A program made the translations under genes and the position numbers. A stretch of DNA of 64,000 bases from Malacoraja senta. Lineage: Eukaryota. How positions within the stretch are numbered: position 1 is the stretch's first letter; every line of letters starts with the position of its first letter. The stretch spans positions 310,001-374,000 of the forward strand of contig CM075990.1 in assembly GCA_038087875.1 (NCBI GenBank). The letters run 5' to 3'. The notes below the pieces were generated by a model. That model saw only the letters and a list, made by a program, of their open reading frames with translations. It made no database searches and had not been told where the DNA came from. Positions 1 to 64,000 of the stretch are shown here, in pieces.

Positions 1-308
1 AGAACCCCCTTTATATCATGCCAAATTAATTGTATATTTTTCCCTGACATTTGACCATCCAAAGTGCAACATCTCAGATTCAACTACATATGCCACTTCC
101 CCACCCATTTTAGTAGCTGATCTATATCCCACTGTATACCTTAACAGCTTTCCTCGCAGTCTGTGATCCAGCGATCTTAGTATCATATGTAAACTTACTA
201 ACCAAGCCAATACATATCAATAAAAAGAAGATAGACACAAAGAACTGGAGTCAAGCAGAGGGACTCACTGAGTTACTACAGCTTTTTGTGTCTATGGTTT
301 AAACCAGC

Positions 309-401
309 AAAAAAAAAAAAAAAAAAAAAAATACACACACACACACACGCACACACGCGCGCACGCGCGCGCGCACGCACGCACGCACGCACGCACGCGC
401 G

Positions 402-441
<40 letters not shown>

Positions 442-443
442 AA
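309..443. repeat. poly-A plus compound (CA)n/(CG)n/(CACG)n microsatellite
   Basis: A-run followed by about 105 bp of alternating purine-pyrimidine sequence. Confidence 0.95.
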
Positions 444-625
444 ATTCCTGTCATGTATAAAACCATGCTGATTGTCCTCTATTAACCCATTCTCTTCCAA
501 AAGGGGGTAAATCCTACCCCATAGAATTCTCTTAATTTATCTCTCATCAAAACATTGGTACATGCCATTTTTGAACTTAGATCAACTGGTCTTTAAATGA
601 CACCCACAATTCCGATGTGGACTTA

Positions 626-2538
626 ATGGCACTGTCTCATGGTGCGAGTGCACCCACGAGTGATCCCGAATGAAAGTAAACATCAAACTCGTGGTTGTCT
701 ATGAGGTTCCAAGTTTATGTTCACGAGATTAAACGAGTTCCCACATGTATGTCTAAGTTTGCCGTTTACTTCTCATTTCTGCGATGTACCAAGTTCCTCA
801 CCCGAGTTACTCTTGAGCCAACAACGACTACCGACATGTGGAAAAATCATCACATGGTAAAAATGATGTCATGCAGTTGTTTTTTTTCACTTTAAAAAGA
901 CCCAGCTTGAAGAACGATCTCGACCCGAAACATCACCTATTTCTTTTCTCCAGAGATGCTGCCTGACCAGCTGAGTTAGTCCATCATTTTGTGTCTATCT
1001 TTGATTTAAACTAGTATCTGCAATTCCTTCCTTCAAACTTTTAGAGCAGTTTGTTTCAAGAAACAATCCTTCCAAAATTGCATTCAAAAGCCCATTTTGA
1101 ACTGCATTTGTTCAAGGTCTGGCATCAATCATTGAAAGGCATAAGCTGTTTTGTGTCGGGAGGAACTGCAGATGCTGGTTTACACCGAAGATAGACACAA
1201 AATGCTGGAGTAACTCTGCGGTACAAGCAGCATTTCTGGAGAGAAGGAATGGGTGACGTTTCTGGTCGAGTCCCTTCTTCAGACTGAAGAAAACGTTTCG
1301 ACCCTTCTCTCCAGAGATGCTGCCGGCTTGGCTGAGTTACTCCAGCTTTTTGTGTCTAGTAAGATGGTTTTATTCCCTTAATTTATCTCTCATCAAAACG
1401 TTGGTAAACTTCTAACAAAAAGATTAGGTAAATTGAACATTAACGTTATTTTTCCCCCCGACAGGAAGGTCCGTAGACCAGAGGGATAGCAGTGTGTCTC
1501 TCTACTCACCCAGTATGTCCGTCAGAGCAGCCGTCCCACCGTTGCGACTTAAACTGTATAAAAAGCAGCAGCTCAAAACATTGCTGATTGGGCAGATCTG
1601 CCCAGAAACCACCCCTTTCACACTCACCCCAGCCCTGGGAAACAGTTTTCAGAGCCCTACAGTCACCCCAGCCTGCCCGCGAACCTCTGAATGAAAGACA
1701 AAGCTCAGATGTTCTCTTCAGCAGTGGCGTCCCAGAGTTTCCCAGTGCCTGGCCCAAGTTTCAATTTAAACTCGGGTAAACTGAGTTTTTATTAAAAACC
1801 CGAATACAATTGGCCCTTAATTGTAAATATGAGAATGTTTTCCTATATTGTACGTTAGACTATCATCCGGTGTAGATACCATAATTTATTGGAAAAATAT
1901 GAACACACGAACACAGGGGTTAGTTAAAAATTGGAGTCATATCCCATCTACATCTCACACTCTCTTGCTGTGTTTCTAAGAAATGTCATTAAGGACTTAT
2001 GTTATGTGTTTTTGCTGGACTGAAACCAACCCATTTACAACGTAAAGTTGCGGGTAACTTTTTTGGAGAATACAGTACTTGTGATGTAAACTGAAGGGAA
2101 CTAATTAACTTTCGCAATGCGGCTTTCCCCACATTGCATGCATGGTCCAATCTTTTTGCCACTGTTTCTCAGATCTCCAGTAAGTGCTTAACAGTGAATT
2201 GTTAGATCACTGTAACATTTTCCATTAAGATCTGACTAATCTTCAACATTTCACTTCTGGCACTCGGGCCAAATCCACAAGTTACTCACGAGTCACTATG
2301 GTACTATGGTATTACAACGAGTTTAAAAGTTTCAAATTTTTCCTTCAAAAGCAAATTTGACTCGTGGAAATCTTTCAACTTTGAAAATTTTCACGGGTTA
2401 ACAAGTTTCCCGAGTACCTGCCATTAGCGTTACGAGTTCCTATGTTCCCGCTACATTAATTCTACGTGCTTACCACGAGTTTGATTTGTTTTTAACTCGG
2501 GATCACTCGTGGGTGGACTCGCACCGTGAGACAGGGGT
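626..2538. mobile_element. Putative non-autonomous PIF/Harbinger-like element (or two half copies) with about 65-bp inverted ends
   Basis: 632-695 (ctgtctcatggtgcgagtgcacccacgagtgatcccga...atcaaactcgtggt) matches the reverse complement of about 2471-2534; TTA/TAA flanks; the outermost bases are imperfect. Confidence 0.55.
1155..1360. mobile_element. Palindromic Penelope-like-element terminal remnant (representative copy; others at about 228-308, 905-1035, 2875-3085, 31125-31335, 33020-33105, 41766-41860, 42912-43040, 48180-48485, 52727-52945)
   Basis: Arms gatagacacaaaatgctggagtaactc...gagttactccagcttttgtgtcta around a ctgaaga...gaaac core; the same sequence terminates the GIY-YIG-bearing fragments at 37482 and 47705. 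Confidence 0.8.
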
Positions 2539-2541
2539 TTA

Positions 2542-2724
2542 AGGGCCTGTCCCACTTGGGTGTCATTTATGCGACATCATTTACGCGTCATGACGCACGC
2601 ATGGCGAGTGGTGGTGTAGGCAGTGACGCGCGGTAGCACGCGGCGCCCCAGGATTTTGAGATTCTCAAAATCCTCGCTCGCCACCTGCGTGACGCGCAAA
2701 TGACGCCCAAATGGGACAGGCTCT
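2542..2724. mobile_element. Tourist/Harbinger-like MITE
   Basis: TIRs agggcctgtcccacttgggtgtcattt / aaatgacgcccaaatgggacaggctct; TTA duplicated at 2539-2541 and 2725-2727. Confidence 0.85.
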
Positions 2725-3134
2725 TTACCCAGTAACAATTGTTGACAGTGTACCCTCCCGAGCTCTTGCCTTGCCTTCTAACATTGTAAATTGCCTGACT
2801 TTAGTTCAGTCCCTTCACACAAGTTCCCGGTTGCCAAACACTTTCCCTGTTCAAAACAATCTTAAAACTTGTGGATAGACACAAAATGCTGGAGTAACTC
2901 AGCAGGACAGGCAGCATCTCTGGAGATAAGGAATGGGTGACATTTCGAGTCGAGACCCTTCTTCAGACCTCGAACTGAAACATCACCCATTCCTTCGCTC
3001 CAGAGAGCTGCCTGTCCTGCAGACTTACTCGGACATTTTGTGTCTGTCTTCGGGGTACACAAGCATCTGCAGTTCTTTCCTACACATTAAAACTTATGGA
3101 GCTGTGATCTTTAATACTCTTGCACTGAAACACT

Positions 3135-3795
3135 AGTCACCTGGCCAGGCTCATTTCCCATCACAAGGTCCAGTGTGTTCCCTTCTTGGGATGGACTATC
3201 CACAGACTGTTTCAAGAGACCCTCTTGGGTACACCACACAAATTCTGTCCCGTCTAAGCCTTTGGCACTGAACAAGCCGCAGTCAATATTGGGGAAGGTT
3301 AAGTCACCCTCTAAGACAACCCTGTTGGTCTTGCGGGAATATGTCTATATATCTGTTCCTCTATCTCCTGCTTGCTATTGGGGGGTGTATCGTAAAATTC
3401 TATTAGAGTGCCTGCCCCGTTCTTATTTCTAAGCTACACTCATATTAGGTCCCTCCATTAGGTCCTCTCTGAATGTCACCATGCCAATCTCCCTAATCAA
3501 TAACACAACTCCTCCGCCTCTTTAGCCTCCCTCTCAATCACGTCTGAATCATCGAAACCACAGAACATTGAGCTGCCAGTCATGTAACTTTTTCACACAA
3601 AGGGTGGTGGGTGCATGGAACAATCTGCCAGAGGAGGTAGTTGAGACTGGGACAATCCCAACATTTAAGAAATAGTTAGACAGGTACATGGATAGGACAG
3701 GGATACGGGCCAAATACGGGCAGGTGGGACTAGTGTAGCTGGGACATGTTGGCTGCTGTGGGCAAGTTGGGCACGCTGTATCACTCTATGACTCA
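3135..3795. mobile_element. CR1 LINE fragments (endonuclease region on minus to about 3585; 3' end on plus, about 3585-3795)
   Basis: Similar to the other CR1 pieces in the window (33150-33600, 38920-39150). Confidence 0.7.
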
Positions 3796-3799
3796 CTTA

Positions 3800-3887
3800 T
3801 GTAATGTTACTCCACTGTTCAAGAAGAGAGCAAGACAAAGGAGGCTGGTTAGCCTGACATCAGTGTTTGGCAAGATTTTAGAGTCTA
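3800..3887 (+). mobile_element. CR1 ORF2 fragment, left half of the copy split by the Helitron stack
   Basis: Translates ...VSLTSVFGKILES + first base of an Ile codon; continues in frame at 27790 as IIKDEISQYLE. Confidence 0.85.
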
Positions 3888-4299
3888 CTAGACTAAGTGG
3901 GACCCATTAGGTCCCATTCTCACACGGGAGGCCTGGTCCCCCAACGTAATATTCCACCACTCACCCATAGCCCCCAACTGCGCAGGCATGGCTGACGGGT
4001 TCCTGTTGTGATGCTTCCCCTCCGCCCTTGCCATCCCCCCCCCCCCCCCCACGTACTCACTCCATCCCCCCCTCCCCCATCCACTATTAGCGGCTCTCTG
4101 GCGGCGCATCCATTCCGCACATTGGGTTCCCATTGTGACATGGAACACGCCGGTATTACTGCGCAGGCACAGCTGACGGGCACGGCAAGTGGAAAAGGTA
4201 TTTATTAAAGCTTAAAATGTGAATAACTCATAATGTAATAACAATTTAAACATTAAAGTGGAGGTTTATTCAGTTCAGTTCTTTCTTCTTGGGTCTCTT

Positions 4300-5150
4300 G
4301 ATGCATTCTGCAGCAGGGGTGGTGGGATGGCTTCAGGCAGGGCCTGTCGAGGCCCGGTGGGGAGGTGGGGGAGCACTGCCATGGGCTACCGTTGCCGTGC
4401 CCTACCAATGCCGTAGCCTACTGCTGCTGTAGCCTACCACTGCCGCTGCTATGGTGGCCTATCAATGCAGTGGGGAGCATCCTACAGCTGGGGAAGGGGC
4501 TGCTTCAAGCTGGGGCCGGTGGGGGTGTGCGTCCTGCAGCCGTGGGAGGGGGATGGCTTCAGGCGGGGGCTGTCAGGGGCCAGTGGGGGAGGGTGTTCTC
4601 CAGCCGGGGAGCGTTCTATAGCCGGAGGACGGGGACAACTTCAGGCGGGGGCTGTTGAGGACCAGTGGGGGGGAGAACGTCCTGCAACCAGGGGATGGGG
4701 ACGGCTTCTGGTGGAGGCTGTCACGGGCCGGTGGGGGTGTAGTGTCCTGCAGCTGTATCCAGGAGAGGGGGATGGCTTCAGGCAGGGGCCGGCGTGGAAC
4801 GTCCTGCAGCCGGGGATGGGGATAGCTTTAGGGCGGGGGCCGGAGAGGGGGAGGCATCCTGCAGCTGGGGACGTGGACGGCTTCAGGCGGGGGCTGGTGG
4901 GGATCGTCCTGCAGCCTGGTGAGGGCGACGGTTTCAGGCGGAGGCTGTCGGGTACTGGTGGGGGGGGGGGAGCACTGGTGTGGCCTAACGCTGCCGTGGT
5001 CTACTGCTGCCATGGCCTGCTGTGGCCTACCAGTGTCATGGACTACCACCACCACAGCATACCCCTGTCGTGGCCTGCCGCTGCCACTGCCGTTGCCTTA
5101 TGCTGGCATGGTCTACCGCTGCAGCTGACGTGGCCTACCGCTGTGTGTCG
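4300..5150. repeat. Degenerate GC-rich minisatellite inside copy A
   Basis: Recurrent cgtcctgcagcc...ggatggcttcaggcgggggc unit, roughly 55-70 bp, plus ggcctac-type subrepeats. Confidence 0.7.
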
Positions 5151-5961
5151 GGGTGGGTGTGTGGCAGGGGGGTGGGGGGTGTGGGGTGGGAGTGATATGG
5201 AGGGGGAGGTGTGTGTTGGCAGGGTTGCTGTGGGGGCGGTGGGGGTGTGGGGGGAGGGGGGGATGTGGGGGATGTGGGGGGAGGGTGGTATGTGGGGGGA
5301 GGGTGTGTGTGTGGGGGTTGGTAGTGTGGGTGTGGGGGTGATGGTGGGGGTGGTTTTGTGGGGGGAGTGTGGGGGTGGTGGTGGGGGTGCAGGGGTATGA
5401 GGAGCTGTAGGGTGGGTGTTGGGGAAGAGTGCGTGGGTGGGTGTGTGAGGGCAGGGTTTGTGTGGGGGAGCGGGTTGTGGGAGGAGCGGGGCTCTGGGGC
5501 GAGCGGGGGAGTGTGGGGGCAGGGGGAGTGGGGGAGGGGGGGTGTGGGGTGACAGGAGTTGTGGGGGAGGGGAAGGGTGTGTGTGGGAGGGGAAGGGGGA
5601 TGTGTGGGGGGTGGGGATGAGGGCTGTAGGGGAGGGGGTTGTAGTGGAGGGGGTGTGGGGGAGGGGGTGTGGAGGAGGGGGATGTGGGGAGGAGGGGTGT
5701 GGATGAGTGTGATGTTGTGGTGGGGGGCTGCTGTGGGGTGGGAGGGGAGTGTGGGCTGGAGGCATGTGGGGGAGGGGGAGTGAGGGGTGTGGTGGTTGTG
5801 GGGGGAGGGGGAGGGTTTCGTGGTTGTGGGGGCATGGGAGGCGGTGTGTGTTTGGGGGGTGGACGAGTGTATGTGGGAATGGTGAGGGGGAGGGGGGAGA
5901 GGGAGGGGGGAGAGGGAGAAGTCGGGGAGGGGGTAGGGCGTGTGTGGACGGGGGGGGGGGG
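5150..5961 (+). repeat. G-rich low-complexity tract (GGGG/GT/GA) with G-quadruplex potential
   Basis: About 800 bp with dozens of G3+ runs and very few C. Confidence 0.85.
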
Positions 5962-6192
5962 TACGGCTTCACTTAACGGCTCTCGGACCCCGCCTCACTC
6001 AGTGGGTCCTGGCCCCGTTTCCTCTCACTCAGCGGCTCCCGAACGCACTAACTCATCGGTTCCCAGCTCGTCGTGATGGCAGACGCAGCCCCCCACTCGC
6101 TCTCCACACACCGCTCACTCCGCTCCTTCAACTTTATTCTCCTCGCCGCCGGTGAATGACAGCGGGTGCCCAAAGGGGCGTTTTTTACAATA

Positions 6193-8282
6193 GCCAATAG
6201 GTCCAGGAGCAGGCCATTCGGCCCTTCGAGCAAGCACCGCCATTTAATGTGATCATATAACCATATAACCATATACCCATTACAGCACGGAAACAGGCCA
6301 TCTCGGCCCTTCAAGTCCGTGCCGAACATTTTTTTTTTTTTTTTTTTTCTTGGCTGATCATCCCCAATCTGTACCCTGTTCCTGCCTTCTCCCCATATCC
6401 TCTCAGCTATTTTTAAGAGCCCTATCTAGCTCTCTCTTGAAAGCATCCAGAGAACCTGCCTCCACTGCCCTGAGGCAGAGAATTCCACAGACTCACCACT
6501 CTCTGTGAGAAAAAGTGTTTCCTCGTCTCCGTTCTAAATGGCTTACTCCTTATTCTTAAACTGTGGCCCCTGGTTCTGGACTCCCCCAAATTCGGGAACA
6601 TGTTTCCTGCCTCTAGCGTGTCCAAACCCTTAACAATCTTATATGTTCCAATGGGATGCCCTCTCATCCTTCTAAACTCCAGAGTGTGCAAGCCCAGCCG
6701 CTCCATTCTCACAGCATATGACAGTCCCACCATCCCGGGAATTAACCTTGTAAACCTACGCTGCACTCCCTCAATAGCAAGAATGTCCTTCCTCAAATTA
6801 GGGGACCAAAACTACTCCATGTGTGGTCTCACTAGGGCTCTGTACAACTGCAGAAGGTCCTCTTTGCTCCTATATTAGACTCCTCTTGTTATAAAGGCCA
6901 ACATGCCATTCGCTTTCTTCACTGCCTGCTGTACCCGCATGCTTACTTTCATAGACTGATGAACAAGGACCCCCAGATCCCGTTGTACTTCCCCTTTTCC
7001 CAACTTGACGCCATTTAGACAGTAATTTGCCTTCCTGTTTTTGCTACCAAAGTGGATAACCTCACATTTATCTGCATTAAACTTCATCTGCCATGCATCT
7101 GCCCACTCCTCCAACCTGTCCAAGTCACCCTGCATTCTCATAGCATCCTCTTCACAGTTCACACTGCCACCCAGCTTTGTGTCATCTGCAAATTTGCTAA
7201 TGTTACTTTGAATCCCTTCATCCAAATCATTGATGTATATTGTAAATAGCTGCGTTCCCAGCACCGAGCTTTGCGGTACCCCGCTAATCACTGCCTGCCC
7301 TTCTGAAAGGGACCTGTTAATCCCTACTCTTTGTTTCCTGTCTGCCAACCAATTTTCTATCCGTGTCAGCACTCTACCCCCAATACCATGTGCCCTAATT
7401 TTGCCCACTAATCTCCTATGTGGGACCTTATCAAATGCTTTCTGAAAGTCCAGGTACACTACATCCACTGGCTCTCCCTTGTCCATTTTCCTAGTTACAT
7501 CTTCAAAAAATTCCAGAAGATTGGTCAAGCATGATTTCCCCTTCGTAAATCCATGCTGACTCAGACCGATTCTGTTACTTCTATCCAAATGTGTGGCTAT
7601 TTCATCTTTTATAATTGACTCCAGCATCTTCCCCACCACCGATGTCAGGCTAACTGGTCTATAATTCCCTGTTTTCTCTCTCCCGCCTTTCTTATAAAGT
7701 GGGATAACATTAGCTACCCTCCAATGCACAGGAACTGATCCTGAGTCTATAGAACATTGGAGAATTATCTCCAAAGCATCCACAATTTCTGGAGCCACTT
7801 CCATAAGTACCTTGGGATGCAGACCATCAGGCCCTGGGGATTTATCAGCCTTCAGTCCCATCAGTCAATCCAACACCATATCCTGCCTAATGTGGATTTC
7901 CTTCAGTTCCTCCATCACCCCAGATCCTCTGGCCACTACTATATCAGGAAAATTGTTTGTGACCTCCTTAGTGAAGACAGATCCAAAGTACCTGTTCAAC
8001 TCATCTGCCATTTCCTTGTTCCCCATAATAAATTCATCTTTTTCAGTCTTCAAGGGTCCAACTTCGGTCTTAACAAATTTTTCCCACTTCACATACCTAA
8101 AGAGGCTTTTACTATCCTCCGTTATATTCTAGGCTAGCTTACCTTCGTACCTCATCTTTTCTCCCCGTATTGCCTTTTTAGTTATCTTCTGTTGCTCTTT
8201 AAACATTACCCAATCCTCTTGCTTCCCGCTCATCTTTGCTGCGTTGTACTTCTTCGCTTTAATTTTTATATTGTCTCTTAAA
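6193..8282 (-). mobile_element. 5'-truncated CR1 LINE nested in copy A
   Basis: RT motifs in ORFs 6875-7861 (NYRPVSLTS, QHGF, YLDFQKAFD, FADDTK) and 6422-6796; TACAATA repeated at 6186-6192 and 8283-8289. Confidence 0.95.
6422..8092 (-). pseudogene. CR1 ORF2 reverse transcriptase, disrupted
   Basis: Three ORF segments separated by stops or frameshifts. Confidence 0.9.
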
Positions 8283-8459
8283 TACAATATTTAAACCTTC
8301 ATAACTTTTGTAATATTCCACCGATCAGAAAAAAAACTTTGTGCACTTGCAGCACAGGAGAATGGCGAGTAAGGTGGTGAAAAATCATAGCACTATCACG
8401 CACCTTTTTTGCACAAATTTAAAAAAAGGACAAGATGAGAGTTTTAGTTAAGTACTAGA

Positions 8460-10314
8460 CTAGACTAAGTGGGACCCATTGGGTCCCATTCTCACATGGG
8501 AGGCCTGGTCCTCCAATGCAATATTCCACCAATCACCCATAGCCCCAACTGCACAGTTGCGGCAGACGTGTTCCCGTTGAAACGCTCCCGATCCACCCTC
8601 ACCTCCCCACTCTGCCCCTTGCCATTCCCCCCCCCCCCACACATGTACTCATTCCATCCCCCCTCAACCCTCCCACCACACTTAGCGGCTCTCCGGCGGC
8701 GCAGCCATTCCTGCCCAATGGGTTCCCAATGTGACATAGAACATGCAGGCATTACTGCGCAGGCGCATCTGACCGGCATAGCAAGTGGAAAAGGGATTTA
8801 TTAAAGTTTAAAATGTGAATAAATCTTAAAATAGTATGTAATTTGGTCGTGGGGGCGCTGCAAGCGGGCAGCCCTGCTAGCAGCGTGTCAGTTTTTTTGG
8901 CTTTTTAAATTTTTTTTAGTGTGTTTAAATGTATGTTCTTAATGTTTCTTTGTGTGTCTTTTGTGGGGGGGTGGTGTGGGGGGGGTAAGGGGAAACCACG
9001 GAGAGGCGACTTTTTCCGTGTCGCCTCCCCCGTAGCCTAACATCGAGGATCGGTGCGGCCTTTCCCGGAGACACGACCGGGGCTTCAGCTGCGGGCGCAG
9101 CGCGGACTCTCGGCGTGGAGTGGGCGAGCGCTCTGTTCGCTGGCCCGCGGCAGCCTGAAGCCGCAGTCTGCAGAGCTCCGGCTGGCGCGGCATCCGCAGC
9201 CTGGGATCCCTCGCTGGGGACCCGGGAGAAGAAGAAGCTCCGATTCCGACTGCCGGCCCGCAGCCAACATCTACCGCGGGCGCGGCGTGGACTTACCATC
9301 AGGAGCGGGGTCCCTCGCCGGGGATCCCTGGAGGGGAGCTTCGACTGCCGGCCCTGCGGTCTGCGGTGCTTCTGGCTGCGGCGCGGCGGGAACTCTAAAT
9401 CTCCGACAGCCGGCCTGCGGCCTACACCAACATGAAGCCGCGGTCTCGGGTGGAGGAGGCACCGATTCAGGACTTACCTTGACTTTCATTCATCTGGATG
9501 CCTGCAGCGGTGGCTGCGGAGGGTTGAGGTCCCGACCACGGGGGAAAATGGAGGAGGACTCGCCAAATTTTGAGCCTTCCACCACAGTGATGAATGCTGT
9601 GGTGGATGTTTGTGTTTAATTTTTATTGTGTTTTTGTGTGTTCTCTTTCATTGTACCACTGCTGGCAAATTAATTTCACTTGCACTTTATGTGAAATGAA
9701 TCCTCATTTAACATAAAGTGAGAATGAGGATTCTCCCTTTCTCATTCCCCCCCCCCACCCCCCAATCCCCCCCACTGCCACTCCTCATTTCCCCAGGACC
9801 TCGAGGTTGCAGCAGTCGGCGTCGCAGTCGGGCCGACTTTGGGGCGGATGGCTTCTGGACTCACTGACTCACGGCTTCTGGACTCACTACTCACTGATTT
9901 TCGGCGTCTGGGCTCATTATTTTCACTGACATACGGCTTCTGGACACAACTAAAATTGTGTTTGGTTGGAGACCTTCACCGGCCATCCAGAGCCTCGCGC
10001 AGCTGCAGTAAAGACGCGATGGTGCAGAAAGGGGCGGACCGTGCCGTGGAGTGACAGTAGAAGGGCCCAATCAGCGCGGCGCTGAATGGCAGGAGAGGCA
10101 ATCGATCTGCGTATGCGCGGTTTTTAAAGATTTTTAAACCTCGATAATTTTTACCAGCTTCCACCGATCGGAACAAAACTTGGTGCAATCGCAGTGCAGG
10201 AGAAGGGTGAATAAGCTGGCTAAACATCGTATCACTATCGCATACCATTTTTGCACAAATAGAATGACCGCCAAACCAGAAGATAAGAAGATGAGAGTTT
10301 TAGTTATGTATAGA
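8460..10314 (-). mobile_element. Non-autonomous Helitron-like element, copy B
   Basis: Minus strand A|TCTATACATAACTAAAACTCTCATC at 10314; perfect hairpin 8470-8488 then CTTAGTCTAG ending at 8460; 8460-8830 homologous to 3888-4235. Confidence 0.9.
8836..9700 (+). mobile_element. GC/CpG-rich non-coding retroposon-like insert in copy B
   Basis: Shares ggggtaagggggaaac, a gcgact...gtcgc hairpin, gatcgg.gcggcctttcc and a tttcact-type tail with 60100-60908. Confidence 0.55.
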
Positions 10315-10681
10315 TGGATATAAGTTATATATATATATATATATATAACTTATATCCATCTATACATATAGATAGAAGAATAGAATAGAATAGATAGATA
10401 GATAGGTAGAAGAATATAGAAGAAGACTAGACTACATGGGAGAGCTGGTCCCCCAACGCAATATTCCAACTCTCCACCAATTCCAATTTTGGTGGACAGT
10501 GGGGGGGGGGGGCTTTCTGGAGTGCTAGTATGGGTACTGTGGGCTGAAGGGACTGGTTAGTATGGACATTGTGGGCCAAATGGATTCTTGGGGTGGCAGC
10601 TCAGTCACTCAAGCCTGATGTGCTGGCAGCTCACTAACGGCTGGGGGGCTAGCAGTTGACTCACGGCTATTCCTTGAAATT

Positions 10682-11080
10682 CCATTTCAAGCAGGGTGCA
10701 AGGCATTCAAATTCAAATGCAGTTTCCTACCATTTCAAGCAGGGTGCAAGGCCACAAAATTCAGGTGCAGTTTCTTACCACTTCAAGCAGGTTGCAAGGC
10801 CACCGAATTCAAGTGCAGTTTCCTACCACTTCAAGCAGGGTGCAAGGCCACCAAATTCAAGTGCAGTTTCATGTCAATTCAAGCAGGGTGCAAGGCCACT
10901 AAATGCTAGTGCTGTTTCATGCCATTTCAAGCAGGGTGCAAGGCCACAAAATTCAAGTACAGTTTCATACCACTTCAAGCAGGGTGCAAGACAACCAAAT
11001 TGAAATGCAGTTTCATACCATTTCAAGCAGGGTGCAAGGCCACCACATTCAAATGCAGTTTCATACCATTTCAAGTGGGG
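10682..11080. repeat. 48-bp tandem array, about 8 units
   Basis: ttcaagcagggtgcaaggcc-type motif recurs every 48 bp (10685, 10733, 10781 ... 11069). Confidence 0.95.
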
Positions 11081-11496
11081 TGAAACCACCATAAAACCAC
11101 TATAAAACCACTCAAAACACCACATAAACACCACATAAACACCACACTCACAGTTCAGTAGACATTCAGTGTGTTCAGTTGATTCACAGCTCAGACAGAG
11201 TCGTGACCTCTCTCTCCCTGATCTTGCAGAGACTGAACCACACCCACACTTACAGGTTTTACAATCCCCCCCCTCCAACTGGAAGGGGCGTGGCCTTCAT
11301 GGCGTGATTGACAGGAGAGAGATTCTCAACAATTATTTAAACACTAATAACACTTTTATTTTTCAATGATGGGAAGAATCCTCTGCACCTGATGAGTGGC
11401 GAGGAACTGAGTAAGATGGACAAAAATCACAGCCATAAGTGGTAGCATTTTATCTAAAATCAATATTCAGTGCAAACAGGAAGTTGTCAAGTTTCC

Positions 11497-14400
11497 ACCA
11501 ACAGACATTTTTTTTTGCCATGCAGCCTTTCAAAGCAGTTACCACCACCAACAACAGCCTTTTTTTGCAGTGCAGCCTTTAAAAGTAGTTACCACCACCA
11601 ACAAAAGCCTTTTTTTTGCCGTGCAGCCTTATAAAGCATTTACCACAACCAACAACAGCCATTTTTTTTGCAGTGCAGCCATTCAAAGCAGTTACCACCA
11701 CCAACAACAGCCATTTTTTGCAGTGCATCCTGTCAAAGCAGTTACCACCACCAACAACAGACATTTCTTTGCAGTGCAGCCTTTCAAAGCAGGTACCACC
11801 GCCAACAACAGCCATTTATTATTGCAGTGCAACTACCTTTAAAAGCAGTTACCACCACCAACAGCCATTTTTTTTGCAGTGCAGCAGCCTTTCAAAGCAG
11901 TTACCACCACTAACAAAAGCATTTTTTTGGCAGTGCAGCCTTTCAAAGCAGTTACCACCACCAACAACAGCTGTTCATTTTGCAGTGCAGCCTTTCAAAG
12001 CAGTTACCTCCACCAACAACAGCCATTTTTTTTGCAGTGCAGCCTTTCAAAGCAGTTACCACCACCACCAACAGCCATTTTTTTTGCAGGGCAGCTTTTA
12101 AAAGCAGTTACCACCACCAACTGCCGCCATTTTTTTTGCAATGAAGTCTTTCAAAGTATTTACCACCACCAACAGCAATTTTTTTTTGCAATGCAGCCTT
12201 GCAAAGCAGTTACCACCACCAACAGCCATTATTTTTTTGCAGTGCAACCTTTCAAAGCAGTTACCACCAACAACATCATTCTTTCTTTTTTTGCAGTGCA
12301 GCCATTTAAAAGCAGTTAATACCACCAACAAAAGTCTTTTTTTTTTGCAGTGCAGCCTTTTAAAAGCAGTTACCACCACCAACATCAGCCTTTTTTTTTT
12401 ACAGTGCAGCCTTTCAAAGCAGTTACTAACACGAACAGCCATTTTTTTTGCAGTGCAGCCTTTCAAAGCAGTTACCACCACCAACAGCAGCCATTTTTAT
12501 TTGCAGTGCAGCCTTTCAAAGTAGTTACCACCAGCAACAGCCATTTTTTTGCAATGGAGTCTTTCAAAGCAGTTACCACCACCAACAGCCATTCATTTTG
12601 CAGTACAGCCTTTCAAAGCAGTTACCACCACCAACAACAGCCATTTTTTCTTTGCAGTGCGCCTTTCAAAGCAGTGCAGCAGCCTTTCAAAGCAGTTACC
12701 ACCACCAACAAAAGCATTTTTGCCGTGCAGCCTATCAAAGCAGTTACCAGCACCAACAACAGCCATTTTTTCTTTGCAGTGTGCCTTTCAAAGCAGTTAC
12801 CACCAACAACAACAGCCATTTTTTTTGCAGTGCAGCCTTTCAAAGCAGTTACCACCACCAACAACAGCCATTTTTATTTGCAGTGCAGCCTTTCAAAGCA
12901 GTTGCCATCAACAACAGCCATTATTATTTGCAATGCAACATTTTAAAAGCAGTTACCACTACCAACAACAGCCATGTTTTTGCAGTGCAGCTTTTCAAAG
13001 CTGTTACCACCACCAACAACCATTTTTTGCAGTGCAACCTTTCAAAGTTACTACCACCAACAACAGCCATTTCTATTTGCAGTGCAGCCTTTCAAAGTAG
13101 TTACCATCTCCAACAGCCATTTTTTTTTGCAGTGCAGCCATTCAAAGCAGTTACCACCACCAACAAAATTATTTCATTTTTGCAGTGCAGCCTTTTAAAA
13201 GCAGTTACCACCACCAACAACAGCCTTTTTTTTTGAAGTGCTGCCTTTCAAAGCAGTTACCACCACCAACAACAGCCATTTTTTGCAATGCAGCCTTTCA
13301 AAGCAGTTACCACCACCAATAAAAGCCTTTTTTTTCCAGTGCAGCCTATTAAAAGCAGCTACCACCACCAACAACAGCCATTTTTTTTGCAGTGCAGACT
13401 TTCAAAGCAGTTACCATCACCACCAACAGGCATTTTTTTTGCAGTGCAGACTTTCAAAGCAGTTACCACCACCAACAACATCCATTATTTTTTGCAGTGC
13501 AGCCTTTCAAAGCAGTTACCACCACCAACACAATTCTTTTTTTTTGTGGTGCAGCCATTTAAAAGCAGTTACCACCACCAACAGCCATTATTTTTTGCAG
13601 TGCAGCCTTTCAAAGCAGTTACCACCACCAACAACATTCTTTTTTTTTGCGGTGCAGCCATTTAAAAGCAGTTACCACCACTAACAACAGCCTTCTTTTT
13701 TTTGCAGTGCAGGCTTTCAAAGCAGTTACCACCACCAACAACAGCCATGTTTATTTGCAGTGCAACCTTTCTAAGCAGTTACCAGCACCAACAACAGCCA
13801 TTTTTTTTTAGCAGTACAGCCTTTCAAAGCAGTTACCACCACCAACAGCCATTTTTATTTGCAGTGCAGCCTTTCAAAGCGGTTACCGCCACCAACAACA
13901 GCCATTTTTTTGCAGTGCAGCCTTTCAAAGCAGTTATCACCACCAACAACAGCCATTTTTTTTAGCAGTACCGCCTTTCAAAGTAGTTCCCACCACCAAC
14001 AGCCATTTTTATTTGCAGTGCAGCCTTTCAAAGCAGTTACCACCACCAACAACAACCATTTTTTTGCAGTGCAGCCTTTTGAAAGCAGTTACCACCACCA
14101 ACAACAGCCATTTTTATTTGCAGTGTAGCCTTTCAAAGCGGTTACCACCAACAACAACAGCCATTTTTTTGCAGTGCAGCCTTTCAAAGCAGTTACCACC
14201 ACCAACAACAGCCATTTTTTCTTTGCAGTGCGCCTTTCAAAGCAGTGCAGCAGCCTTTCAAAGCAGTTACCACCACCAACAAAAGCATTTTTTGCCGTGC
14301 AGCCTTTCAAAGCAGTTACCACCAACAACAACAGCCATTTTTTTTGTTGCAGTGCAGACTTTGAAAGCAGTTACCACCACCAACAACAACCATTTTTTTT

Positions 14401-17400
14401 GCAGTGCAAACTTTCAAAGCAGTTACTACCAACAACAGCCATTTTTTTTTGCAGTGCAGCCTTTCAAAGCAGTTACCACCACCAACAACAGACATTTTTA
14501 TTTGCAGTGCAGCCTTTCAAAGCAGTTACCATCAACAACAGCCATTATTATTTGCAATGCAACATTTTAAAAGCAGTTACCACCACCAACAACAGCCATT
14601 ATTTTTTGCAATGCAGCCTTTCAAAGCAGATACCACCACCAACATCATTATTTCCTTTTTGCAGTGCAGCCTTTCAAAGCAGTTACCACCACCAACAACA
14701 GCAATTTTTTTGCAGTGCAGCCTTTCAAAGCAGTTACCACCACCACCAACAGCCATTTTTTTGCAGTGCAGCCTTTCAAAGCAGTTACCACCACTAACAA
14801 CAGCCATTTTTTTGCAGTACAGCCTTTCAAAGCAGTTACCACCACCAACAACAGCATTTTTTTTGCAGTGCAGAATTTCAAAGCAGTTACCACCACCACC
14901 AACAACAGCCATTTTTTTGCAGTGCAGCCTTTCAAAGCAGTTACCACCACCAACAACAGCCATTTATTTTTGCAGTGCAGTCTTTCAACGCATTTACCAC
15001 TACCAACAACAGCAATTTTTTTTGCAGTGCAGCCTTTCAAAGCAGTTACCACCACCAACAACAGCAATTTTTTTGCAGTGCAGTCTTTTAAAAGCAGTTA
15101 CCACCACCAACAACAGCCATGTTTTTGCAGTGCAGCTTTTCAAAGCTGTTACCACCACCAACAACCATTTTTTTGCAGTGCAACCTTTCAAAGTTGCTAC
15201 CAGCAACAACAGCCATTTCTATTTGCAGTCCAGCCTTTCAAAGTAGTTACCATCTCCAACAACAGCCATTTTTTTTGTCGTGCAGCCTTTCAAAGCAGTT
15301 ACCACCACCAACAAAATTATTTATTTTTTGCAGTGCAGCCTTTTAAAAGCAGTTACCACCACCAACAACAGCCTTTTTTTTGAAGTGCTGCCTTTCAAAG
15401 CAGTTACCACCACCAACAACAGCCATTTTTTGCAATGCAGCCTTTCAAAGCAGTTACCACCACCAATAAAAGCCTTTTTTTTTCCAGTGCAGCCTATTAA
15501 AAGCAGCTACCACCACCAACAACAGCCATTTTTTTTGCAGTGCAGACTTTCAAAGCAGTTACCATCACCACCAACAGGCATTTTTTTTGCAGTGCAGACT
15601 TTCAAAGCAGTTACCACCACCAACAACATCCATTATTTTTTGCAGTGCAGCCTTTCAAAGCAGTTACCACCACCAACACAATTCTTTTTTTTTGCGGTGC
15701 AGCCATTTAAAAGCAGTTACCACCACCAACAGCCATTATTTTTTGCAGTGCAGCCTTTCAAAGCAGTTACCACCACCAACAACATTCTTTTTTTTGCGGT
15801 GCAGCCATTTAAAAGCAGTTACCACCACTAACAACAGCCTTCTTTTTTTTGCAGTGCAGGCTTTCAAAGCAGTTACCACCACCAACAACAGCCATGTTTA
15901 TTTGCAGTGCAACCTTTCTAAGCAGTTACCAGCACCAACAACAGCCATTTTTTTTTAGCAGTACAGCCTTTCAAAGCAGTTACCACCACCAACAGCCATT
16001 TTTATTTGCAGTGCAGCCTTTCAAAGCGGTTACCGCCACCAACAACAGCCATTTTTTTGCAGTGCAGCCTTTCAAAGCAGTTATCACCACCAACAACAGC
16101 CATTTTTTTTAGCAGTACCGCCTTTCAAAGTAGTTCCCACCACCAACAGCCATTTTTATTTGCAGTGCAGCCTTTCAAAGCAGTTACCACCACCAACAAC
16201 AACCATTTTTTTGCAGTGCAGCCTTTTGAAAGCAGTTACCACCACCAACAACAGCCATTTTTATTTGCAGTGTAGCCTTTCAAAGCAGTTACTACCACCA
16301 ACAACAACAGCCATTTTTTTGCAGTGCAGCCTTTCAAAGCAGTGCAGCAGCCTTTCAAAGCAGTTACCACCACCAACAAAAGCATTTTTTGCCGTGCAGC
16401 CTTTCAAAGCAGTTACCACCAACAACAACAGCCATTTTTTTTGTTGCAGTGCAGACTTTCAAAGCAGTTACCACCACCAACAACAACCATTTTTTTTGCA
16501 GTGCAAACTTTCAAAGCAGTTACTACCACCAACAGCCATTTTTTTTTGCATTGCAGCCTTTCAAAGCAGTTACCACCACCAACAACAGACATTTTTATTT
16601 GCAGTGCAGCCTTTCAAAGCAGTTACCATCAACAACAGCCATTATTATTTGCAATGCAACATTTTAAAAGCAGTTACCACCACCAACAACAGCCATTATT
16701 TTTTGCAATGCAGCCTTTCAAAGCAGATACCACCACCAACATCATTATTTCTTTTTTGCAGTGCAGCCTTTCAAAGCAGTTACCACCACCAACAACAGCA
16801 ATTTTTTTGCAGTGCAGCCTTTCAAAGCAGTTACCACCACCACCAACAGCCATTTTTTTTGCAGTGCAGCCTTTCAAAGCAGTTACCACCACTAACAACA
16901 GCCATTTTTTTGCAGTACAGCCTTTCAAAGCAGTTACCACCACCAACATCAGCCTTTTTTTTGCAGTGCATCCTTTCAAAGCAGTTACCACCACCAACAG
17001 ACATTTTTTTTGTTGCAGTGCAGCCTTTCATAGCAGTTACCACCACCAACAACAGCAATTTTGTTTGCAGTGCAGCCTTTTAAAAGCAGTTACCACCACC
17101 AACAACAGCCATGTTTTTGCAGTGCAGATTTTCAAAGCTGTTACCACCACCAACAACCATTTTTTGCAGTGCAACCTTTCAAAGTTACTACCACCAACAA
17201 CAGCCATTTCTATTTGCAGTGCAGCCTTTCAAAGTAGTTACCATCTCCAACAGCCATTTTTTTTTGCAGTGCAGCCTTTCATAGCAGTTACCACCACCAA
17301 CAAAATTATTTCTTTTTTGCAGTGCAGCCTTTTAAAAGCAGTCACCACCACCAACAACAGACTTTTTTTTTGAAGTGCTGCCTTTCAAAGCAGTTACCAC

Positions 17401-20400
17401 CACCAACAACAGCCATTTTTTGCAGTGCGCCTTTCAAAGCAGTTACTACCACCAACAGCCATTTTTTTTTGCATTGCAGCCTTTCAAACCAGTTACCACC
17501 ACCAACAACAGCCATTTTTATTTGCAGTGCAGCCTTTCAAAGCAGTTACCACCACCAACAAGAGCCTTTTTTTTTGCAGTGCAGCCATTCAAAGCAGTTA
17601 CCACCACCAACAACAGCCATTTATTTTTGCAGTGCAGTCTTTCAACGCATTTACCACTACCAACAACAGCAATTTTTTTTGCAATGCAGCCTTTCAAAGC
17701 AGTTACCACCACCAACGTCAGGCATTTTTTTGCAATGCAACATTTTAAAAGCAGTTACCACCACCAACAACAGCCATTATTTTTTGCAGTGCAGCCTTTC
17801 AAAGCAGATACCACCACCAACAAAATTATTTATTTTTTGCAGTGCAGCCTTTTAAAAGCAGTTACCACCACCAACAACAGCCTTTTTTTTGAAGTGCTGC
17901 CTTTCAAAGCAGTTACCACCACCAACAACAGCCATTTTTTGCAATGCAGCCTTTCAAAGCAGTTATCACCACCAACAACAGCCATTTTTTTAGCAGTACA
18001 GCCTTTCAAAGTAGTTCCCACCACCAACAGCCATTTTTATTTGCAGTGCAGCCTTTCAAAGCAGTTACCACCACCAACAACAACCATTTTTTTGCAGTGC
18101 AGCCTTTTGAAAGCAGTTACCACCACCAACAACAGCCATTTTTATTTGCAGTGCAGCCTTTCAAAGCGGTTACCACCACCAACAACAGCCATTTTTTTGC
18201 AGTGCAGCCTTTCAAAGCAGTTACCACCACCAACAACAGCCATTTTTTCTTTGCAGTGCGCCTTTCAAAGCAGTGCAGCAGCCTTTCAAAGCAGTTACCA
18301 CCACCAACAAAAGCATTTTTTGCCGTGCAGCCTTTCAAAGCAGTTACCACCAACAAAAACAGCCATTTTTTTTGTTGCATTGCAGCCTTTCAAAGCAGTT
18401 ACCACCACCAACAACAGACATTTTTATTTGCAGTGCAGCCTTTCAAAGCAGTTACCATCAACAACAGCCATTATTATTTGCAATGCAACATTTTAAAAGC
18501 AGTTACCACCACCAACAACAGCCATTATTTTTTGCAATGCAGCCTTTCAAAGCAGATACCACCACCAACATCATTATTTCTTTTTTGCAGTGCAGCCTTT
18601 CAAAGCAGTTACCACCACCAACAACAGCAATTTTTTTGCAGTGCAGCCTTTCAAAGCAGTTACCACCACCACCAACAGCCATTTTTTTGCAGTGCAGCCT
18701 TTCAAAGCAGTTACCACCACTAACAACAGCCATTTTTTTGCAGTACAGCCTTTCAAAACAGTTACCACCACCAACATCAGCCTTTTTTTTGCAGTGCATC
18801 CTTTCAAAGCAGTTACCACCACCAACAGACATTTTTTTTGTTGCAGTGCAGCCTTTCATAGCAGTTACCACCACCAACAACAGCAATTTTTTTTGCAGTG
18901 CAGCCTTTTAAAAGCAGTTACCACCACCAACAACAGCCATGTTTTTGCAGTGCAGATTTTCAAAGCTGTTACCACCACCAACAACCATTTTTTGCAGTGC
19001 AACCTTTCAAAGTTACTACCACCAACAACAGCCATTTCTATTTGCAGTCCAGCCTTTCAAAGTAGTTACCATCTCCAACAGCCATTTTTTTTGCAGTGCA
19101 GCCTTTCATAGCAGTTACCACCACCAACAAAATTATTTCTTTTTTGCAGTGCAGCCTTTTAAAAGCAGTTACCACCACCAACAACAGACTTTTTTTTTGA
19201 AGTGCTGCCTTTCAAAGCAGTTACCACCACCAACAACAGCCATTTTTTGCAGTGCGCCTTTCAAAGCAGTTACTACCACCAACAGCCATTTTTTTTGCAT
19301 TGCAGCCTTTCAAACCAGTTACCACCACCAACAACAGCCATTTTTATTTGCAGTGCAGCCTTTCAAAGCAGTTACCACCACCAACAAGAGCCTTTTTTTT
19401 TGCAGTGCAGCCATTCAAAGCAGTTACCACCACCAACAACAGCCATTTATTTTTGCAGTGCAGTCTTTCAACGCATTTACCACTACCAACAACAGCAATT
19501 TTTTTTGCAATGCAGCCTTTCAAAGCAGTTACCACCACCAACATCAGGCATTTTTTTGCAATGCAACATTTTAAAAGCAGTTACCACCACCAACAACAGC
19601 CATTATTTTTTGCAGTGCAGCCTTTCAAAGCAGATACCACCACCAACAAAATTATTTATTTTTTGCAGTGCAGCCTTTTAAAAGCAGTTACCACCACCAA
19701 CAACAGCCATGTTTTTGCAGTGCAGATTTTCAAAGCTGTTACCACCACCAACAACCATTTTTTGCAGTGCAACCTTTCAAAGTTACTACCACCAACAACA
19801 GCCATTTCTATTTGCAGTCCAGCCTTTCAAAGTAGTTACCATCTCCAACAGCCATTTTTTTTGCAGTGCAGCCTTTCATAGCAGTTACCACCACCAACAA
19901 AATTATTTCTTTTTTGCAGTGCAGCCTTTTAAAAGCAGTTACCACCACCAACAACAGACTTTTTTTTTGAAGTGCTGCCTTTCAAAGCAGTTACCACCAC
20001 CAACAACAGCCATTTTTTGCAGTGCGCCTTTCAAAGCAGTTACTACCACCAACAGCCATTTTTTTGCATTGCAGCCTTTCAAACCAGTTACCACCACCAA
20101 CAACAGCCATTTTTATTTGCAGTGCAGCCTTTCAAAGCAGTTACCACCACCAACAAGAGCCTTTTTTTTTGCAGTGCAGCCATTCAAAGCAGTTACCACC
20201 ACCAACAACAGCCATTTATTTTTGCAGTGCAGTCTTTCAACGCATTTACCACTACCAACAACAGCAATTTTTTTTGCAATGCAGCCTTTCAAAGCAGTTA
20301 CCACCACCAACATCAGGCATTTTTTTGCAATGCAACATTTTAAAAGCAGTTACCACCACCAACAACAGCCATTATTTTTTGCAGTGCAGCCTTTCAAAGC

Positions 20401-22772
20401 AGATACCACCACCAACAAAATTATTTATTTTTTGCAGTGCAGCCTTTTAAAAGCAGTTACCACCACCAACAACAGCCTTTTTTTTGAAGTGCTGCCTTTC
20501 AAAGCAGTTACCACCACCAACAACAGCCATTTTTTGCAATGCAGCCTTTCAAGGCAGTTACCACCACCAACAAAAGCCTTTCTTTCCAGTGCAGCCTATT
20601 AAAAGCAGCTACCACCACCAACAACAGCTATTTTTTTTGCAGTGCAGACTTTCAAAGCAGTTACCATCACCACCAACAGGCATTTTTTTTGCATTGCAGA
20701 CTTTCAAAGCAGTTACCACCACCAACAACATCCATTATTTTTTGCAGTGCAGCCTTTCAAAGCAGTTACCACCACCAACAACATTCTTTTTTGCAGTGCA
20801 GCCTTTCAAAGCAGTTACCACCACCAACAACATTCTTTTTTTTTGCGGTGCAGCCATTTAAAAGCAGTTACCACCACTAACAACAGCATTTTTTTTTGCA
20901 GTGCAAGCTTTCAAAGCAGTTACCACCACCAACAACAGCCATGTTTATTTGCAGTGCAACCTTTCTAAGCAGTTACCACCACCAACAACAGCCATTTTTT
21001 TTAGCAGTACAGCCTTTCAAAGCAGTTACCACCACCAACAGCCATTTTTATTTGCAGTGCAGCCTTTCAAAGCGGTTACCACCACCAACAACAGCCATTT
21101 TTTTTTAGCAGTACAGCCTTTCAAAGCAGTTACCATCAACAACAGCCATTATTATTTGCAATGCAACATTTTAAAAGCAGTTACCACCACCAACAACAGC
21201 CATTATTTTTTGCAATGCAGTCTTTCAAAGCAGATACCACCACCAACATCATTATTATTTATTTTTTGCAGTGCAGCCTCTCAAAGCAGTTACCACCACC
21301 AACAACAGCAATTTTTTTGCAGTGCAGCCTTTCAAAGCAGTTACCACCACCACCAACAGCCATTTTTTTGCAGTGCAGCCTTTCAAAGCAGTTACCACCA
21401 CTAACAACAACCATTTTTTTGCAGTGCATCCTTTCAAAGCAGTTACCATCACCAACAGACATTTTTTTTGTTGCAGTGCAGCATTTCATAGCAGTTACCA
21501 CCACCAACAACAGCCATTTTTTTTGCAGTGCAGCCTTTTAAAAGCAGTTACCACCACCAACAACAGCCATGTTTTTGCAGTGCAGCTTTTCTAAGCCGTT
21601 TCCACCACCAACAACCATTTTTTGCAGTGCAACCTTTCAAAGTTACTACCATCAACAACAGCCATTTTTTTTGCAGTGCAGCCTTTCAAAGCAGTTACCA
21701 CCACCAACAACAGCCTTTTTTTTTGCAGTGCAGCCATTCAAAGCAGTTACCACCACCAACAACAGCCATTTTTTTTGCAGTGCAGTCATTCAATGCAGTT
21801 ACCACCACCAACAACAGCAATTTTTTTTGCAATGCAGCCTTTCAAAGCAGTTACCACCACCAACATCAGGCATTTTTTTGCAATGCAACATTTTAAAAGC
21901 AGTTACCACCACCAACAACAGCCATTATTTTTTGCAGTGCAGCCTTTCAAAGCAGATACCACCACCAACAAAATTATTTATTTTTTGCAGTGCAGCCTTT
22001 TAAAAGCAGTTACCACCACCAACAACAGCCTTTTTTTTTGAAGTGCTGCCTTTCAAAGCAGTTACCACCACCAACAACAGCCATTTTTTGCAATGCAGCC
22101 TTTCAAAGCAGTTACCACCACCAACAAAAGCCTTTATTTTCCAGTGCAGCCTATTAAAAGCAGCTACCACCACCAACAACATCCATTATTTTTTGCAGTG
22201 CAGCCTTTCAAAGCAGTTACCACCACCAACAGGCATTTTTTTTGCAGTGCAGCCTTTCAAAGCAGTTACCACCACCAACAACATTCTTTTTTTTGCGGTG
22301 CAGCCATTTAAAAGCAGTTACCACCACAAACAACAGCATTTTTTTTGCAGTGCAGGCTTTCAAAGCAGTTACCACCACCAACAACAGCCATGTTTATTTG
22401 CAGTGCAACCTTTCTAAGCAGTTACCACCACCAACAACAGCCATTTTTTTTAGCAGTACAGCCTTTCAAAGTAGTTCCCACCACCAACAGCCATTTTAAT
22501 TTGCAGTGCAGCCTTTCAAAGCAGTTACCACCACCAACAACAACCATTTTTTTGCAGTGCAGCCTTTTGAAAGCAGTTACCACCACCAACAACAGCCATT
22601 TTTTTGCAGTGCAGCCTTTCAAAGCAGTTACCACCACCTACAACAGCCATTTTTTTTTGCAGTGGAGCCTTTCAAAGCGGTTACCACCACCAACAACAGC
22701 CATTTTTTTTGCAGTGCAACCTTTCAAAGCAGTTACCACCACCAACAACAGCCATTATTTTTGCAGTGCAAC
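11497..22772. repeat. About 52-bp satellite, roughly 210-215 units, with higher-order repeats
   Basis: Consensus GCAGTGCAGCCTTTCAAAGCAGTTACCACCACCAACAACAGCCATTTTTTT(T). Confidence 0.98.
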
Positions 22773-22802
22773 AATATTTTCATTTTCAAACCATGTTAAG
22801 GG

Positions 22803-22930
22803 CACTCACAGTTGAGTAGACATGTGTTCAGTGTTATTCAGAGCTCAGAGAGATGTGACCCTCTCGTTTCTCCATCTTGCCGAGACTGAGTGAGGCACAC
22901 CACTTCCAGGTTTTATAGTCCCTCCCCACA
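22803..22930 (-). promoter_or_regulatory. Predicted Pol II core promoter and first exon in copy C, facing the 52-bp array
   Basis: TATAAAA 22917-22911, Inr TCAGTCT with A at 22887 (30 nt downstream), CAAGATGG, GTGAGT donor at about 22809. Confidence 0.5.
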
Positions 22931-23689
22931 GCAGGGGCAGCAGAGAGAATGGTGAAATTTTTAAAAACATTAATATCTCTCCGATTTTATATCGATGGGG
23001 AAAATCCTCCAGTCCAGTCCAGCGGAAGGGGGCTCTGAGCGAGCTGGCCGTAAATGATGGCCGTAAGGTGCGGCGTTCTCTCAGAAATCATATTGCAGTG
23101 TCTAAAGCGGTCAAGTAATATAGAAATAGACAGGTAGAATAGTAAGATTAAAAGAGAACTTACCAGTTTGAAGTTTGAACTTTATTTTATGAGGAGTTAC
23201 ATTGGTGATTACGTGAAGAAGACCCATCAGGGCGCATGCGCGTCAATCTTCAAAGCAGCGGTATGAAATCACAGATAACAGAAAATATGAAGTAACATGA
23301 GAACTACCATATGACCTTTATGAGAGAGAGGGTTGGGCGTGGCGGGCATGTAATCATCAACGTAACTCCTCATAAAATAAAGTTCAAACTTCAAACTGGT
23401 AAGTTCTCGTTTAATCTTACTATTTTACTTCGGAGTCACTTTAGTGATTCCGTGAAGAGTTCAAAGCTCTGTGATTTTATGCCGCAGATTCAAATCCCGG
23501 CTTCTCACTGCATTGATTGACTTCGGATGAGAAACAATCAATAATTCGTTAAACATGAAATTGAATATCATGCAGTAACAATTGATTTGAATAATCAAAA
23601 CAAACAGTAACCCCTCTATCCCAGCGGAAACTAAACAGAACTTAATACTGAATTTGCAAACAGCCTCTCCCCGATCGGCAATCGGCCGA

Positions 23690-24600
23690 TGGAAAAAAAC
23701 ATTTGAAAAATCAATTCATGTGACCACCCGGCACCTGTAGGAATATGGTCGATGGGAACATCCATCGCCCTAGCCGACGACGTTGCTGCTGCACTAGTGG
23801 AAAAAGATATATACACATCAGTGTTATTACCTGCCTGAATCAACATTTGCTTTAAACCACCTTGAGATAGTCTGCACTGACACTCTCCTGTGTGGCTTCA
23901 TGTAACTGATAAACAATCCTGTTTCCACATTTCTTAAGGCCCTTGTAGCTTCAATATAAAGAAAATAAATGTGCCATTGCACATAAACATGGATCAGTAG
24001 GTTATGCTGAAAACACAATTTTAACAAACCTGTGACACCTGGCCTGCTCTGTTTGAGCAGGACGCAAATATATAACATAACATTCTCTTCAGCCACTTCC
24101 ATCCTGTCTAGCTGAAACTTTTGCAAAATCTGCACTTGCTATGCTGAACCAATGCCATGAGCATGACCACCTTCATGGTTAGTTTGGCAAATTCAGAGAC
24201 ATGACAGGAACCTACTGTCGAAGCATCTTGAGGACCACACTTACATCCCAGATCGCCATATACCTGGGTTTAGGAGGTTTGGAGTTGAAATTCCTTTCAT
24301 CAATCGAGCTATGAGATGATGAAAACGCAATAGGATCTTTTCCTGACCCCATCAAAATATACGAGGACAAAGCACTTAAAGCTGTATTAATGGCAATATA
24401 ACTGAGCCCCTCATCATCGTAGAGTGTCGACAGGAACTCTAAAATATCCACAATACCTGCAGTACTATAGTCAATATTATTTTGCTCCCATTTTTTACAT
24501 AAGTAATATACCGCTTTTGAGTACTCTTTCTCCAGACTGCAGTGAGCATGTCCACCGTTCGCCCAGACAGTCCTCGCACCAGGTATGGCCTTCTTTAAAC
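23690..24600 (-). pseudogene. DIRS tyrosine recombinase, frameshifted
   Basis: ILEFL...GLSY.AINTA.SALSS, PRY..IWDVSVVL, LKQSRPG, LFISY.KPH..VS.QTISRW, ST.AAATS.A...VPIDHI...AGWS. Confidence 0.85.
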
Positions 24601-24699
24601 CTGCAAATTAACAAGTCAATACGATCACATAACGGATGACTTACCCGTGTTAGCGGATGCTCCAGTAAATTCCTACGCTTGGGAACCACCAAAGGAGGT

Positions 24700-25010
24700 T
24701 GGATCGCTAACTGTAACATGTAAAGGAAACCATGCTTGAGTCAGGCAATTAGGTATTACAAGCACCCCCGAAGCGGCATCCTACTTGATTTTTTGCAGAC
24801 TCCGACCTATGAGGTAGAATGGTGGGAAAATATATAAAAACATACCACCCCAATGTAGCGCGAAAGCATCAATTGCAACTGCCCCCTGGTCTGGTTCCCA
24901 TGAAACATATTTAGGCAGCCGGTGGTTAAACCTCGATGCAAAACAAATCGATAATTGGCATTCACATACAAGTACTATATTATTGAACACCTCCTGGTTC
25001 AACATCCAAT
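24700..25010 (-). pseudogene. DIRS Dam-like methyltransferase domain remnant
   Basis: FASRFNHRLPKYVSWEPDQGAVAIDAFALHW...YIFPPF..IGRSLQKI. Confidence 0.75.
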
Positions 25011-26250
25011 CTGTGTTGTCATGGAACTTTTGTGACTTGGCGTCTGCTACTATGTTGAATCTACCTGGTAGATAAATAGCTGAAAACCAAATATCTTTTT
25101 CAATGCACCAGGCCCAAATTTGATTAGCTAATCTGTCACAAGATACCGACTTGATTCCACCGATGTAATTAATATATATGCCACTGCCGTAGTATTGTCA
25201 ATCTGAAACTGAACATGCAGGTTACCTTTGTTAGAGCAATAAGCCTTATCCATAAAAAGCTCTTAATAGTTAACTCCGCATGTCTGCAGAAGCGATGCCT
25301 CTTGCTCAGTCCATCTGCCTCCACAGCTGAAACTCGTATCCGTGACACCCCACCCGAGTGCACTGACATTCATCTGCAAAATCATGGAAGGCTGGTCAAG
25401 CACTGCCTTGCTAGAACTCCTGGACACATGTTGAATCCACCATTGCAAATCAGAAACAGCCTCTGCTCATAACTGCATGGGTCTATTATAATGACCCGAA
25501 TGTATCCTTAGTGCCTCTATTAGCTTGATACAGTTGTCAATTAGCTCAACCCTTTTTCCCTGGGCAGAGTCACTTAATTGAATCAATTGTGACCCAAATA
25601 GTCAGGTGTTAATTTGGATTTGGCTGGATGAATAATGCCCAATCTTTGAAAATTGGATTTAACAACTACCACTGGTTACTTCAGCTGTTCTCTTGGATCC
25701 CCTTGTAATCAAGATATCATCGAGATAAGCCATGAGCACCTGACCCTGGCCTCTCAGTATGCCTATTATAGGTTTTAATAATTTTGTGCCATAGTTGATC
25801 CATCCAGGTGCATTTCAAATATCCTCTATCCTGCAAATGAACAGACATTGAGTAATCCGCATCTTTAAGCTTTATAGTCACCATATAGCATCCTCTTGAC
25901 CCAGTTGCTTGGCAGTGACATTCCATCTTACAATGTCTATACTACATCCCCCATGCTTTTTTGGCCTAGGAAAATATTAGACACCAATTGATGGGGTTGG
26001 TGAACCGACTTTCCAATTACACCTTTATCACATAAGCTTCCAAGCGCAGTCTAAACATCCATTTGTTCTGTTAATGAAAACTGAACAGTTCTCCCAGCAA
26101 CATGCTGAATGTGCAAATCACAATTTGGATTGAGCTCCATTCGAAACCCTTGAATAACACTCAGTATAAACAGAGCTGAGGTAATTTGCTTCCATTCATC
26201 CCACAACAGATGTACTGTACCCCCAGATTTAAGTTGTGTCACATTTGATA
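25010..26250 (-). pseudogene. DIRS reverse transcriptase / RNase H, heavily disrupted
   Basis: WDEWKQITS...ILSVIQGF, YMVTIKLKDADYSM, QWWIQH...SALGWG...CGGRWT.QE. Confidence 0.8.
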
Positions 26251-26376
26251 TGTGCACCTGAGAACCAGGCCCACCTACCTCCTTGGTACCTGGTGGATCA
26301 CGTTGTACCCGGCTCCTGGCGGGAAAGCCGACATTTGACCGTGTTCCTGCTGCAGAATGCCACCTGCGCATCTGCA

Positions 26377-27454
26377 TTACCTGCCGACTTGTTCCTGGTC
26401 CAGCCTCGTTTGTAGGGGTACTTTCTTTTTTGGAAACTTGCCGACCACCGGTGGCTTGATCAAGCCCACCGTCTTTGCCTCGTCATCCATGTCCTTGACA
26501 TGCTTGGCAAGGTCCTCTCCGAAGAGTAGGTTGGCCGGATGTATGTTGCTGGGCTGGCAGAGTACTGCAAACTTAGGATTAATAGTGGGCCGAATGGCAC
26601 TTTCCCTGAGACAATTTATCTCAAAATGGGTGCTACAAAACAACCCTAGTACCTCTTGCTGTGTCTCCGACACATGCCCTCCATCCACCGTTCTAGCGAA
26701 CGCTGTGATTCCTGAGCCAAGTAATTTCAGGATTCTCTGCAGCTTCATCTCCTGGGCACTGCATTCCCACGCCCGTCTGGCTCCATGTCACTCGGTTCAC
26801 TGCTGGCACCTTCAGCAACTCGCAGTTACCCAGGTCTCCTGTTTCTTGGCGGTTCCAGACTCTGACTGGACAGCGAATCGTGCTGCCAGAGATGGGAACT
26901 CTGACAACGGCCGTCTTCGCTTTCCCAGTGGCACTGCATACTCTGACGGGACAGCGAATCGTGCTGCCAGAGATGGACTTCTGCCAACGGCCGTCTTCGC
27001 TAGTCAACGAAGTCACCGTCAGAGTAGGGTCAGAACTGAGCTGACCCTCTGCACTTACCTCACAAATGAGGGTGGTATCAAACAGCCCTCTACCAGGTGC
27101 AGCCGGCGCGGCCTCTTCTGTAGCCTACCGCCCACACGACTCCTCCCCCTGAAGTGTGCGTTACTGGAGCAACCCCTGAATGAGGTGCTCCATATGGGAT
27201 ACCATTCAAAAACTGTATCCAGCCCCGTACGGGACTCGTCGCAGCCCGACTCAGTTGAGCCCTTACAGACATCCCCCTGGCCTGACGCCCGCTAGCGTTG
27301 GCTCTATGATAGTGCTTTATATCGCTAAGTCTGCAGTCGCTCCTCTCCCGGTCGGCGACTGTGTAGGGGTACGAGGCAGCCGCTCACAGACCACATTCCC
27401 GCGGCTCTCCTTTGCTTTACCTGCGGCTGCCCTCCCCCTGCTCGTCTTCACCAT
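26377..27454 (-). pseudogene. DIRS ORF1 (gag-like), disrupted
   Basis: FEINCLRESAIRP...LLFGEDLAKHVKD motif; ATG in gcaccATGG at 27454; internal duplication of about 63 bp at 26859 and 26940. Confidence 0.7.
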
Positions 27455-27789
27455 GGTGCTACCTGTAACAAAAAACACAGCAAAGGAACTTTTCACTCCA
27501 GCTAAGCTTCCCACTTAGTTGGAGTTTTAAAACTACTTAAAATATCAAAAATCCCTTACCTGAAGAGGAGCTCTGTCCTCCTGCTGGTCCGTGCACCAAT
27601 GCGTCCGACGTAAAATCACGCGTATGCGCCCTGACGGGTCTTCTTCACGGAATCACTAAAGTGACTCTGAAGTAAAATATAGAATATATAGAGATAGAGA
27701 CAGACAGACAGACAGAGAGGCAGACGGACAGTAATAGATAGAAGAATAGATAGAATAGAATAGATCGAAGATAGAAGAAGATAGATAGA

Positions 27790-29712
27790 TTATTAAGGAT
27801 GAGATTTCCCAGTACTTAGAATCGCATGATAAGATATGCCAAAGTCAGCATGGTTTTGTGAAGGGGAGATCTTTCATGACAAATCTGTTCAAATTGCTGG
27901 ATAGGCAAAGGAGAGTCAGTTGACGTGTATATTTGAACTTTCACAAGGTCTTTGCAAATGGCTGCACATCAGGCTGTTAAACAAGTAGAGACACCATTGT
28001 ATTAGAGGGAAGGTACTAGCATGGATAGAGGATTGGCTGAATAGCCGAAGGCAAAGTGTTGAATAGGGGGCTTTTTCTGGTTGGCTGCTGGTAAAAAGTG
28101 GTGTGCCACAGGGACAGTGCTGGGGCTGCTGTTCTTCACGTTGTATATTAATGATTTGGATGAGGGAATTAATGACTTTGTGGCCAGGTTTGCAAATGAT
28201 ATGAAGATAGGGGCAGGTAGTGTAGAGAAAGCAGAGACTCTGCAGGACTCGGACCGGTTGGGAGAGTGGACAAAGAAATGGCAATGCAACATAGTGTACC
28301 AAATTGTGGAGTAATGCTTTTTGTAGCAGGAATAAAGGCATAGACTATTTTCTAAATGGGGAGAGAATTCAGAAATCAGAGGTGCAAAGCGACTTGGTTA
28401 TGCTGGCATTGGATTCCCAAATGTTTAATTTGCAGGTAGAATTGGTAGTAAGGAAGGCAAATGTAATGTTAGCATTCATTTCAAGAGGACTAAAATATAA
28501 AAGCAGGAATGTAATGCTGAGGCTTTATAAGGCACTGGTCAGACAGCATTTGGAGTCTTGTGAGCAGTTTTAGGCAATATATCTGAGGTGGCTCGTGCTG
28601 GCATTGCAGAGGTTCCAGAGGAGGTTTACGATGATTCCAGGGATGAGTGAATAACGAATAACGCCTGTACCCACCCACTGTGCCTCTGCCAACCCTCCCC
28701 CCGCTCCCCGACAGATTCTCTCCCTCAATCCCCCTGGTCCACTTCCTCTGCCCTTTCTTTTTTCGCGCCTGACCATCAAGGCTGAGCAGGTGAGGAAGGA
28801 ACTGAGCAGACTCCGCCCAGGCAAAGCCATGGCTTCAGATGGTGTCAGCCCTAGGGTACTCAAGGCGTGTGCCAGCCAGTAGTGTAGAGTACACCAGCAT
28901 ACCTTCAACCTGAGCCTGAGCCTGGAGAGGGTTCTTGTGATGTGGAAGACATCCCGCCTGTACCAAAGAGGATGCGCCCCTCCAATGACCACAGAGCAGT
29001 GGTGTTGACCTCACACATCATGAAGTCCCTGGAGATGCTGATGCTCACTCACCTGCGGCCCCTGGTTAAACCCTACCTGGTCCCCCTGCAGTTCACTTAC
29101 CAAACAAAGATGGGGGTTGAGGATGCCATCATCCACCTGCTCCATCGTTCCTATGCTCACTTGGAAAGGCCGGGAAGCACTGTGATAGTCATATTTTTTT
29201 ACTTCTCCAGTGCTTTTAACACCAATACTGAGGTGTAGTCAACGACTTTGTTGAGTGTTATGGGCTAAATCACCTGCAGCTCAACACCAACAAGACTAAG
29301 GAGTTAGTGTCATACTCGGTGGAGTTTAGAAGGGTGAGGGGGGGCCTCATTGAAACTTACTGAATTGTGAAATGCCTGGATAAAGTGGATGTGGACAGTG
29401 GGAGAGTCTAAGAGTAGAGGGCACAGCCTCATAATAAAGGAAGATACCTTACGAAAGGAGATGAGGAAGAATTTCTTTAGCTACTGGAAGGTGATTCTGT
29501 GGAATTCGTTGCCACAGATGGCAGTGGAGGCCAAATCTATGGGCATTCCTAGAGCAGTGATTGACATGTTATTGATTAGGAACTGTGTCAACGTTTACGG
29601 GAAGAAGGCAAGAGAATGAGTTTTAGAGGAAAAGATAGATCAGCCATGATGGAAAGGCGGAGTAGACTCGATGGGTCGAATAGCCGAATTCTGTTCCCAT
29701 GAATTATGACTT
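27790..29712 (+). mobile_element. CR1 LINE, right half of the split copy (interrupted by a Rex1-like fragment)
   Basis: IIKDEI, SQHGF, YINDLDEG, FANDMK, then a CR1 3' end at 29311-29712. Confidence 0.9.
28660..29310 (+). mobile_element. Rex1/Babar-like LINE RT fragment
   Basis: PVPK...NDHRAVVLTSHIMKSLE...PLQFTYQ...VEDAI..LLH...FSSAFNT. Confidence 0.8.
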
Positions 29713-30210
29713 GTGTAATGACAATATGTTTGGTTTGGAGGCAGGATCAACTGGAGGTGAATCAACAAATGTGTCACTCTGACTGGTTACAAGTTTCATT
29801 TTCTTCACATATTAAAGAAGGCAGACTATTGTATGTAGTGCTGCTTGGTCCATTACAGGAAGGATATGAAGGCTTTGGATAGGGGTGCAGGACATTTTAC
29901 TAGAATGTTACTTGGAATAAAAGGTACTAGGAATAAGGAGAGGCTGGACAAATTTGGATTGTTTTCTCAACCTGATAGAAGTATGAAAAATGATGAGAGG
30001 AAGAGATAGAGCAAACAGTCAGAACTTCTTTCTCAGGATGGAAATGTCAAAGACTACAGGGCGCATCATTATTAGAGGGGAAAAGTTTATTCCTTCCAAA
30101 CTCATCATCAAACTTGGGGAACTGGGTCTCTGATGCTGGTTTAAATCAAAGATAGACACAAAAGACTGGAGTAACAGCGGGTCCGACAGCATCTCTGGAG
30201 AAAAGGAATA

Positions 30211-30244
30211 GGTGACGTTTCAGGACGAGACCCTTCTTCAGACT
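30211..30244 (-). ncRNA. Minimal type I hammerhead ribozyme motif in a Penelope terminal remnant (30132-30400)
   Basis: agu-CUGAAGA-AGGG ucucg UCCU-GAAAC-GUC-acc; core, helix II and palindromic ACGU helix III are present. Confidence 0.65.
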
Positions 30245-30716
30245 GGGAGTCAGGGGAAAGGGAAACGAGAGATATAGATGGTGATATAGGGAGATATAGA
30301 ACAAATGAATGAAAGATAAGCAAAAAAGTAATGATGATAAAGGAAACAGGCCATTGTTAGCTGTGGGCTAGGTGAAAACGAGTTGCAGACAATGAGACTC
30401 ACCAGGGGTTGATGAGTTATGACTTGGAATGCTCAGATTTATGTTGTGTTGGTAATCTTTACCTTATGCAGTGTTGTCAAGAAGATTTTGTGAAAGTGAG
30501 TGGGATGGAAACCACTTTTGTGTACCGTTGGTATTCAGCAATTCTAGCAAAGCAGCAGGTTTTCACCTCCTGCTGCGTGGAAGGTGAGAACAAGAGAGAT
30601 TGTCTTGTTTCCAATGATGCAGTGTCAATATCCTCCCTTATGTTGCAGTGGGAGGTGAGTTGAGAGATGCTGTAAATGTCTTAAGCCCCAGCATGGGAAT
30701 AATTCAATGCATAAGG

Positions 30717-31064
30717 TGTAATTATGCTCCTAAACCTTACCCCGTTAGTCTAGTTCAGTAAAACACTGAGTCAAGCACTGGATCAACTTATCTCTTTATT
30801 CTCACTCACAAACAAACTTCCTATACGATACCTAACCAACACCGCGGGTCCGATCCTTGTCTCTACTCGTCCAAGCCCTTCAGCCTCGTGCGAATAGACA
30901 CCTCCAGACAGTCAACAGTCCCAAATGCACTTCCAGAAAATCGACTCCGATCCATGTGACGTCCCCTCTTTTATGACAAGCAGGCTTTGCAAATGCAGAG
31001 ATCCTCCATTTTGTGACATACTTATTTGGCCAATATTATCAAAGCTATCATGACCGACCATCAC
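30717..31064 (-). mobile_element. Possible solo LTR
   Basis: About 350 bp bounded by TG...CA, with a TATA-like element then AATAAA on minus; no TSD found. Confidence 0.45.
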
Positions 31065-31784
31065 ATTCAAAAATACTGCTCTAAGTTTTGGACTGTGGTG
31101 GAAGCTGCTGATTTAGCTCCTACTTAGACACAAAATGCTGGAGTAACTCAGCAGGACAGGCAGCATTTCTGGACAGAAGGAATGGGTGACGTTTTGGGTC
31201 AATACTCCATCTTCAGACCTGACCTGAAACATCACCCATTCCTTTTATCCAGAGATGCTGCCTGTCCCGCTGAGTTACTCCAGCATTTTGTGTCTATCTT
31301 CGATTTAAACCAGCATCTGCAGTTCGTTCCTACATATTTTGTTTCCTCCTACTTAGATCTTCATTGAAACACAGATGCCTCACTCACTCAGTCAGCTGGG
31401 TGAATTAGTCCAAACCTCCTGCTTCGCTTTCTTCCCTTCCTCTCTCTCTTCAAAAGCAGATTTGATCTCTCTGCTCATTCTCCAGTGTGATGCATTCCCT
31501 GTGGAATGGCTTGCAATACAACAACATTATTAGCTACTCTTTGGAGTGGAAACCATGAAACCAAGACAAAGCCCTTCACCATCTAAAAACATAACAATCT
31601 GCAGAGTGCAATGACTTAATCAGCCAAATGTCTGTCTAGTTACTGCAACTGCCAGATAAAATAACTAGCAAATAAATTGAAAGTAAGTAATCACATCAAT
31701 TAATTGCATGATAAGAAAACAATTCAATATTTTCCAAACTCTCATTGTAGCTAATACCAACTAATGCAGGCAGCATTCTGGTTC

Positions 31785-34300
31785 CTCACCTTATAGAAAC
31801 ATACACAATTCTTGGACAGACTAGATGCAGGAAAAATGTTCCTGATGTTGGGCGAGTCCAGAACCAGGGGGTCACAGTTTAAGAATAAGGGGTAGGCCAT
31901 TTCGGCCTGAGATAAGGAAAAACTTTTTCTCCCAGAGAGTTGTGAACCTGTGGAATTCTCTGCCACAGAAGGCAGTGGAGGCCAATTCACTGAATGTGTT
32001 CAAGAGAGTGTCAGATTTAGCTCTTAGGACTAAGGGAATCAAGGGATATGGGAAAAAGCCTGAACGGGGTATGGATTTTGGATGATCAGCCATGATCATA
32101 TTGAATGGCGGTGTTGGCTCGAAAGGCCGAATAGCCTTCTCCTGCACCTATTTTCTATGTCTATCTCTATTCATTTGCTCCAGAGATGTTGCCCGACCCG
32201 CTGAATTACTCCAGTATCAATATCTGTATCAGTTTAGTCTATTGTTATGTGTACCGATTAGATTCAATTTTATTACTTGTCATTTGAACCTCAGAGAGGC
32301 TCAAACGAAACTCCGTTTCCACAGCCATACAAACAAAACAATTCCTACACGACACACGATCAATTCAATTTACAGAAAACATCCATCACAGTGAATCTCC
32401 TCCTCACTGTGATGGAAGGCAAAGTCTTTTCTCTTACCGAGGTACAGTGAAAAGCTTTTGTCATCAGTAGAAAGATAGCAAATGATTACAAGATAGCAAA
32501 TGATTACAATCAATCCATTTCCAGTGCATAAGAGTGTGGAGCGATTGTAATATGAGTTTGTAGATTTGCTTCTGTGGTTAGTATGCAAATAGTCGCCTGT
32601 GTTGGGCACCATCTCGGAAGCATTACTCCAGCACTTTGTGCGATTTTTAGCATTCTAGTAAACCTCTTCTGCACCCTTTCTAAGGTCTCCACATCTTTCC
32701 TCTAATGGGACAACTAGAACTGTAAGCAATACTATAAAAAGGCAGTCTACGTCCAGTCAAAGGCTGTACTAAAGAGCTGCATCATGCTTCCACATGGCAA
32801 GTATACCATGTGCCTTCTTTACCACATCTGCTTGTGGCTCCACTTTCTGGGAGCGATGACCTGGTCTGCTAGATCCCTCTGTACATCAATGCAGTTAAGG
32901 GTCTTGCCATTAACTGTGTACTTCCTCCTTAACCTCCCAAAGTGTAACACCTCACACTTGATCGGATTATGTCTCATTTGCCCTTTCTCTGCCCATTTCT
33001 GTAGTTGATCTATATCCCGCTGAAGAAGAGTCTCGACCCAAAACATCACCCATTCCTTCTCTCCAGAGATGCTGTCTGAGTTACTCCAGCATTTTGTGTC
33101 TATATCCCGCTGAATACATTGACAATTTTTCTTACTGTCCATGTTTCAATTGCACTTATTTTAATGCAAGAGGCCTGACTGGAAAGGCAGATGAGCTTCA
33201 AACATGGATAGGCACGTGCGACTGGGACGTTGTAGCCATTATGGAAACCTGGTTAAGAGAGGGGTAGGACTGGCAACTCAATGTTCTGGGGTACAGGCTT
33301 CATATGAGACAGAGGTAAGGGTAAAAAAGGAGGGGATGTTATGTATTGGTTAGGGAGGATGTCACGGCATTGGTCAGAGGAGACATTATGGAAGGTTTGT
33401 CTAGTGAGGCGATATGGGTGGAGTTGAGGAATAAGAAAGGGATGATCTTGTTGGGGGTGTACTCCAGAGCCCCAAATAGTTAACGGGACTTAGATGAGCA
33501 AATGTGCCAGAAGATTGCAGGTTTGATAAGGTTATTGTAGTTAGGGATTTTAACTTTCCCGACATTGACTTGGAATGTCATAGTGCAAAAGGATTAGACT
33601 GGGTGGAATTTGATGATGAGCCATTTGGGACCAGCGACTACTGTTCTATTAGGTTTAAGATAGTTATGGATAGTGACAGAGCAGGCCTACAATTTAAAAT
33701 GCTAAATTTTGTCAAGGCCATCTTTGAGGGTATGAGACAGCAACTCGCTCAAGTTAGTTGGAGTGGATTGTTTGATGGAATAGGAAAATGTGCCGACAAG
33801 AGCACAGAACATGCACGTCCCTGTTAGAGTGAAAGGCAACGCAGGCAAATGCCTGGATGATGAGGAAAATTTAGGTTTTGGTCAAGAGTAGGAAGGAGGC
33901 ATTGGAATGGGAGAGGCTGCTGGGAGCAAGTTCAGTTCAGTTCAGTTTATTGTCACGTGTACCGAGGTACAGTGAATAACTTTTGTTGCATGCTAACCAG
34001 TCAGCAGAAATACAGTACATGATTACATTTGATGCATTTGCAGTGTATAGGTACATGATAACGGAATAACGTTTCCTGGTAAAGTTCCTGGAACTAAGCA
34101 GTAAGCTAAAAAAGGAAATTAGAAGAGCAAAAAGAGGACAGGAGATAGCTCAGGCAGGTACCATTAAGGATAATCCCAATAAATGTTATAAGCACAAAGG
34201 GATAATGGGTAACCAGAGCAAGAGAATGGGACCCCTCAGGAATCTAAGCAGTCAACTCTATGTAGAGCTACAGGAGATGGGCAAGGTCCTCAACCTCGGA
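31785..34300. mobile_element. Cluster of CR1 fragments (3' end on plus 31785-32165; RT on minus 32650-33140; endonuclease region on plus 33150-34295) with LINE/SINE tails
   Basis: Recognisable CR1 peptides (LERVQKRFTRM, KCEVLHFG, DFNFPDID). Confidence 0.8.
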
Positions 34301-34924
34301 AACTGCAGAATCTCCACTCCCTCTTGAGTGCCTATATTCTTTATAATATGACAGAGCAATTTGCAGCACACTACGCATGATCTAACCAAGGTTTGAACCA
34401 GGTCATCGAGTCACAGAGCAAGCCCTGCGGGCCATGCCAACAAGTTAGCCAACTAAGCTGGTCCCATTTGTCTTGTTTGGTCCAAAACTGTCCTGTCCAT
34501 CTACAAGTGCCTTTTAAATGTTGTAATTGTACCTGCCTCTACTACTTCCTCTGGTACCTCTTTCATGTACCTACCACCCTCTATATGAAAAATTAGCTCC
34601 ACATGTCTCTTTTAAATCTTTCCGCTCTTATCTTAAATCTATGCTCTCTACTTTTTAGGCTCTCTTATCATGTGGAAATGACTATGACTATACACCTTTT
34701 ACCTACCCCATATCTATATTACTAAAAGTAAGATCTTGACCGCTTTTGACTCACTGCGATGTGATTTCCGAGAGAACACCGCCACTTACGGCCGTCATTT
34801 TTGGCCACCTCGTTCAGAGCCCCCCTCCGCCGGAGTGGACTGGAGGATTTCTCCCATCGATGAAAAATCTGAGAGATATTAATGTTTTTTTTTTTAATCA
34901 CCATTCTCTCTGCTGCCCCTGCTG

Positions 34925-35057
34925 GTGGGAGGGGGGAGGGACTATAAAACCCAGAAGTGGTGTGCCTCACTCAGTCTCTGCAAGATGGAGGAAACGAGAG
35001 GGTCACGTCTCTCTGAACTCTGAATAACACTGAAAACATGTCTACTCAACTGTGAGT
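34925..35057 (+). promoter_or_regulatory. Predicted Pol II core promoter and first exon, module 1 of copy D
   Basis: G-rich box, TATAAAA 34943, Inr TCAGTCT with A at 34973, CAAGATGG 34981, GTGAGT 35052. Confidence 0.55.
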
Positions 35058-35106
35058 GCCCTTAATGTGGTTTGAAAATGAAAATATAGTTGGTTTGAAG
35101 TAATAA

Positions 35107-36070
35107 GGCAATGCAAATGGTTGTTTGGGGGGTTTTGGGTTGAAGTAAAAATGCACTGCAAATGGTTGTTTGGGGTTTTTGGGTTGAAGTAAAAAGGCAC
35201 TGCAAATGGTTGTTTGGGGGGTTTTGGGTTGAAGTAAAAAGGCACTGAAAATGTTTGTTTGGGGGTTTTGGGTTGAAGTAAAAAGGCACTGCAAATGGTT
35301 GCTTGCGGGGTTTTGGGTTGAAGTAAAAAGGCACTGCAAATGGTTGTTTGGGGGGTTTTGACTTTGAGTAAAAAGGCACTGCAAATGGTTGTTAGGGGGG
35401 GTTTGTGTTGAATTAAAAAGGCACTGCAAATGGTTGTTTGGGGGCTTTTGGGTTGAAGTAAAACGGCACTGCAAATCGTTGTTTGGGGGGTTTTGGGTTG
35501 AAGTGAAAAAGCACTGCAAATGATTGTTTGGGGGTTTTGGGTTGAAGTGAAAAGGCACTGCAAATGGTTGTTTGGGGGGTTTTGGGTTGAAGTGAAAAGG
35601 CACTACAAATGGTTGTTTGGGGGGGGTTTGGGTTGAACTGAAAAGACACTGCAAATGGTTGTTTGGGGGGTTTTGGGTTAAGTGAAAAGGCACTGCAAAT
35701 GGTTGTTTGGGGGGTTTTGGGTTGAAGTGAAAAGGCACTGCAAATGGTTGTTTGGGGGGTTATGGGTTGAAGTGAAAAGGCACTGCAAATGGTTGGTTGG
35801 GGGGTTTTGGGTTGAAGTGAAAAGGCACTGCAAATGGTTGTTTGGGGGGGTTTGGGTTGAAGTGAAAAGGCACTGCAAATGGTTGTTTGGGGGGTTTGGG
35901 GTTGAAGTGAAAGGGCACTGCAAATGGTTGTTTGGGGCGTTTTGGGTTGAAGAGAAAAGGCACTGCAAATGGTTGTTTGGGGCGTTTAGGGTTGAAGTGA
36001 AAAGGCATTGCAAATGGTTGTTTGGGGCGTTTTTGGTTGAAGTGAAAAGGCACTGCAGATGGTTGTTTGT
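35107..36070. repeat. 45-bp tandem array, about 21 units
   Basis: GGCACTGCAAATGGTTGTTTGGGGGGTTTTGGGTTGAAGTGAAAA. Confidence 0.95.
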
Positions 36071-36249
36071 CTAAACTTGACAACTTCCTGTTTGCACTAT
36101 ATTGATTTTAGATTAAACGCTACCACTTACGGCTGTGATTTTTGGCCATCTAACTCGGTCCCCCTCTGCTCATCAGGTGCAGAGGATTCTTCCCATCAAT
36201 GAAAAATAAAAGTGTTATTAGTGTTTAAAAAATGTTGAGAATCTCTCTC

Positions 36250-36408
36250 CTGCCAATCACGCCATGAAGGCCACACCTTTTCTGGTGGGAGGGGCAGGGA
36301 TTATAAAACCCCGAAGTGTGGGTGTCGCTCAGTCTCTGCAAGATGGGGGAGGGAGAGGTCACGACTTTGAATCAATTGAACACACTGAATGTCTACTGAA
36401 CTGTGAGT
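36250..36408 (+). promoter_or_regulatory. Predicted Pol II promoter and first exon, module 2 of copy D
   Basis: CCAAT 36253, G-rich box, TATAAAA 36302, Inr A at 36331, CAAGATGG, GTGAGT 36403. Confidence 0.55.
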
Positions 36409-36449
36409 GTGGTGTTTTGTGTGGTTTTATGGTGGTTTTATGGTGGTTT

Positions 36450-37075
36450 CACCCTGCTTGAAATGGAATGAAACTGCATTTGAATGTGGTGGCCTTGCAC
36501 CCTGCATGAAATGGTATGAAACTGCATTTGAATGTGGTGTCGTTGCACCCTGCATGAAATGGTATGAAACTGCATTTCAATTTGGTGGTCTTGCACCCTC
36601 CTTGAAATGGTATGAAACTACACTTGAATTTGGTGGCCTTGCACCCTGCTTGAAGTGGTATGAAACTGCACTTGAATTTCGTGGCCTTGCACCCTGCTTG
36701 AAGTGGTTGGAAACTGCACTTGAATTCAGTGGCCTTGCACCCTGCTTGAAGTGGTGGGAAACTGAACCTGAATTTGGTGGCCTTGCTCCCTGCTTGAAGT
36801 GGTATGAAACTGCACTTGAATTTGGTGGGCTTGCACCCTGCTTGAAGTGGTTGGAAACTGCACTTGAATTCGATGGCCTTGCACCCTGCTTGAAGTGGTG
36901 GGAAACTGAATCTGAATTTGGTGGCCTAGCACCCTGCTTGAAGTGGTATGAAACTGCACTTGAATTTGGTGGCCTTGCACCCTGTTCGGAGAGTTAAGAA
37001 ACTGCACTTGAATTTGGTGGCCTTGCACCCTGCTTGAAATGGTAGGAAAATGGAATTGAATTTGGTGGCATTTCA
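36450..37075. repeat. 48-bp tandem array, about 13 units (same family as 10682-11080)
   Basis: GCACCCTGCTTGAAGTGGTATGAAACTGCACTTGAATTTGGTGGCCTT. Confidence 0.95.
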
Positions 37076-37481
37076 AGAAATAGCCGTGTCAACTGCCAGC
37101 CCACCACATGTGAGTGAGCTGCCAGCACATCAGGCTTGAGGGACTGAGCTGCCACCCCAAGAATCCATTTGGCGCACAATGTCTATACTAGCCCTCTGGG
37201 GACCTGTAGTCCCTGCAGCCAACAACACCCATACCAGCGCTCCAGAAAGCACCCCCCCCCCACTGGCCACCAATAATTGAATTGGTGGAGAGGTGGAATA
37301 TTGCATCGGGGGACCAGCCCTCCCGTGTGAACGTGGGACCCAACGGGTCTCACTTAGTCTAGTAATTTTATAAATATCTATCAGGTCACCCTCACCTCCT
37401 GCACTCCAGGGTCAAATGTCCCAGTCTATTCAACCTCCCCTTATAGCTCAAGATCGCCAAATCCAGTAACATCCCTGTGAA

Positions 37482-38452
37482 AATTCAGGAACTGCAGATG
37501 CTGGTTTACATAAAAGACCCAAAGTGCTGCAGTAATGAATTTCAGCATTTCTGGAGAACAATAATAAGTGACATTTTGGGTCAGGACCCTTTTTCAGACA
37601 AATTGTGGTGGAGGGATTGAGAAAGCTGGAAGAGAAGAGGGACAAGACAAAGCTTGGAGAGTGATAGGTGGATTCAGGTGAGGGGGGGTTTTGACAGGCA
37701 GATGTTTGGACAAAGCACGGAGATGAGTAGACAAACGGTGTGAGATAAGGATAGAAACGGTCCAAAGCGTGAAGCCAGAGGAAGGGGAAGTGGAAGGGGA
37801 AGGGGCAGGATTGAAATGGATGTGAGTCCAGAAGGGGCACAGGGAAGAGTGGGCGAGGGGAGAGTGTGAAAGTGGAAAAAAGGGGTTGTTTGCAGGTTGG
37901 TTACCTAAAATTGGGGAATTCAAATTTCATACTGTTAGGTTGGAAGCTACCCGAACAGAAGATGATGTGCTGTTGCTCCATTTTGCGTATGGTCTCACCC
38001 TGGCAATGGGGGATGCCTAGGACAGGAATGTCATTATGGAAATGGGCAGGAGAGTTAAAATGGTTAGGTCACGGGAGATTCAGCATACAGATACAAATCA
38101 ATGGACCCAACCACAAGGGATTCGGCAAAACAATCGGCGAGTCTAGGCTTGGTCTCACCGATATAAAGGAAGCCACTTTGAGAACACCAAATGCAGCAGA
38201 TGAGGTTAGAAGAGGTGCATGTGAACCTCTGTGCTATCTGTAGGGACTGCTGGTTTCCCGAGATTGATGTGAGGTACAGGGACAGGTGTTACATCTCCTG
38301 CTGTTGCAGGGGAAAGTCGTTGGGGAGGGAGGGATTTGTGTGGGAACGGATCAGTGAACCAAGGAGTTGAAGATGAAAAGGTCTCTTCAGAAGGCGGAAA
38401 AGAGTGGGGATGGGTACACGTGACTGGTGGTGGGATTTTGCCCAAAGATTGC
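37482..38452 (-). mobile_element. Penelope-like element 3' fragment with decayed GIY-YIG endonuclease
   Basis: Minus strand gives CTSSNLICCIWCSQSGFLYIGETKPRLAD and IIFCSGSFQPNSMKFEF, followed by the terminal repeat. Confidence 0.85.
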
Positions 38453-38919
38453 TGCATTTGTATTCCACTTGTTTCCCTCCACACTTCAAGTAGTTAGTGA
38501 TTTATTAAAATACACATACTCATATTTTGTTGTGTTGTGCTTCAATGGACAATTATTTGTCTAATTTGTACATTGATTGATTCCCTGCTGTCATTTGTTG
38601 CCTTCCTCCCCAATACTGACCATCATTCCAACAAATAATTTTGTTTCATCTGCAAGTTTAGATGCTCCATTTTGATTCCAGTGTCCAAATAAATGTGATG
38701 AACAACAGTGGTCCAGCACTAATCCTTGCAGAACATGACTGTGGATCTTCTCCCACTATTTATACTTGTTCTTTACCTCCACTCTTCTTTCTATCCTGAA
38801 GCAAACTAGGGATCCATTTTGCTGCTTATTCCCTGACTCTTCTCTGATATTATGGAGCATTTTATCAATGGTCATTATAAATCTGAATAAGTTACCTTTG
38901 CTTACCTACACAGTTTACT

Positions 38920-39610
38920 TATGGTCATTGAGTTATATAGTGTGGAAACAGGTCCTTCAGCCCAACTTGCCCAATATGTCCCAACAACACGAGTCCCACC
39001 TGCCCGCGTTTGGTCCATATCCCTCCAAACCTGTCCGATCCATTTAAAAAAAAACTGTTTCTTAAATGTAGGGATAGTCCCAGCCTCAACTACCCTCCCT
39101 GGCAGCTCATTCCATATGCCCACCACCCTTTTGTGTGAAAAAGTTACAACTCAGATTCCTATTAAATCTTTTCCCTTTCAGCTTAAACCTATGTCCTCTG
39201 GTTCTTGTTTCACCTACTCTGGGCAAGAGACTCTGTGCATCTACCCAATCTATTCCTCTCATGATTTTATACACCTCTATAAGATCATCCCTCATCCTCC
39301 TGAACTCCAAGGAATAGAGTTCCAGCCTATTCAACCTCTCCCTATAGCTCAGACCCTCTAGTCCTGGCAATATCGTTGTAAATCTTCTCTGCACCCTTTC
39401 CACTTGACAACATCTTTCCTCTAGCATGGTGCTCAGAACTGAACACAATACTCTAAATGCCTTATACAACTACTCTAAACACCTAATACCGACGCCTTAT
39501 ACAACTGCAAAATGACATCCCACCTTCTATACTCAACACTCTGACCGATGAAGGCCAATGTGCCGAAAGCCTTTTTGACCACCCAATGTACCTGTGACTT
39601 CACCTTCAAT
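38920..39610 (-). mobile_element. CR1 LINE 3' fragment
   Basis: ERVQRRFT..LPGLEGLSYRERL..L.LYSLE.RR.R.DLIEVYKI. Confidence 0.9.
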
Positions 39611-39825
39611 AAGAACTTCTCAATAAGATTTGGTAAACAAGGTTTCCCATTTTAAAATCCGTATAGTATTATATCTGATTCTGATGAGTTTTTTTTTATT
39701 TTCTCGTTAGCATTTGTTTCTACAAATTTTTACCCATTAATAATAAAATGATTGGTTGATAATTCCAAGAATATATTTTTTGCCCCTTCTAAAACATAGA
39801 ATATTATGTTAGCTATCTCTTTCAT

Positions 39826-40072
39826 TTAGTTTTTAGTTTAGAGATACAGCGTGGAAACAGGCCCTTCGGCCCACCGGGTCCGCACTGACCAGCGATCCCT
39901 GCACATTAACACTATCCTACACCACTAGGGACAATTTTTACATTTTTACAGGTCCCGGGAAGAAGGGACAAACTCCATACAGACAGCACCCGTAGTCGGG
40001 ATCGAACCTGGGTCTCCGGCGTTGCATTCGCTGTAAGGCAGCAACTCTACCGCTGCGCCATCGTGACCGCCC
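39826..40072 (-). mobile_element. tRNA-derived HE1/V-SINE-type SINE
   Basis: A box tggcgcagcgg, B box ggttcgatccc, CR1-like tail ending in (TAAAC)n. Confidence 0.85.
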
Positions 40073-40555
40073 TAGACTTGGATAAACACGGTCATCAAAC
40101 AAATGAACAAGTTTGTGTCCCAATCCTTCTGTTGTTGCTTATTTGCGATGAGAGCTAGAATTCTGATGGGAATTCTGTCTAATACCAGATGATAAGTGGC
40201 CGTTCTAAGGAATGCACTAGCACAAATGTACCCCTGAGAGGATGGACATTATCAAGGTGCTAAGGAAACAGAAATATCAGCAGACTTTTTTCTCTTATCA
40301 GTCAAAATCCTTCTCTCTGTTGTGGCAACACACTTGCCCAAGATAACAGAAGATTTTATTTACACAATATGAGTGATCATATTTACCAAATATAAAGGAT
40401 AGAAGCTTGAGTTGGCCATGGAGCCTTACAGTGTGGAAAGAGGCCCTTCCACATATTATGTCCATGCCGACCATCACCGCTGACTGGAGCACGCAACAAA
40501 AGCTTTTCACTGTACTTCTATACATGTGACAATAAACTAAACTGAAACTGAAACT

Positions 40556-41112
40556 GAACAGTGTGGAACCACCAAGTCCGTGCCGACCAACGATCACCCA
40601 TACACTAGTTCTGTCCCACACATTGTGAATCGTCCCCAGTGCATAGGATAGAACTGCCACACTTTCCCACAAAGACACACAGGCCAGCAGCCCAGCCAGC
40701 CACAAATTGAGCGATCCTCCGCCGCACCAAAGCGCCCGAGACCCGAAACCCACCCCGCGACCGGCCACAATCCCCCCATCTCCTCCCTCTGGGAACACCG
40801 GCACAACAGCTCCACCCCACGTGGGCAATACCAGCGTGCAGGATGTAACCAGAGCACCCGGAGCAACTGGAGGAAACCCATGTGGCTACAGGGAGCAGAG
40901 GCCAGGATCGATCCCTGTCCTCTGCAGCATGAGGCAGTGGCTCCATCAGCGACCCACAGGAGTCAAATAAACCACAAACCTGCACGTCTCTGCATCGCTC
41001 AATCCGAATACCTGGAGGAAACCCACGCTGCCACCTGGAGCACCCGAGGTCAGGATCAAACTCGGGTCTCTGGCACCGTAAGGAAGCAACTCTACCGCAG
41101 CACCACTGTGCC
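40556..41112 (-). mobile_element. SINE with about 340 bp of extra internal sequence
   Basis: tRNA-like head at 41040-41112, tail at 40556-40620, non-matching GC-rich middle. Confidence 0.6.
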
Positions 41113-41229
41113 ATTCCAAGTGTACTTTACTGTTTATTGTGTAGCGTATGTTTATCGGCTATTTTCCCAATAGTACTCTACATATTAACCCACTTATTCG
41201 GTTGTAGTGGACAATCGGCAATAGTGGAC

Positions 41230-41273
41230 ACCATATCTCCCTGTGTGGTCCGTTATTGCGAGGGTTGACTGTA
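41230..41273 (-). mobile_element. Single Tc1-mariner/pogo-type terminus
   Basis: Minus strand TA|CAGTCAACCCTCGCAATAACGGACC; partner TIR not found. Confidence 0.4.
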
Positions 41274-41589
41274 TACTCATTATATTTGTCAGTACTTGGC
41301 CTGCAGCCTTTATCATTAACCCTTCATTTTCTTCATATCCATGTGACTATCTAAAACCATCTGAAATGCCTCTGCTACCCCCATAGCATCACATTCCAGG
41401 CACCAACCACTCTCTGTGTAAAACAAAAAACTTGCCCCAGCATCTCCTTTAATTGTCCCTCTGACCTTAATCATTCGTTAATACTTCTCTCATTGGTGCA
41501 CAAGCTCTTCGGATCCAATTTTATCCATTTGGAGTACAACAAAAATAATTTTAAATCTTATTTCCGTGTCAGGTCATCAAAGTGAATGC

Positions 41590-42012
41590 AAGGTGGTGCA
41601 ACGGTAGAGTTGCTACCGTACAGCGCCAGAGCCCCTGGTCCCTGGTTTGATTTTGACCACGGGTGCTGTCTGTACATTTCGTACGTTCTCCCTGTGACCT
41701 GCGTGGGTTTTCTCAGAGATCTTCAGTTTTCTCCCACACTCCAAAGATATACAGGTTTGTAGGTTCTGAAGAAGGGTTTCGGCCCGAAACGTTGCCTATT
41801 TCCTTCGCTCCATAGATGCTGCTGCACCCGCTGAGTTTCTCCAGCATTTTTGTGTACCTCAGGTTTGTAGGTTCATTGGCTTGGTATAAATGTAAGTTGT
41901 CCTTGGTGTGTAGATAGTGTTAGTGTGCAGGGATTACTGGTCGGTGCGGACTCGGTGGGCTGAAGGGCCTGTTTCCGCGCTGTATCTCTAAACTAAACTA
42001 AACGAAACTAAT
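41590..42012 (+). mobile_element. HE1/V-SINE-type SINE with a nested Penelope terminal fragment (41766-41860)
   Basis: SINE head, core and tail; aggtttgtaggttc duplicated either side of the insert. Confidence 0.85.
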
Positions 42013-43149
42013 CAGCCAATTATGTAAAGGCCAGTTAGGTGTAACATGAATTGGATAGTTAATTAAGTGTTCTGATGTAGGCTTGAGAGTCTGTTATGTA
42101 GTTCTTCAAAAACACACCTAGTCACACCCATTTTACACTGGACATCAATTCTGGAGATGCTCTGTAATCTCGCACTAGGAATCAAGATTGTGACAGAGTT
42201 CTGAAACGTTTTTTTATACAGACAAGCTCTTCCATTTAGTTTAGTTTGGAGATTTACTTTAGTTTAGAGATAGAGCATGGAAACAGGCCCTTCGAGTCCG
42301 CGCCGACCAGCGATCCCCGAACACTAACACACTCCAGGGACAACTTACAATTCTATCAAAGCCAATTAACCTACAAACCTATACGTCTTTGGAGTGTGGG
42401 AGAAAACCTGAGATTCCGGAGAAAACCCAGCAACTGCAGTTTCTTCCGACACACCGGGCATTATTTAATGTTATCCTCAGTTAACGACAAAAACACACAT
42501 AAAACTCGCACCCTGTGGAGCTGCTGAGCATAAACAGAGGTCAATTTTGATTAATTTCAAAGCAATTGCAAAATACTGAAATGAACGCAACTGAGAGGAG
42601 ATTAGAAGCATGCATTGGTGTTCAGAGCACTTAGATACTCTGCTGTCACCCTGCACTTTATTTCAATTGTAACCTCTCTTTGCACTCACAAACACCAGTT
42701 ATTCATGCAGGGAAGATATGTTTATCTGGTCAACTCAGTGCATCTTAAATACCTAATGATTCCATTATATGAATAAATAAAATGTTTACTTATTTGCACC
42801 ACATGTCATTTTAGGAATGGAGGTTCAAAAATGTACAGTATAGCATTTGTTTGTATTTATTTATGGGGCTGGGCATCATGGGCAAGGCTAGCATTTATTG
42901 CTCACATGTATGAAGGAACTGCAGATGCTGGTTTAAACCGAAGATAGACGCAAAATGCTAGAGTAACTCTGCGGGACACGCAGCATCTCTGGAGAGAAGG
43001 AATGGGTGGCGTTTCAGGGTCGAGACCTTTCTTCAGATCTCTTGTTATAATTGAGAAGTATCACTGCAGACCTTCTCGCGTAGGGTTGTGTAGGAAGTTC
43101 CCCAAAATGGAGGAATTTGGATTTGCTGGGTTTGCAAGAAGCGAGATTG

Positions 43150-43330
43150 TTACTCACACCCCCACCAGCATTAATGGTTCCAAAGTGGGGATAGTGGAGG
43201 GATGGGCTAAGTTCCTAGACATAAATATCACCAAAAATTTGTGCTGGAACACGCACATTGAAGCTATGGCCAAGAAAGCATGCCGAAGCCTCAATGTTTT
43301 CAGAAGAAATAGAAAGTTTGGTATGTCTTG
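43150..43330 (+). mobile_element. Rex1-like LINE fragment
   Basis: KFL.INIT.NL.W..H.....KKA...L..FRR.RKFGMS. Confidence 0.65.
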
Positions 43331-43779
43331 GACGTGCTGCCGAGAACAAAGCGTGGGGGGATGGGGGGGCATCGAGAAACCTTAGGGGGCCCAGCGTGGG
43401 GGAACCACCAAGAGCATGGGGGACTAAATGGAATACTTTATAACTTTGTCAGCACCCTATATGTGACAACTCTTTGCAAAAAAAAGAATCTCACTGTGAC
43501 ATGTCACATGTGACAATAACGTATCAATCATTCATTCATACTCTGGCACCATCCTTCTTCTCGCTTATCCAGGGTTGATATTGTAAGGTGCTTTACTGCT
43601 GATGCATACCCACTTACTATTTCAATGTTGGAAAAATGGTATCTAGATTGTTCAGCGCAGGATCCCACAAAAACTCATTTCCAAGATAATATGCTCTTGA
43701 GGTGATATGGGGGAATAACCATTATCCAAATCATGATTTTTTTCTAAACAGTGTATTGAATGTTGAGAATTGAGTATAG

Positions 43780-44240
43780 GGTATAGAGTATTGAGTGTAG
43801 ACATTGGGAGGAATTTTGCAGTTGTACAAGACGTTGGTGAGACCACATTTAGAATATTGTGTTCAGTTCTGGGCACCATGTTATAGGAATGATGTTGTCA
43901 AGCTGGAAAGGGCACTGAGATGATTTAAGAGGATGTTGCCAGGACTAGAGGGTGTGAGCTATAGGGAGAGATTGAGTAGGCTGAGACATTATTCCCTGGA
44001 ATGCAGGAGGATGAGGTGTGATCTTATAGAGGTGTATAAAATCATGAGAGGAATAGATCGGGTAGATGCACAGAGTCTCTTGCCTAGAGTAGTTGAATCA
44101 AGGACCAGAGGACATACAGTAGGTTTAAGATGAAGGGATAAAGATTTAATAGGAGGGGTACATTTTTCACACAAAGGGTGGTGGGTGTATGGAACAAGCT
44201 GCTAGAGGCTGGTGTTTCCACACTGCATAACTATGACTCT
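43780..44240 (+). mobile_element. CR1 LINE 3' fragment
   Basis: [27 protein letters not shown]. Confidence 0.9.
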
Positions 44241-44619
44241 AGTGCAATGGCAACTTTCATTTGAGAGGGGACACAGGATATTCACAAATCACCTCACCTG
44301 CACTATAGCCTTTACCTTGCATTCCCTTACCTTTTCATGTGTCTATGCACCGTAAATGGCTCAATTGTATTCATGTATTGTCTTTCTGCTGACTGGATAG
44401 CACACAACAAAAGCTTTTCACTGTACCTCGGTACACATGACAACAAACGAAACTGTAACTGAAACTGGTAAACTTTTTCCACAGATGGTTCCATCTACAA
44501 AAATGAGGGTGTGCTGGGATTAACTGCTACCCTGCTGTAACGGGGTAATCCTCGTGGTTATGTGGCATTGTACAAAAACTATGAACTATGAAATACACAG
44601 AAAATTGGAAATCTGATGT

Positions 44620-45702
44620 TAGAAACATAGAAACATAGAAATTAGGTGCAGGAGTAGGCCATTCGGCCCTTCGAGCCTGCACCGCCATTCAATATGATCA
44701 TGGCTGATCATCCAACTCAGTATCCCGTACCTGCCTTCTCTCCATACCCTCTGATCCCTTTAGCCACAAGGGCCACATCTAACTCCCTCTTAAATATAGC
44801 CAATGAACTGGCCTCGACTACCCTCTGTGGCAGAGAGTTCCAGAGATTCACCACTCTCTGTGTGAAAAAAGTTCTTCTCATCTCGGTTTTAAAGGATTTC
44901 CCCCTTATCCTTAAGCTGTGACCCCTTGTCCTGGACTTCCCCAACATCGGGAGCAATCTTCCTGCATCTAGCCTGTCCAACCCCTTAAGAATTTTGTAAG
45001 TTTCTATAAGATCCCCTCTCAATCTCCTAAATTCTAGAGAGTATAAACCAAGTCTATCCAGTCTTTCTTCATAAGACATTCCTGACATCCCAGGAATCCG
45101 TCTGGTGAACCTTCTCTGCACTCCCTCTATGGCAATAATGTCCTTCCTCAGATTTGGAGACCAAAACTGTACGCAATACTCCAGGTGTGGTCTCACTAAG
45201 ACCCTGTACAACTGCAGTAGAACCTCCCTGCTCCTATACTCAAATCCTTTTGCTATGAAAGCTAACATACCATTCGCTTTCTTCACTGCCTGCTGCACCT
45301 GCATGCCTACTTTCAATGACTGGTGTACCATGACACCCAGGTCTCGCTGCATCTCCCCTTTTCCTAGTCGGCCACCATTTAGATAATAGTCTGCTTTCCT
45401 GTTTTTGCCACCAAAATGGATAACCTCACATTTATCCACATTATACTGCATCTGCCAAACATTTGCCCACTCACCCAGCCTATCCAAGTCACCTTGCAGT
45501 CTCCTAGCATCCTCCTCACAGCTAACACTGCCCCCCAGCTTAGTGTCATCTGCAAACTTGGAGATATTGCCTTCAATTCCCTCATCCAGATCATTAATAT
45601 ATATTGTAAATAGCTGGGGTCCCAGCACTGAGCCTTGCGGCACCCCACTAGTCACTGCCTGCCATTGTGAAAAGGACCCGTTTACTCCTACTCTTTGCTT
45701 CC
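44620..45702 (-). mobile_element. Young 5'-truncated CR1 LINE with uninterrupted ORF2 C-terminus
   Basis: Open ORF 44717-45700 with [25 protein letters not shown]; (TTTCTATG)n tail at 44620-44642. Confidence 0.95.
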
Positions 45703-46239
45703 ATGTTGTGGCCATTTTGGAGGGGAACTATGATGTGGCCATCACGGAGACTTGGTTGCAAGGAGGACAGGACGGACAGTTCAACATTTCACGGTTTTGA
45801 TGTTTCAGATGTGATAGAGAGGGAGGTAAAAGAGGTGGAGGAATTGCTTTACTCATCAGAAAGAATGTCATGGCAGCGTTCAGAGAGGATGTGGGTTCGT
45901 CTTTTGAGGTGACAATGGTAGAGCTAAAAAATAAGAACATAGAACAGACTCGATGGGCTGCTCCTATGTCTTATGAACATATGAACTTGAGGGGTTGAGC
46001 TATAGGAAGGGGGTTGGGCAGGGTATGACTTTATTCCTTGGAGTGCAGGAACCTGAGGGGTGATCTGATAATGATGTTTAATCATCAGGGGAATGCAAAG
46101 AGTCTTTTACCCAGAGTAGGGGAATCAAGAACCAGAGAACATAGGGTTAAGGTGAGATGGGGAAAGGTTAATAGCAAACCTGAGGGGCAACGTTTTCACT
46201 TTAAGTTTGTTAGATATATGGAATGAGCTGCCAGTGTTG

Positions 46240-47705
46240 TGTTTCTCCCGTTCCCCACCATTCTTTTCTTATCCCCCTTCCACCCAGGTAGAATGCGGAA
46301 AGAGTTCCCTGGTCCTTAACTTTCACCCCACCAGCGTCCACATCCAACACAACATTGTTCAACATTTTCACAAACTTCAACATGATCCCACCGCTAGTCA
46401 CATCTCCCCTTCCCTGCCCTTATTGTTTTCCGCAGGAATCTCTCATTGCCTTTGTTTACTCAGCCCTCTTCATTCATCTCTCTCTCTCCACAGGCACTAT
46501 CACCTTCAATCACTGGAGATGCAAACCTGACCCTTCACCTCTTCCCTTACCTTCATTCAGAGACCTAAACAGCCATTCTAGGTGAGACAGGCACACTTAA
46601 TGTCATAAGGTCATAAGTGATAGGAGCAGAATCAGGCCATTTTGGCCCATCAATACTACTCTGCCGTTCAATCATGGCTGATCCAATGTTCCTTCCTAAC
46701 CCCATTCTCCTGCCTTCTCCCCATAATCCCTGACACCCGTACTAATCAAGAATCAATCTATCTCTGTCTTAAAAATGTTCATTGACTTCGCCTCCACTAC
46801 CTTCCGTGGCAAGGAATTCCACAGATTCAACACCCTCTGACTCACTTCTCGGTGAGACCATGTGCAGCCTAGGTGACCACGTCACTGAACACCAGGACCA
46901 GCTGGGACTGCCAGTTGCAACTCATTTCAGTTTTCCTTTCCATTCCCACTCTGACCTCTCTATCGTCAACCACTTCTATTTCTAGTGTGGGGTCACACAC
47001 AAATCAAATGATCAAAACCTCACATTCCACTTCAGTAGCCTATGAACCAATGGCATGAACATTGAAAGCTTCAATTTAAGGTAAACCTTCAACCAAGCCT
47101 TCTTTCTCATCTCACCAGGTCCTCTCACACATGTTTCTTTCCAACCGCCCTGTCCCGTGTTACCCAGTTCCTTTCCCTAATCCACTTCCACCTTCTGCTC
47201 ATCACACATCAATTTTTCTTCGGGCCCCACATTCATCCACACCCCTTGTTCATATCTAACCACCATCACTCCCTTTGGTTCTTCCCCCACCTCCCTATTT
47301 GATGAGATCCTAGCATCTGCATTCTTTTGCCTTTAGCCATTTATCATGTCCAGCCTTTATGATTATCTCCACCCTTTTCCCTACTTGAATCATCTGCCAG
47401 TCAAATCTCCTTACCTAGATAGACACAACATGCTGGAGTAACAGCGGGACAGGCAGCTTCTCTGGATAGAGGGAATGGGTGACATTTCGGGTCGAGACCT
47501 GGATCTCTTTGGATGTCTCATTTGCACTCATTACCCTTGCTTATCTCTGTGTCTCCCTATCCCCTGACTCTCAGTCTGAAGAATGGTCTTGAGCCAAAAC
47601 ATCACCCATTCCTTCTCTCCAGAGATGCTGCCTGTCCCGCTGAGTTACTCCAGCTTTTTGTGTCTATCTTCGGTGTAAATCAGCATCTGCAGTTCTGTCC
47701 TTCAC
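46240..47705 (+). mobile_element. Penelope-like element 3' fragment with nested CR1 tail (about 46600-46845)
   Basis: LVLNFHPTSVHIQ, GET....GD...EH, LPVATHF remnants; palindromic terminal repeat 47418-47705. Confidence 0.75.
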
Positions 47706-48861
47706 ATCTGGATCTCTGTGCTCTTTTGCCTTATGTTGTTCATATTCTAGTACAGAATACTCAAACATAATCCGCAATGCATCGGATGTTGACTACCGAG
47801 CTGCTCAGCTGATAAACTGAAGTGTTAAGCTCCACAAGCCTGTTAGCTTAAGGGGAAAGTAAAATATTGAATGCAGAATGTTTTGTAAAATGCAATTAAT
47901 GGTGATTACGTGGAAAATTGAAAGGAAATAGTTATGGCAAGCTAATCCCAGAGGTGAACTAAACCATGTACTTGAGAAATTGTTTTGACACAAGTACTTC
48001 TGCAGATGAAAGTGAAAACTGTTTCCACTCCAACTTCCTTGTTTACCGAGAGAAAGAAACAAAACCCTTGCTGTGAGAATCACGCAACAAATAAAGAACT
48101 TCAAAGTAAAGAAAACCGATTATGTCGGTGCCATTATGAAAACTCCGGAGATTCAAGCAAGCAATGCTAAAATTGAAGGTGTGTAGGAAGGAATTGCAGA
48201 TGCTGGTTTAAACTGAAGATAAGCACAAAGTGCTGGAATAACCTTGTGGGACAGGCAACATCTCTGGATACAAGGAATGGGTGACTTTTCGGGCAAGACC
48301 ATTCGTTTTCACACCTTACCCACCCTTATCTCTGTCTTCCTCTCCCCTGACTCTCAGTCTGAAGAAGGGTCTCTACCCGAAACTTCACCCATTCTATCCA
48401 TCCAGAGATGCTGCCTGTCTCTCTGAGTTACTTCAGTTATGTGTAGGATGGAACTGAAGTAACTGGGCATTTTGTGTCTGTCTATCCACTGGAAGCTTGA
48501 ACAGATTATCTTTATTCCAGACATATTGCAGACTTGGGGCTCGATGCCAGACTGAAGTAATTTGGTTTTCCCATTTGAACCAGAAATAGCTGATCTACTC
48601 TCAGGTTGTCCAAGTGTAGAGTGAACTCCGGTTTCTTCACTCCACACACACCACCTCATCTGCCAGGCATTTACAGCAATCCCACTTTCGTGTCAGGTTT
48701 AAGCAACAGCTCTGACCTGCATTTCATATCTCTACATGTCACTCTATCCCATTCTCAAAATCCCCGCATTAGTTGATCATCCAAACAGCTTTGTAAACAG
48801 TGTAGTCAGGTGGCAGAACACACCTCCCCCGTCAGAGATGTTCCCTTTATCCTGTCCACAC

Positions 48862-49266
48862 CAAAGATCCTATAGCAAGCAAGATAGATCACTCGACGAA
48901 AAAGTCATAGTATGGTCATGGGCAGATTCATGGGTAATTTTCGGCCCCATTTCCGTAACCGGCTTCCGTCTCTGCACCAAAGATCCCATTGCGGAGCAAA
49001 GATAACTAGTGCAGAGACGGAAGCCGGTTACGGAAACATCCTCATAAAAATAAAAGTTCTTTGGTAAAAATCTTCTCCTCATTTTCAGAATTATAATTTA
49101 TTAACACAAACTGTTCCCCCGCAACGTTGATTACACTGCAAGTCAAGTCGGGTCGGGTCACTGAAATGGATGAAAAACAGGCCCACGTTCCGCTCCATTG
49201 CGTACTACACGTCAGCCCATTGCATTTAGCAGGAGTGGTCTATCTTGCTCCGCTATAGGATCTTTG
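48862..49266. mobile_element. MITE with 8-bp TSD (P-like or hAT-like)
   Basis: TIR caaagatcctatagc..gcaagataga.cactc and its complement; GTCCACAC at 48854-48861 and 49267-49274. Confidence 0.88.
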
Positions 49267-50534
49267 GTCCACACCCTCCATCCCAATGAAAAGGCTTTGG
49301 TCTGGAATGTTAACACTTTGATAGGGAGGTAGTTTAGTTTATTGTCACATGCCCTGAGGTACAGCGAAAAGCCTTTGCTGCATGCTATCCAGGAAGCAGA
49401 AAGACAATACATGATTACAATTGAGCCATTTACAGTGTATAGATACATGATAATGAAATAGCATTTAGTGCAAGGTAAAGTCATCAAAGTCAGACCAAGG
49501 ATAGTCCGAGGGTCACCAAAGAGTTAGATAGTTGTTCAGCACTGCTCTCTGGTTGTGGTTGCTGGACCTGTTGAGATTTTCCAGCATGCCTTGTCATACC
49601 GTCACGTTTGCTTAAATTAAATCAAACTTAAAGCACGTTTCATTGTTATTTCCTTTCCCCGATAACAAAGTGCGAGGAAGGAATCCAGCAAAATGAGCTT
49701 GCCGGAGGAACAGATGGTTTTACAGTGAAGAGAGTTACGGGGGGTGTATTGATTTCTGAAGCAATTGAGTGGTTTAGCAGGAAGATAACACCTCGAGCAT
49801 TCTCATGTGCAGAATGAATTGTGCAATGAAAACTTGGGAAGAACTGAGCCAAGAAGATGCAATCAACAGTATCCAATTATGAATGACAAGTTTTGACATT
49901 TCCTTCAATGATAATGGTCAGCTCTCTCCCCCGACCCTCAATATTACTGAATCGCTCACTTTTAATATTTCAACCACTATCTTTGATTCCGAAGTTTGAG
50001 TCAACCAGGCCAATCAAACTGCAGGCAGGTCATAGCTTCTGCACTCAATATCTCTTTATCGCCACAGGGCACTAGTCAAGAATGTGTCAGAGAATTCTTC
50101 ACTTACCTGGATGTATACATCAACATACAAGAACCTTGCTCTATTCAAGTCAAATCAACCCACTTGTTTAACGCTGGTAGTTGCTTGAACTGAAGTTTCC
50201 ACCCACAACATACTTTGACTGTTATTATGACTTGCTATTGAGGGAGTGCAGCATAGGTTTATGAGGTTAATTCCTGGGACAGCTGGACTGTCATATGTTG
50301 AAAGAATGGAGCGACTGGGCTTAGCTATATTATTAAAAGTCTGATCTTGACCGCTTTTGGCCCACTGTGCTGTGATTTCCGAGAGAACACCGCCACCTAT
50401 GGCCGTCGTTTTTGGCCACCTCGCTCAGAGATCCCCTCCGCCTTCCTGGACCAGAGGATTTTTCTCATCGTTGAAAAATCAGAGATATATTAATGTTTTT
50501 TTTTTAATTGCCATTCTCTTCGCTGCCCCCGCTG

Positions 50535-50661
50535 GCGGCAGGGGGGAGGGACTATAAATCCCGGAAGTGTCGTGCCTCAGTCTCTGCCAGCCCCAGGAAG
50601 TGAGAGGGTCTGCTCTCTGAGCTGCAAATAACACTGAACGCATGTCTAATCCACGGTGAGT
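50535..50661 (+). promoter_or_regulatory. Predicted Pol II promoter and first exon in copy E
   Basis: G-rich box, TATAAAT 50553, ETS-type CCGGAAGT 50561, Inr A at 50579, ACG|GTGAGT 50656. Confidence 0.5.
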
Positions 50662-50674
50662 CCCCCTCGATGTG

Positions 50675-51358
50675 GCTGTAAAGTGGCTGCTGCCAAATGT
50701 TTGCCTTTTTTTTAAAGATTGTTTTCAGAAAATGGATTGGTTGTCAAGTGGCTGCTGCCAAATTGTTTGCCTCGCCTTTTAAAAAGTTTGTGTTCACAAA
50801 ATGAATTTTGGTTGTCAAGTGGCTGCTGCCAAATTGTTTGCCTCGCCTTTTAAAAAGTTTGTGTTCACAAAATGAATTTTGGTTGTCAAGTGGCTGCTGC
50901 CAAATTGTTTGCCTGGCCTTGGTTTTTTTTAAGTTTTTTGTTCACAAATGGATTGGTTGTAAAGTGGCTGCTGCCAAATGGTTAGCCTTGCCTTGGTTTT
51001 TAAAAAGTTTGTGTTCACAAAATGGATTGGTTGTAAAGTGGCTGCTGCCAAATTGTTTGCCTCACCTTTTAAAAAGTTTGTGTTCAGAAAATGGATTGGT
51101 TGTAAAGTGGCTGCTGCCAAATTGTTTGCCTTGCATTTTAAAAAGTTTGTGTTCACAAAATGGATTGGTTGTAAAGTCACTGCTGCCAAATTGTTTGCCT
51201 TGCCATGTAAAAAGTTTGTGTTCACAAAATGGATTGGTTGTAAAGTGGCTGCTGCCAAGTTGTTTGCCTTGCCTTGGTTTTAAAAAGTTTGTGTTCACAA
51301 AATGGATTGATTGTAAAGTGGCTGCTGCAAAATTGTTTGCCTTGCCTTAGTTTTTAAA
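50675..51358. repeat. 69-74-bp tandem array, about 10 units
   Basis: GTTGTAAAGTGGCTGCTGCCAAATTGTTTGCC...TTTTAAAAAGTTTGTGTTCACAAAATGGATTG. Confidence 0.95.
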
Positions 51359-53289
51359 ATCGTTGCAACAGTTTTCAAATGGATAAAGCGTGAATAAACA
51401 TTTTATTCGATCAGGAATGTGTTTAACCCCGCCTCAAAAAAATGTTTTGCACAAATTCTTCAGTGAGTCTGGAGGATTGAGATTTACAAACAAATTACAA
51501 CCGCTCAATCTCTCTATATTAAAATTGTCTCTTTTTGTTATCAACAGCAAATAGCCATCAAGAGCAAGTGAGCAGCAGAACACAACAAGAGACACAACAA
51601 GAAAGAACTTAATAATTATCATCTTTAACATTTAATTTGTTCTTATATTTTAAGAGTAATTCACAATTTAAACTTTAATAAACCCTTTTTACACTTTTCA
51701 TGCCTTTGTGTTCTTCATCACAATGGGAACCTAATAGGCAGGAATGGCTGCTCTGTGGGAGAGCCACTAAGAGTGCATGGGGGGAGGGTTGTGGGGAGAT
51801 GGACTGAATGCGTGGGGGGTGGGGAATGGCAAGGAGCAGAATGGGGGGGGGAATGAAGGGAGGGAGGGGTGACAGGAATGAACTGCCACCACACCAGACA
51901 TGAATGACTGCACTGCCAGACTGCCAGCCCACCAGCCCTGAGTAAGTGAACTGCCAGCCATCCAGCCATGACTCACTGAACTGCCAGCCCAATAATCCAT
52001 TCAGTCCACCCTCTCCTCCTTCTCTCTCACAAAGCCTCTCACCTGTTTTCGGCACAATTTCTGGCAGTTTCTCAGCTGCCAGCCTGCCAGGTCTGAGTGA
52101 CTGTACTGCCAGGCCTCAGTAACTGAACTGCCAGTCCAAGAATCCCTTTTGGCCCACAATGTCCGTACTAGCCCTCTTGAAACCAGACCCTTTGGCCCAC
52201 AACACCCATACTAGCACAACAGAAAGCCCCCACTGGCCAGCAATATTGGAATTGGTGGTGAGGTGGAATATTGCGTTGTGTGACCAGCCCTCCCGTGTGA
52301 TGCTGGGACCCAACGGGTCCCACAGTCTAGTATACACTGGAATTTAGAAGGATGAGTGGCGATCTTATTGAAACATAAAGATTATTAAGGGATTGGACAC
52401 ACTAGAAGCAAGAAACATGTTCCTGATGTTGGCGTAGTGCAGAACCAGTGGCCATAGTTTAAGAATAGGTGTAGGCCATTTAGAACAGAGATGAGGTAAA
52501 TGTTTTCACCCAGAGAGTTGTGAATTGTGGAATTCTCTGCTTCAGAAGGTAGTGGAGGCAATTTCTCTGGATGCTTACAAGAGAGAGTTAGATAGATTTA
52601 AAGATAGCAGAGTCAAGGGGAGAAGGCACGAACTGGGCACTGATTGTGGATGATCAGCCATGATCACAGTGAATGGCGGTGCTGGCTCAAAGGGCCAAAT
52701 GGCCTACTCCTGCACCTATTGTCTGAAATGCTGGAGTAACTCAACGGGACAGACAGCATCTCTGGATAGAAGGAATGGGTGCATTCGGATAGAGACCTTT
52801 CTTCAGACAGAGATTCTCAGTCAGAAAGGACTTGACCTGAAACATCACCCATTCCTTCTATTCGGAGATGCTGCCTGTCCCGCTGAGTTACTCCACCACT
52901 TTGTATCTATCTTTGGTGTAAACCAGCATCTCAGTTCCTTCCTAAACATGCTATGACTGCAGTATTTACTGTCGGGAGCACATATGCCATTATTAAGCTT
53001 TCTTCTGCTTCACAAGCTCGACCACAGGAAGGGCAAGTTGAGCAACTCCTTGGTATTATCATTACCTTCAGATTCTTTTCTCCCAGACTATGATCCACAG
53101 CATTGTGTAGCGTGAGAGCTTCTATCAATATTGACTGGGACTTGCACAATGCTAAGGGTTTAGAAGGGGGCATAATTTGTTATATGTATCAAAGAGGGTT
53201 TCCTGAAACAGTATGTGGATAGTCCCAACCTGAGAAGGGAGCATACCAGACCTTGTGTTGGGTAAACAAGCCTTGCTGGCTTGCAAAGT

Positions 53290-55660
53290 GTTGGGTCCCA
53301 GCATCACACGGGAGGGCAGGTCACCCAACGCATTATTCCACCTATCCACCAATTCCAATATTGCTGGCCAGTGGTGGGGGGGGGGGGGGGGGAGGGGGGA
53401 CTTTCTGTTGCGCTAGTATGGGTGTTGTGGGCTAAAGTTACTGGTTTCCAGAGGGTTAGTATGGACATTGTGGGCCAAATAGATTCTTGGGCTGGCAGCT
53501 CAGTCACTGAGGCCAGGCAGCTCAGTCACTGAGGCCTGGCAGTACAGTCACTCAGACCTGGCAGGCTAGCAGCTGAGAAAATGCCAGAAATTCAGCCCAA
53601 AACAGGTGACAGACTGTGGGAGAGGGTGGACTGAATGGATTAATGGGCTGGCAGTTCAGTCACTTACGGCTGGTGGGCTGGCAGTGCAGTCACTCACACC
53701 TGGTATGCTGGCAGTTCACTCAGTCACCCATCCTCCCTTCACCTCCCCCCAATCTGCTCCTTGCCATTCCCCTCCCCCCCCACGCATTGTGCATCTACCC
53801 GCCAACCTCCCCCCATGCACTCTTAGTGGCTCTCCCACAGAGCAGCCATTTCTGCCCATTAGGTTCCCATTGTGATGAAGAACACACAGGCATCAAAAGT
53901 GTAAAAAAGGATTTATTAAAGTTTAAATGTGAATGACTCTTAAAATATGACAATTTAAATGTTAAAGATGAGAATTATTAAGTTATTTCTTGTTGTGTCT
54001 CTTGTTGTGTTCTGCTGCTCACTGCCTCTTGATGACTATTTCCTGTTGATAAAAAGATAAAATTTTAATATAGATAGATTAGGGCGGTTAAATTTTAAGA
54101 AAGAATGACGTCATCGGCGCCATCTTGCAACTAAGCGAAATCAAAGAATGAGCGGCAATTTTGAAACTAAATACAGTCCTGAACTAATAAAATGTTTATT
54201 CACGCTTTATCCATCCAAAAACTGTTGCAAGCAAGCCCTTAAATGCCAAGCCAATTGGGCAAACACTTTGCAAGCCAACAAAACACACTTTCTGAAAGCC
54301 CTTTAAAAAGCCAAAAATCCAATTGGGCAAACACTTTGTAAGCCAACAAAACACATTTTCTGAAAGCCCCTTTGAAAAGCCCAAAAAGCCAAATGGGCAA
54401 ACACTTTGCAAGCCAACAAAACACGTTTTCTGAGAGCCCTTTAATAGCCAAGCCAATTGGGCAAAACACTTTGCAAGCCAACAAAACACATTTTCTGAAA
54501 GCCCTTTAAAAAGCCAAAACGCCAATTGGGCAAACACTTTGCAAGCCAAAAAAACACGTTTATTGAGAGCCCTTTAATAGCCAAGCCAATTGGGCAAACA
54601 CTTTGCAAGCCAACAAAACACATTTTCTGAAAGCCCTTTGAAAAGCCAAAAAGCCAATTGGGCAAACACTTTGCAAGCCAACAAAACACGTTTTCTGAGA
54701 GCCCTTTAATAGCCAAGCCAATTGGGCAAACACTTTGCAAGCCAACAAAACACATTTTCTGAAAGCCCTTTACAAAGCCAAAACGGCAATTGGGCAAACA
54801 CTTTGCAAGCCAAAAAAACACGTTTATTGAGAGCCCTTTAATAGCCAAGCCAATTGGGCAAACACTTTGCAAGCCAACAAAACACATTTTCTGAAAGCCC
54901 TTTGAAAAGCCAAAAAGCCAATTGGGCAAACACTTTGCAAGCCAACAAAACATGTTTTCTGAGAGCCCTTTAATAGCCAAGCCAATTGGGCAAACACTTT
55001 GCAAGCCAACAAAACACGTTTTCTTAAAGCTCTATAAAAATCCAAAAAGCCATTGGGCATACACTTTGCAAGCCAACAACACACATTTTCTGAAAGCCCT
55101 TTAAAAAGCCAAAAAGCCAAAAAGCCAATTGGGCAAACACTTTGCAAGCCAACAAAACACATTGTCTGAAAGCCCTTTGAAAAGCCAAAAACGAATTGGG
55201 CAAACACTTTGCAAGCCAACAAAACACGTTTTCTGAGAGCCCTTGAATAGCCAAGCCAATTGGGCAAACACTTTGCAAGCCAACAAAACACATTTTGTGA
55301 AAGCCCTTTAAAAAGCCAAAAATCCAATTGGGCCAAACACTTGCAAGCCAATTGGGCAAACACTTTGCAAGCCAACAAAACACATTTTCTGAACGCCCTT
55401 AAAAAAGCCAAAAATGCTAATTGGGCAAACACTTTGCTAGCCAACAAAAACACATTTTCTGAAAGCCCTTTGAAAAGACAAAAAGCCAATTGGGCAAACA
55501 CTTCGCAAGCAGAGAGAATGGACGAATTTTTCTTAAACATTATTATCTCTCTGATTTTTCATCGATGTGAAAAATCCTCCAGTCCAGCCCGGCGGAGGGG
55601 GGGCTCTGAGCGAGGTGGCCAAATATGATGGCCGTAAGTCGCGGCATTCTCTCGGAAATC
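53290..55660 (-). mobile_element. Non-autonomous Helitron-like element, copy F (3' tip broken; 5' end runs into the gap)
   Basis: 53290-54230 is colinear with the reverse complement of copy E 51350-52314; 55510-55660 matches the 5' module of C, D and E. Confidence 0.85.
54230..55510. repeat. 64/68-bp tandem array, about 19 units
   Basis: CAATTGGGCAAACACTTTGCAAGCCAACAAAACAC..TTTCTGA.AGCCCTTT. Confidence 0.95.
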
Positions 55661-55860
55661 NNNNNNNNNNNNNNNNNNNNNNNNNNNNNNNNNNNNNNNN
55701 NNNNNNNNNNNNNNNNNNNNNNNNNNNNNNNNNNNNNNNNNNNNNNNNNNNNNNNNNNNNNNNNNNNNNNNNNNNNNNNNNNNNNNNNNNNNNNNNNNNN
55801 NNNNNNNNNNNNNNNNNNNNNNNNNNNNNNNNNNNNNNNNNNNNNNNNNNNNNNNNNNNN
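55661..55860. other. Assembly gap (200 N)
   Basis: Run of N. Confidence 1.
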
Positions 55861-56109
55861 GGGCTACTAAGAAGTTACTGAAGGATTGATTGGCTGGGGA
55901 GTTGCTAAATGGTTGACTGGCCCCTCACCTAGATAATGTGAACACATGCCCATTGTTTGTTAATAACATATATATGAACCAGCTGTATGGATCACTCGGG
56001 GAGAAGGTGCTCACAGACCATGGGGTCTTGACTCTTCTCCCAGAGTTCCGTCATCAATAAAGTTGCTGCTTTTCGCTTACTCAGATCTCAGTGAAAATTT
56101 TCACCAACA
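55861..56109 (+). mobile_element. Probable 3' part of an LTR (ERV-like)
   Basis: ATTGG, TATA-like tatatatgaa, AATAAA at about 56056, ends ...CAACA. Confidence 0.5.
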
Positions 56110-56439
56110 GAATAATATTGATTTTTTAGCAATTGGCAGATCAACTTGCATCATCTCCTGAGGCCTGAGGGTTCTAAATAGATGAATCTCATCTTTCTGG
56201 CCTTTTCCCTTCTCCTAATTCTTTCCTAAAACCCATCAGAGGGCAACACATCATGCTAGTTTGATCTTCCTCTTCACTCTTGCAAGAGTTGCTTCTCTAT
56301 GAGCAGAAAAACTTTGTTATAATTGAGGTGAATCTTTTTCATGCTTTGATATTCTTCTTACCTTTGTCCATGTTTGATCTTTGCTGCAAACATGGACTTT
56401 TGTCCATGTTTGATCTTTGCTGCAAAGTGTGTTATATAT

Positions 56440-57500
56440 CCATATGTGATAGGAGCAGAATTAGGCCATTCGGCCCATCAAATCAAGGCTGATCTATCTC
56501 TCCCTCCGAACCCCATTCTCCTGCCTTCTCCCCATAACCCCGACACCCGTACTAGTCAAGAATCTATCTATCTCTGCCTTAAAATTATCCAATGACTTAG
56601 CCTCCGCAGCTTTCTGTGCCAATGAATTCCACAGATTCACCACCTTCTGACAAAAGAAATTAGAAATTCCTCCTCATTTCCTTCCTAAAGGAATGTCCTT
56701 TAATTCTGAGGCTGTGGGCTCTGGTCCTAGTCTCTCCCACCACTGGAAACATCCACTCCACATCCATTCTATCTAGGCCACAAAGTTTACATTCCTCACT
56801 ACATTCCTCACTATCCCCCCCCCCCATCTGACTGTGTTGATGCAATTTATTCTCTCTCACACAGGATAATTTTCCTCATCTATAGTATCATTTGATGGAT
56901 AGCATACTTTAGTTTAGTTTAGAGATACAGCGTGGAAACAGGCCCTTTGGCCCACCGGGTCCACGCTGACCAGTGATTCCTGCACACTAACACTATCCGA
57001 CACACACTAGGGACAATTTACAATTATACCAATCCAATTAACCAACAAACCTGTATGTCTTTGGAGTTTGGGAGGAAACTGTAGTAGCAAGGCAGATCTA
57101 CTGTAAATAAGTAAGTAAGTTTATTGGCCAAGTATTCACATACAAGGAATTTGCCTTGGTGCTCCGCCCACAAGTAACAACATGACATACAGTGACAGTT
57201 ACGAATGATTCTGTATGTAACTGTCATACAGTCAGAAAACACTAAACATTAATAATAATAAAACATTAATGATAAAACACCATTGATCAAGCATGTGAAC
57301 CAACAAAATACCAGATCAAAGGGAGGCAACATATTTTTGGCTGTTGAGTAGAGCAACTACTCGTGGATAAAAACTGTTTTTATGTCTGGCTGTGGCAGCT
57401 TTGACAGTCCGGAGTCGCCTTCCAGAGGGAAGTGATTCAAAGAGTTTGTGGCCAGGGTGAGAGGGGTCAGAGATTATCTTGCCTGCTCGCTTCCTGGCCC
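56440..57500 (-). mobile_element. CR1 tail (56440-56780), partial SINE (56908-57082) and Rex1-like 3' fragment (57105-57500)
   Basis: Similar to other copies in the window; (TTAC)n tail at 57105-57120. Confidence 0.7.
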
Positions 57501-57578
57501 CCTATATCATGATTCAAGCTGTTATTGCTCCTCGTGTCATTTTGCATCTTACGACAGTCAACTATCAGTCAACTATCG

Positions 57579-58900
57579 GTTCAATTATCAGTTTATTTTT
57601 CTTCCCGGTTTGTTGAGATAAGTGAATTAATATATCTCTCCTGTTATATGCATCATTGAACATTTGTTATAAAGGGATGCAAGCTAGGCTGGTAAGCAAT
57701 AAGAAAATGTTAATTAACCAGAATGAGGCATAACATGAATTAACTTGTATATTGCTTGTACATAAGGTCAGTTAACATAATGTTGCTAAGGAGATCCTGC
57801 TAGTCCAACAAAATCAAATGCTTCAAGGAGACTACAGCCATCAATATTAAGGAGGATTGAGAGACATAACATATCTGCTGTTCAGCACCATTTTTTAAAA
57901 TATCATGTAAGCATTAAGGTTTCAATCTATATATTGAATGGTTGTACGAAAATGGTGAGGATATCAAAGATGAAGAATTTGCACAGTGCCTTGGGAATTG
58001 CTTTTTTTTATAACAGTATATTATGGAACCTATATGAGAACAGGCTATTTTAGATTTGTCATGAGTAATGAGGATAGGGGAGTATAGAACTAGAGGGCAC
58101 AGTTTTAAGGTATGAGAGGAATTATTTAAAGAGAATCTGAAGGAGAGGATGGTGGAAATATGAAACAAGCTGCCAGAGGAAGTGGTGAAGATGGGTACAA
58201 TTACAATGTTTAAAATGTATTTAGGCAGGTGCATGGATAGGACAGAGGATATGGGCCAAAAGCAAGCAAATAGGACTAGTAAAGATTGGCATCTTGGTTG
58301 ATGTGGACAAATTGGCAGAACAGCATATTTCTGTATGGTATAACAATGAATCTATGTTTCCACATGTGGGAGAGTCACAAACAGGAAGTATTACTACAGA
58401 ATAAGGGGCTATTCATTTATAATTGAAATTAAAAACAACAATTTCTTTTTAACAACATTTGGTTTCTTTCAAAGTTTGAACTTTTTCCAACAACATCAGA
58501 CAATATTTTGACACAGACCTCAAAGAAGATAGTGAATGTTTGAAGAAAAAAAAAAAAAAAGAATCCATGTGTTTGATCGTGGAACACAAAAAGGTGTGGA
58601 AGGACTCAGCTGCAGCAGTTTAGTTTAGTTTAGAGATACAGCCTTTGGCCCACTGAGTCCACGCTGACCAACGATCCCCGCACACTAACATTATCCTACA
58701 CACACACACTAGGAACAATTTACAATTATACCAAGGCAATTAAGCTACAAACCTGTATGTCTTTGGAGTTTCGGAGGAAACTGGAGAAAACCCCCGCAGG
58801 TCACGGGGAGAATGAGCAAACTTCGTACAGACAGCGCCCGTAGTCAGGATTGAACCCAGGTCTTTGGCACTGTCAGGAAGCAACGCTGCCGCTGCACCAC
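57579..58900. repeat. Left arm of an inverted duplication (includes a CR1 fragment and SINE 58617-58911)
   Basis: Colinear with the reverse complement of 62669-64000. Confidence 0.92.
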
Positions 58901-59679
58901 TGTGCCGCCCTGCAAGCAAAGCAAAGCATGCAAGCAAAGTTTTTCCCAGTTACTTGGTACATGTGGTAATAATAATAAAATAACAAACTAAACGAATCCT
59001 GAACTGTTGCCTGAGAACCAGAGAGAATCTACAAACTACTGAGCACATTTTTAAATGGTGTAAAGGTTTTTTAAAAATGTGGTGTGGGCAGGTGAGTGAG
59101 AAATAGAGGAAATGCAGGTAAAAGATCCAACTGTGGGCAATAGGAAACCAATCAATGGATATATTTAAGGCAGAGATAGATAGATTCTTGACTAGTACGG
59201 GTGTCAGGGGTTATGGGGAGAAGGCAGGAGAATGGGGTTAGGAGAGAGAGACAGAGCAGCCAATATTGAATAACGGAGTAGACTTGATAGACCGCAGAGC
59301 CTTATTCTGCTCCTATCACTTATGAACATGAACGTATGTCACAGAAGTCCTAGAACAGAAGGCCTTATTTTGAGAAAAGGTGTGGCAGACTGATTTTTTT
59401 TTTTTTTAATACAAATACTTTTATTCAGAAACAAAACAACCATACAAAAAAGTGACACGATCAAAACTGCCTTTGTGGCAGTTTACAAAACAACAGTAAT
59501 CAAACATTTCATCCTCAGTAACAATTAGTACGGGAGCACCTCAAGATTGTGTGCTCAGCCCCCTGCTTAACTCACTCTATACCCATGACTGCGTAGCCGG
59601 ACATGGTGCGAAATCCATCATCAAGTTCGCCGACACCACCACTGTTGTTAGACGAATCACAGATGAGGATGAATCAATA

Positions 59680-61005
59680 GACAATAGGTGTAGGAATAAG
59701 CCATTCAGCCCTTCGAGCCAGCACCGCCATTCAATTTGATCATGGCTGATCATCTCCAATCAGTACCCCGTTCCTGCCTTCTCCCCATATCCCCTGACTC
59801 CGCTATCTTTAAGAGCCCTATCTAGCTCTCTCTTGAAAGTATCCAGAGAACTGGCCTCGACCACCCTCTGAGGCAAAGAATTCCACAGACTCACAACACT
59901 CTGTGAGAAAATGTGTTTCCTCGTCTCCATTATATATGGCTTACTCCTTATTCTTAAGCTGTGGCCCCTGGTTCTGGACTCCCCCAACATTTGGAACATG
60001 TTTCCTGTCTCTAGCGTGTCCAAACCCTTAATAATCTTATATGTTTCAATAAGGTCTCGTCTCATTCTTCTAAACTCCAGAGTATACAAGCCCAGCCGTA
60101 TTTGTATTTGTATTTCCCCTGGGGGAAACTTTAACTTCTCTATGTGGGGGAGGGGGGTAGGGTAAGGGGGGAAACTGTTTCCCAGTCGCTTCCTGGCGGG
60201 GACGCGACTATTTCTCCAAGTCGCGTCCTCGCCCTCCTCCCCGCGGCCTACCACCTGGATCGGAGCGGCCTTTCCTGCCGGGGGCCGGGAACCGGACTAG
60301 AGCTGCAACAGCGGCGGCGCAGCGCTGAATTCACCGCGGAGCGGGCGATGCCGACCTGGATCGCCGTTTGGAGCTCCGGAGCGTTGTGCCGCTGCTCCAA
60401 CATCGTGGAGCTGCGGTTTGGGAGAGCTTCCAGCGTGGCCAGTGCTGAACAACATCGCGGAGTCCTGGGGCCCTTTACCGAGGGCCGCCAGCGTTGAATC
60501 TCCGCCCAGCGCAGCCTGCGGACTTTGGGAGCCGCGGACTCTGGTAGGAGGTGGCCGACTCTGATGGCCAGGCCGCTGAGGTCCCCCAGCCCCGACGTCG
60601 GACTTACAACACCCCGGCGAGCGGGCCTGAACATCGGGCCGCCCGTAGACTCCGGTAGGGGGTGGGCTCGGGGAGGCCCCGACCACGGGTGAACATTGGG
60701 GAACATTAGAGGAAGATGACTGACTTTGGTGCCTTCCCTCACAGTGGCTAACTTTGATTCTGCTGTGTGGGGATGTTTTATGTTGAACTCTATCGTGTGT
60801 TGTGGTCTTTATTTTTATTGTATGGCTGTATGGTGACCACACATTTCACTGTGCCAACTGGCACGTGACAAATAAATGTATCTTGTATCATGTATCTTGT
60901 ATCTTGTATCCATCCTCTCAGCATATGACAGTCCTGCCATCCAGGGAATTAACCTTGTAAACCTACGCTGCACTCCCTCAATAGCAAGAATATCTTTCAC
61001 CAAAT
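59680..61005 (-). mobile_element. CR1 3' fragment interrupted at 60100-60908
   Basis: caagcccagccg...tccatcctctcagcatatgac rejoin across the insert. Confidence 0.88.
60100..60908 (+). mobile_element. GC/CpG-rich non-coding retroposon with a LINE-type tail
   Basis: Ends tttcactgtgcc..tggcacgtgacAATAAA + (TGTATCT)n; interrupts a CR1. Confidence 0.7.
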
Positions 61006-61009
61006 TAGT

Positions 61010-61510
61010 CAGAGTATAGAAATTAGATTGACGGACTGACCAAATGGTGCCAGCACAACAACCTGGCTCTCAACACCAGTAAAAGCAAGGAACTGATTGT
61101 GGACTTTGGTAGGGGAAGAATGAGGACCAACAATCCTGTTCACATCAATGGGACAATGGTGGAGGGTCAAAAACTTCATTCCTGGGCGTGCATATTTCCG
61201 AAGATCTTTCCTGGACCCAGCACACTGATGCAATTATAAAGAAGGCACATCAGCGCCTCTACTTCCTGAGAAGATTACGGAGATTCGGCATGTCGAAGAG
61301 GGTTCTCCTAAACTTCACGGTAGAGAGCATTCTGATTGGTTGCATCGTGGCCTGGGTTCGGCAACTTGAACATTCAGGAGCGGAAAAGAATACAAAAAGT
61401 TGTGACCACTGCCCAGTCCATCACCGGCTTTGACCTCCCAACCGTCGAAGGGATCTATCGTTGTCGCTGTATCAAAAAGGCAGCCAAAATCATCAGACCC
61501 ACACCATATA
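61010..61510 (+). mobile_element. Rex1/Babar-like LINE fragment (another at 59510-59670)
   Basis: ISEDLSWTQHTDAIIKKAHQRLYFLRRLRRFGMS; LSPLL.SLYTHDCVA...IIKFAD.TTVV. Confidence 0.85.
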
Positions 61511-61699
61511 CGTTTACATATACACATATTCTGTTGTGCTGCAGCAAGTAAGAATTTCATTGTCCCATCCGGGACATATGACAATAAAACACTCTTGACT
61601 CTTATTGACTCTTAAAATAACGTCGTCATCCTTAGTATTACATTCGACCCCCCACGGCGACCAGCGTTCACGAAAGGCCTCCACAGTCCCCGTGGGCAC

Positions 61700-62570
61700 C
61701 GTGTGTTCTTTGTGGTTTTGCAGATAGTGAAGATGGTTGTGAAAGATTGCAGCAGGATCTGGATCGATTGGCCAGGTGGGCGGAGGATTGGTTGATGGAA
61801 TTTAATACATAGGAGTGCGCAGTGTTGCATTTTGGGACTTCGAACAAGGGCAGGACCTACACAATAAATGGTAGGCCTCTGGGTAGTGTTGTAGAGCAGT
61901 GGGATCTAGGAGTACAGGTGCATGGTTCCTTGTAGGTTGAGTCGCAGGTGGATAAGGTGGTCAAGAAGGTTTTTGGCACTTTAGCCTTCATCGTTCAGAG
62001 TATTGAGTGTAGAAGTTGGGAGGTCATGTTGCAGTAGTATAAGAGATTGGTGATTTTGGTGGCATTTAGAATATTGTGTTCAGTTCTGGGCAGGGTTCAG
62101 AAAAGATTTATGAGGATGTTGCCAGGACTAGAGGGTGTGAGCTATTGGGATAGGGTTGAGTAGGCTGGGTCTCTATTCAATGGAGCGCAGGAGGATGAGG
62201 GGTGATCTTATAGAGGTGTACAAAATCATGAGAGGAATAGATCGGGTAGATGCACAGAGTCTCTTGTCCAGAGTAGGGGAATCTAGGACCAGAGGACATA
62301 CAGTGGGTTAAAGGTGAAGGGGAAAAGATTTAATAAGAATATGAGGGGTAACTTATTCACACAAAGGCTGGTGGGTGTATGCCAGAATAGGTAGTTGAGG
62401 CTGGGACTATCCCAACGTTTAAGAACAGTTAGACAGGTACATGGATAGGACAGATTTGGAGGGACATGGACCAAACGCAGTCAAGTGGGACTAGTGTAGC
62501 TGGGACATGTTGGCTGGTGTATGCAAGATGGGCTGAAGGACCTGTTTCCACACTCTATGACTCTATCACT
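61700..62570 (+). mobile_element. CR1 LINE 3' fragment
   Basis: CR1 ORF2 C-terminal similarity and (CTATGACT) tail. Confidence 0.85.
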
Positions 62571-62668
62571 AACTCTCCTTCCCACTTTCGCATAGACTGT
62601 ATGTCATCAGTCTTCTCCAATGCCACAGAGGGCCCAAACTAAATTGGAAGAATAATAGCTTACAAACA

Positions 62669-64000
62669 GGTGGCGCAGCAGTAGAATTGCTGCCTTACAG
62701 CGCCAGAGACCCCAGTTCCATCTTGTCTGTACGGAGTCTGTACGTTCTCCCCATGACCTGTTTGGCTTTTCTCCGGATGCTTCGATTTCCTCCCACACCA
62801 CAAAGACATACAGGTTTGTAGGTTAATTGGCTTGGTATAATTGTAAATTGTCCCTTGTGTGTGTAGATAGCGTTAATGTGCGGGGATCGCTAGTCGGCAT
62901 GTACTTGGTGGGCTGAAGGGCCTGTTTCCACGCTGTATCTCTAAACTAAACTAAACTGCTGCAGCTGAGTCCTTCCACGTCCTTTTGTGTTCCTCATTCC
63001 AACACATGGAATCTGTTTTGTTTTCGTTAAACGTTCACTATCATCTTTTGAGGTCTGTTGTCAAAATATAGTCTTATGATGTTGAAAAAGTTCAAACTTT
63101 GGAAGAAACCAAATGTGAGGATGTTGTTAAAAAACAATTGTTGTTTATAATTTCAATTATAAATGAATAGCCCCTTATTCTGTAGTAATACTTCTTGTTT
63201 GTGACTCTCCCACATGTGGAAACATAGATTCACTGTTATATCATACAGAAATATGCCGTTCAACCCAATTTGTCCACATAAACCAAGATGCCCCTATTTC
63301 TCTGCTTTTGGCCCGTATCCACTGTCCTATCCATGCACCTGCCTAAATACCTTTTAAACAATGTAATTGTACCCAACACTACCACTTCCTCTGGCAGCTT
63401 GTTTCATATTTCCACCATCCTCTCCTTCAGATTTCCTTTAAATAATTCCTCTCATACCTTAAACCTGTGCCCTCTAGTTCTATACTCCCCTATCCTCATT
63501 ACTCATGACAAATCTAAAATAGCCTGTTCTCATGTATTTTCAACAATATACTGTTATAAAAAAAGCAATTCCCAAGGCACTCTGCAAATTCTTCATCTTT
63601 GATATCTTTACCATTTTTGTACAACCATTCAATATGTAGAGTAAAACCTTAATGCTTACTGTGCATGTTTCATGGTATTTCAAAAAATGGTGCTGAAAAG
63701 CAGATACATTATGTCTCTCCATCCTCCTTAATATTGATGGCTGTAGTCTCCTTGATGCATTTGATTTTGTTGGACCAGCAGGATCTCCTAAACAACATCA
63801 TGTTAACTGACCCTTATGTGCAAGCAATATACAAGTTAATTCATGTTATGCCTCATTCTGGTCAATTAACATTTTCTTATTGCTCACCAGCCTAGCTTGC
63901 ATCGCTTTATAATAAATGTTCAATGATGCTTATAACAGGAGAGATATATCCATTCACTTATCTCAAGAAACCAGGAAGAAAAATAAACTGATAATTGAAC
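62669..64000. repeat. Right arm of the inverted duplication (includes SINE 62668-62956; runs off the window)
   Basis: Reverse complement of 57579-58900. Confidence 0.92.

Follow-up and report, generated by a model that had tools for sequence, protein, structure and literature searches.

We found that a 23,902-bp block in the genome of Malacoraja senta contains a stack of three non-autonomous Helitrons, here called A, B and C, and that across the genome the newcomers in such stacks split the heads of resident elements, with RepHel likely preferring targets of the form A^T-N6/7-TAAAA. Taken as a whole, we consider this explanation probable. The locus is not exceptional: it is an ordinary member of a genome-wide pattern, enlarged by passenger sequences. 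The window, i.e. the whole stretch of DNA that was analysed, is 64,000 nt long (CM075990.1:310,001-374,000, forward strand) and comes from a genome of 1.94 Gb. Its features are as follows, in coordinates of the window:

3803-3887, plus strand: left half of the host CR1 RT fragment, with a translation ending ...KILES
3888-8454, minus strand: element C, classed as a non-autonomous Helitron1-type element, with its hairpin-CTAG end at 3888
6188-8283, minus strand: younger insertion within C, made up of a CR1 and a SINE-like piece; C itself aligns to L214/L225 across it (8283->6191)
8455-8459, minus strand: extra TCTAG between the end of B and the head of C
8460-10314, minus strand: element B, with its hairpin-CTAG end at 8460
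10315-10426, minus strand: TCTA/TCTTC-rich tract upstream of the head of B, recognised by its sequence
10427-23124, minus strand: element A, with a CTAG end whose hairpin is deleted and the head TCTATATTAC, whose TAAAA box is deleted
11495-22770, no strand assigned: 52-bp satellite inside A, about 217 copies over 11,276 bp, with flanks matching a compact A copy around its array
23138-27677, minus strand: DIRS-like retroelement with broken ORFs, inverted ends and an internal complementary region at 23347-23458
27678-27789 (with 23125-23137), minus strand: outer TCTA-rich tract, starting A^TCTATCTA
27790-28650, plus strand: right half of the host CR1 RT fragment, with a translation beginning IIKDEI

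Helitrons enter between an A and a T without producing a target site duplication, and the outer boundaries of the block have this form. The left boundary reads ...gagtcta followed by the CTAG starting at 3888 and the right boundary reads GA (27789) followed by ttattaaggatgag, which on the minus strand gives A^TC...hairpin-CTAG^T, the junction sequences that had been claimed in the earlier note. A genome search with a 16-mer of the right flank gave 16 matches, this locus among them, and five of these (L128-L132) are intact CR1 copies which run contiguously across the insertion site, with identities of 74-86% to the left flank and 70-84% to the right flank; the left flank was also matched by L137 and L141 along shorter stretches. 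As both CR1 halves match the same five intact copies at similar identity, they belong to one subfamily and nothing was lost or duplicated between them. These copies bear out the earlier claim that excision of the block rejoins the CR1 exactly, at an insertion between A and T, and a difference in subfamily between the halves, raised in the same note as evidence against a single insertion site, was looked for and not found. On the minus strand the host site is itself A^T-N6-TAAAA, and by its target score it ranks among the best 0.75% of AT sites. The description of the whole block as occupying a single A^T site holds for its outer bounds but not for its interior, where B sits within the head of C and A lies in a tract about 110 bp upstream of the head of B.

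The three elements share one orientation, as first described, with CTAG ends at 3888, 8460 and 10427, and by their sequence they are canonical Helitron1-type, non-autonomous elements. The stack of 23.9 kb reported earlier does exist, but only about 6.0 kb of it is Helitron-derived sequence and head tracts; the passengers make up about 18 of the 23.9 kb (the 11,276-bp satellite, the 4,540-bp DIRS-like element and 2,083 bp of CR1 and SINE). Read on the minus strand, host A is followed by the outer TCTA tract, the DIRS-like element, A, the inner tract, B, the extra TCTAG and C, and then by host T. A TC starts the block, B and A, and the head of C is split. The TC at 27789, previously given as the start of the block, is present but opens the TCTA-rich tract, and the canonical start of A lies at 23124. 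The head of B is intact (TCTATACATAAC-TAAAA), and that of C begins TACTTAAC-TAAAA, without the first TCTA, which is a common split form. The 3' ends of C and B fold into a stem of 7-8 bp that lies 10 nt before the terminus (with z of only -1.9 and -0.95), and the hairpin that is deleted in A is present in its relative. The extra TCTAG at 8455-8459 is probably a duplicated 3' end, and the same doubling was seen at L024. A perfect palindrome of about 60 bp, centred on (TA)n, overlaps the start of the tract at 10315-10426. C and B showed identities of about 80% and about 81% to their best relatives, and A of 87-93%, a rough measure of age taken from fetched loci that form a non-random sample; by this measure A appears younger than B and C, which are not separated by age. 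The CR1 part of the insert within C is 86-92% identical to its best relatives.

Element A contains a 48-bp array at 10682-11082 and matches a compact copy at 34713-37362 on either side of the satellite. The compact copy carries a 45-bp array, and judging from these flanks the 52-bp satellite is an expanded form of the internal tandem repeat of A. The same array might be suspected of having joined unrelated pieces in the assembly, and no spanning read or contig was present among the data examined. We consider such an artefact extremely improbable: the flanks of the satellite match both sides of the compact copy, the CR1 halves rejoin to the base and the block holds zero N gaps, so that doubt about the assembly is confined to the length of the array. 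Contigs from public runs (X16, X17) matched C in five to six short segments, with 0-1 differences; none of the pieces listed from these runs, where repeats swamped the matches, spanned a junction, and they showed neither an empty nor a partly filled allele.

The DIRS-like element is a later arrival, which entered the head tract at AATAG, and its inverted matches were at 83%, 94% and 97%. Its broken ORFs gave an RNase H/Dam-like lead (score 0.96); no Pfam family was found above cut-off in five fragments, pairwise comparison of the fragments was uninformative, and a likeness to elements with a tyrosine recombinase is presumed. We also asked if DIRS-like elements target Helitron heads and found no support for this: of the 16 flanks examined out of 46 matches, 12 belonged to internal complementary regions, and the 4 true ends lay at AATAG (3) or AACAG (1), none of them in a head.

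Same-strand, head-to-tail stacking was found to be strongly enriched across the genome, the check that the earlier note had called for. The genome contains 6,951 copies of the exact 17-nt 3' end, with T as the next base in 6,774 cases, and 12,696 copies of the strict head motif. A strict head motif lies ≤ 32 nt downstream of 264 of the 6,951 ends, where 0.66 would be expected at random, and these 264 junctions comprise 31 which start with TC and 233 (88%) which do not. In unbiased sets, 6 of 89 distinct 3' ends were stacked (92 ends before the removal of duplicates), as were 4 of 30 heads (A-type 0/12, others 4/18). Stacks of three to five elements were found at L070, L089, L190, L268, L292 and L294. 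All 30 of 30 A-type heads were preceded by A.

At the junctions without TC the resident head has lost its native first bases (where TCTATACATAAC would be native, for example, TACATAAC is found), and in 20 of 30 sampled the distance from the junction to the TAAAA of the resident was 7-8 nt. If a newcomer has split a head in this way, the missing bases of the resident are expected directly before the newcomer's own start. We fetched 70 non-TC loci, some of which represented one junction fetched twice, and 22 junctions were scorable; in the others the upstream head was not visible or canonical, or the upstream element was itself stacked. In 16 of the 22 scorable stacks an orphan TCTA or TCATA immediately preceded the start of the newcomer, versus 1 of 30 control A-type heads (p = 1e-7), and the sole positive control head itself belongs to a stack. 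A clean orphan was absent from the other 6 of 22. The type of orphan tracked the subfamily of the resident in 16 of 16 cases, with TCATA accompanying F/H (6/6) and TCTA accompanying the others (10/10; p = 1e-4); native heads of the TCATA type were represented by only two solo copies (L125, L254). Over 91 junctions the similarity of the upstream partners was uncorrelated with that of the downstream partners (r = -0.04, Mantel p = 0.87), and closeness on both sides was seen in only 1 of 4,095 pairs of junctions. The matched orphans and the uncorrelated partners together indicate that the upstream element is the later arrival and that the events were independent.

The orphan at this locus falls within a TCTA tract, which makes it non-diagnostic; the far end of the block begins TCTA, as a split head predicts, again within a tract that does not discriminate. 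Based on the genome-wide orphans, the outer tract likely consists of bases orphaned from the heads and tracts of C and B. The order of events would have been the insertion of C into the CR1, of B into the head of C and of A into the TCTA tract upstream of B, with the satellite expansion and the DIRS-like insertion following A. Each insertion would bring a fresh head, so that stacks would extend in the 5' direction. The earlier suggestion that the 5' junction of a resident acts as a self-renewing landing pad is supported genome-wide in a modified form: for most newcomers the point of entry is an A^T that lies a few bases into the head, and not the junction of host A and TC.

The alternative proposed at the outset was co-mobilisation of a concatemer: A-B-C, or A-B through the lost hairpin of A, would have been copied by rolling circle and inserted as one unit. 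Both internal junctions of the block do read CTAG|TC, the end of A has no hairpin and hairpin loss is reported to increase read-through in Helraiser (PMC4778049), B and C are similar in age, some composite subfamilies carry a second head fixed in their interior, L074/L075 form a homotypic tandem whose units share changes and two autonomous copies have a bypassed end in common. However, the units of a concatemer would be one element of one age, and A, B and C are three subfamilies, with A the younger. The hairpin-less end of A and its junction with B have a single match in the genome, which is this locus, and the B|C junction has no twin among the 31 strict TC junctions; it also carries the extra TCTAG and a split head, and A meets the tract instead of the head of B. 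A concatemer requires an exact CTAG|TC, which 233 of the 264 junctions do not have, and it leaves unexplained the matched orphans and the near absence of partner pairs close on both sides. It is therefore largely refuted genome-wide and we think it very improbable for this block, although a minority of junctions may be true tandems (L074/L075, L302). Two further candidates were set aside: a locus at C15:260-320 kb (C15:284k) has a similar junction to B|C but is unrelated, and L084/L088 share their flanks and hence represent a duplication rather than co-mobilisation.

Under sequential insertion into resident heads, the question becomes what draws newcomers to them. The target matrix that we derived draws on 80 sites from a single contig, within its first 21 Mb, with 140 kb as background. 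T-N6/7-TAAAA followed 10 of 80 solo ends versus 114 of 19,779 background AT sites, a 22-fold enrichment, and TAAA at spacings of 5, 8 and 9 was enriched about 2-fold. The genome-wide count of 1,167 ends followed by T-N6/7-TAAAA agrees with this bias. The head of every element would itself carry this preferred RepHel target, and resident heads would become landing sites.

Heads might then be no more than good AT-rich targets, matched passively and with no element-specific recognition. This accounts equally for the sequential order, head sites do rank in the top 0.2-1.1% of AT sites, and when the first 100 T-N6/7-TAAAA targets were inspected by eye, 25 were in heads and about 75 were elsewhere, including 10 in the tail of one other repeat. 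We nevertheless consider a purely passive match unlikely, though a more serious contender than the concatemer. The matrix predicts that 0.04-0.15% of insertions would fall on each head site and 2.1% per head was observed, about 30-fold more than the approximately 0.06% received by each generic motif site; exact A^TC junctions of A-type heads were found at 8 of 2,237 (0.36%) versus a predicted 0.003%. Heads are thus targeted roughly 10-40 times above the motif prediction. It should be noted that the insertion site of A at this locus scores weakly (LR 1.6). As heads exceed what the motif predicts, it is likely that the conserved sequence which follows TAAAA in the head is recognised by RepHel as well, or retains it there. 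A stronger version, in which RepHel selects targets with a ruler taken from its own origin, nicking A^T 7-8 nt before TAAAA with reinforcement from the head behind, is plausible, although we put it at somewhat below even.

The genome contains 112 matches to PF14214. Both RepHel copies examined (2/2) have frames of 1,727-1,766 aa with HUH and Y2 motifs; each has a TAAAACTCTC head with TAAAA, terminates in a sister 3' end and itself sits in a stack. We infer that copies with such related ends would have mobilised A, B and C.

The orphan-head test settles the order of a stack from one genome and is applicable to any other, and junction counts should not be taken as evidence of rolling-circle multimers. 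The proposed target motif, with its spacing and its resemblance to the start of the element itself, can be tested directly with an active RepHel and is relevant to the control of integration. If the ruler reading is true, Helitrons would be polar, self-targeting elements whose landing pad is renewed by each insertion, TCTA scars would seed (TCTA/GATA)n microsatellites, selection for head lengths which avoid the spacing may follow (compare the A-type head, which is the youngest and 10 nt long), the head-to-tail arrays of bats and plants could be accounted for without concatemers, and programmable Helitron integration would be allowed.

Our search of the cartilaginous-fish literature found nothing on Helitron stacking. 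Literature searches, covering the openly readable text of papers, found neither a spaced TAAAA target motif nor a split-head test, and the portions available of PMC13286980, PMC13085455, PMC9409754 and PMC10288648 hold nothing on self-targeting. Helraiser and Helibat1, as far as described in the available text of PMC4778049 and PMC5876387, have in common with our elements the TC...hairpin-CTAG termini, the A^T target, an AT-rich bias 3' of the site and circles with precise ends; exact CTAG|TC joined ends there come from a concatemer or circle (PMC4778049). The same text describes no spaced TAAAA motif or self-targeting, although the logo in Fig. 5a may hint at it. Internal tandem repeats of Helitrons and Helentrons (PMC7492417, PMC9659126 and PMC12001565, in the parts available) resemble the satellite-like expansion in A, which differs in its 11-kb size alone.

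The closest likenesses come from maize, bats and fungi, here too as given in the accessible portions of the reports. Adjacent head-to-tail Helitrons are described in maize and head-to-tail junctions in bats (Du et al. 2008, PMC2267711, citing Pritham & Feschotte 2007), with same-orientation, 3'-to-5' junctions like those here; that report concerns one case of unclear order, whereas here there are hundreds, mostly cut inside the head, and the orphans fix the order. Maize Helitrons with multiple termini and self-insertion of the Fusarium FoHeli elements (PMC3288121, PMC5148889, PMC13342296) likewise involve insertion near or inside Helitrons and extra termini, including one three-copy tandem for which 5' insertion versus rolling circle was undecided. 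The internal 3' ends are damaged in maize and the FoHeli elements are non-canonical, whereas here the internal ends are intact, subfamilies are mixed and a base-level rule applies. The maize (PMC2267711) and fungal (PMC5148889) tandems left open both the order and the choice between concatemer and consecutive insertion. Head-to-tail Helitrons and self-insertion were therefore already known (PMC2267711, PMC3288121, PMC5148889, PMC13342296, PMC5876387); what appears to be new relative to these sources is the rule at the level of single bases, together with the proof of order.

The tail of a different repeat (TGACAATAAAA...CTCTTGAC), which is similar to the Helitron head past the TAAAA box, is a second hot spot for Helitron insertion. 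Among the first 100 T-N6/7-TAAAA targets in the genome listing, 10, counted by eye, lie in this tail, with examples at G000:C1:19828523, 49690073 and 108167611. Same-position insertions were also found to recur in apparent CR1 copies, at the genomic loci L011, L019 and L029 and again at window position 37363 and L045, suggesting that there are additional sequence hot spots.

Beyond the block, three additional family members are present in the window, each with an internal tandem unit particular to it:
Window 34713-37362, family member, internal tandem unit of 45/48 bp
Window 50325-52331, family member, internal tandem unit of 69 bp
Window 53290-55660, family member, internal tandem unit of 68 bp
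The latter two lie tail-to-tail, facing one another.

The DIRS-like passenger was as follows:
Window 23138-27677, DIRS-like element, internal complementary region containing the circle junction
The 24-mer from the end of this element has 46 matches in the genome; in the 16 flanks which were read among these, all four true DIRS-like ends were preceded by AATAG or AACAG.

A perfect palindrome of approximately 60 bp with a (TA)n centre (window 10305-10368) lies immediately upstream of, and overlaps, the head of element B, and from its sequence looks like a fold-back duplicate of that head's first bases. Long (TCTA)n runs were observed immediately upstream of heads at L267, L276 and L019. An orphan, the first head bases of a resident left upstream of a newcomer, would together with that newcomer provide TCTA-TCTA seeds, and these may expand.

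The commonest A-type subfamily is an old composite which has been amplified as one unit: it carries a fixed internal second head, approximately 700 bp before the 3' end and without a CTAG end before it (L099, L104, L108 and others). Stacking, in which another copy's 3' end abuts a head, is seldom seen for the youngest A-type head, where no A^T occurs at the favoured spacing (0 of 12 sampled heads stacked vs 4 of 18 others); this scarcity may be due to avoidance or to shorter exposure. In both RepHel-coding autonomous copies examined (L311-L314) the CTAG end is followed by A, not T, and the two share the sequence downstream of it, representing a bypassed terminator which has become fixed in the family.

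Follow-up and report, generated by a model that had tools for sequence, protein, structure and literature searches.

How does a simple repeat arise in front of a transposon, when nearly every unit of the repeat spells the beginning of that same transposon? The question is raised by a 58-nt tract in the DNA of Malacoraja senta, found in a stretch of 64,000 nucleotides that was analysed as a whole and is called the window below. A preliminary description had given the sequence and coordinates of this tract exactly; it had parsed the tract into prefixes of a Helitron 5' end and had explained it as the residue of repeated abortive strand transfers, one for each unit. The parsing stands and the explanation is supported in part: the tract is a product of the junction whose units are spelled from the Helitron start, and it is not a record with one unit per transposition. 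The position of the repeat at the element start and its absence from the original site suggest that copying stuttered at the cut made by the enzyme. The publications cited below were available in part, and what is said of them refers to the available text.

Results

Helitrons of the window

The window consists of repeat-rich eukaryotic DNA, and its SINE and LINE sequences appear similar to those of cartilaginous fish. Several copies of one non-autonomous Helitron family, with 5' TCTATA and a 3' hairpin followed by CTAG, lie within it. We divide them into subfamily X, which starts with TCTATATTAC and comprises element B and the copies 34713-37362 and 50324-52330, and subfamily Y, which starts with TCTATACATAAC and comprises elements C and D (Table 1). 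The two starts have six bases in common. The reference sequence of the preliminary description, TCTATATTAC, is the start of the subfamily of B, 12.7 kb away, and the neighbouring element C begins with TCTATACATAAC.

Table 1. Features in and around the Helitron nest, in coordinates of the window
Feature	Position	Strand	Remarks
LINE, left half	3828..3887	+	ORF2 to ...KILES; last base is the A of the divided codon
Element D, subfamily Y	3888..8459	-	head-to-tail directly behind C; 5' tip altered
Element C, non-autonomous Helitron, subfamily Y	8460..10314	-	start TCTATACATAAC; 3' hairpin and CTAG
Perfect palindrome around a TA run	10305..10368		64 nt; z -10.3
Tract 1	10369..10426	-	14 units of 3-7 nt; starts one base past the terminal CTAG of B
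Element B, non-autonomous Helitron, subfamily X	10427..23124	-	start TCTATATTAC
Tract 2, proximal part	23125..23137	-	13 nt, directly 5' of the start of B
DIRS-like retroelement	23138..27679	-	terminal repeats and internal complementary region; inside tract 2
Tract 2, distal part	27680..27789	-	110 nt; opens with TC at the LINE junction
LINE, right half	27790..27900	+	opens with TT of the divided codon; IKDEI... follows

The 5' TC is present in B (23124), in C (10314) and in the copy at 34713; the copy at 50324 has G, and the tip of D is altered. A further copy near 55660 has its 5' end in an N gap and was not counted, which leaves five readable 5' ends. At the other end, CTAG is found in all five aligned ends and the terminal hairpin, which in this family lies about 10 nt upstream of CTAG, in four of them. 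Element B has lost its terminal hairpin by deletion, and a second hairpin-like segment (10427-10460), a weak fold with z -0.39, now lies 10 nt from CTAG. Both ends of B are 90% identical to the copy 34713-37362, and B carries tandem arrays of 48 bp and 52 bp. Element D is interrupted at about 6180-8280 by a LINE (RVT_1, E 6e-30), and a long G-rich stretch of low complexity lies inside it at window positions 5100-5950.

The tandem arrays differ among the X-subfamily copies, with units of 52, 45, 48, 69 and 68/132 bp and positions 11495-22770, 35090-36069, 36450-37069, 50673-51348 and 54248-55510; the array in B (11495-22770) counts 217 units over 11.3 kb. The motif TCTATATTAAAATT, which resembles a 5' end, occurs at 51513 (plus strand) and 54074 (minus strand) inside two X-type copies and is perhaps a captured terminus. 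We excluded both occurrences as 5' ends, being internal to these copies and having a common upstream sequence.

The family is abundant in the contigs of four related sequencing runs. This comparison covered 4 of 21 listed runs against window positions 8280-10325 and left out contigs resembling human DNA, an omission that could bias it against repeats. The 3' end of element C (8459) is sharp: in all four runs 159-297 contigs per run exit there into unrelated AT-rich flanks, and the agreement of the flanks past this end is 0.41-0.43, i.e., the flanks are diverse. Among the 24 matches listed out of 5,070 in these runs, none has a loose 5' end at 10314. At 8454, at the C/D junction, five letters are absent in 12-18 contigs per run in all four runs; this gap possibly marks recurrent head-to-tail junctions that lack the first four bases, and possibly arises where AT-rich flanks align by chance. 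A degenerate pattern for the 5' end, run against metagenomes, returned 102 loci, none matching the element beyond the pattern, and scans of viral and prokaryote genomes for the element gave no match.

Composition of the tracts

Read on the minus strand from 10426 to 10369, tract 1 consists of four TCT, five TCTA, three TCTAT, one TCTATAT and one CCTA. Thirteen of these 14 units match the opening bases of the Helitron exactly, and 57 of the 58 bases agree. The 8-nt unit of the earlier parse is TCTA followed by CCTA and no prefix. The 7-nt unit agrees with the subfamily of B and not with the adjacent C, and a substitution or an AT slip may account for it. Tract 2 opens in the same manner: its first 56 nt (27789-27734) are 14 units, namely four TCT, five TCTA, four TCTAT and one substituted unit, beyond which the sequence is degenerate and rich in TCTG.

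We compared all 1,024 5-mers as templates for tract 1 and the first 56 nt of tract 2. TCTAT tiles these clean segments at a cost of 3, whereas the runner-up costs 10. Since the best 5-mer on the opposite strand, used by its suffixes, costs 12 against 3 for the prefixes, the units have a fixed start and a variable end. Only about five bases of the tract are informative. In the clean segments taken together 16 of 28 units are length variants, 2 are substituted and 16 end in T. Each tract precedes a Helitron start on its 5' side and runs on the strand of the element, which agrees with the polarity described before; this evidence comes from one nest, because both tract-bearing ends lie there.

The clean segments of the two tracts align at 89% over 54 nt (p=0.06 against shuffled units) and have a 17-nt end in common (p=0.003 for a segment picked post hoc). 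In addition, the rare variant TCTACCT stands on either side of B, just before its start and shortly after its end. The common end and the flanking variant indicate block duplication. Two other sources for the tracts were considered: a 10-nt match between tract 2 and a common SINE segment was taken as chance, and the 3' tail of a retroelement was rejected, as neither tract adjoins a retroelement end in the required orientation.

Tract 1 lies 5' of the start of C but does not directly abut it, as the perfect palindrome stands between them. The arms of this palindrome contain the first 10 nt of C and 11 nt of upstream sequence; it is an inverted duplication of the 5' junction of C.

The DIRS-like element inside tract 2 has a 4-nt overlap at its ends and repeat identities of 94% and 97%. 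It is degraded: as to the RT, RNase H, methyltransferase and tyrosine recombinase domains of DIRS1-like retrotransposons, Pfam returned only PCIF1_WW (E 0.0016, under the cut-off), and its protein motifs, assigned by eye, are presumably those of a DIRS-like element.

The target site

Both tracts belong to a nest in which non-autonomous Helitrons follow one another head-to-tail over 24 kb, and which interrupts a LINE. When each half of the LINE was aligned to a single intact paralogue from the window, the halves met at one position, no base being gained or lost, and a single Ile codon of ORF2 proved to be cut by the nest after its A, in frame (A|T). By this alignment, the entire nest entered at one A|T, and that site carried no repeat. 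The LINE flanks join without a tract, thus the tract was not pre-existing at this site, and the explanation that the preliminary description had itself named as fatal to its reading, a target that already held the repeat, is not what we see; the empty site is a paralogous reconstruction and not an orthologous one. A tract that was born elsewhere and then carried in may also be compatible with a clean empty site. The target holds one TCTAT of its own on the opposite strand, so that the flank, too, may have served as a template. At 3883-3887 and 27790-27800, on the strand that is opposite to that of the nested elements, the target site itself resembles the element start (TCTA and an AT-rich run).

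Insertion at A|T without target duplication is seen for the nest and for the copy at 50324 (0 extra bases each), and the copy at 34713 has at most 2 extra bases as judged against a weak paralogue. The base directly 5' of B is T, not A. The copies at 34713 and 50324, which have the other readable ends of the window outside the nest, carry no tract, and element D abuts C directly. A tract is therefore found at two of the five readable 5' ends (B and C), both in one nest. The simplest reading is that tracts 1 and 2 are one tract of about 180 nt, split by B and the DIRS-like element. We rejected the treatment of the two as independent cases: they lie in the same nest with B between them and have a rare variant in common. 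With tracts on both sides of B in one nest, the number of loci is one.

Slippage simulations

TCTA is a common microsatellite unit, and ordinary slippage has to be weighed as the origin of the tract. We simulated slippage with substitution and single-base indels in a null model that is our own and crude. Starting from pure TCTA, a tract as clean and as mixed as the observed one appeared in 0-0.27% of runs (15 settings, 3,000 runs each), and starting from a seed of 3-4 mixed units in 0.4-7.4% of runs (12 settings); these percentages concern a locus that was chosen for its oddity. By permutation, the unit order of tract 2 shows no clumping (p=0.79) and no unusual reducibility (p=0.16), while that of tract 1 shows mild clumping (p=0.02-0.07) and variable reducibility (p=0.04-0.29). 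Tandem de-duplication shrinks both clean segments to 4-7 units.

In forensic TCTA repeats, long runs of the pure unit are interrupted by CCTA, TCTG, TTTA, TCA, TA or TCCATA (PMC7075041); neither TCT nor TCTAT is among these interruptions in the available text, and this control is skewed to pure forensic loci. By their many length variants and few substitutions the clean segments are unlike an ordinary (TCTA)n repeat, but tract 2, in its middle part with many TCTG units, looks like an ordinary compound repeat. Taken together, the simulations, the permutation tests and this middle part imply that some anchored events were probably needed and that slippage has acted too.

Discussion

We favour, with moderate confidence, reiterative synthesis of 3-7 nt anchored at the nick site of the transposase and followed by slippage; this confidence belongs to rejoining by the transposase and repair by the host taken as one. 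The Rep domain would nick immediately ahead of the terminal TC, and the 3'-OH released in this way would prime synthesis into the element. Synthesis would halt after 3-7 nt, and the short product would either be rejoined to the 5' end held by the protein or be displaced and primed again at the same point. Several such rounds, possibly in one or few episodes, would each leave one more prefix and keep the flank intact. Template switching at the same unstable junction would yield the inverted copy of the first 10 nt of C, slippage and block duplication would then lengthen the tract and erode its middle to TCTG, and the later arrival of B and of the DIRS-like element would split it. In favour of anchored synthesis speak the units, which begin at the terminal TC, end variably and lie on the strand of the element, and the tract-free empty site; the perfect fold-back of the junction fits it as well. 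Against it stands the fact that all this is one locus, with tract-free copies at 34713 and 50324. On this reading the number of units is not a tally of transposition events.

The separate parts of this reading have counterparts in known systems. In Helraiser the nick falls between the flank and the 5' TC and its determinants lie within the terminal 40 bp (PMC4778049), and this nick has been proposed to prime the synthesis that regenerates the donor (PMC5876387). The ten de novo Helraiser insertions described in the available text are all canonical (PMC4778049). At a P-element junction, a 49-nt insertion with units of variable length was copied from the flank in one event, in a Rad51-null mutant of the Pol theta helicase domain (PMC2895639). 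As a single end-joining event can write such a tract, the reading of one abortive transfer per unit is weakened, and the signs of block duplication and the two other readable copies, which are tract-free, also speak against it. The model of synthesis-dependent microhomology-mediated end joining (SD-MMEJ) yields direct and snap-back inverted repeats (PMC2943611), and inverted repeats are what the palindrome requires.

Among Helitrons, the nearest likeness is found in Fusarium oxysporum, where 5'-terminus repeats of 31-85 nt were attributed to self-insertion (PMC5148889); multiple termini are described in maize as well (PMC3288121). In Fusarium, as here, the first n terminal bases are repeated before the element, with varying n and varying combinations. 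However, the Fusarium repeats occur once or twice in the cases given in detail and the extended termini move as a unit, whereas here at least 28 units of 3-7 nt form a microsatellite-like tract that is known from one locus. Canonical Helitrons of the Helraiser type share with our elements the 5' TC, the hairpin with CTAG, the insertion at A|T without duplication and the head-to-tail neighbours, but additional bases 5' of TC lie outside the junction described for them in the available text (PMC4778049, PMC5876387).

End joining by Pol theta or by synthesis, at P-element and I-SceI breaks, resembles our case in its iterated 3-8-nt copies of adjacent sequence and in its direct and inverted repeats, with up to 49 nt per event (PMC2895639, PMC2943611). 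There are also differences. Every unit here restarts at one base and one template dominates; the host flanks have lost no LINE base; the restarts at TC follow T in 16 of 28 units and have no match to the upstream A, unlike the microhomology of SD-MMEJ; and the lesion would be an HUH nick, as opposed to an excision break. Telomere-targeted Helitrons of Paramecium (PMC13085455) and DINE-1/HINE elements (PMC4067079) have, like ours, a simple repeat of fixed polarity that adjoins the element or lies within it, and the lepidopteran elements that disrupt (GAAA)n may be comparable. In the available descriptions of such repeat-linked Helitrons the repeat is a pre-existing target or is internal, whereas here the empty site lacks it and its units are spelled from the terminus. 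Outside subscription papers and supplements, our literature search found no account of tracts built of such short prefixes in front of Helitrons and no report of the nick-extend-rejoin step, and it yielded no useful work on Helitrons from cartilaginous fish; the available parts of PMC13286980, PMC4224331, PMC3789558 and bioRxiv 2024.11.21.624632 hold nothing on such prefix tracts.

One would argue that the tract is an ordinary microsatellite, seeded by a chance duplication of the TCTA start and expanded by slippage, which also propagated two early small indels, one losing A and one gaining T. The commonness of TCTA repeats, the reducibility of the clean segments to a few units and the success of a mixed seed in some of the runs all agree with this, as do the TCTG units in the middle of tract 2. 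However, a pure seed hardly ever succeeds, length variants far outnumber substituted units, and the forensic repeats, for all their bias to pure loci, show no TCT or TCTAT interruptions in the available text (PMC7075041). We consider this origin rather unlikely. It is distinctly unlikely, in turn, that the repeat came from another locus and moved together with the elements, by a nick at the outermost TC or by read-through at the damaged 3' end of B. If it did, the empty site here is silent on its birth. The nest opens exactly with TC after A, B has no terminal hairpin and loss of the hairpin increases read-through (PMC4778049), copies in Fusarium whose 5' termini are repeated are mobilised as units (PMC5148889), and the clean segments resemble each other. 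Yet this resemblance is within the range of shuffled units, about 180 nt would precede the cleavage determinants in the terminal 40 bp (PMC4778049), and a composition of prefixes only is left unexplained.

The explanation of the preliminary description, many separate abortive strand transfers at the same A|T, each trimmed to a few bases, shares with anchored synthesis the support of prefix composition, polarity and tract-free empty site. Moreover, three Helitrons re-used the site in the same orientation, and re-insertion right behind the flank A would keep the A|T rule every time. It nevertheless requires at least 28 events at one dinucleotide and trimming to 3-7 nt, which makes it the least economical of the anchored models; it leaves the palindrome unexplained, the signs of block duplication speak against it, and such products are absent from the available descriptions of Helraiser (PMC4778049, PMC5876387) and of wheat. 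We hold it to be very unlikely. Almost no credence can be given to the idea that the units are stubs of complete self-insertion at the 5' tip, built up over rounds of transposition, each insertion at the A|T between bases 4 and 5 leaving TCTA upstream. Such insertions were proposed for the multiple 5' termini of Fusarium (PMC5148889), the tip of D with C in front of it fits a loss of the first four bases, and the contigs lacking five letters at 8454 point the same way, unless that gap is due to chance alignment of AT-rich flanks. But the clean units that end in T, 16 of 28, would require T|T insertions, and among Helraiser insertions those outside AT number 46 of 1,751 (PMC4778049).

Anchored synthesis may also be conceived as a general habit of the family, in which the Helitron transposase nicks the 5' end of a resident element, host polymerase adds 3-7 nt and rejoining creates microsatellites with a fixed start throughout the family; this extension is rather unlikely. 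If it held family-wide, such tracts would be a sequence record of failed initiation at the 5' nick in rolling-circle transposition, a step never observed directly. They would also be a case of microsatellite birth without a pre-existing repeat and would help to account for head-to-tail pile-ups of Helitrons. If it is the transposase that writes the tracts, the spectrum of unit lengths would tell how far synthesis goes before the nick is reversed, and new A|T sites would attract further elements and so produce head-to-tail nests. At present it is one well-resolved locus, and its known effect on the host is none.

Other features of the window

Two further structures lie outside the nest. The segments 57579-58458 and 63121-64000 lie about 5-6 kb apart and make up a long inverted repeat with 92-95% complementarity over four pieces, which reaches the end of the window and perhaps belongs to a large element with terminal inverted repeats. 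At 31103-31318, an inverted pair of SINE-like pieces makes up a 216-nt imperfect palindrome (81%).

Follow-up and report, generated by a model that had tools for sequence, protein, structure and literature searches.

A canonical Helitron family of the skate Malacoraja senta with different tandem-repeat units at one slot behind similar flanks

The window analysed here, the whole 64-kb stretch of Malacoraja senta DNA, holds four copies of one element, C, D, E and F, together with two further 3′-region fragments (Table 1). The initial annotation had described four different monomers behind a shared 5′ module, at 34713-55660. TRF indeed gives units of 52, 45, 69-74 and 64/68 bp, and D, E and F lie within that interval; C, with its minus-strand array, lies outside it. 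The 5′ modules align at 82-90%, that of D matching C at 87%, E at 82% and F at 90% (F being cut by an N gap at 55661), and middle modules are shared between C and D (86%) and between E and F (81%), in line with the alignable flanks reported earlier. Arrays start 12-34 bp past one common anchor in C, D and E; the window copy of F lacks the last ~170 bp of its 5′ module, and in other F-type copies the anchor is found 15-24 bp upstream of the array. Within D, positions 36123-36409 match 34782-35058 at 73-79%, and the 48-bp array occupies the equivalent slot within this diverged duplicate of the 5′ module.

Table 1. Helitron copies and their parts in the 64-kb window
Feature	Position	Strand	Remarks
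Copy C, two-cassette non-autonomous Helitron, 12.7 kb	10427..23124	-	13-nt deletion near 5′ end; 3′ hairpin deleted; terminal CTAG then T kept
C slot-1 array, ~52-bp unit x ~217	11495..22770	-	TRF (52-bp x216.6)
C slot-2 array, 48-bp unit x8.4	10682..11082	-	TRF
Copy D, complete two-cassette non-autonomous Helitron	34713..37362	+	A before, T after
D 5′ module A (terminus, promoter-like and donor-like motifs)	34713..35058	+	
D slot-1 array, 44/45-bp unit x21.8	35090..36069	+	TRF
D module B, diverged duplicate of module A	36073..36410	+	
D slot-2 array, 48-bp unit x12.9	36450..37069	+	TRF
D 3′ terminal module	37070..37362	+	Hairpin 37333-37353, before CTAG end
Copy E, single-cassette deletion derivative of RepHel parent	50324..52330	+	Inside another repeat
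E slot array, 69-74-bp unit x9.6	50673..51348	+	TRF (69-bp)
E parent-derived junction segment	51427..51873	+	Short piece just upstream of parent start codon, plus sequence after parent helicase stop codon
Copy F, single-cassette derivative	53290..55660	-	5′ end lost to the N gap; 3′ end breaks off mid-hairpin, without CTAG
F slot array, alternating 64/68-bp units, 132-bp higher-order unit	54248..55510	-	TRF: 64/68-bp x16.5 at 54248-55351, continuing to 55510
Additional 3′-region fragment	3880..4314	-	
Additional 3′-region fragment	8456..8833	-	

The four copies each represent a subfamily of a single canonical, non-autonomous Helitron family. The definition of canonical Helitrons includes a 5′ TC terminus (PMC4067079), and TC opens D at 34713 and C at 23124, the first base of E being mutated. 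An exact 17-nt 5′ terminus occurs 3,569 times genome-wide against 0 for the control, and the base preceding TC is A in 29 of 30 positional copies. With a search pattern that also admitted CTAA, CCAG and CCAA, all 43 recovered 3′ ends proved to be CTAG, followed by T in 42. The CTRR terminus of Helitrons takes the form CTAG in C, D and E, the end of F being truncated. As for the palindrome of 16-20 nt expected ~11 nt before the 3′ end, D displays a 21-nt hairpin 9 nt upstream of its end and E a similar one 6 nt upstream; half of it is lost in F. Insertion takes place between A and T without target duplication: the flanks of E, once joined, match uninterrupted copies of its host repeat; these paralogous sites carry G where the left flank of E has A. 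The A^T target differs from the TT of Helentrons, HINE and DINE-1. No Helentron subTIR (11-15 bp) was found in D or E, where, with one mismatch permitted, the first 60 and the last 90 nt have no inverted match longer than 8 nt. Nor does an endonuclease follow the helicase, as the parent-type frame ends right after it and runs into the E/F 3′ region, and Pfam detects no endonuclease in the C-terminal 973 aa of the sister RepHel or in P0002.

The initial annotation had proposed a search for a RepHel partner with the same ends. Such a partner was obtained via PF14214, as a frameshifted full-length element (L222+L174). The full-length parent, 7.9 kb long (G000:C1:146744429-146752309), carries the 5′ module and a 65-bp x6.7 array, then a broken RepHel frame, and closes with the E/F 3′ region and 3′ end. 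Its array lies upstream of the reading frame, in the same slot as in C-F, and consequently the array is native to the element; the lead-in to it resembles the C/D lead-in. Helicase remnants in longer family members are 93-95% identical to such parents, of which no intact copy was found in the neighbourhoods of 28 of the 112 RepHel matches. An intact RepHel family (1,766 aa) was rejected as direct parent, since its 5′ end is different and its 3′ end has no more than ~27 nt in common with the family; it might act on the family in trans.

Beyond the window, 164 candidate 5′ ends were collected and reduced to 115 distinct copies, 39 having been set aside for want of a slot anchor and 10 as duplicates; the sampling is biased (60 loci chosen for similarity, 30 through a motif and 30 for their position along one chromosome). 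Many of the candidates without slot anchor are internal duplicates. An array is present in 105 of the 115 copies, and these were sorted by hand into 15 classes with units of 31-74 bp (among them C-type 8, D-type 16, E-type 8, F-type 11 copies). Each monomer is therefore the trait of a subfamily, common to dispersed copies, and not of a single copy as the notion of four separate satellites had implied. Since the median array has 6.9 units (103 untruncated arrays, one of them above 30), these are mostly minisatellites. Classical satellite DNA consists of long head-to-tail arrays in heterochromatin that do not depend on an element. Two C-type arrays, of 11.3 kb in C and ~18 kb at G000:C1:224779488-224797725, both within full elements, are the sole satellite-like cases seen; the earlier qualification 'satellite-generating' may apply to these and not to the majority.

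The arrays had also been called internally homogeneous, which is roughly so. The 219 units of C show a mean pairwise identity of 83% and lengths of 47-56 bp, the D slot-1 array changes variant past unit 8-9, and units of 69, 71 and 74 bp occur together in E; unit types are arranged in blocks in L064, L076, L150, L164 and D. The C slot-1 array shows late block duplications of 0.77-4 kb, 99%+ identical, which could be assembly artefacts. Slot-2 units are exactly 48 bp in 92% of 344 cases, against per-array modal length shares of 0.35 (C) and 0.64 (D) in slot 1. The 31-bp class is however length-stable (share 0.92), and slippage can thus not explain all of slot 1.

Comparison of units with their flanks supports the fast monomer turnover suggested initially, monomers being far more divergent than flanks. 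Between C and D, consensus 5′ modules differ by 1.2% and 3′ modules by 4.3-5.1%, whereas the slot monomers share 60% identity (z 2.0); their second arrays, as had been noticed, are conserved, with 1 of 48 sites different. Similarly, the 38/41-bp and 31-bp classes have 5′ modules 1.2% apart and units 60% identical (z 1.1). For E and F the values are 4.4% and 61% (z 3.8), a gap narrowed by their 3′ flanks, which also differ by 16-20% copy to copy. Among classes with two cassettes, differences amount to 0.7-9% in module B and to 0-3 of 48 sites in the 48-bp unit. Ordinary subfamily ageing, in which units and flanks diverge at an equal rate, would account for the small indels that alone separate D44, D46 and D48 and for the state of copies within subfamilies, where units are 2-5.5% off the array consensus and 5′ modules 3-7% off the class consensus; from these values, copies age evenly after insertion. 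Per-copy flank and array divergence are not correlated in five classes, the samples being small. Between subfamilies, on the other hand, units differ by 17-25% plus length changes and flanks by 1-5%, where the initial annotation had named a match of the two as its refutation; ageing is thereby refuted between subfamilies and extremely improbable as a general explanation.

A second alternative holds that units are old and slowly diverged and that their apparent speed is an artefact of flank replacement by module swapping. The 5′ modules are indeed mosaic: among E, D48, F and D44, all 6 sites that join E with D48 fall within 18-122 and the 15 that join E with F within 181-338, a segregation with a permutation p of about 1e-5. 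Part of the flank similarity stems from recombinant 5′ modules, and the unit nearest to that of C (44-bp, 83%) follows a 5′ module 14% away from that of C. Yet the last 90 bp of module A, which adjoin the array, differ by 0-6% where units share 50-60%, module B varies little (as above) across classes whose units are equally distant, and the linked 48-bp array is nearly invariant, which makes this explanation unlikely. Another possibility is repeated capture: unrelated repeats would have entered the slot on several occasions, including one or more for the C/D lineage and one or more for the 31-bp unit. A filler-DNA or cut-and-replace model of this kind has been put forward to explain related flanks with unrelated repeats in group 2 of the oyster Cg_HINE (PMC7492417). 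Scored against run-shuffled controls, neither the C/D units nor the common 31-bp unit show significant similarity to E/F and parent units. Against capture stand the parent itself, with its slot array and C/D-like lead-in, the position of both long C-type arrays inside full elements, and the resemblance of a rarer 31-bp unit, found in a D-type 5′ module, to both halves of the parent unit (p 0.003, 0.013). The intermediates also argue against it: 43/44-bp units match C at 73-83% and D at 68-74%, so that a chain runs through C, D and the units of 38-44 bp. Repeated capture is then quite unlikely. Instead of four independent satellites, the monomers appear to be mostly related by descent, those of E and F being diverged dimers of a ~32-bp unit (~32-35 bp in E). 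The run-shuffled controls did not show a single origin of all units: between the E/F and C/D lineages the whole-unit z is about -1 to 1.5, with 2 of 24 half-unit comparisons with four C/D-lineage units at p < 0.01 (uncorrected), the commonest 31-bp unit matches neither lineage, and the 48-bp unit resembles no slot-1 unit significantly (z up to 2.2).

We consider it probable that the family derives from a RepHel parent with an array in the same slot, that its array unit turns over fast in source elements and that subfamilies exchange 5′ modules; different units would then stand behind similar flanks because the array mutates fast and parts are exchanged. Two processes are visible, new variants part-way along arrays and recombinant 5′ modules. 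The former likely reflect slippage and local duplication in source elements, the latter recombination or template switching between subfamilies. A new unit would arise in a source element and spread through its array, after which rolling-circle transposition would copy it to many sites. The C/D type may have formed when the cassette of module plus array was duplicated and the coding region lost. Copies, once dispersed, would mostly age neutrally, a few expanding in place to 10-18 kb.

The slot may tolerate change because it is predicted to lie within an intron of the 5′ UTR in the RepHel transcript, and slippery A and G runs in slot-1 units may account for the greater lability of that slot relative to slot 2. 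In module A of D we see what we take to be a TATA-like motif at 34943, an initiator-like one at ~34970 and, before the array, a putative splice-donor-like motif at ~35052; a putative acceptor-like motif stands ahead of the parent ATG. An F-type copy was compared with one raw RNA run, of which ~6% was read, with two contig sets presumed to be RNA and with a further contig set. First mates are skewed ~3-5 to 1 over the exon-like part, where DNA depth peaks too; this would be sense transcription if the library was stranded in the usual way. Reads extend upstream of the TATA motif, and neither a start site nor a donor-to-acceptor joint was found on this copy with that portion of the run and the contig sets. 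Somewhat doubtful, though conceivable, is that the array itself is the crossover site, template switches in a promoter-proximal, intron-borne array yielding new units and subfamilies in one step; arrays with two unit types are as compatible with a sweep as with a crossover. If true, units in one genome would grade from an ancestral one of ~32 bp through more than ten derived ones to nascent satellites of 10-18 kb, with the invariant second array as built-in control. The origin of central repeats, captured or element-derived, which the oyster study left open (PMC7492417), could then be settled on one family.

Several known systems share these features. Cg_HINE of Crassostrea gigas are non-autonomous rolling-circle elements with central tandem repeats, and group 2 combines related flanks with unrelated repeats (PMC7492417); as in the skate, some elements have two arrays, and arrays are short and dispersed. 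They are however Helentrons, with subTIRs and units of 140-180 bp, while the skate family is a canonical Helitron with units of 31-74 bp, an identified parent and intermediates between units. In Drosophila DINE-1, conserved blocks likewise flank a variable central repeat, unrelated between species and of three subtypes within D. willistoni (PMC2374699, PMC4067079), and a review lists DINE central repeats as a satellite source (PMC9659126; primary: Dias et al. 2015). DINE-1 is a Helentron derivative with subTIRs, a TT target and mostly between-species turnover, whereas many unit types coexist in the skate genome. Among vertebrates, Heli2Xen/Helitron-N2_XT of Xenopus and zebrafish Helitron-N1_DR are largely minisatellite and resemble the skate family in that arrays are found in the autonomous copy as well; they belong to the Helitron2 group with one 166-bp unit at both ends, and the available part of the paper contains no unit-type turnover at a fixed slot (PMC12001565). 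Bat Helibat resembles the skate family by its chimeric subfamilies, copies with promoter, first exon and first intron reaching high copy number, but its promoters are captured host sequence, and the words 'satellite' and 'tandem' are absent from the main text (PMC4224331). Helitron-borne minisatellites of C. elegans are remodelled over time, a process ascribed to transcription-coupled mutation after insertion (bioRxiv 10.64898/2026.08.08.743475).

Because the DINE-1, Cg_HINE, Xenopus and zebrafish cases are published, the skate family is not the new kind of vertebrate cassette proposed at first, nor the first vertebrate case, and it reveals neither a new mechanism nor a host function. Our literature search, which covered few subscription papers, found no description of the family in skates or sharks. 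The pattern is extended here to a canonical Helitron in a cartilaginous fish, and since parent, intermediates, two-type arrays, in-place expansions and both stable and labile arrays share one assembly, unit birth and turnover can be dated against the flanks.

Conserved flanks surround different repeat units in this family, and the pattern is real and well supported. As the initial annotation had described, the window copies C, D, E and F share a 5′ module, and their flanks pair C with D and E with F (self-BLAST); the array sizes it had given were reproduced by TRF. Copy C, however, lies outside the span 34713..55660 to which the family had been assigned, and the arrays are less uniform than claimed: the 219 units of the C slot-1 array have a mean pairwise identity of 83%, and the D and E arrays group different unit variants in blocks. 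The middle module of D (module B) duplicates its 5′ module in diverged form, which places the 48-bp array at the equivalent slot of a second cassette (slot 2).

The ends are those of a canonical Helitron, following the definition taken from PMC4067079. A precedes TC in 29/30 positional copies, all 43 recovered 3′ ends carry CTAG, followed by T in 42, the 3′ end has a subterminal hairpin, and the E insertion site shows no target duplication. In the 1.94-Gb assembly, exact matches to the 17-nt 5′ terminus number 3,569 (control 0); as 16/30 motif-selected copies carry it without change, these counts suggest a family of at least about 6,700 copies. Copy density in the window, which is G000:C14:310001-374000 and lies 310-374 kb from the start of its contig, is several times the genome average implied by this terminus count. 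Copies are often stacked head to tail, a copy directly abutting the CTAG terminus of another Helitron (L222 and also loci L013, L066, L078, L079 and L220/L221).

Coordinates of the features discussed (window positions unless prefixed; L, loci fetched from the same assembly)
Feature	Position	Strand
Copy C	10427-23124	minus
Four copies that are nearly complete, with two fragments of the 3′ region, all within 64 kb	3880-55660	
F 3′ end breaking off in the hairpin loop, then a short inverted piece like the F array unit	53255-53300	
Full-length, frameshifted RepHel parent	G000:C1:146744429-146752309	
F-type copy with an unrelated insert of ~5 kb containing a 54-bp repeat (oriented)	L161:114-7098	
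CTAG end of another Helitron abutted by a copy	L222:3420-3430	
RepHel sequence matched to Physella acuta	L138:7082-10000	

The fetched loci contained 164 candidate 5′ ends; the slot anchor was present in 125 of these, of which 115 were distinct and 105 bore an array. Hand-made rules assigned the arrays to 15 unit classes between 31 and 74 bp long; between several of these, a small indel is the sole difference. The sole positional sample, 30 copies from one chromosome, contained a 31-bp unit absent from the window (13 copies), D-like units (8), units of 38-41 bp (3), a 44-bp C-like unit, E and F (1 each) and three copies without an array unit. Since every window unit recurs in dispersed copies, the slot unit is a subfamily trait. 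At L200, L219 and L079, 46-bp arrays are partly or wholly inverted relative to the element. The 54-bp repeat of the L161 insert is also present in a 31-bp-type copy (L202).

Ordinary subfamily ageing, in which monomers diverge as their flanks do, is contradicted by these classes. Consensuses of C and D differ by 1.2% in the 5′ module and 4.3-5.1% in module B, whereas their slot-1 units are only 60% identical (19.5% substitutions); their 48-bp slot-2 units differ at 1/48 sites, confirming the conservation noted initially. Likewise, the 38/41-bp and 31-bp classes differ by 1.2% in the 5′ module with units 60% identical, and E and F by 4.4% with units 61% identical, though for this pair the 3′ flanks are 16-20% apart copy to copy. 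Across two-cassette classes, module B diverges by 0.7-9%, and the final 90 bp of module A by at most 6%. Within subfamilies, units lie 2-5.5% from their array consensus and 5′ modules 3-7% from their class consensus. Arrays are thus near-uniform at copying and age afterwards, which suggests that most homogenisation occurs in source elements.

Some arrays hold two types in blocks (L064, 44/46 then 48; L076, 35 then 49; L150, 43, 36, 43; L164, F then E). The 5′ modules are mosaic: each of the four pairings of two 5′ with two 3′ halves exists as a subfamily (permutation p about 1e-5, holding copy by copy), and in a 5′-module tree of 76 copies, excluding 29 classified ones, unit classes are clustered and not monophyletic. 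Of 344 slot-2 units, 92% measure exactly 48 bp; the C and D units, by contrast, are of variable length. The C array contains block duplications of 0.77-4 kb at 99%+ identity among units otherwise 83% alike, which show that it grew late, unless they are artefacts of the assembly. In another C-type copy, about 18 kb lie between intact flanks, the middle of this stretch having been sampled by exact matches. A 30-bp array near the 3′ end (L162, L226, L174), with about 2-20 repeats, is a third expandable site.

An autonomous RepHel partner, anticipated by the initial annotation, is present as a frameshifted full-length copy. Copies matching the F 3′ region carry helicase remnants immediately upstream, in the order 5′ module, 62-73-bp array, spacer, helicase remnant, E/F 3′ region, 30-bp array and 3′ end; of 20 further RepHel neighbourhoods, four are 93-95% identical to the remnant and run into the E/F 3′ region. 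One of these four is the full-length parent; its slot, which lies about 1.5 kb before the start codon, holds a 65-bp array (6.7 repeats). It follows that the array belongs to the autonomous element itself and that E and F arose from that element by internal deletion. Motifs suggest that the slot lies within a predicted 5′-UTR intron.

The units of the parent, E and F show kinship (z of 8.5 for parent-E, 4.0 for parent-F and 3.8 for E-F), and each can be divided into two halves of 32-36 bp that are themselves related (half-to-half p 0.008-0.034); a rarer 31-bp unit matches the parent-unit halves. C, D and 38-44-bp units are joined by intermediates, for example a 44-bp unit at L207 that resembles C at 83% and D at 68%. 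The link between these two lineages was seen by eye without statistical support, and the common 31-bp unit resembles neither lineage, so foreign repeats may have been captured at the slot in one or two steps. We favour turnover within the family: slippage and local duplication would give rise to new units in source elements and propagate them there, rolling-circle transposition would scatter them to many sites, recombination or template switching would shuffle modules between subfamilies, and rare copies would grow in place.

Similar flanks around differing repeats recall DINE-1, whose conserved blocks flank non-homologous central repeats (PMC2374699), and the oyster Cg_HINE group 2, described with related flanks, unrelated repeats and, in some, two arrays (PMC7492417). 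Both are Helentrons, whereas the present family lacks the Helentron defining features. Arrays in both the parent and non-autonomous copies echo the 166-bp arrays reported for autonomous and non-autonomous copies of Xenopus Heli2Xen, for which a zebrafish relative is mentioned (PMC12001565). In our literature search, no paper described the family from cartilaginous fishes; relative to known cases, it combines a canonical Helitron, a vertebrate host, many units per genome and the presence of parent and intermediates. In the proposed ‘satellite-generating cassette’, most arrays are minisatellites and rare ones have expanded to satellite length.

An intact RepHel family whose open frames are as long as 1,766 aa (L138/L139 on G000:C3619, L136/L137, L140-L151) was considered as parent; having only about 27 nt of 3′ end in common, it is instead a sister. 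Its protein shows 94% identity to one of Leucoraja erinacea and 72% to one of Rhinoraja longicauda, which points to a skate as the likely host. Its copies share 95-100% protein identity, are often clustered amid CT-rich repeats and were likely active recently; the N-terminus contains a 69-bp coding repeat. After these skate relatives, the next match is the snail Physella acuta at 63%, far above a background of ~43%, a possible lead towards horizontal transfer.

Follow-up and report, generated by a model that had tools for sequence, protein, structure and literature searches.

HelibatN3 of Myotis bats is a non-autonomous Helitron with TC...CTAG ends that carries a promoter, a short exon, and a splice donor. 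According to PMC4778049, the promoter was captured from the host gene NUBPL together with six codons, and exon trapping was shown there. The D family of Malacoraja senta, described here, resembles HelibatN3 in these features as far as they are predicted, whereas its cassette, which has a TATA box and an Inr, stands before the family's own RepHel gene and forms tandem stacks with minisatellites behind them; the family is known here from its sequence. In C. elegans, non-autonomous copies of Helitron1_CE and its derivatives spread the regulatory sequence by which the element drives its own RepHel, much as presumed here, and this sequence can act on host genes; it consists of heat-shock elements in repetitive clusters and was shown experimentally (PMC6927752). 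In contrast, the D family carries a predicted core promoter, exon, and donor, with repeats downstream in the predicted intron. Tandem, replaceable 5' promoter modules are also found in L1, in the form of the rodent 5' monomer promoters and of 5'-UTR replacement. L1 is a retrotransposon, and unlike its modules each module of the D family includes a transposition terminus, an exon, and a donor. In Heli2Xen and DINE/HINE (as cited in PMC12001565) and in C. elegans HelitronY1 (bioRxiv 10.64898/2026.08.08.743475), the non-autonomous copies consist largely of arrays and disperse them, as here. In the available parts of these accounts, the arrays are not placed between the donor of a RepHel leader and an acceptor, unlike in the lineage B1 described below, and in Heli2Xen, which belongs to Helitron2, both ends carry arrays (PMC12001565). 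By analogy, the closest systems appear to be HelibatN3 in potential and Helitron1 of C. elegans in origin. A literature search returned no account of the D family or of a TATA/Inr leader in a Helitron; Repbase, Dfam, subscription papers, and supplements lay outside its scope, and the family may be catalogued there.

The stretch of DNA analysed, hereafter the window, comprises 64,000 nucleotides of contig CM075990.1 (assembly GCA_038087875.1, positions 310,001 to 374,000). A preliminary description had proposed that its minisatellite arrays sit behind a mobile unit of promoter, first exon, and splice donor, and had missed the Helitron termini that frame the elements D, C, E, and F (Table 1). 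These termini, the A/T target, and thousands of candidate copies bear out the mobility of the unit. At the 3' end of D, a hairpin (37333-37353) with a 9-bp stem lies 5 nt before CTAG (37359-37362), which is followed by T; its folding energy is -13.7 kcal/mol, and 9 of 200 shuffles folded equally well. The flanks of D show no target-site duplication on reading. Termini were compared in the best 30 copies of each kind, chosen by likeness and including the window's own copy: a TC start was found at 27 of the 30 D-type loci (24 as A|TC), whose flanks are unrelated, and at 26 of the 30 E-type loci (22 as A|TC), while CTAG|T closes all 30 of the 3'-end loci. An A|TC start and a hairpin with a CTAG|T end are among the Helitron features listed in PMC4778049. 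With a 5'-TC, a CTRR-3' end with a palindrome, insertion between A and T without target-site duplication or terminal inverted repeats, and a Rep plus PIF1 partner sharing its termini, the D family is almost certainly a Helitron of the canonical Helitron1 type.

Table 1. Positions of the elements, modules, motifs, and arrays. Positions are those of the window except where a locus is named.
Feature	Position	Strand	Description
Element D	34713..37362	+	Non-autonomous Helitron between A and T; 5' terminus, then module 1 with array 1, module 2 with array 2, and 3' terminus
D left terminus	34713..34742	+	TC start after flanking A
D module 1 G-rich box	34926..34942	+	Majority letters of modules 1 and 2 agree at 15/16
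D module 1 TATA box	34943..34949	+	TATAAAA; left terminus 230 nt away
D module 1 ETS-like site	34950..34958	+	CAGAAGT in D's own copy
D module 1 initiator	34971..34977	+	TCAGTCT; predicted start A 34973, +30 from TATA
D module 1 predicted first exon	34973..35051	+	79 nt; putative 5'-UTR exon of the ancestral RepHel transcript
D module 1 predicted splice donor	35052..35057	+	GTGAGT (ACT|GTGAGT); G 79 nt after Inr A
D array 1	35090..36069	+	45-nt minisatellite, 21.8 copies; G/T-rich; YAG-poor sense strand
D module 2	36070..36408	+	Presumed older Helitron 5' end without its first ~20 nt
D module 2 motifs	TATAAAA 36302; Inr A 36331 (+29); CAAGATGG 36339; donor 36403 (72 nt)	+	
D array 2	36409..37069	+	11-nt repeats, then 48-nt minisatellite, 12.9 copies
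D 3' terminal region	37070..37362	+	Homology with the B1 (RepHel lineage) end, 84% over 232 nt
Element C	10427..23124	-	D's family; left terminus damaged; module 1, 11.3-kb 52-nt array, module 2, 48-nt array; 3' hairpin deleted
C module 1 motifs	TATA 22917; Inr A 22887 (+30); donor 22809	-	
C module 2 motifs	TGTAAAA 11263; A +29; donor 11151	-	
Element E	50324..52330	+	Apparent internal-deletion derivative of B1; module, 69-nt array, then B1 3' region with hairpin and CTAG
E module motifs	TATAAAT 50553; Inr A +26; donor 50656	+	
Element F	53290..55660	-	B1 derivative; core promoter deleted; array, start of TATA-less second module (~54127), B1 3' region kept
B1 second TATA-less module	L156:6700-6900; L159; window ~54127	L159 and window: -	Repeated CAAGATGGCG and TGACGTCA words; own GTGAGT

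Several other features of the window lie outside these elements. A different Helitron 5' end, of a TATA-less type called H2, occupies 9950-10314 on the minus strand, about 110 nt past the 3' end of C, and H2-type ends also lie upstream of several other RepHel loci. Two further Helitron 3' ends with hairpin and CTAG, akin to the last 75 nt of D, are found at 3886-3962 and 8459-8530, both on the minus strand; Helitrons often adjoin one another elsewhere in the genome as well (L141, L145, L199, L222). The left terminus of F is hidden by an assembly gap of N at 55661-55860. Two PF00078 reverse-transcriptase fragments, probably LINE remains, lie at 6875-7861 and 44717-45724 on the minus strand; apart from these and one sub-threshold match, the 17 frames scanned gave no host gene in the window. 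Inverted repeat arms of about 880 nt (57579-58458 and 63121-64000), 92-95% alike and about 4.7 kb apart, reach the window end.

In the consensus Pol II core promoter with a first exon, the TATA box lies about 30 nt ahead of the Inr A, and a 5' splice site follows downstream. On re-reading, every motif claimed earlier for D and C was found in its place, and the modules have this geometry. Dinucleotide shuffling (5,000 per module) never reproduced the TATA-Inr-donor order under a strict pattern; under a loose pattern it did so once for one of two modules and never for the other. The two modules of D are homologous (79% over 140 nt in the core, 73% over 107 nt upstream). Since all five module instances in the window are homologous, they are copies of one ancestral module and do not count as independent events. 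E was said to repeat the arrangement; its order does, whereas its box is TATAAAT instead of TATAAAA and its spacing of +26 falls short of 29-30 nt, owing to a 4-nt deletion in the window's copy, as a longer spacer is kept in most other E copies. The word CAAGATGG, at 34981 in module 1 of D, had been taken as a module feature that E lacks. This is true of module 1 (54 of 60 copies) and of E (0 of 29), and fails for most module-2 copies (7 of 66, in a set biased toward the best matches of the window copy). The ETS-like site, a GAAGT-type word that we take to be an ETS site, reads CCGGAAGT in 30 of 60 module 1 copies. F has indeed lost the cassette; the loss is a private deletion, with a junction pattern that occurs at one genome site, F itself, and a promoter-less amplified subfamily resembling F is thus ruled out. 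In the upstream part of module 2, a TTTTAG preceded by a run of pyrimidines (36110) may be a cryptic acceptor; this and an AATAAA (36205) could terminate a transcript from module 1.

Candidate copies are numerous in the 1.94-Gb genome, whose remaining repeats seem to resemble those of cartilaginous fishes: 3,145 for module 1, 2,668 for module 2, 3,295 for the 5' part of E, and 3,502 for the 3' end, 40 being scored per query. A degenerate left-terminus pattern has 5,874 exact genome matches and a TATA-ETS-Inr core pattern 1,745, with no match to either control. Among 30 loci sampled by terminus alone, the core is held in 27 when the printout is read by eye, the other three being interrupted, deleted, or lost in an N gap; a script counted an intact TATA in 23 of the 30. 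A TCAGT-like A stands at +28 to +32 in at least five subfamilies despite differing spacers, the +26 values in that printout being an earlier CTCACT and not the Inr. The M3 lineage has lost the ETS-like site, and a deletion removes the donor from one amplified subfamily (L192, L196, L236, L238, L241).

The motifs had been expected to be better conserved than neighbouring bases, and this holds between module lineages and not within families. Between the majority letters of modules 1 and 2, the TATA, ETS, Inr, and donor columns are identical at 33 of 33 positions against 206 of 288 elsewhere (Fisher p=3e-5, a value that overstates conservation because the motif windows were partly picked from the similarity itself; the three module comparisons are also not independent). 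The 30 loci sampled by terminus alone give a fairer picture. The TATA-Inr spacer is identical at 5 of 10 positions yet keeps its length, and the mid-exon at 9 of 22; the sequence adjacent to the donor (33 of 37) and the G-box are conserved too. For module 1 against E, a pair too similar for the test, no preference for the motifs was seen (p=0.21). Among individual copies, preferential conservation is absent in module 2 (p=0.32) and E (p=1.0) and weak in module 1 (1.6% vs 2.5% change, p=0.015), while CpG columns show 9-13% change. As the motifs decay like their neighbours within families, selection would have acted on master elements and not on the inserted copies.

RepHel-coding relatives were sought with the PF14214 profile, which has 112 matches in the genome, and the upstream DNA of 42 RepHel loci was read (the ten top Pfam loci, and 32 others with 10 kb upstream). 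Lineage A has an intact frame with PF14214 and PIF1. Its members (L043-L062, for example G000:C3619, C2570, and C4719) have open frames of up to 1,766 aa, a Rep region 99% identical, coding 69-nt units repeated in tandem close to the N terminus, and neighbours arranged head to tail; the lineage looks recently active. As the source of the cassette it was rejected: all ten top loci share the 3' hairpin and CTAG alone, with no module upstream. The H2-type RepHel lineages likewise do without this module, and its absence from both counts against reading the cassette as a native promoter.

Nine of the 42 loci have a recognisable leader and form lineage B1; L205 and L214, which break off before the leader, were left unclassed. 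In seven of the nine, the terminus followed by a TATA module opens the copy in RepHel orientation; this module is E-like in L156, L159, and L203, module-1-like in L167 and L204, and of a more diverged type, M3, in L157 and L164. Of the exceptions, L161 lacks its 5' part, and in L158 a family copy in inverted orientation intervenes. The order in B1 is terminus, TATA-Inr-exon-GTGAGT, minisatellite, a second and TATA-less module with a donor, a (TG)n tract of up to about 1 kb, CAG, and the RepHel ATG. The CAG is present in 9 of 9 copies with the ATG 46 nt on in 8, and the donor of the second module is GTGAGT in 6 of the 8 copies where this module was found. Words of the second module are YY1-, CRE-, and ETS-like, labels that we assign presumptively. 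Its homology to the exon of the TATA module was not established, with 16 of 500 shuffles scoring equally high. Because this second promoter-like module lies closer to the ATG, the TATA module may be secondary. After the minisatellite, four copies have a TGCAACAG-like site with AATAAA. The first candidate acceptor is followed by an AATAAA, which counts against the native-promoter reading. In E, candidate acceptors end at 51371 and 51463. Downstream of the helicase, 6 of 8 B1 stretches end in the 3' region of E, and the other two are filled by insertions within the 10 kb read. All B1 copies examined are broken; they carry PF14214, and their helicase matches that of lineage A in pieces at 51-81%. 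E and F align piecewise to the 5' and 3' parts of B1, an alignment by which they are internal deletions of it, and D matches the B1 leader of L167 at 82% over 372 nt. Mean pairwise identities of 90.7% for B1 Rep copies and 91.0% for module-2 copies indicate similar ages.

Since RepHel-coding relatives carry the same block before the transposase gene, the TATA-Inr-donor block is likely a Pol II promoter and non-coding first exon native to the Helitron family, and the arrays would lie within the predicted first intron. In an autonomous B1 element, transcription would start about 260 nt inside the left end, and an exon of about 80 nt would be spliced over the minisatellite, into or past the TATA-less module with its own GTGAGT and (TG)n intron, to the CAG that precedes the RepHel ATG by 46 nt. 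Masters producing transposase would have been under selection to preserve the TATA, the Inr, their spacing, and the donor, whereas the intron would have tolerated repeat expansions that arose separately in each subfamily. Internal deletions would then have removed RepHel and joined the leader to the 3' end, giving derivatives copied in trans, and the inserted copies would decay neutrally. Some intact copies may serve as promoter and exon traps for host genes, and the example of HelibatN3 makes splicing into exons of the host plausible.

How the leader came to B1 is a separate matter. The cassette could be a host gene promoter and first exon captured by a Helitron and later placed ahead of RepHel, which is compatible with promoter function and concerns its origin. 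Other RepHel lineages have different leaders, so B1 must have acquired its own at some time, and promoter capture is documented in PMC4778049. Against capture, the module is continuous with the left terminus, and the 30 pattern-selected cores examined contained no host source, all being in Helitron-family context; a diverged host parent could be missed, because the searches rank best matches only. We consider such an origin improbable.

RNA reads were compared with a natural copy (L092:1460-2360) whose element lies on the minus strand and has both modules and an array of three units. Of four runs, X24 is a raw polyA run from another organism, 6% of which was read, with reads mostly 85-95% alike; 1,379 of its 7,335,232 records were placed on the copy. 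If the usual stranded convention applies, sense exceeds antisense in exon 1 (202 v 55, 92 v 25, 85 v 41) and in exon 2 (63 v 35, 73 v 27, 65 v 24), while antisense reads predominate ahead of module 2 (for example, sense 50 v antisense 111). Sense depth over the TATA of module 1 (216) is close to that downstream of the Inr (202), which indicates that the main reads run through the TATA box. In these fragmented RNA-seq reads of another organism, there is no site, the Inr included, where many molecules begin. Split reads, which had been expected from the donors, and piles of loose ends are absent at either donor among the 15 of 27 joints and 24 of 377 loose ends listed from X24, so that these reads lend donor use no support, and no joint at the cryptic acceptor at 36110 is among those listed; a deletion in the reference copy cuts E-type reads of X24 short of the donor. 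Contigs of X1, X5, and X7 indicate the presence of the family only, X1 probably being DNA. The listing of sequencing runs named no RNA run as containing the sequence; 17 of its rows were guessed to be RNA, with shares below 0.2.

The missing start and splice in the X24 reads would suit the idea that the motifs do not work as a promoter and persist as subterminal sequence because RepHel binds there or because modules recombine with one another, as would the conservation of the donor-adjacent bases and the G-box. Such a constraint does not account well for conservation that is patchy, falling on the motifs and sparing the intervening spacer, or for a motif order that strict shuffling never reproduced. 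The +28 to +32 spacing is also kept in five subfamilies with different spacers, and the module lies upstream of CAG and the RepHel ATG. We therefore give this idea a slim chance.

Under the preferred reading, that of a native promoter and first exon, the arrays are most likely passengers of an intron and not the product of the cassette. Array units vary by subfamily (45, 48, 52, and 66-69 nt, and TG), and lengths range from about 130 nt to 11 kb. In 13 of 13 arrays, YAG on the sense strand is below the composition expectation (3 against 34 expected in array 1 of D), and all 13 are skewed to G over C; the low YAG fits an intron, although the arrays are related and repetitive and so not independent. 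The array of C (11495-22770) is 11.3 kb long, with 217 units of 52 nt in long near-identical blocks; its antisense strand has 721 YAG, many after T runs, and thus resembles a row of splice acceptors in the antisense direction. A palindromic stretch at 52736-52892 scores 41 bits to Rfam MIR2118 on both strands, against a gathering score of 85, and is probably a small inverted-repeat element. Of the earlier idea of a unit that makes satellite RNA as an intron, the mobility and the intron-like position of the array hold, whereas a free-standing satellite-RNA unit does not, the cassette being a Helitron 5' leader that stands upstream of RepHel in copies of the autonomous type. That such a unit was selected to transcribe satellite RNA with its own function, as a small RNA or lncRNA host, is very improbable: an array does stand behind every module and family RNA occurs in a polyA library, but units and lengths differ between subfamilies, copies decay neutrally, and a miRNA or structured RNA was rejected, as the folding of five arrays did not surpass that of shuffles (z -1.2 to +1.0) and no Rfam family matched the arrays in 34500-56000.

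The stacking of modules can be read from their ends. The alignment of module 2 with module 1 starts near position 22, as it would for a 5' end that has lost its tip. Leaders like module 2 with a full terminus exist, and internal termini occur in 6 of 30 terminus matches, directly behind the array of the upstream module; from these we infer that stacking proceeds by the addition of new 5' ends. Module 2 would then be an older 5' end overlaid by a newer one, placed before the older element by 3'-end bypass or nested insertion. Bypass of the 3' end is documented for Helitrons (PMC4778049).

A promoter could further have been kept in masters without transposase for a role in cis, in which transcription that starts about 260 nt inside and runs outward from the left end would underwind the AT-rich terminus and so allow RepHel to nick it. 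The basis for this role is that Helitron donors must be double-stranded (PMC5876387) and that transcription-driven negative supercoiling may open the left end, a suggestion made in PMC4778049. If each new 5' end needs its own promoter, the role would explain the stacking, the survival of TATA and Inr in copies without the donor, and the tendency of Helitrons to carry promoters. The proposal is tentative and rather doubtful; if true, a by-product would be the scattering of potential promoters and exon traps over the genome, with at least 1,745 TATA-ETS-Inr cores intact.

Much is known of the termini and transposases of Helitrons, whereas native promoters have rarely been mapped, and the D family offers a clear candidate. 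Its leaders appear to be replaced and stacked by 5'-end addition, and its predicted leader intron would be a place where Helitron minisatellites can grow. The family is also a natural test of the supercoiling suggestion made in PMC4778049. Finally, its thousands of copies could have given promoters and donors to host genes, as HelibatN3 has in bats.
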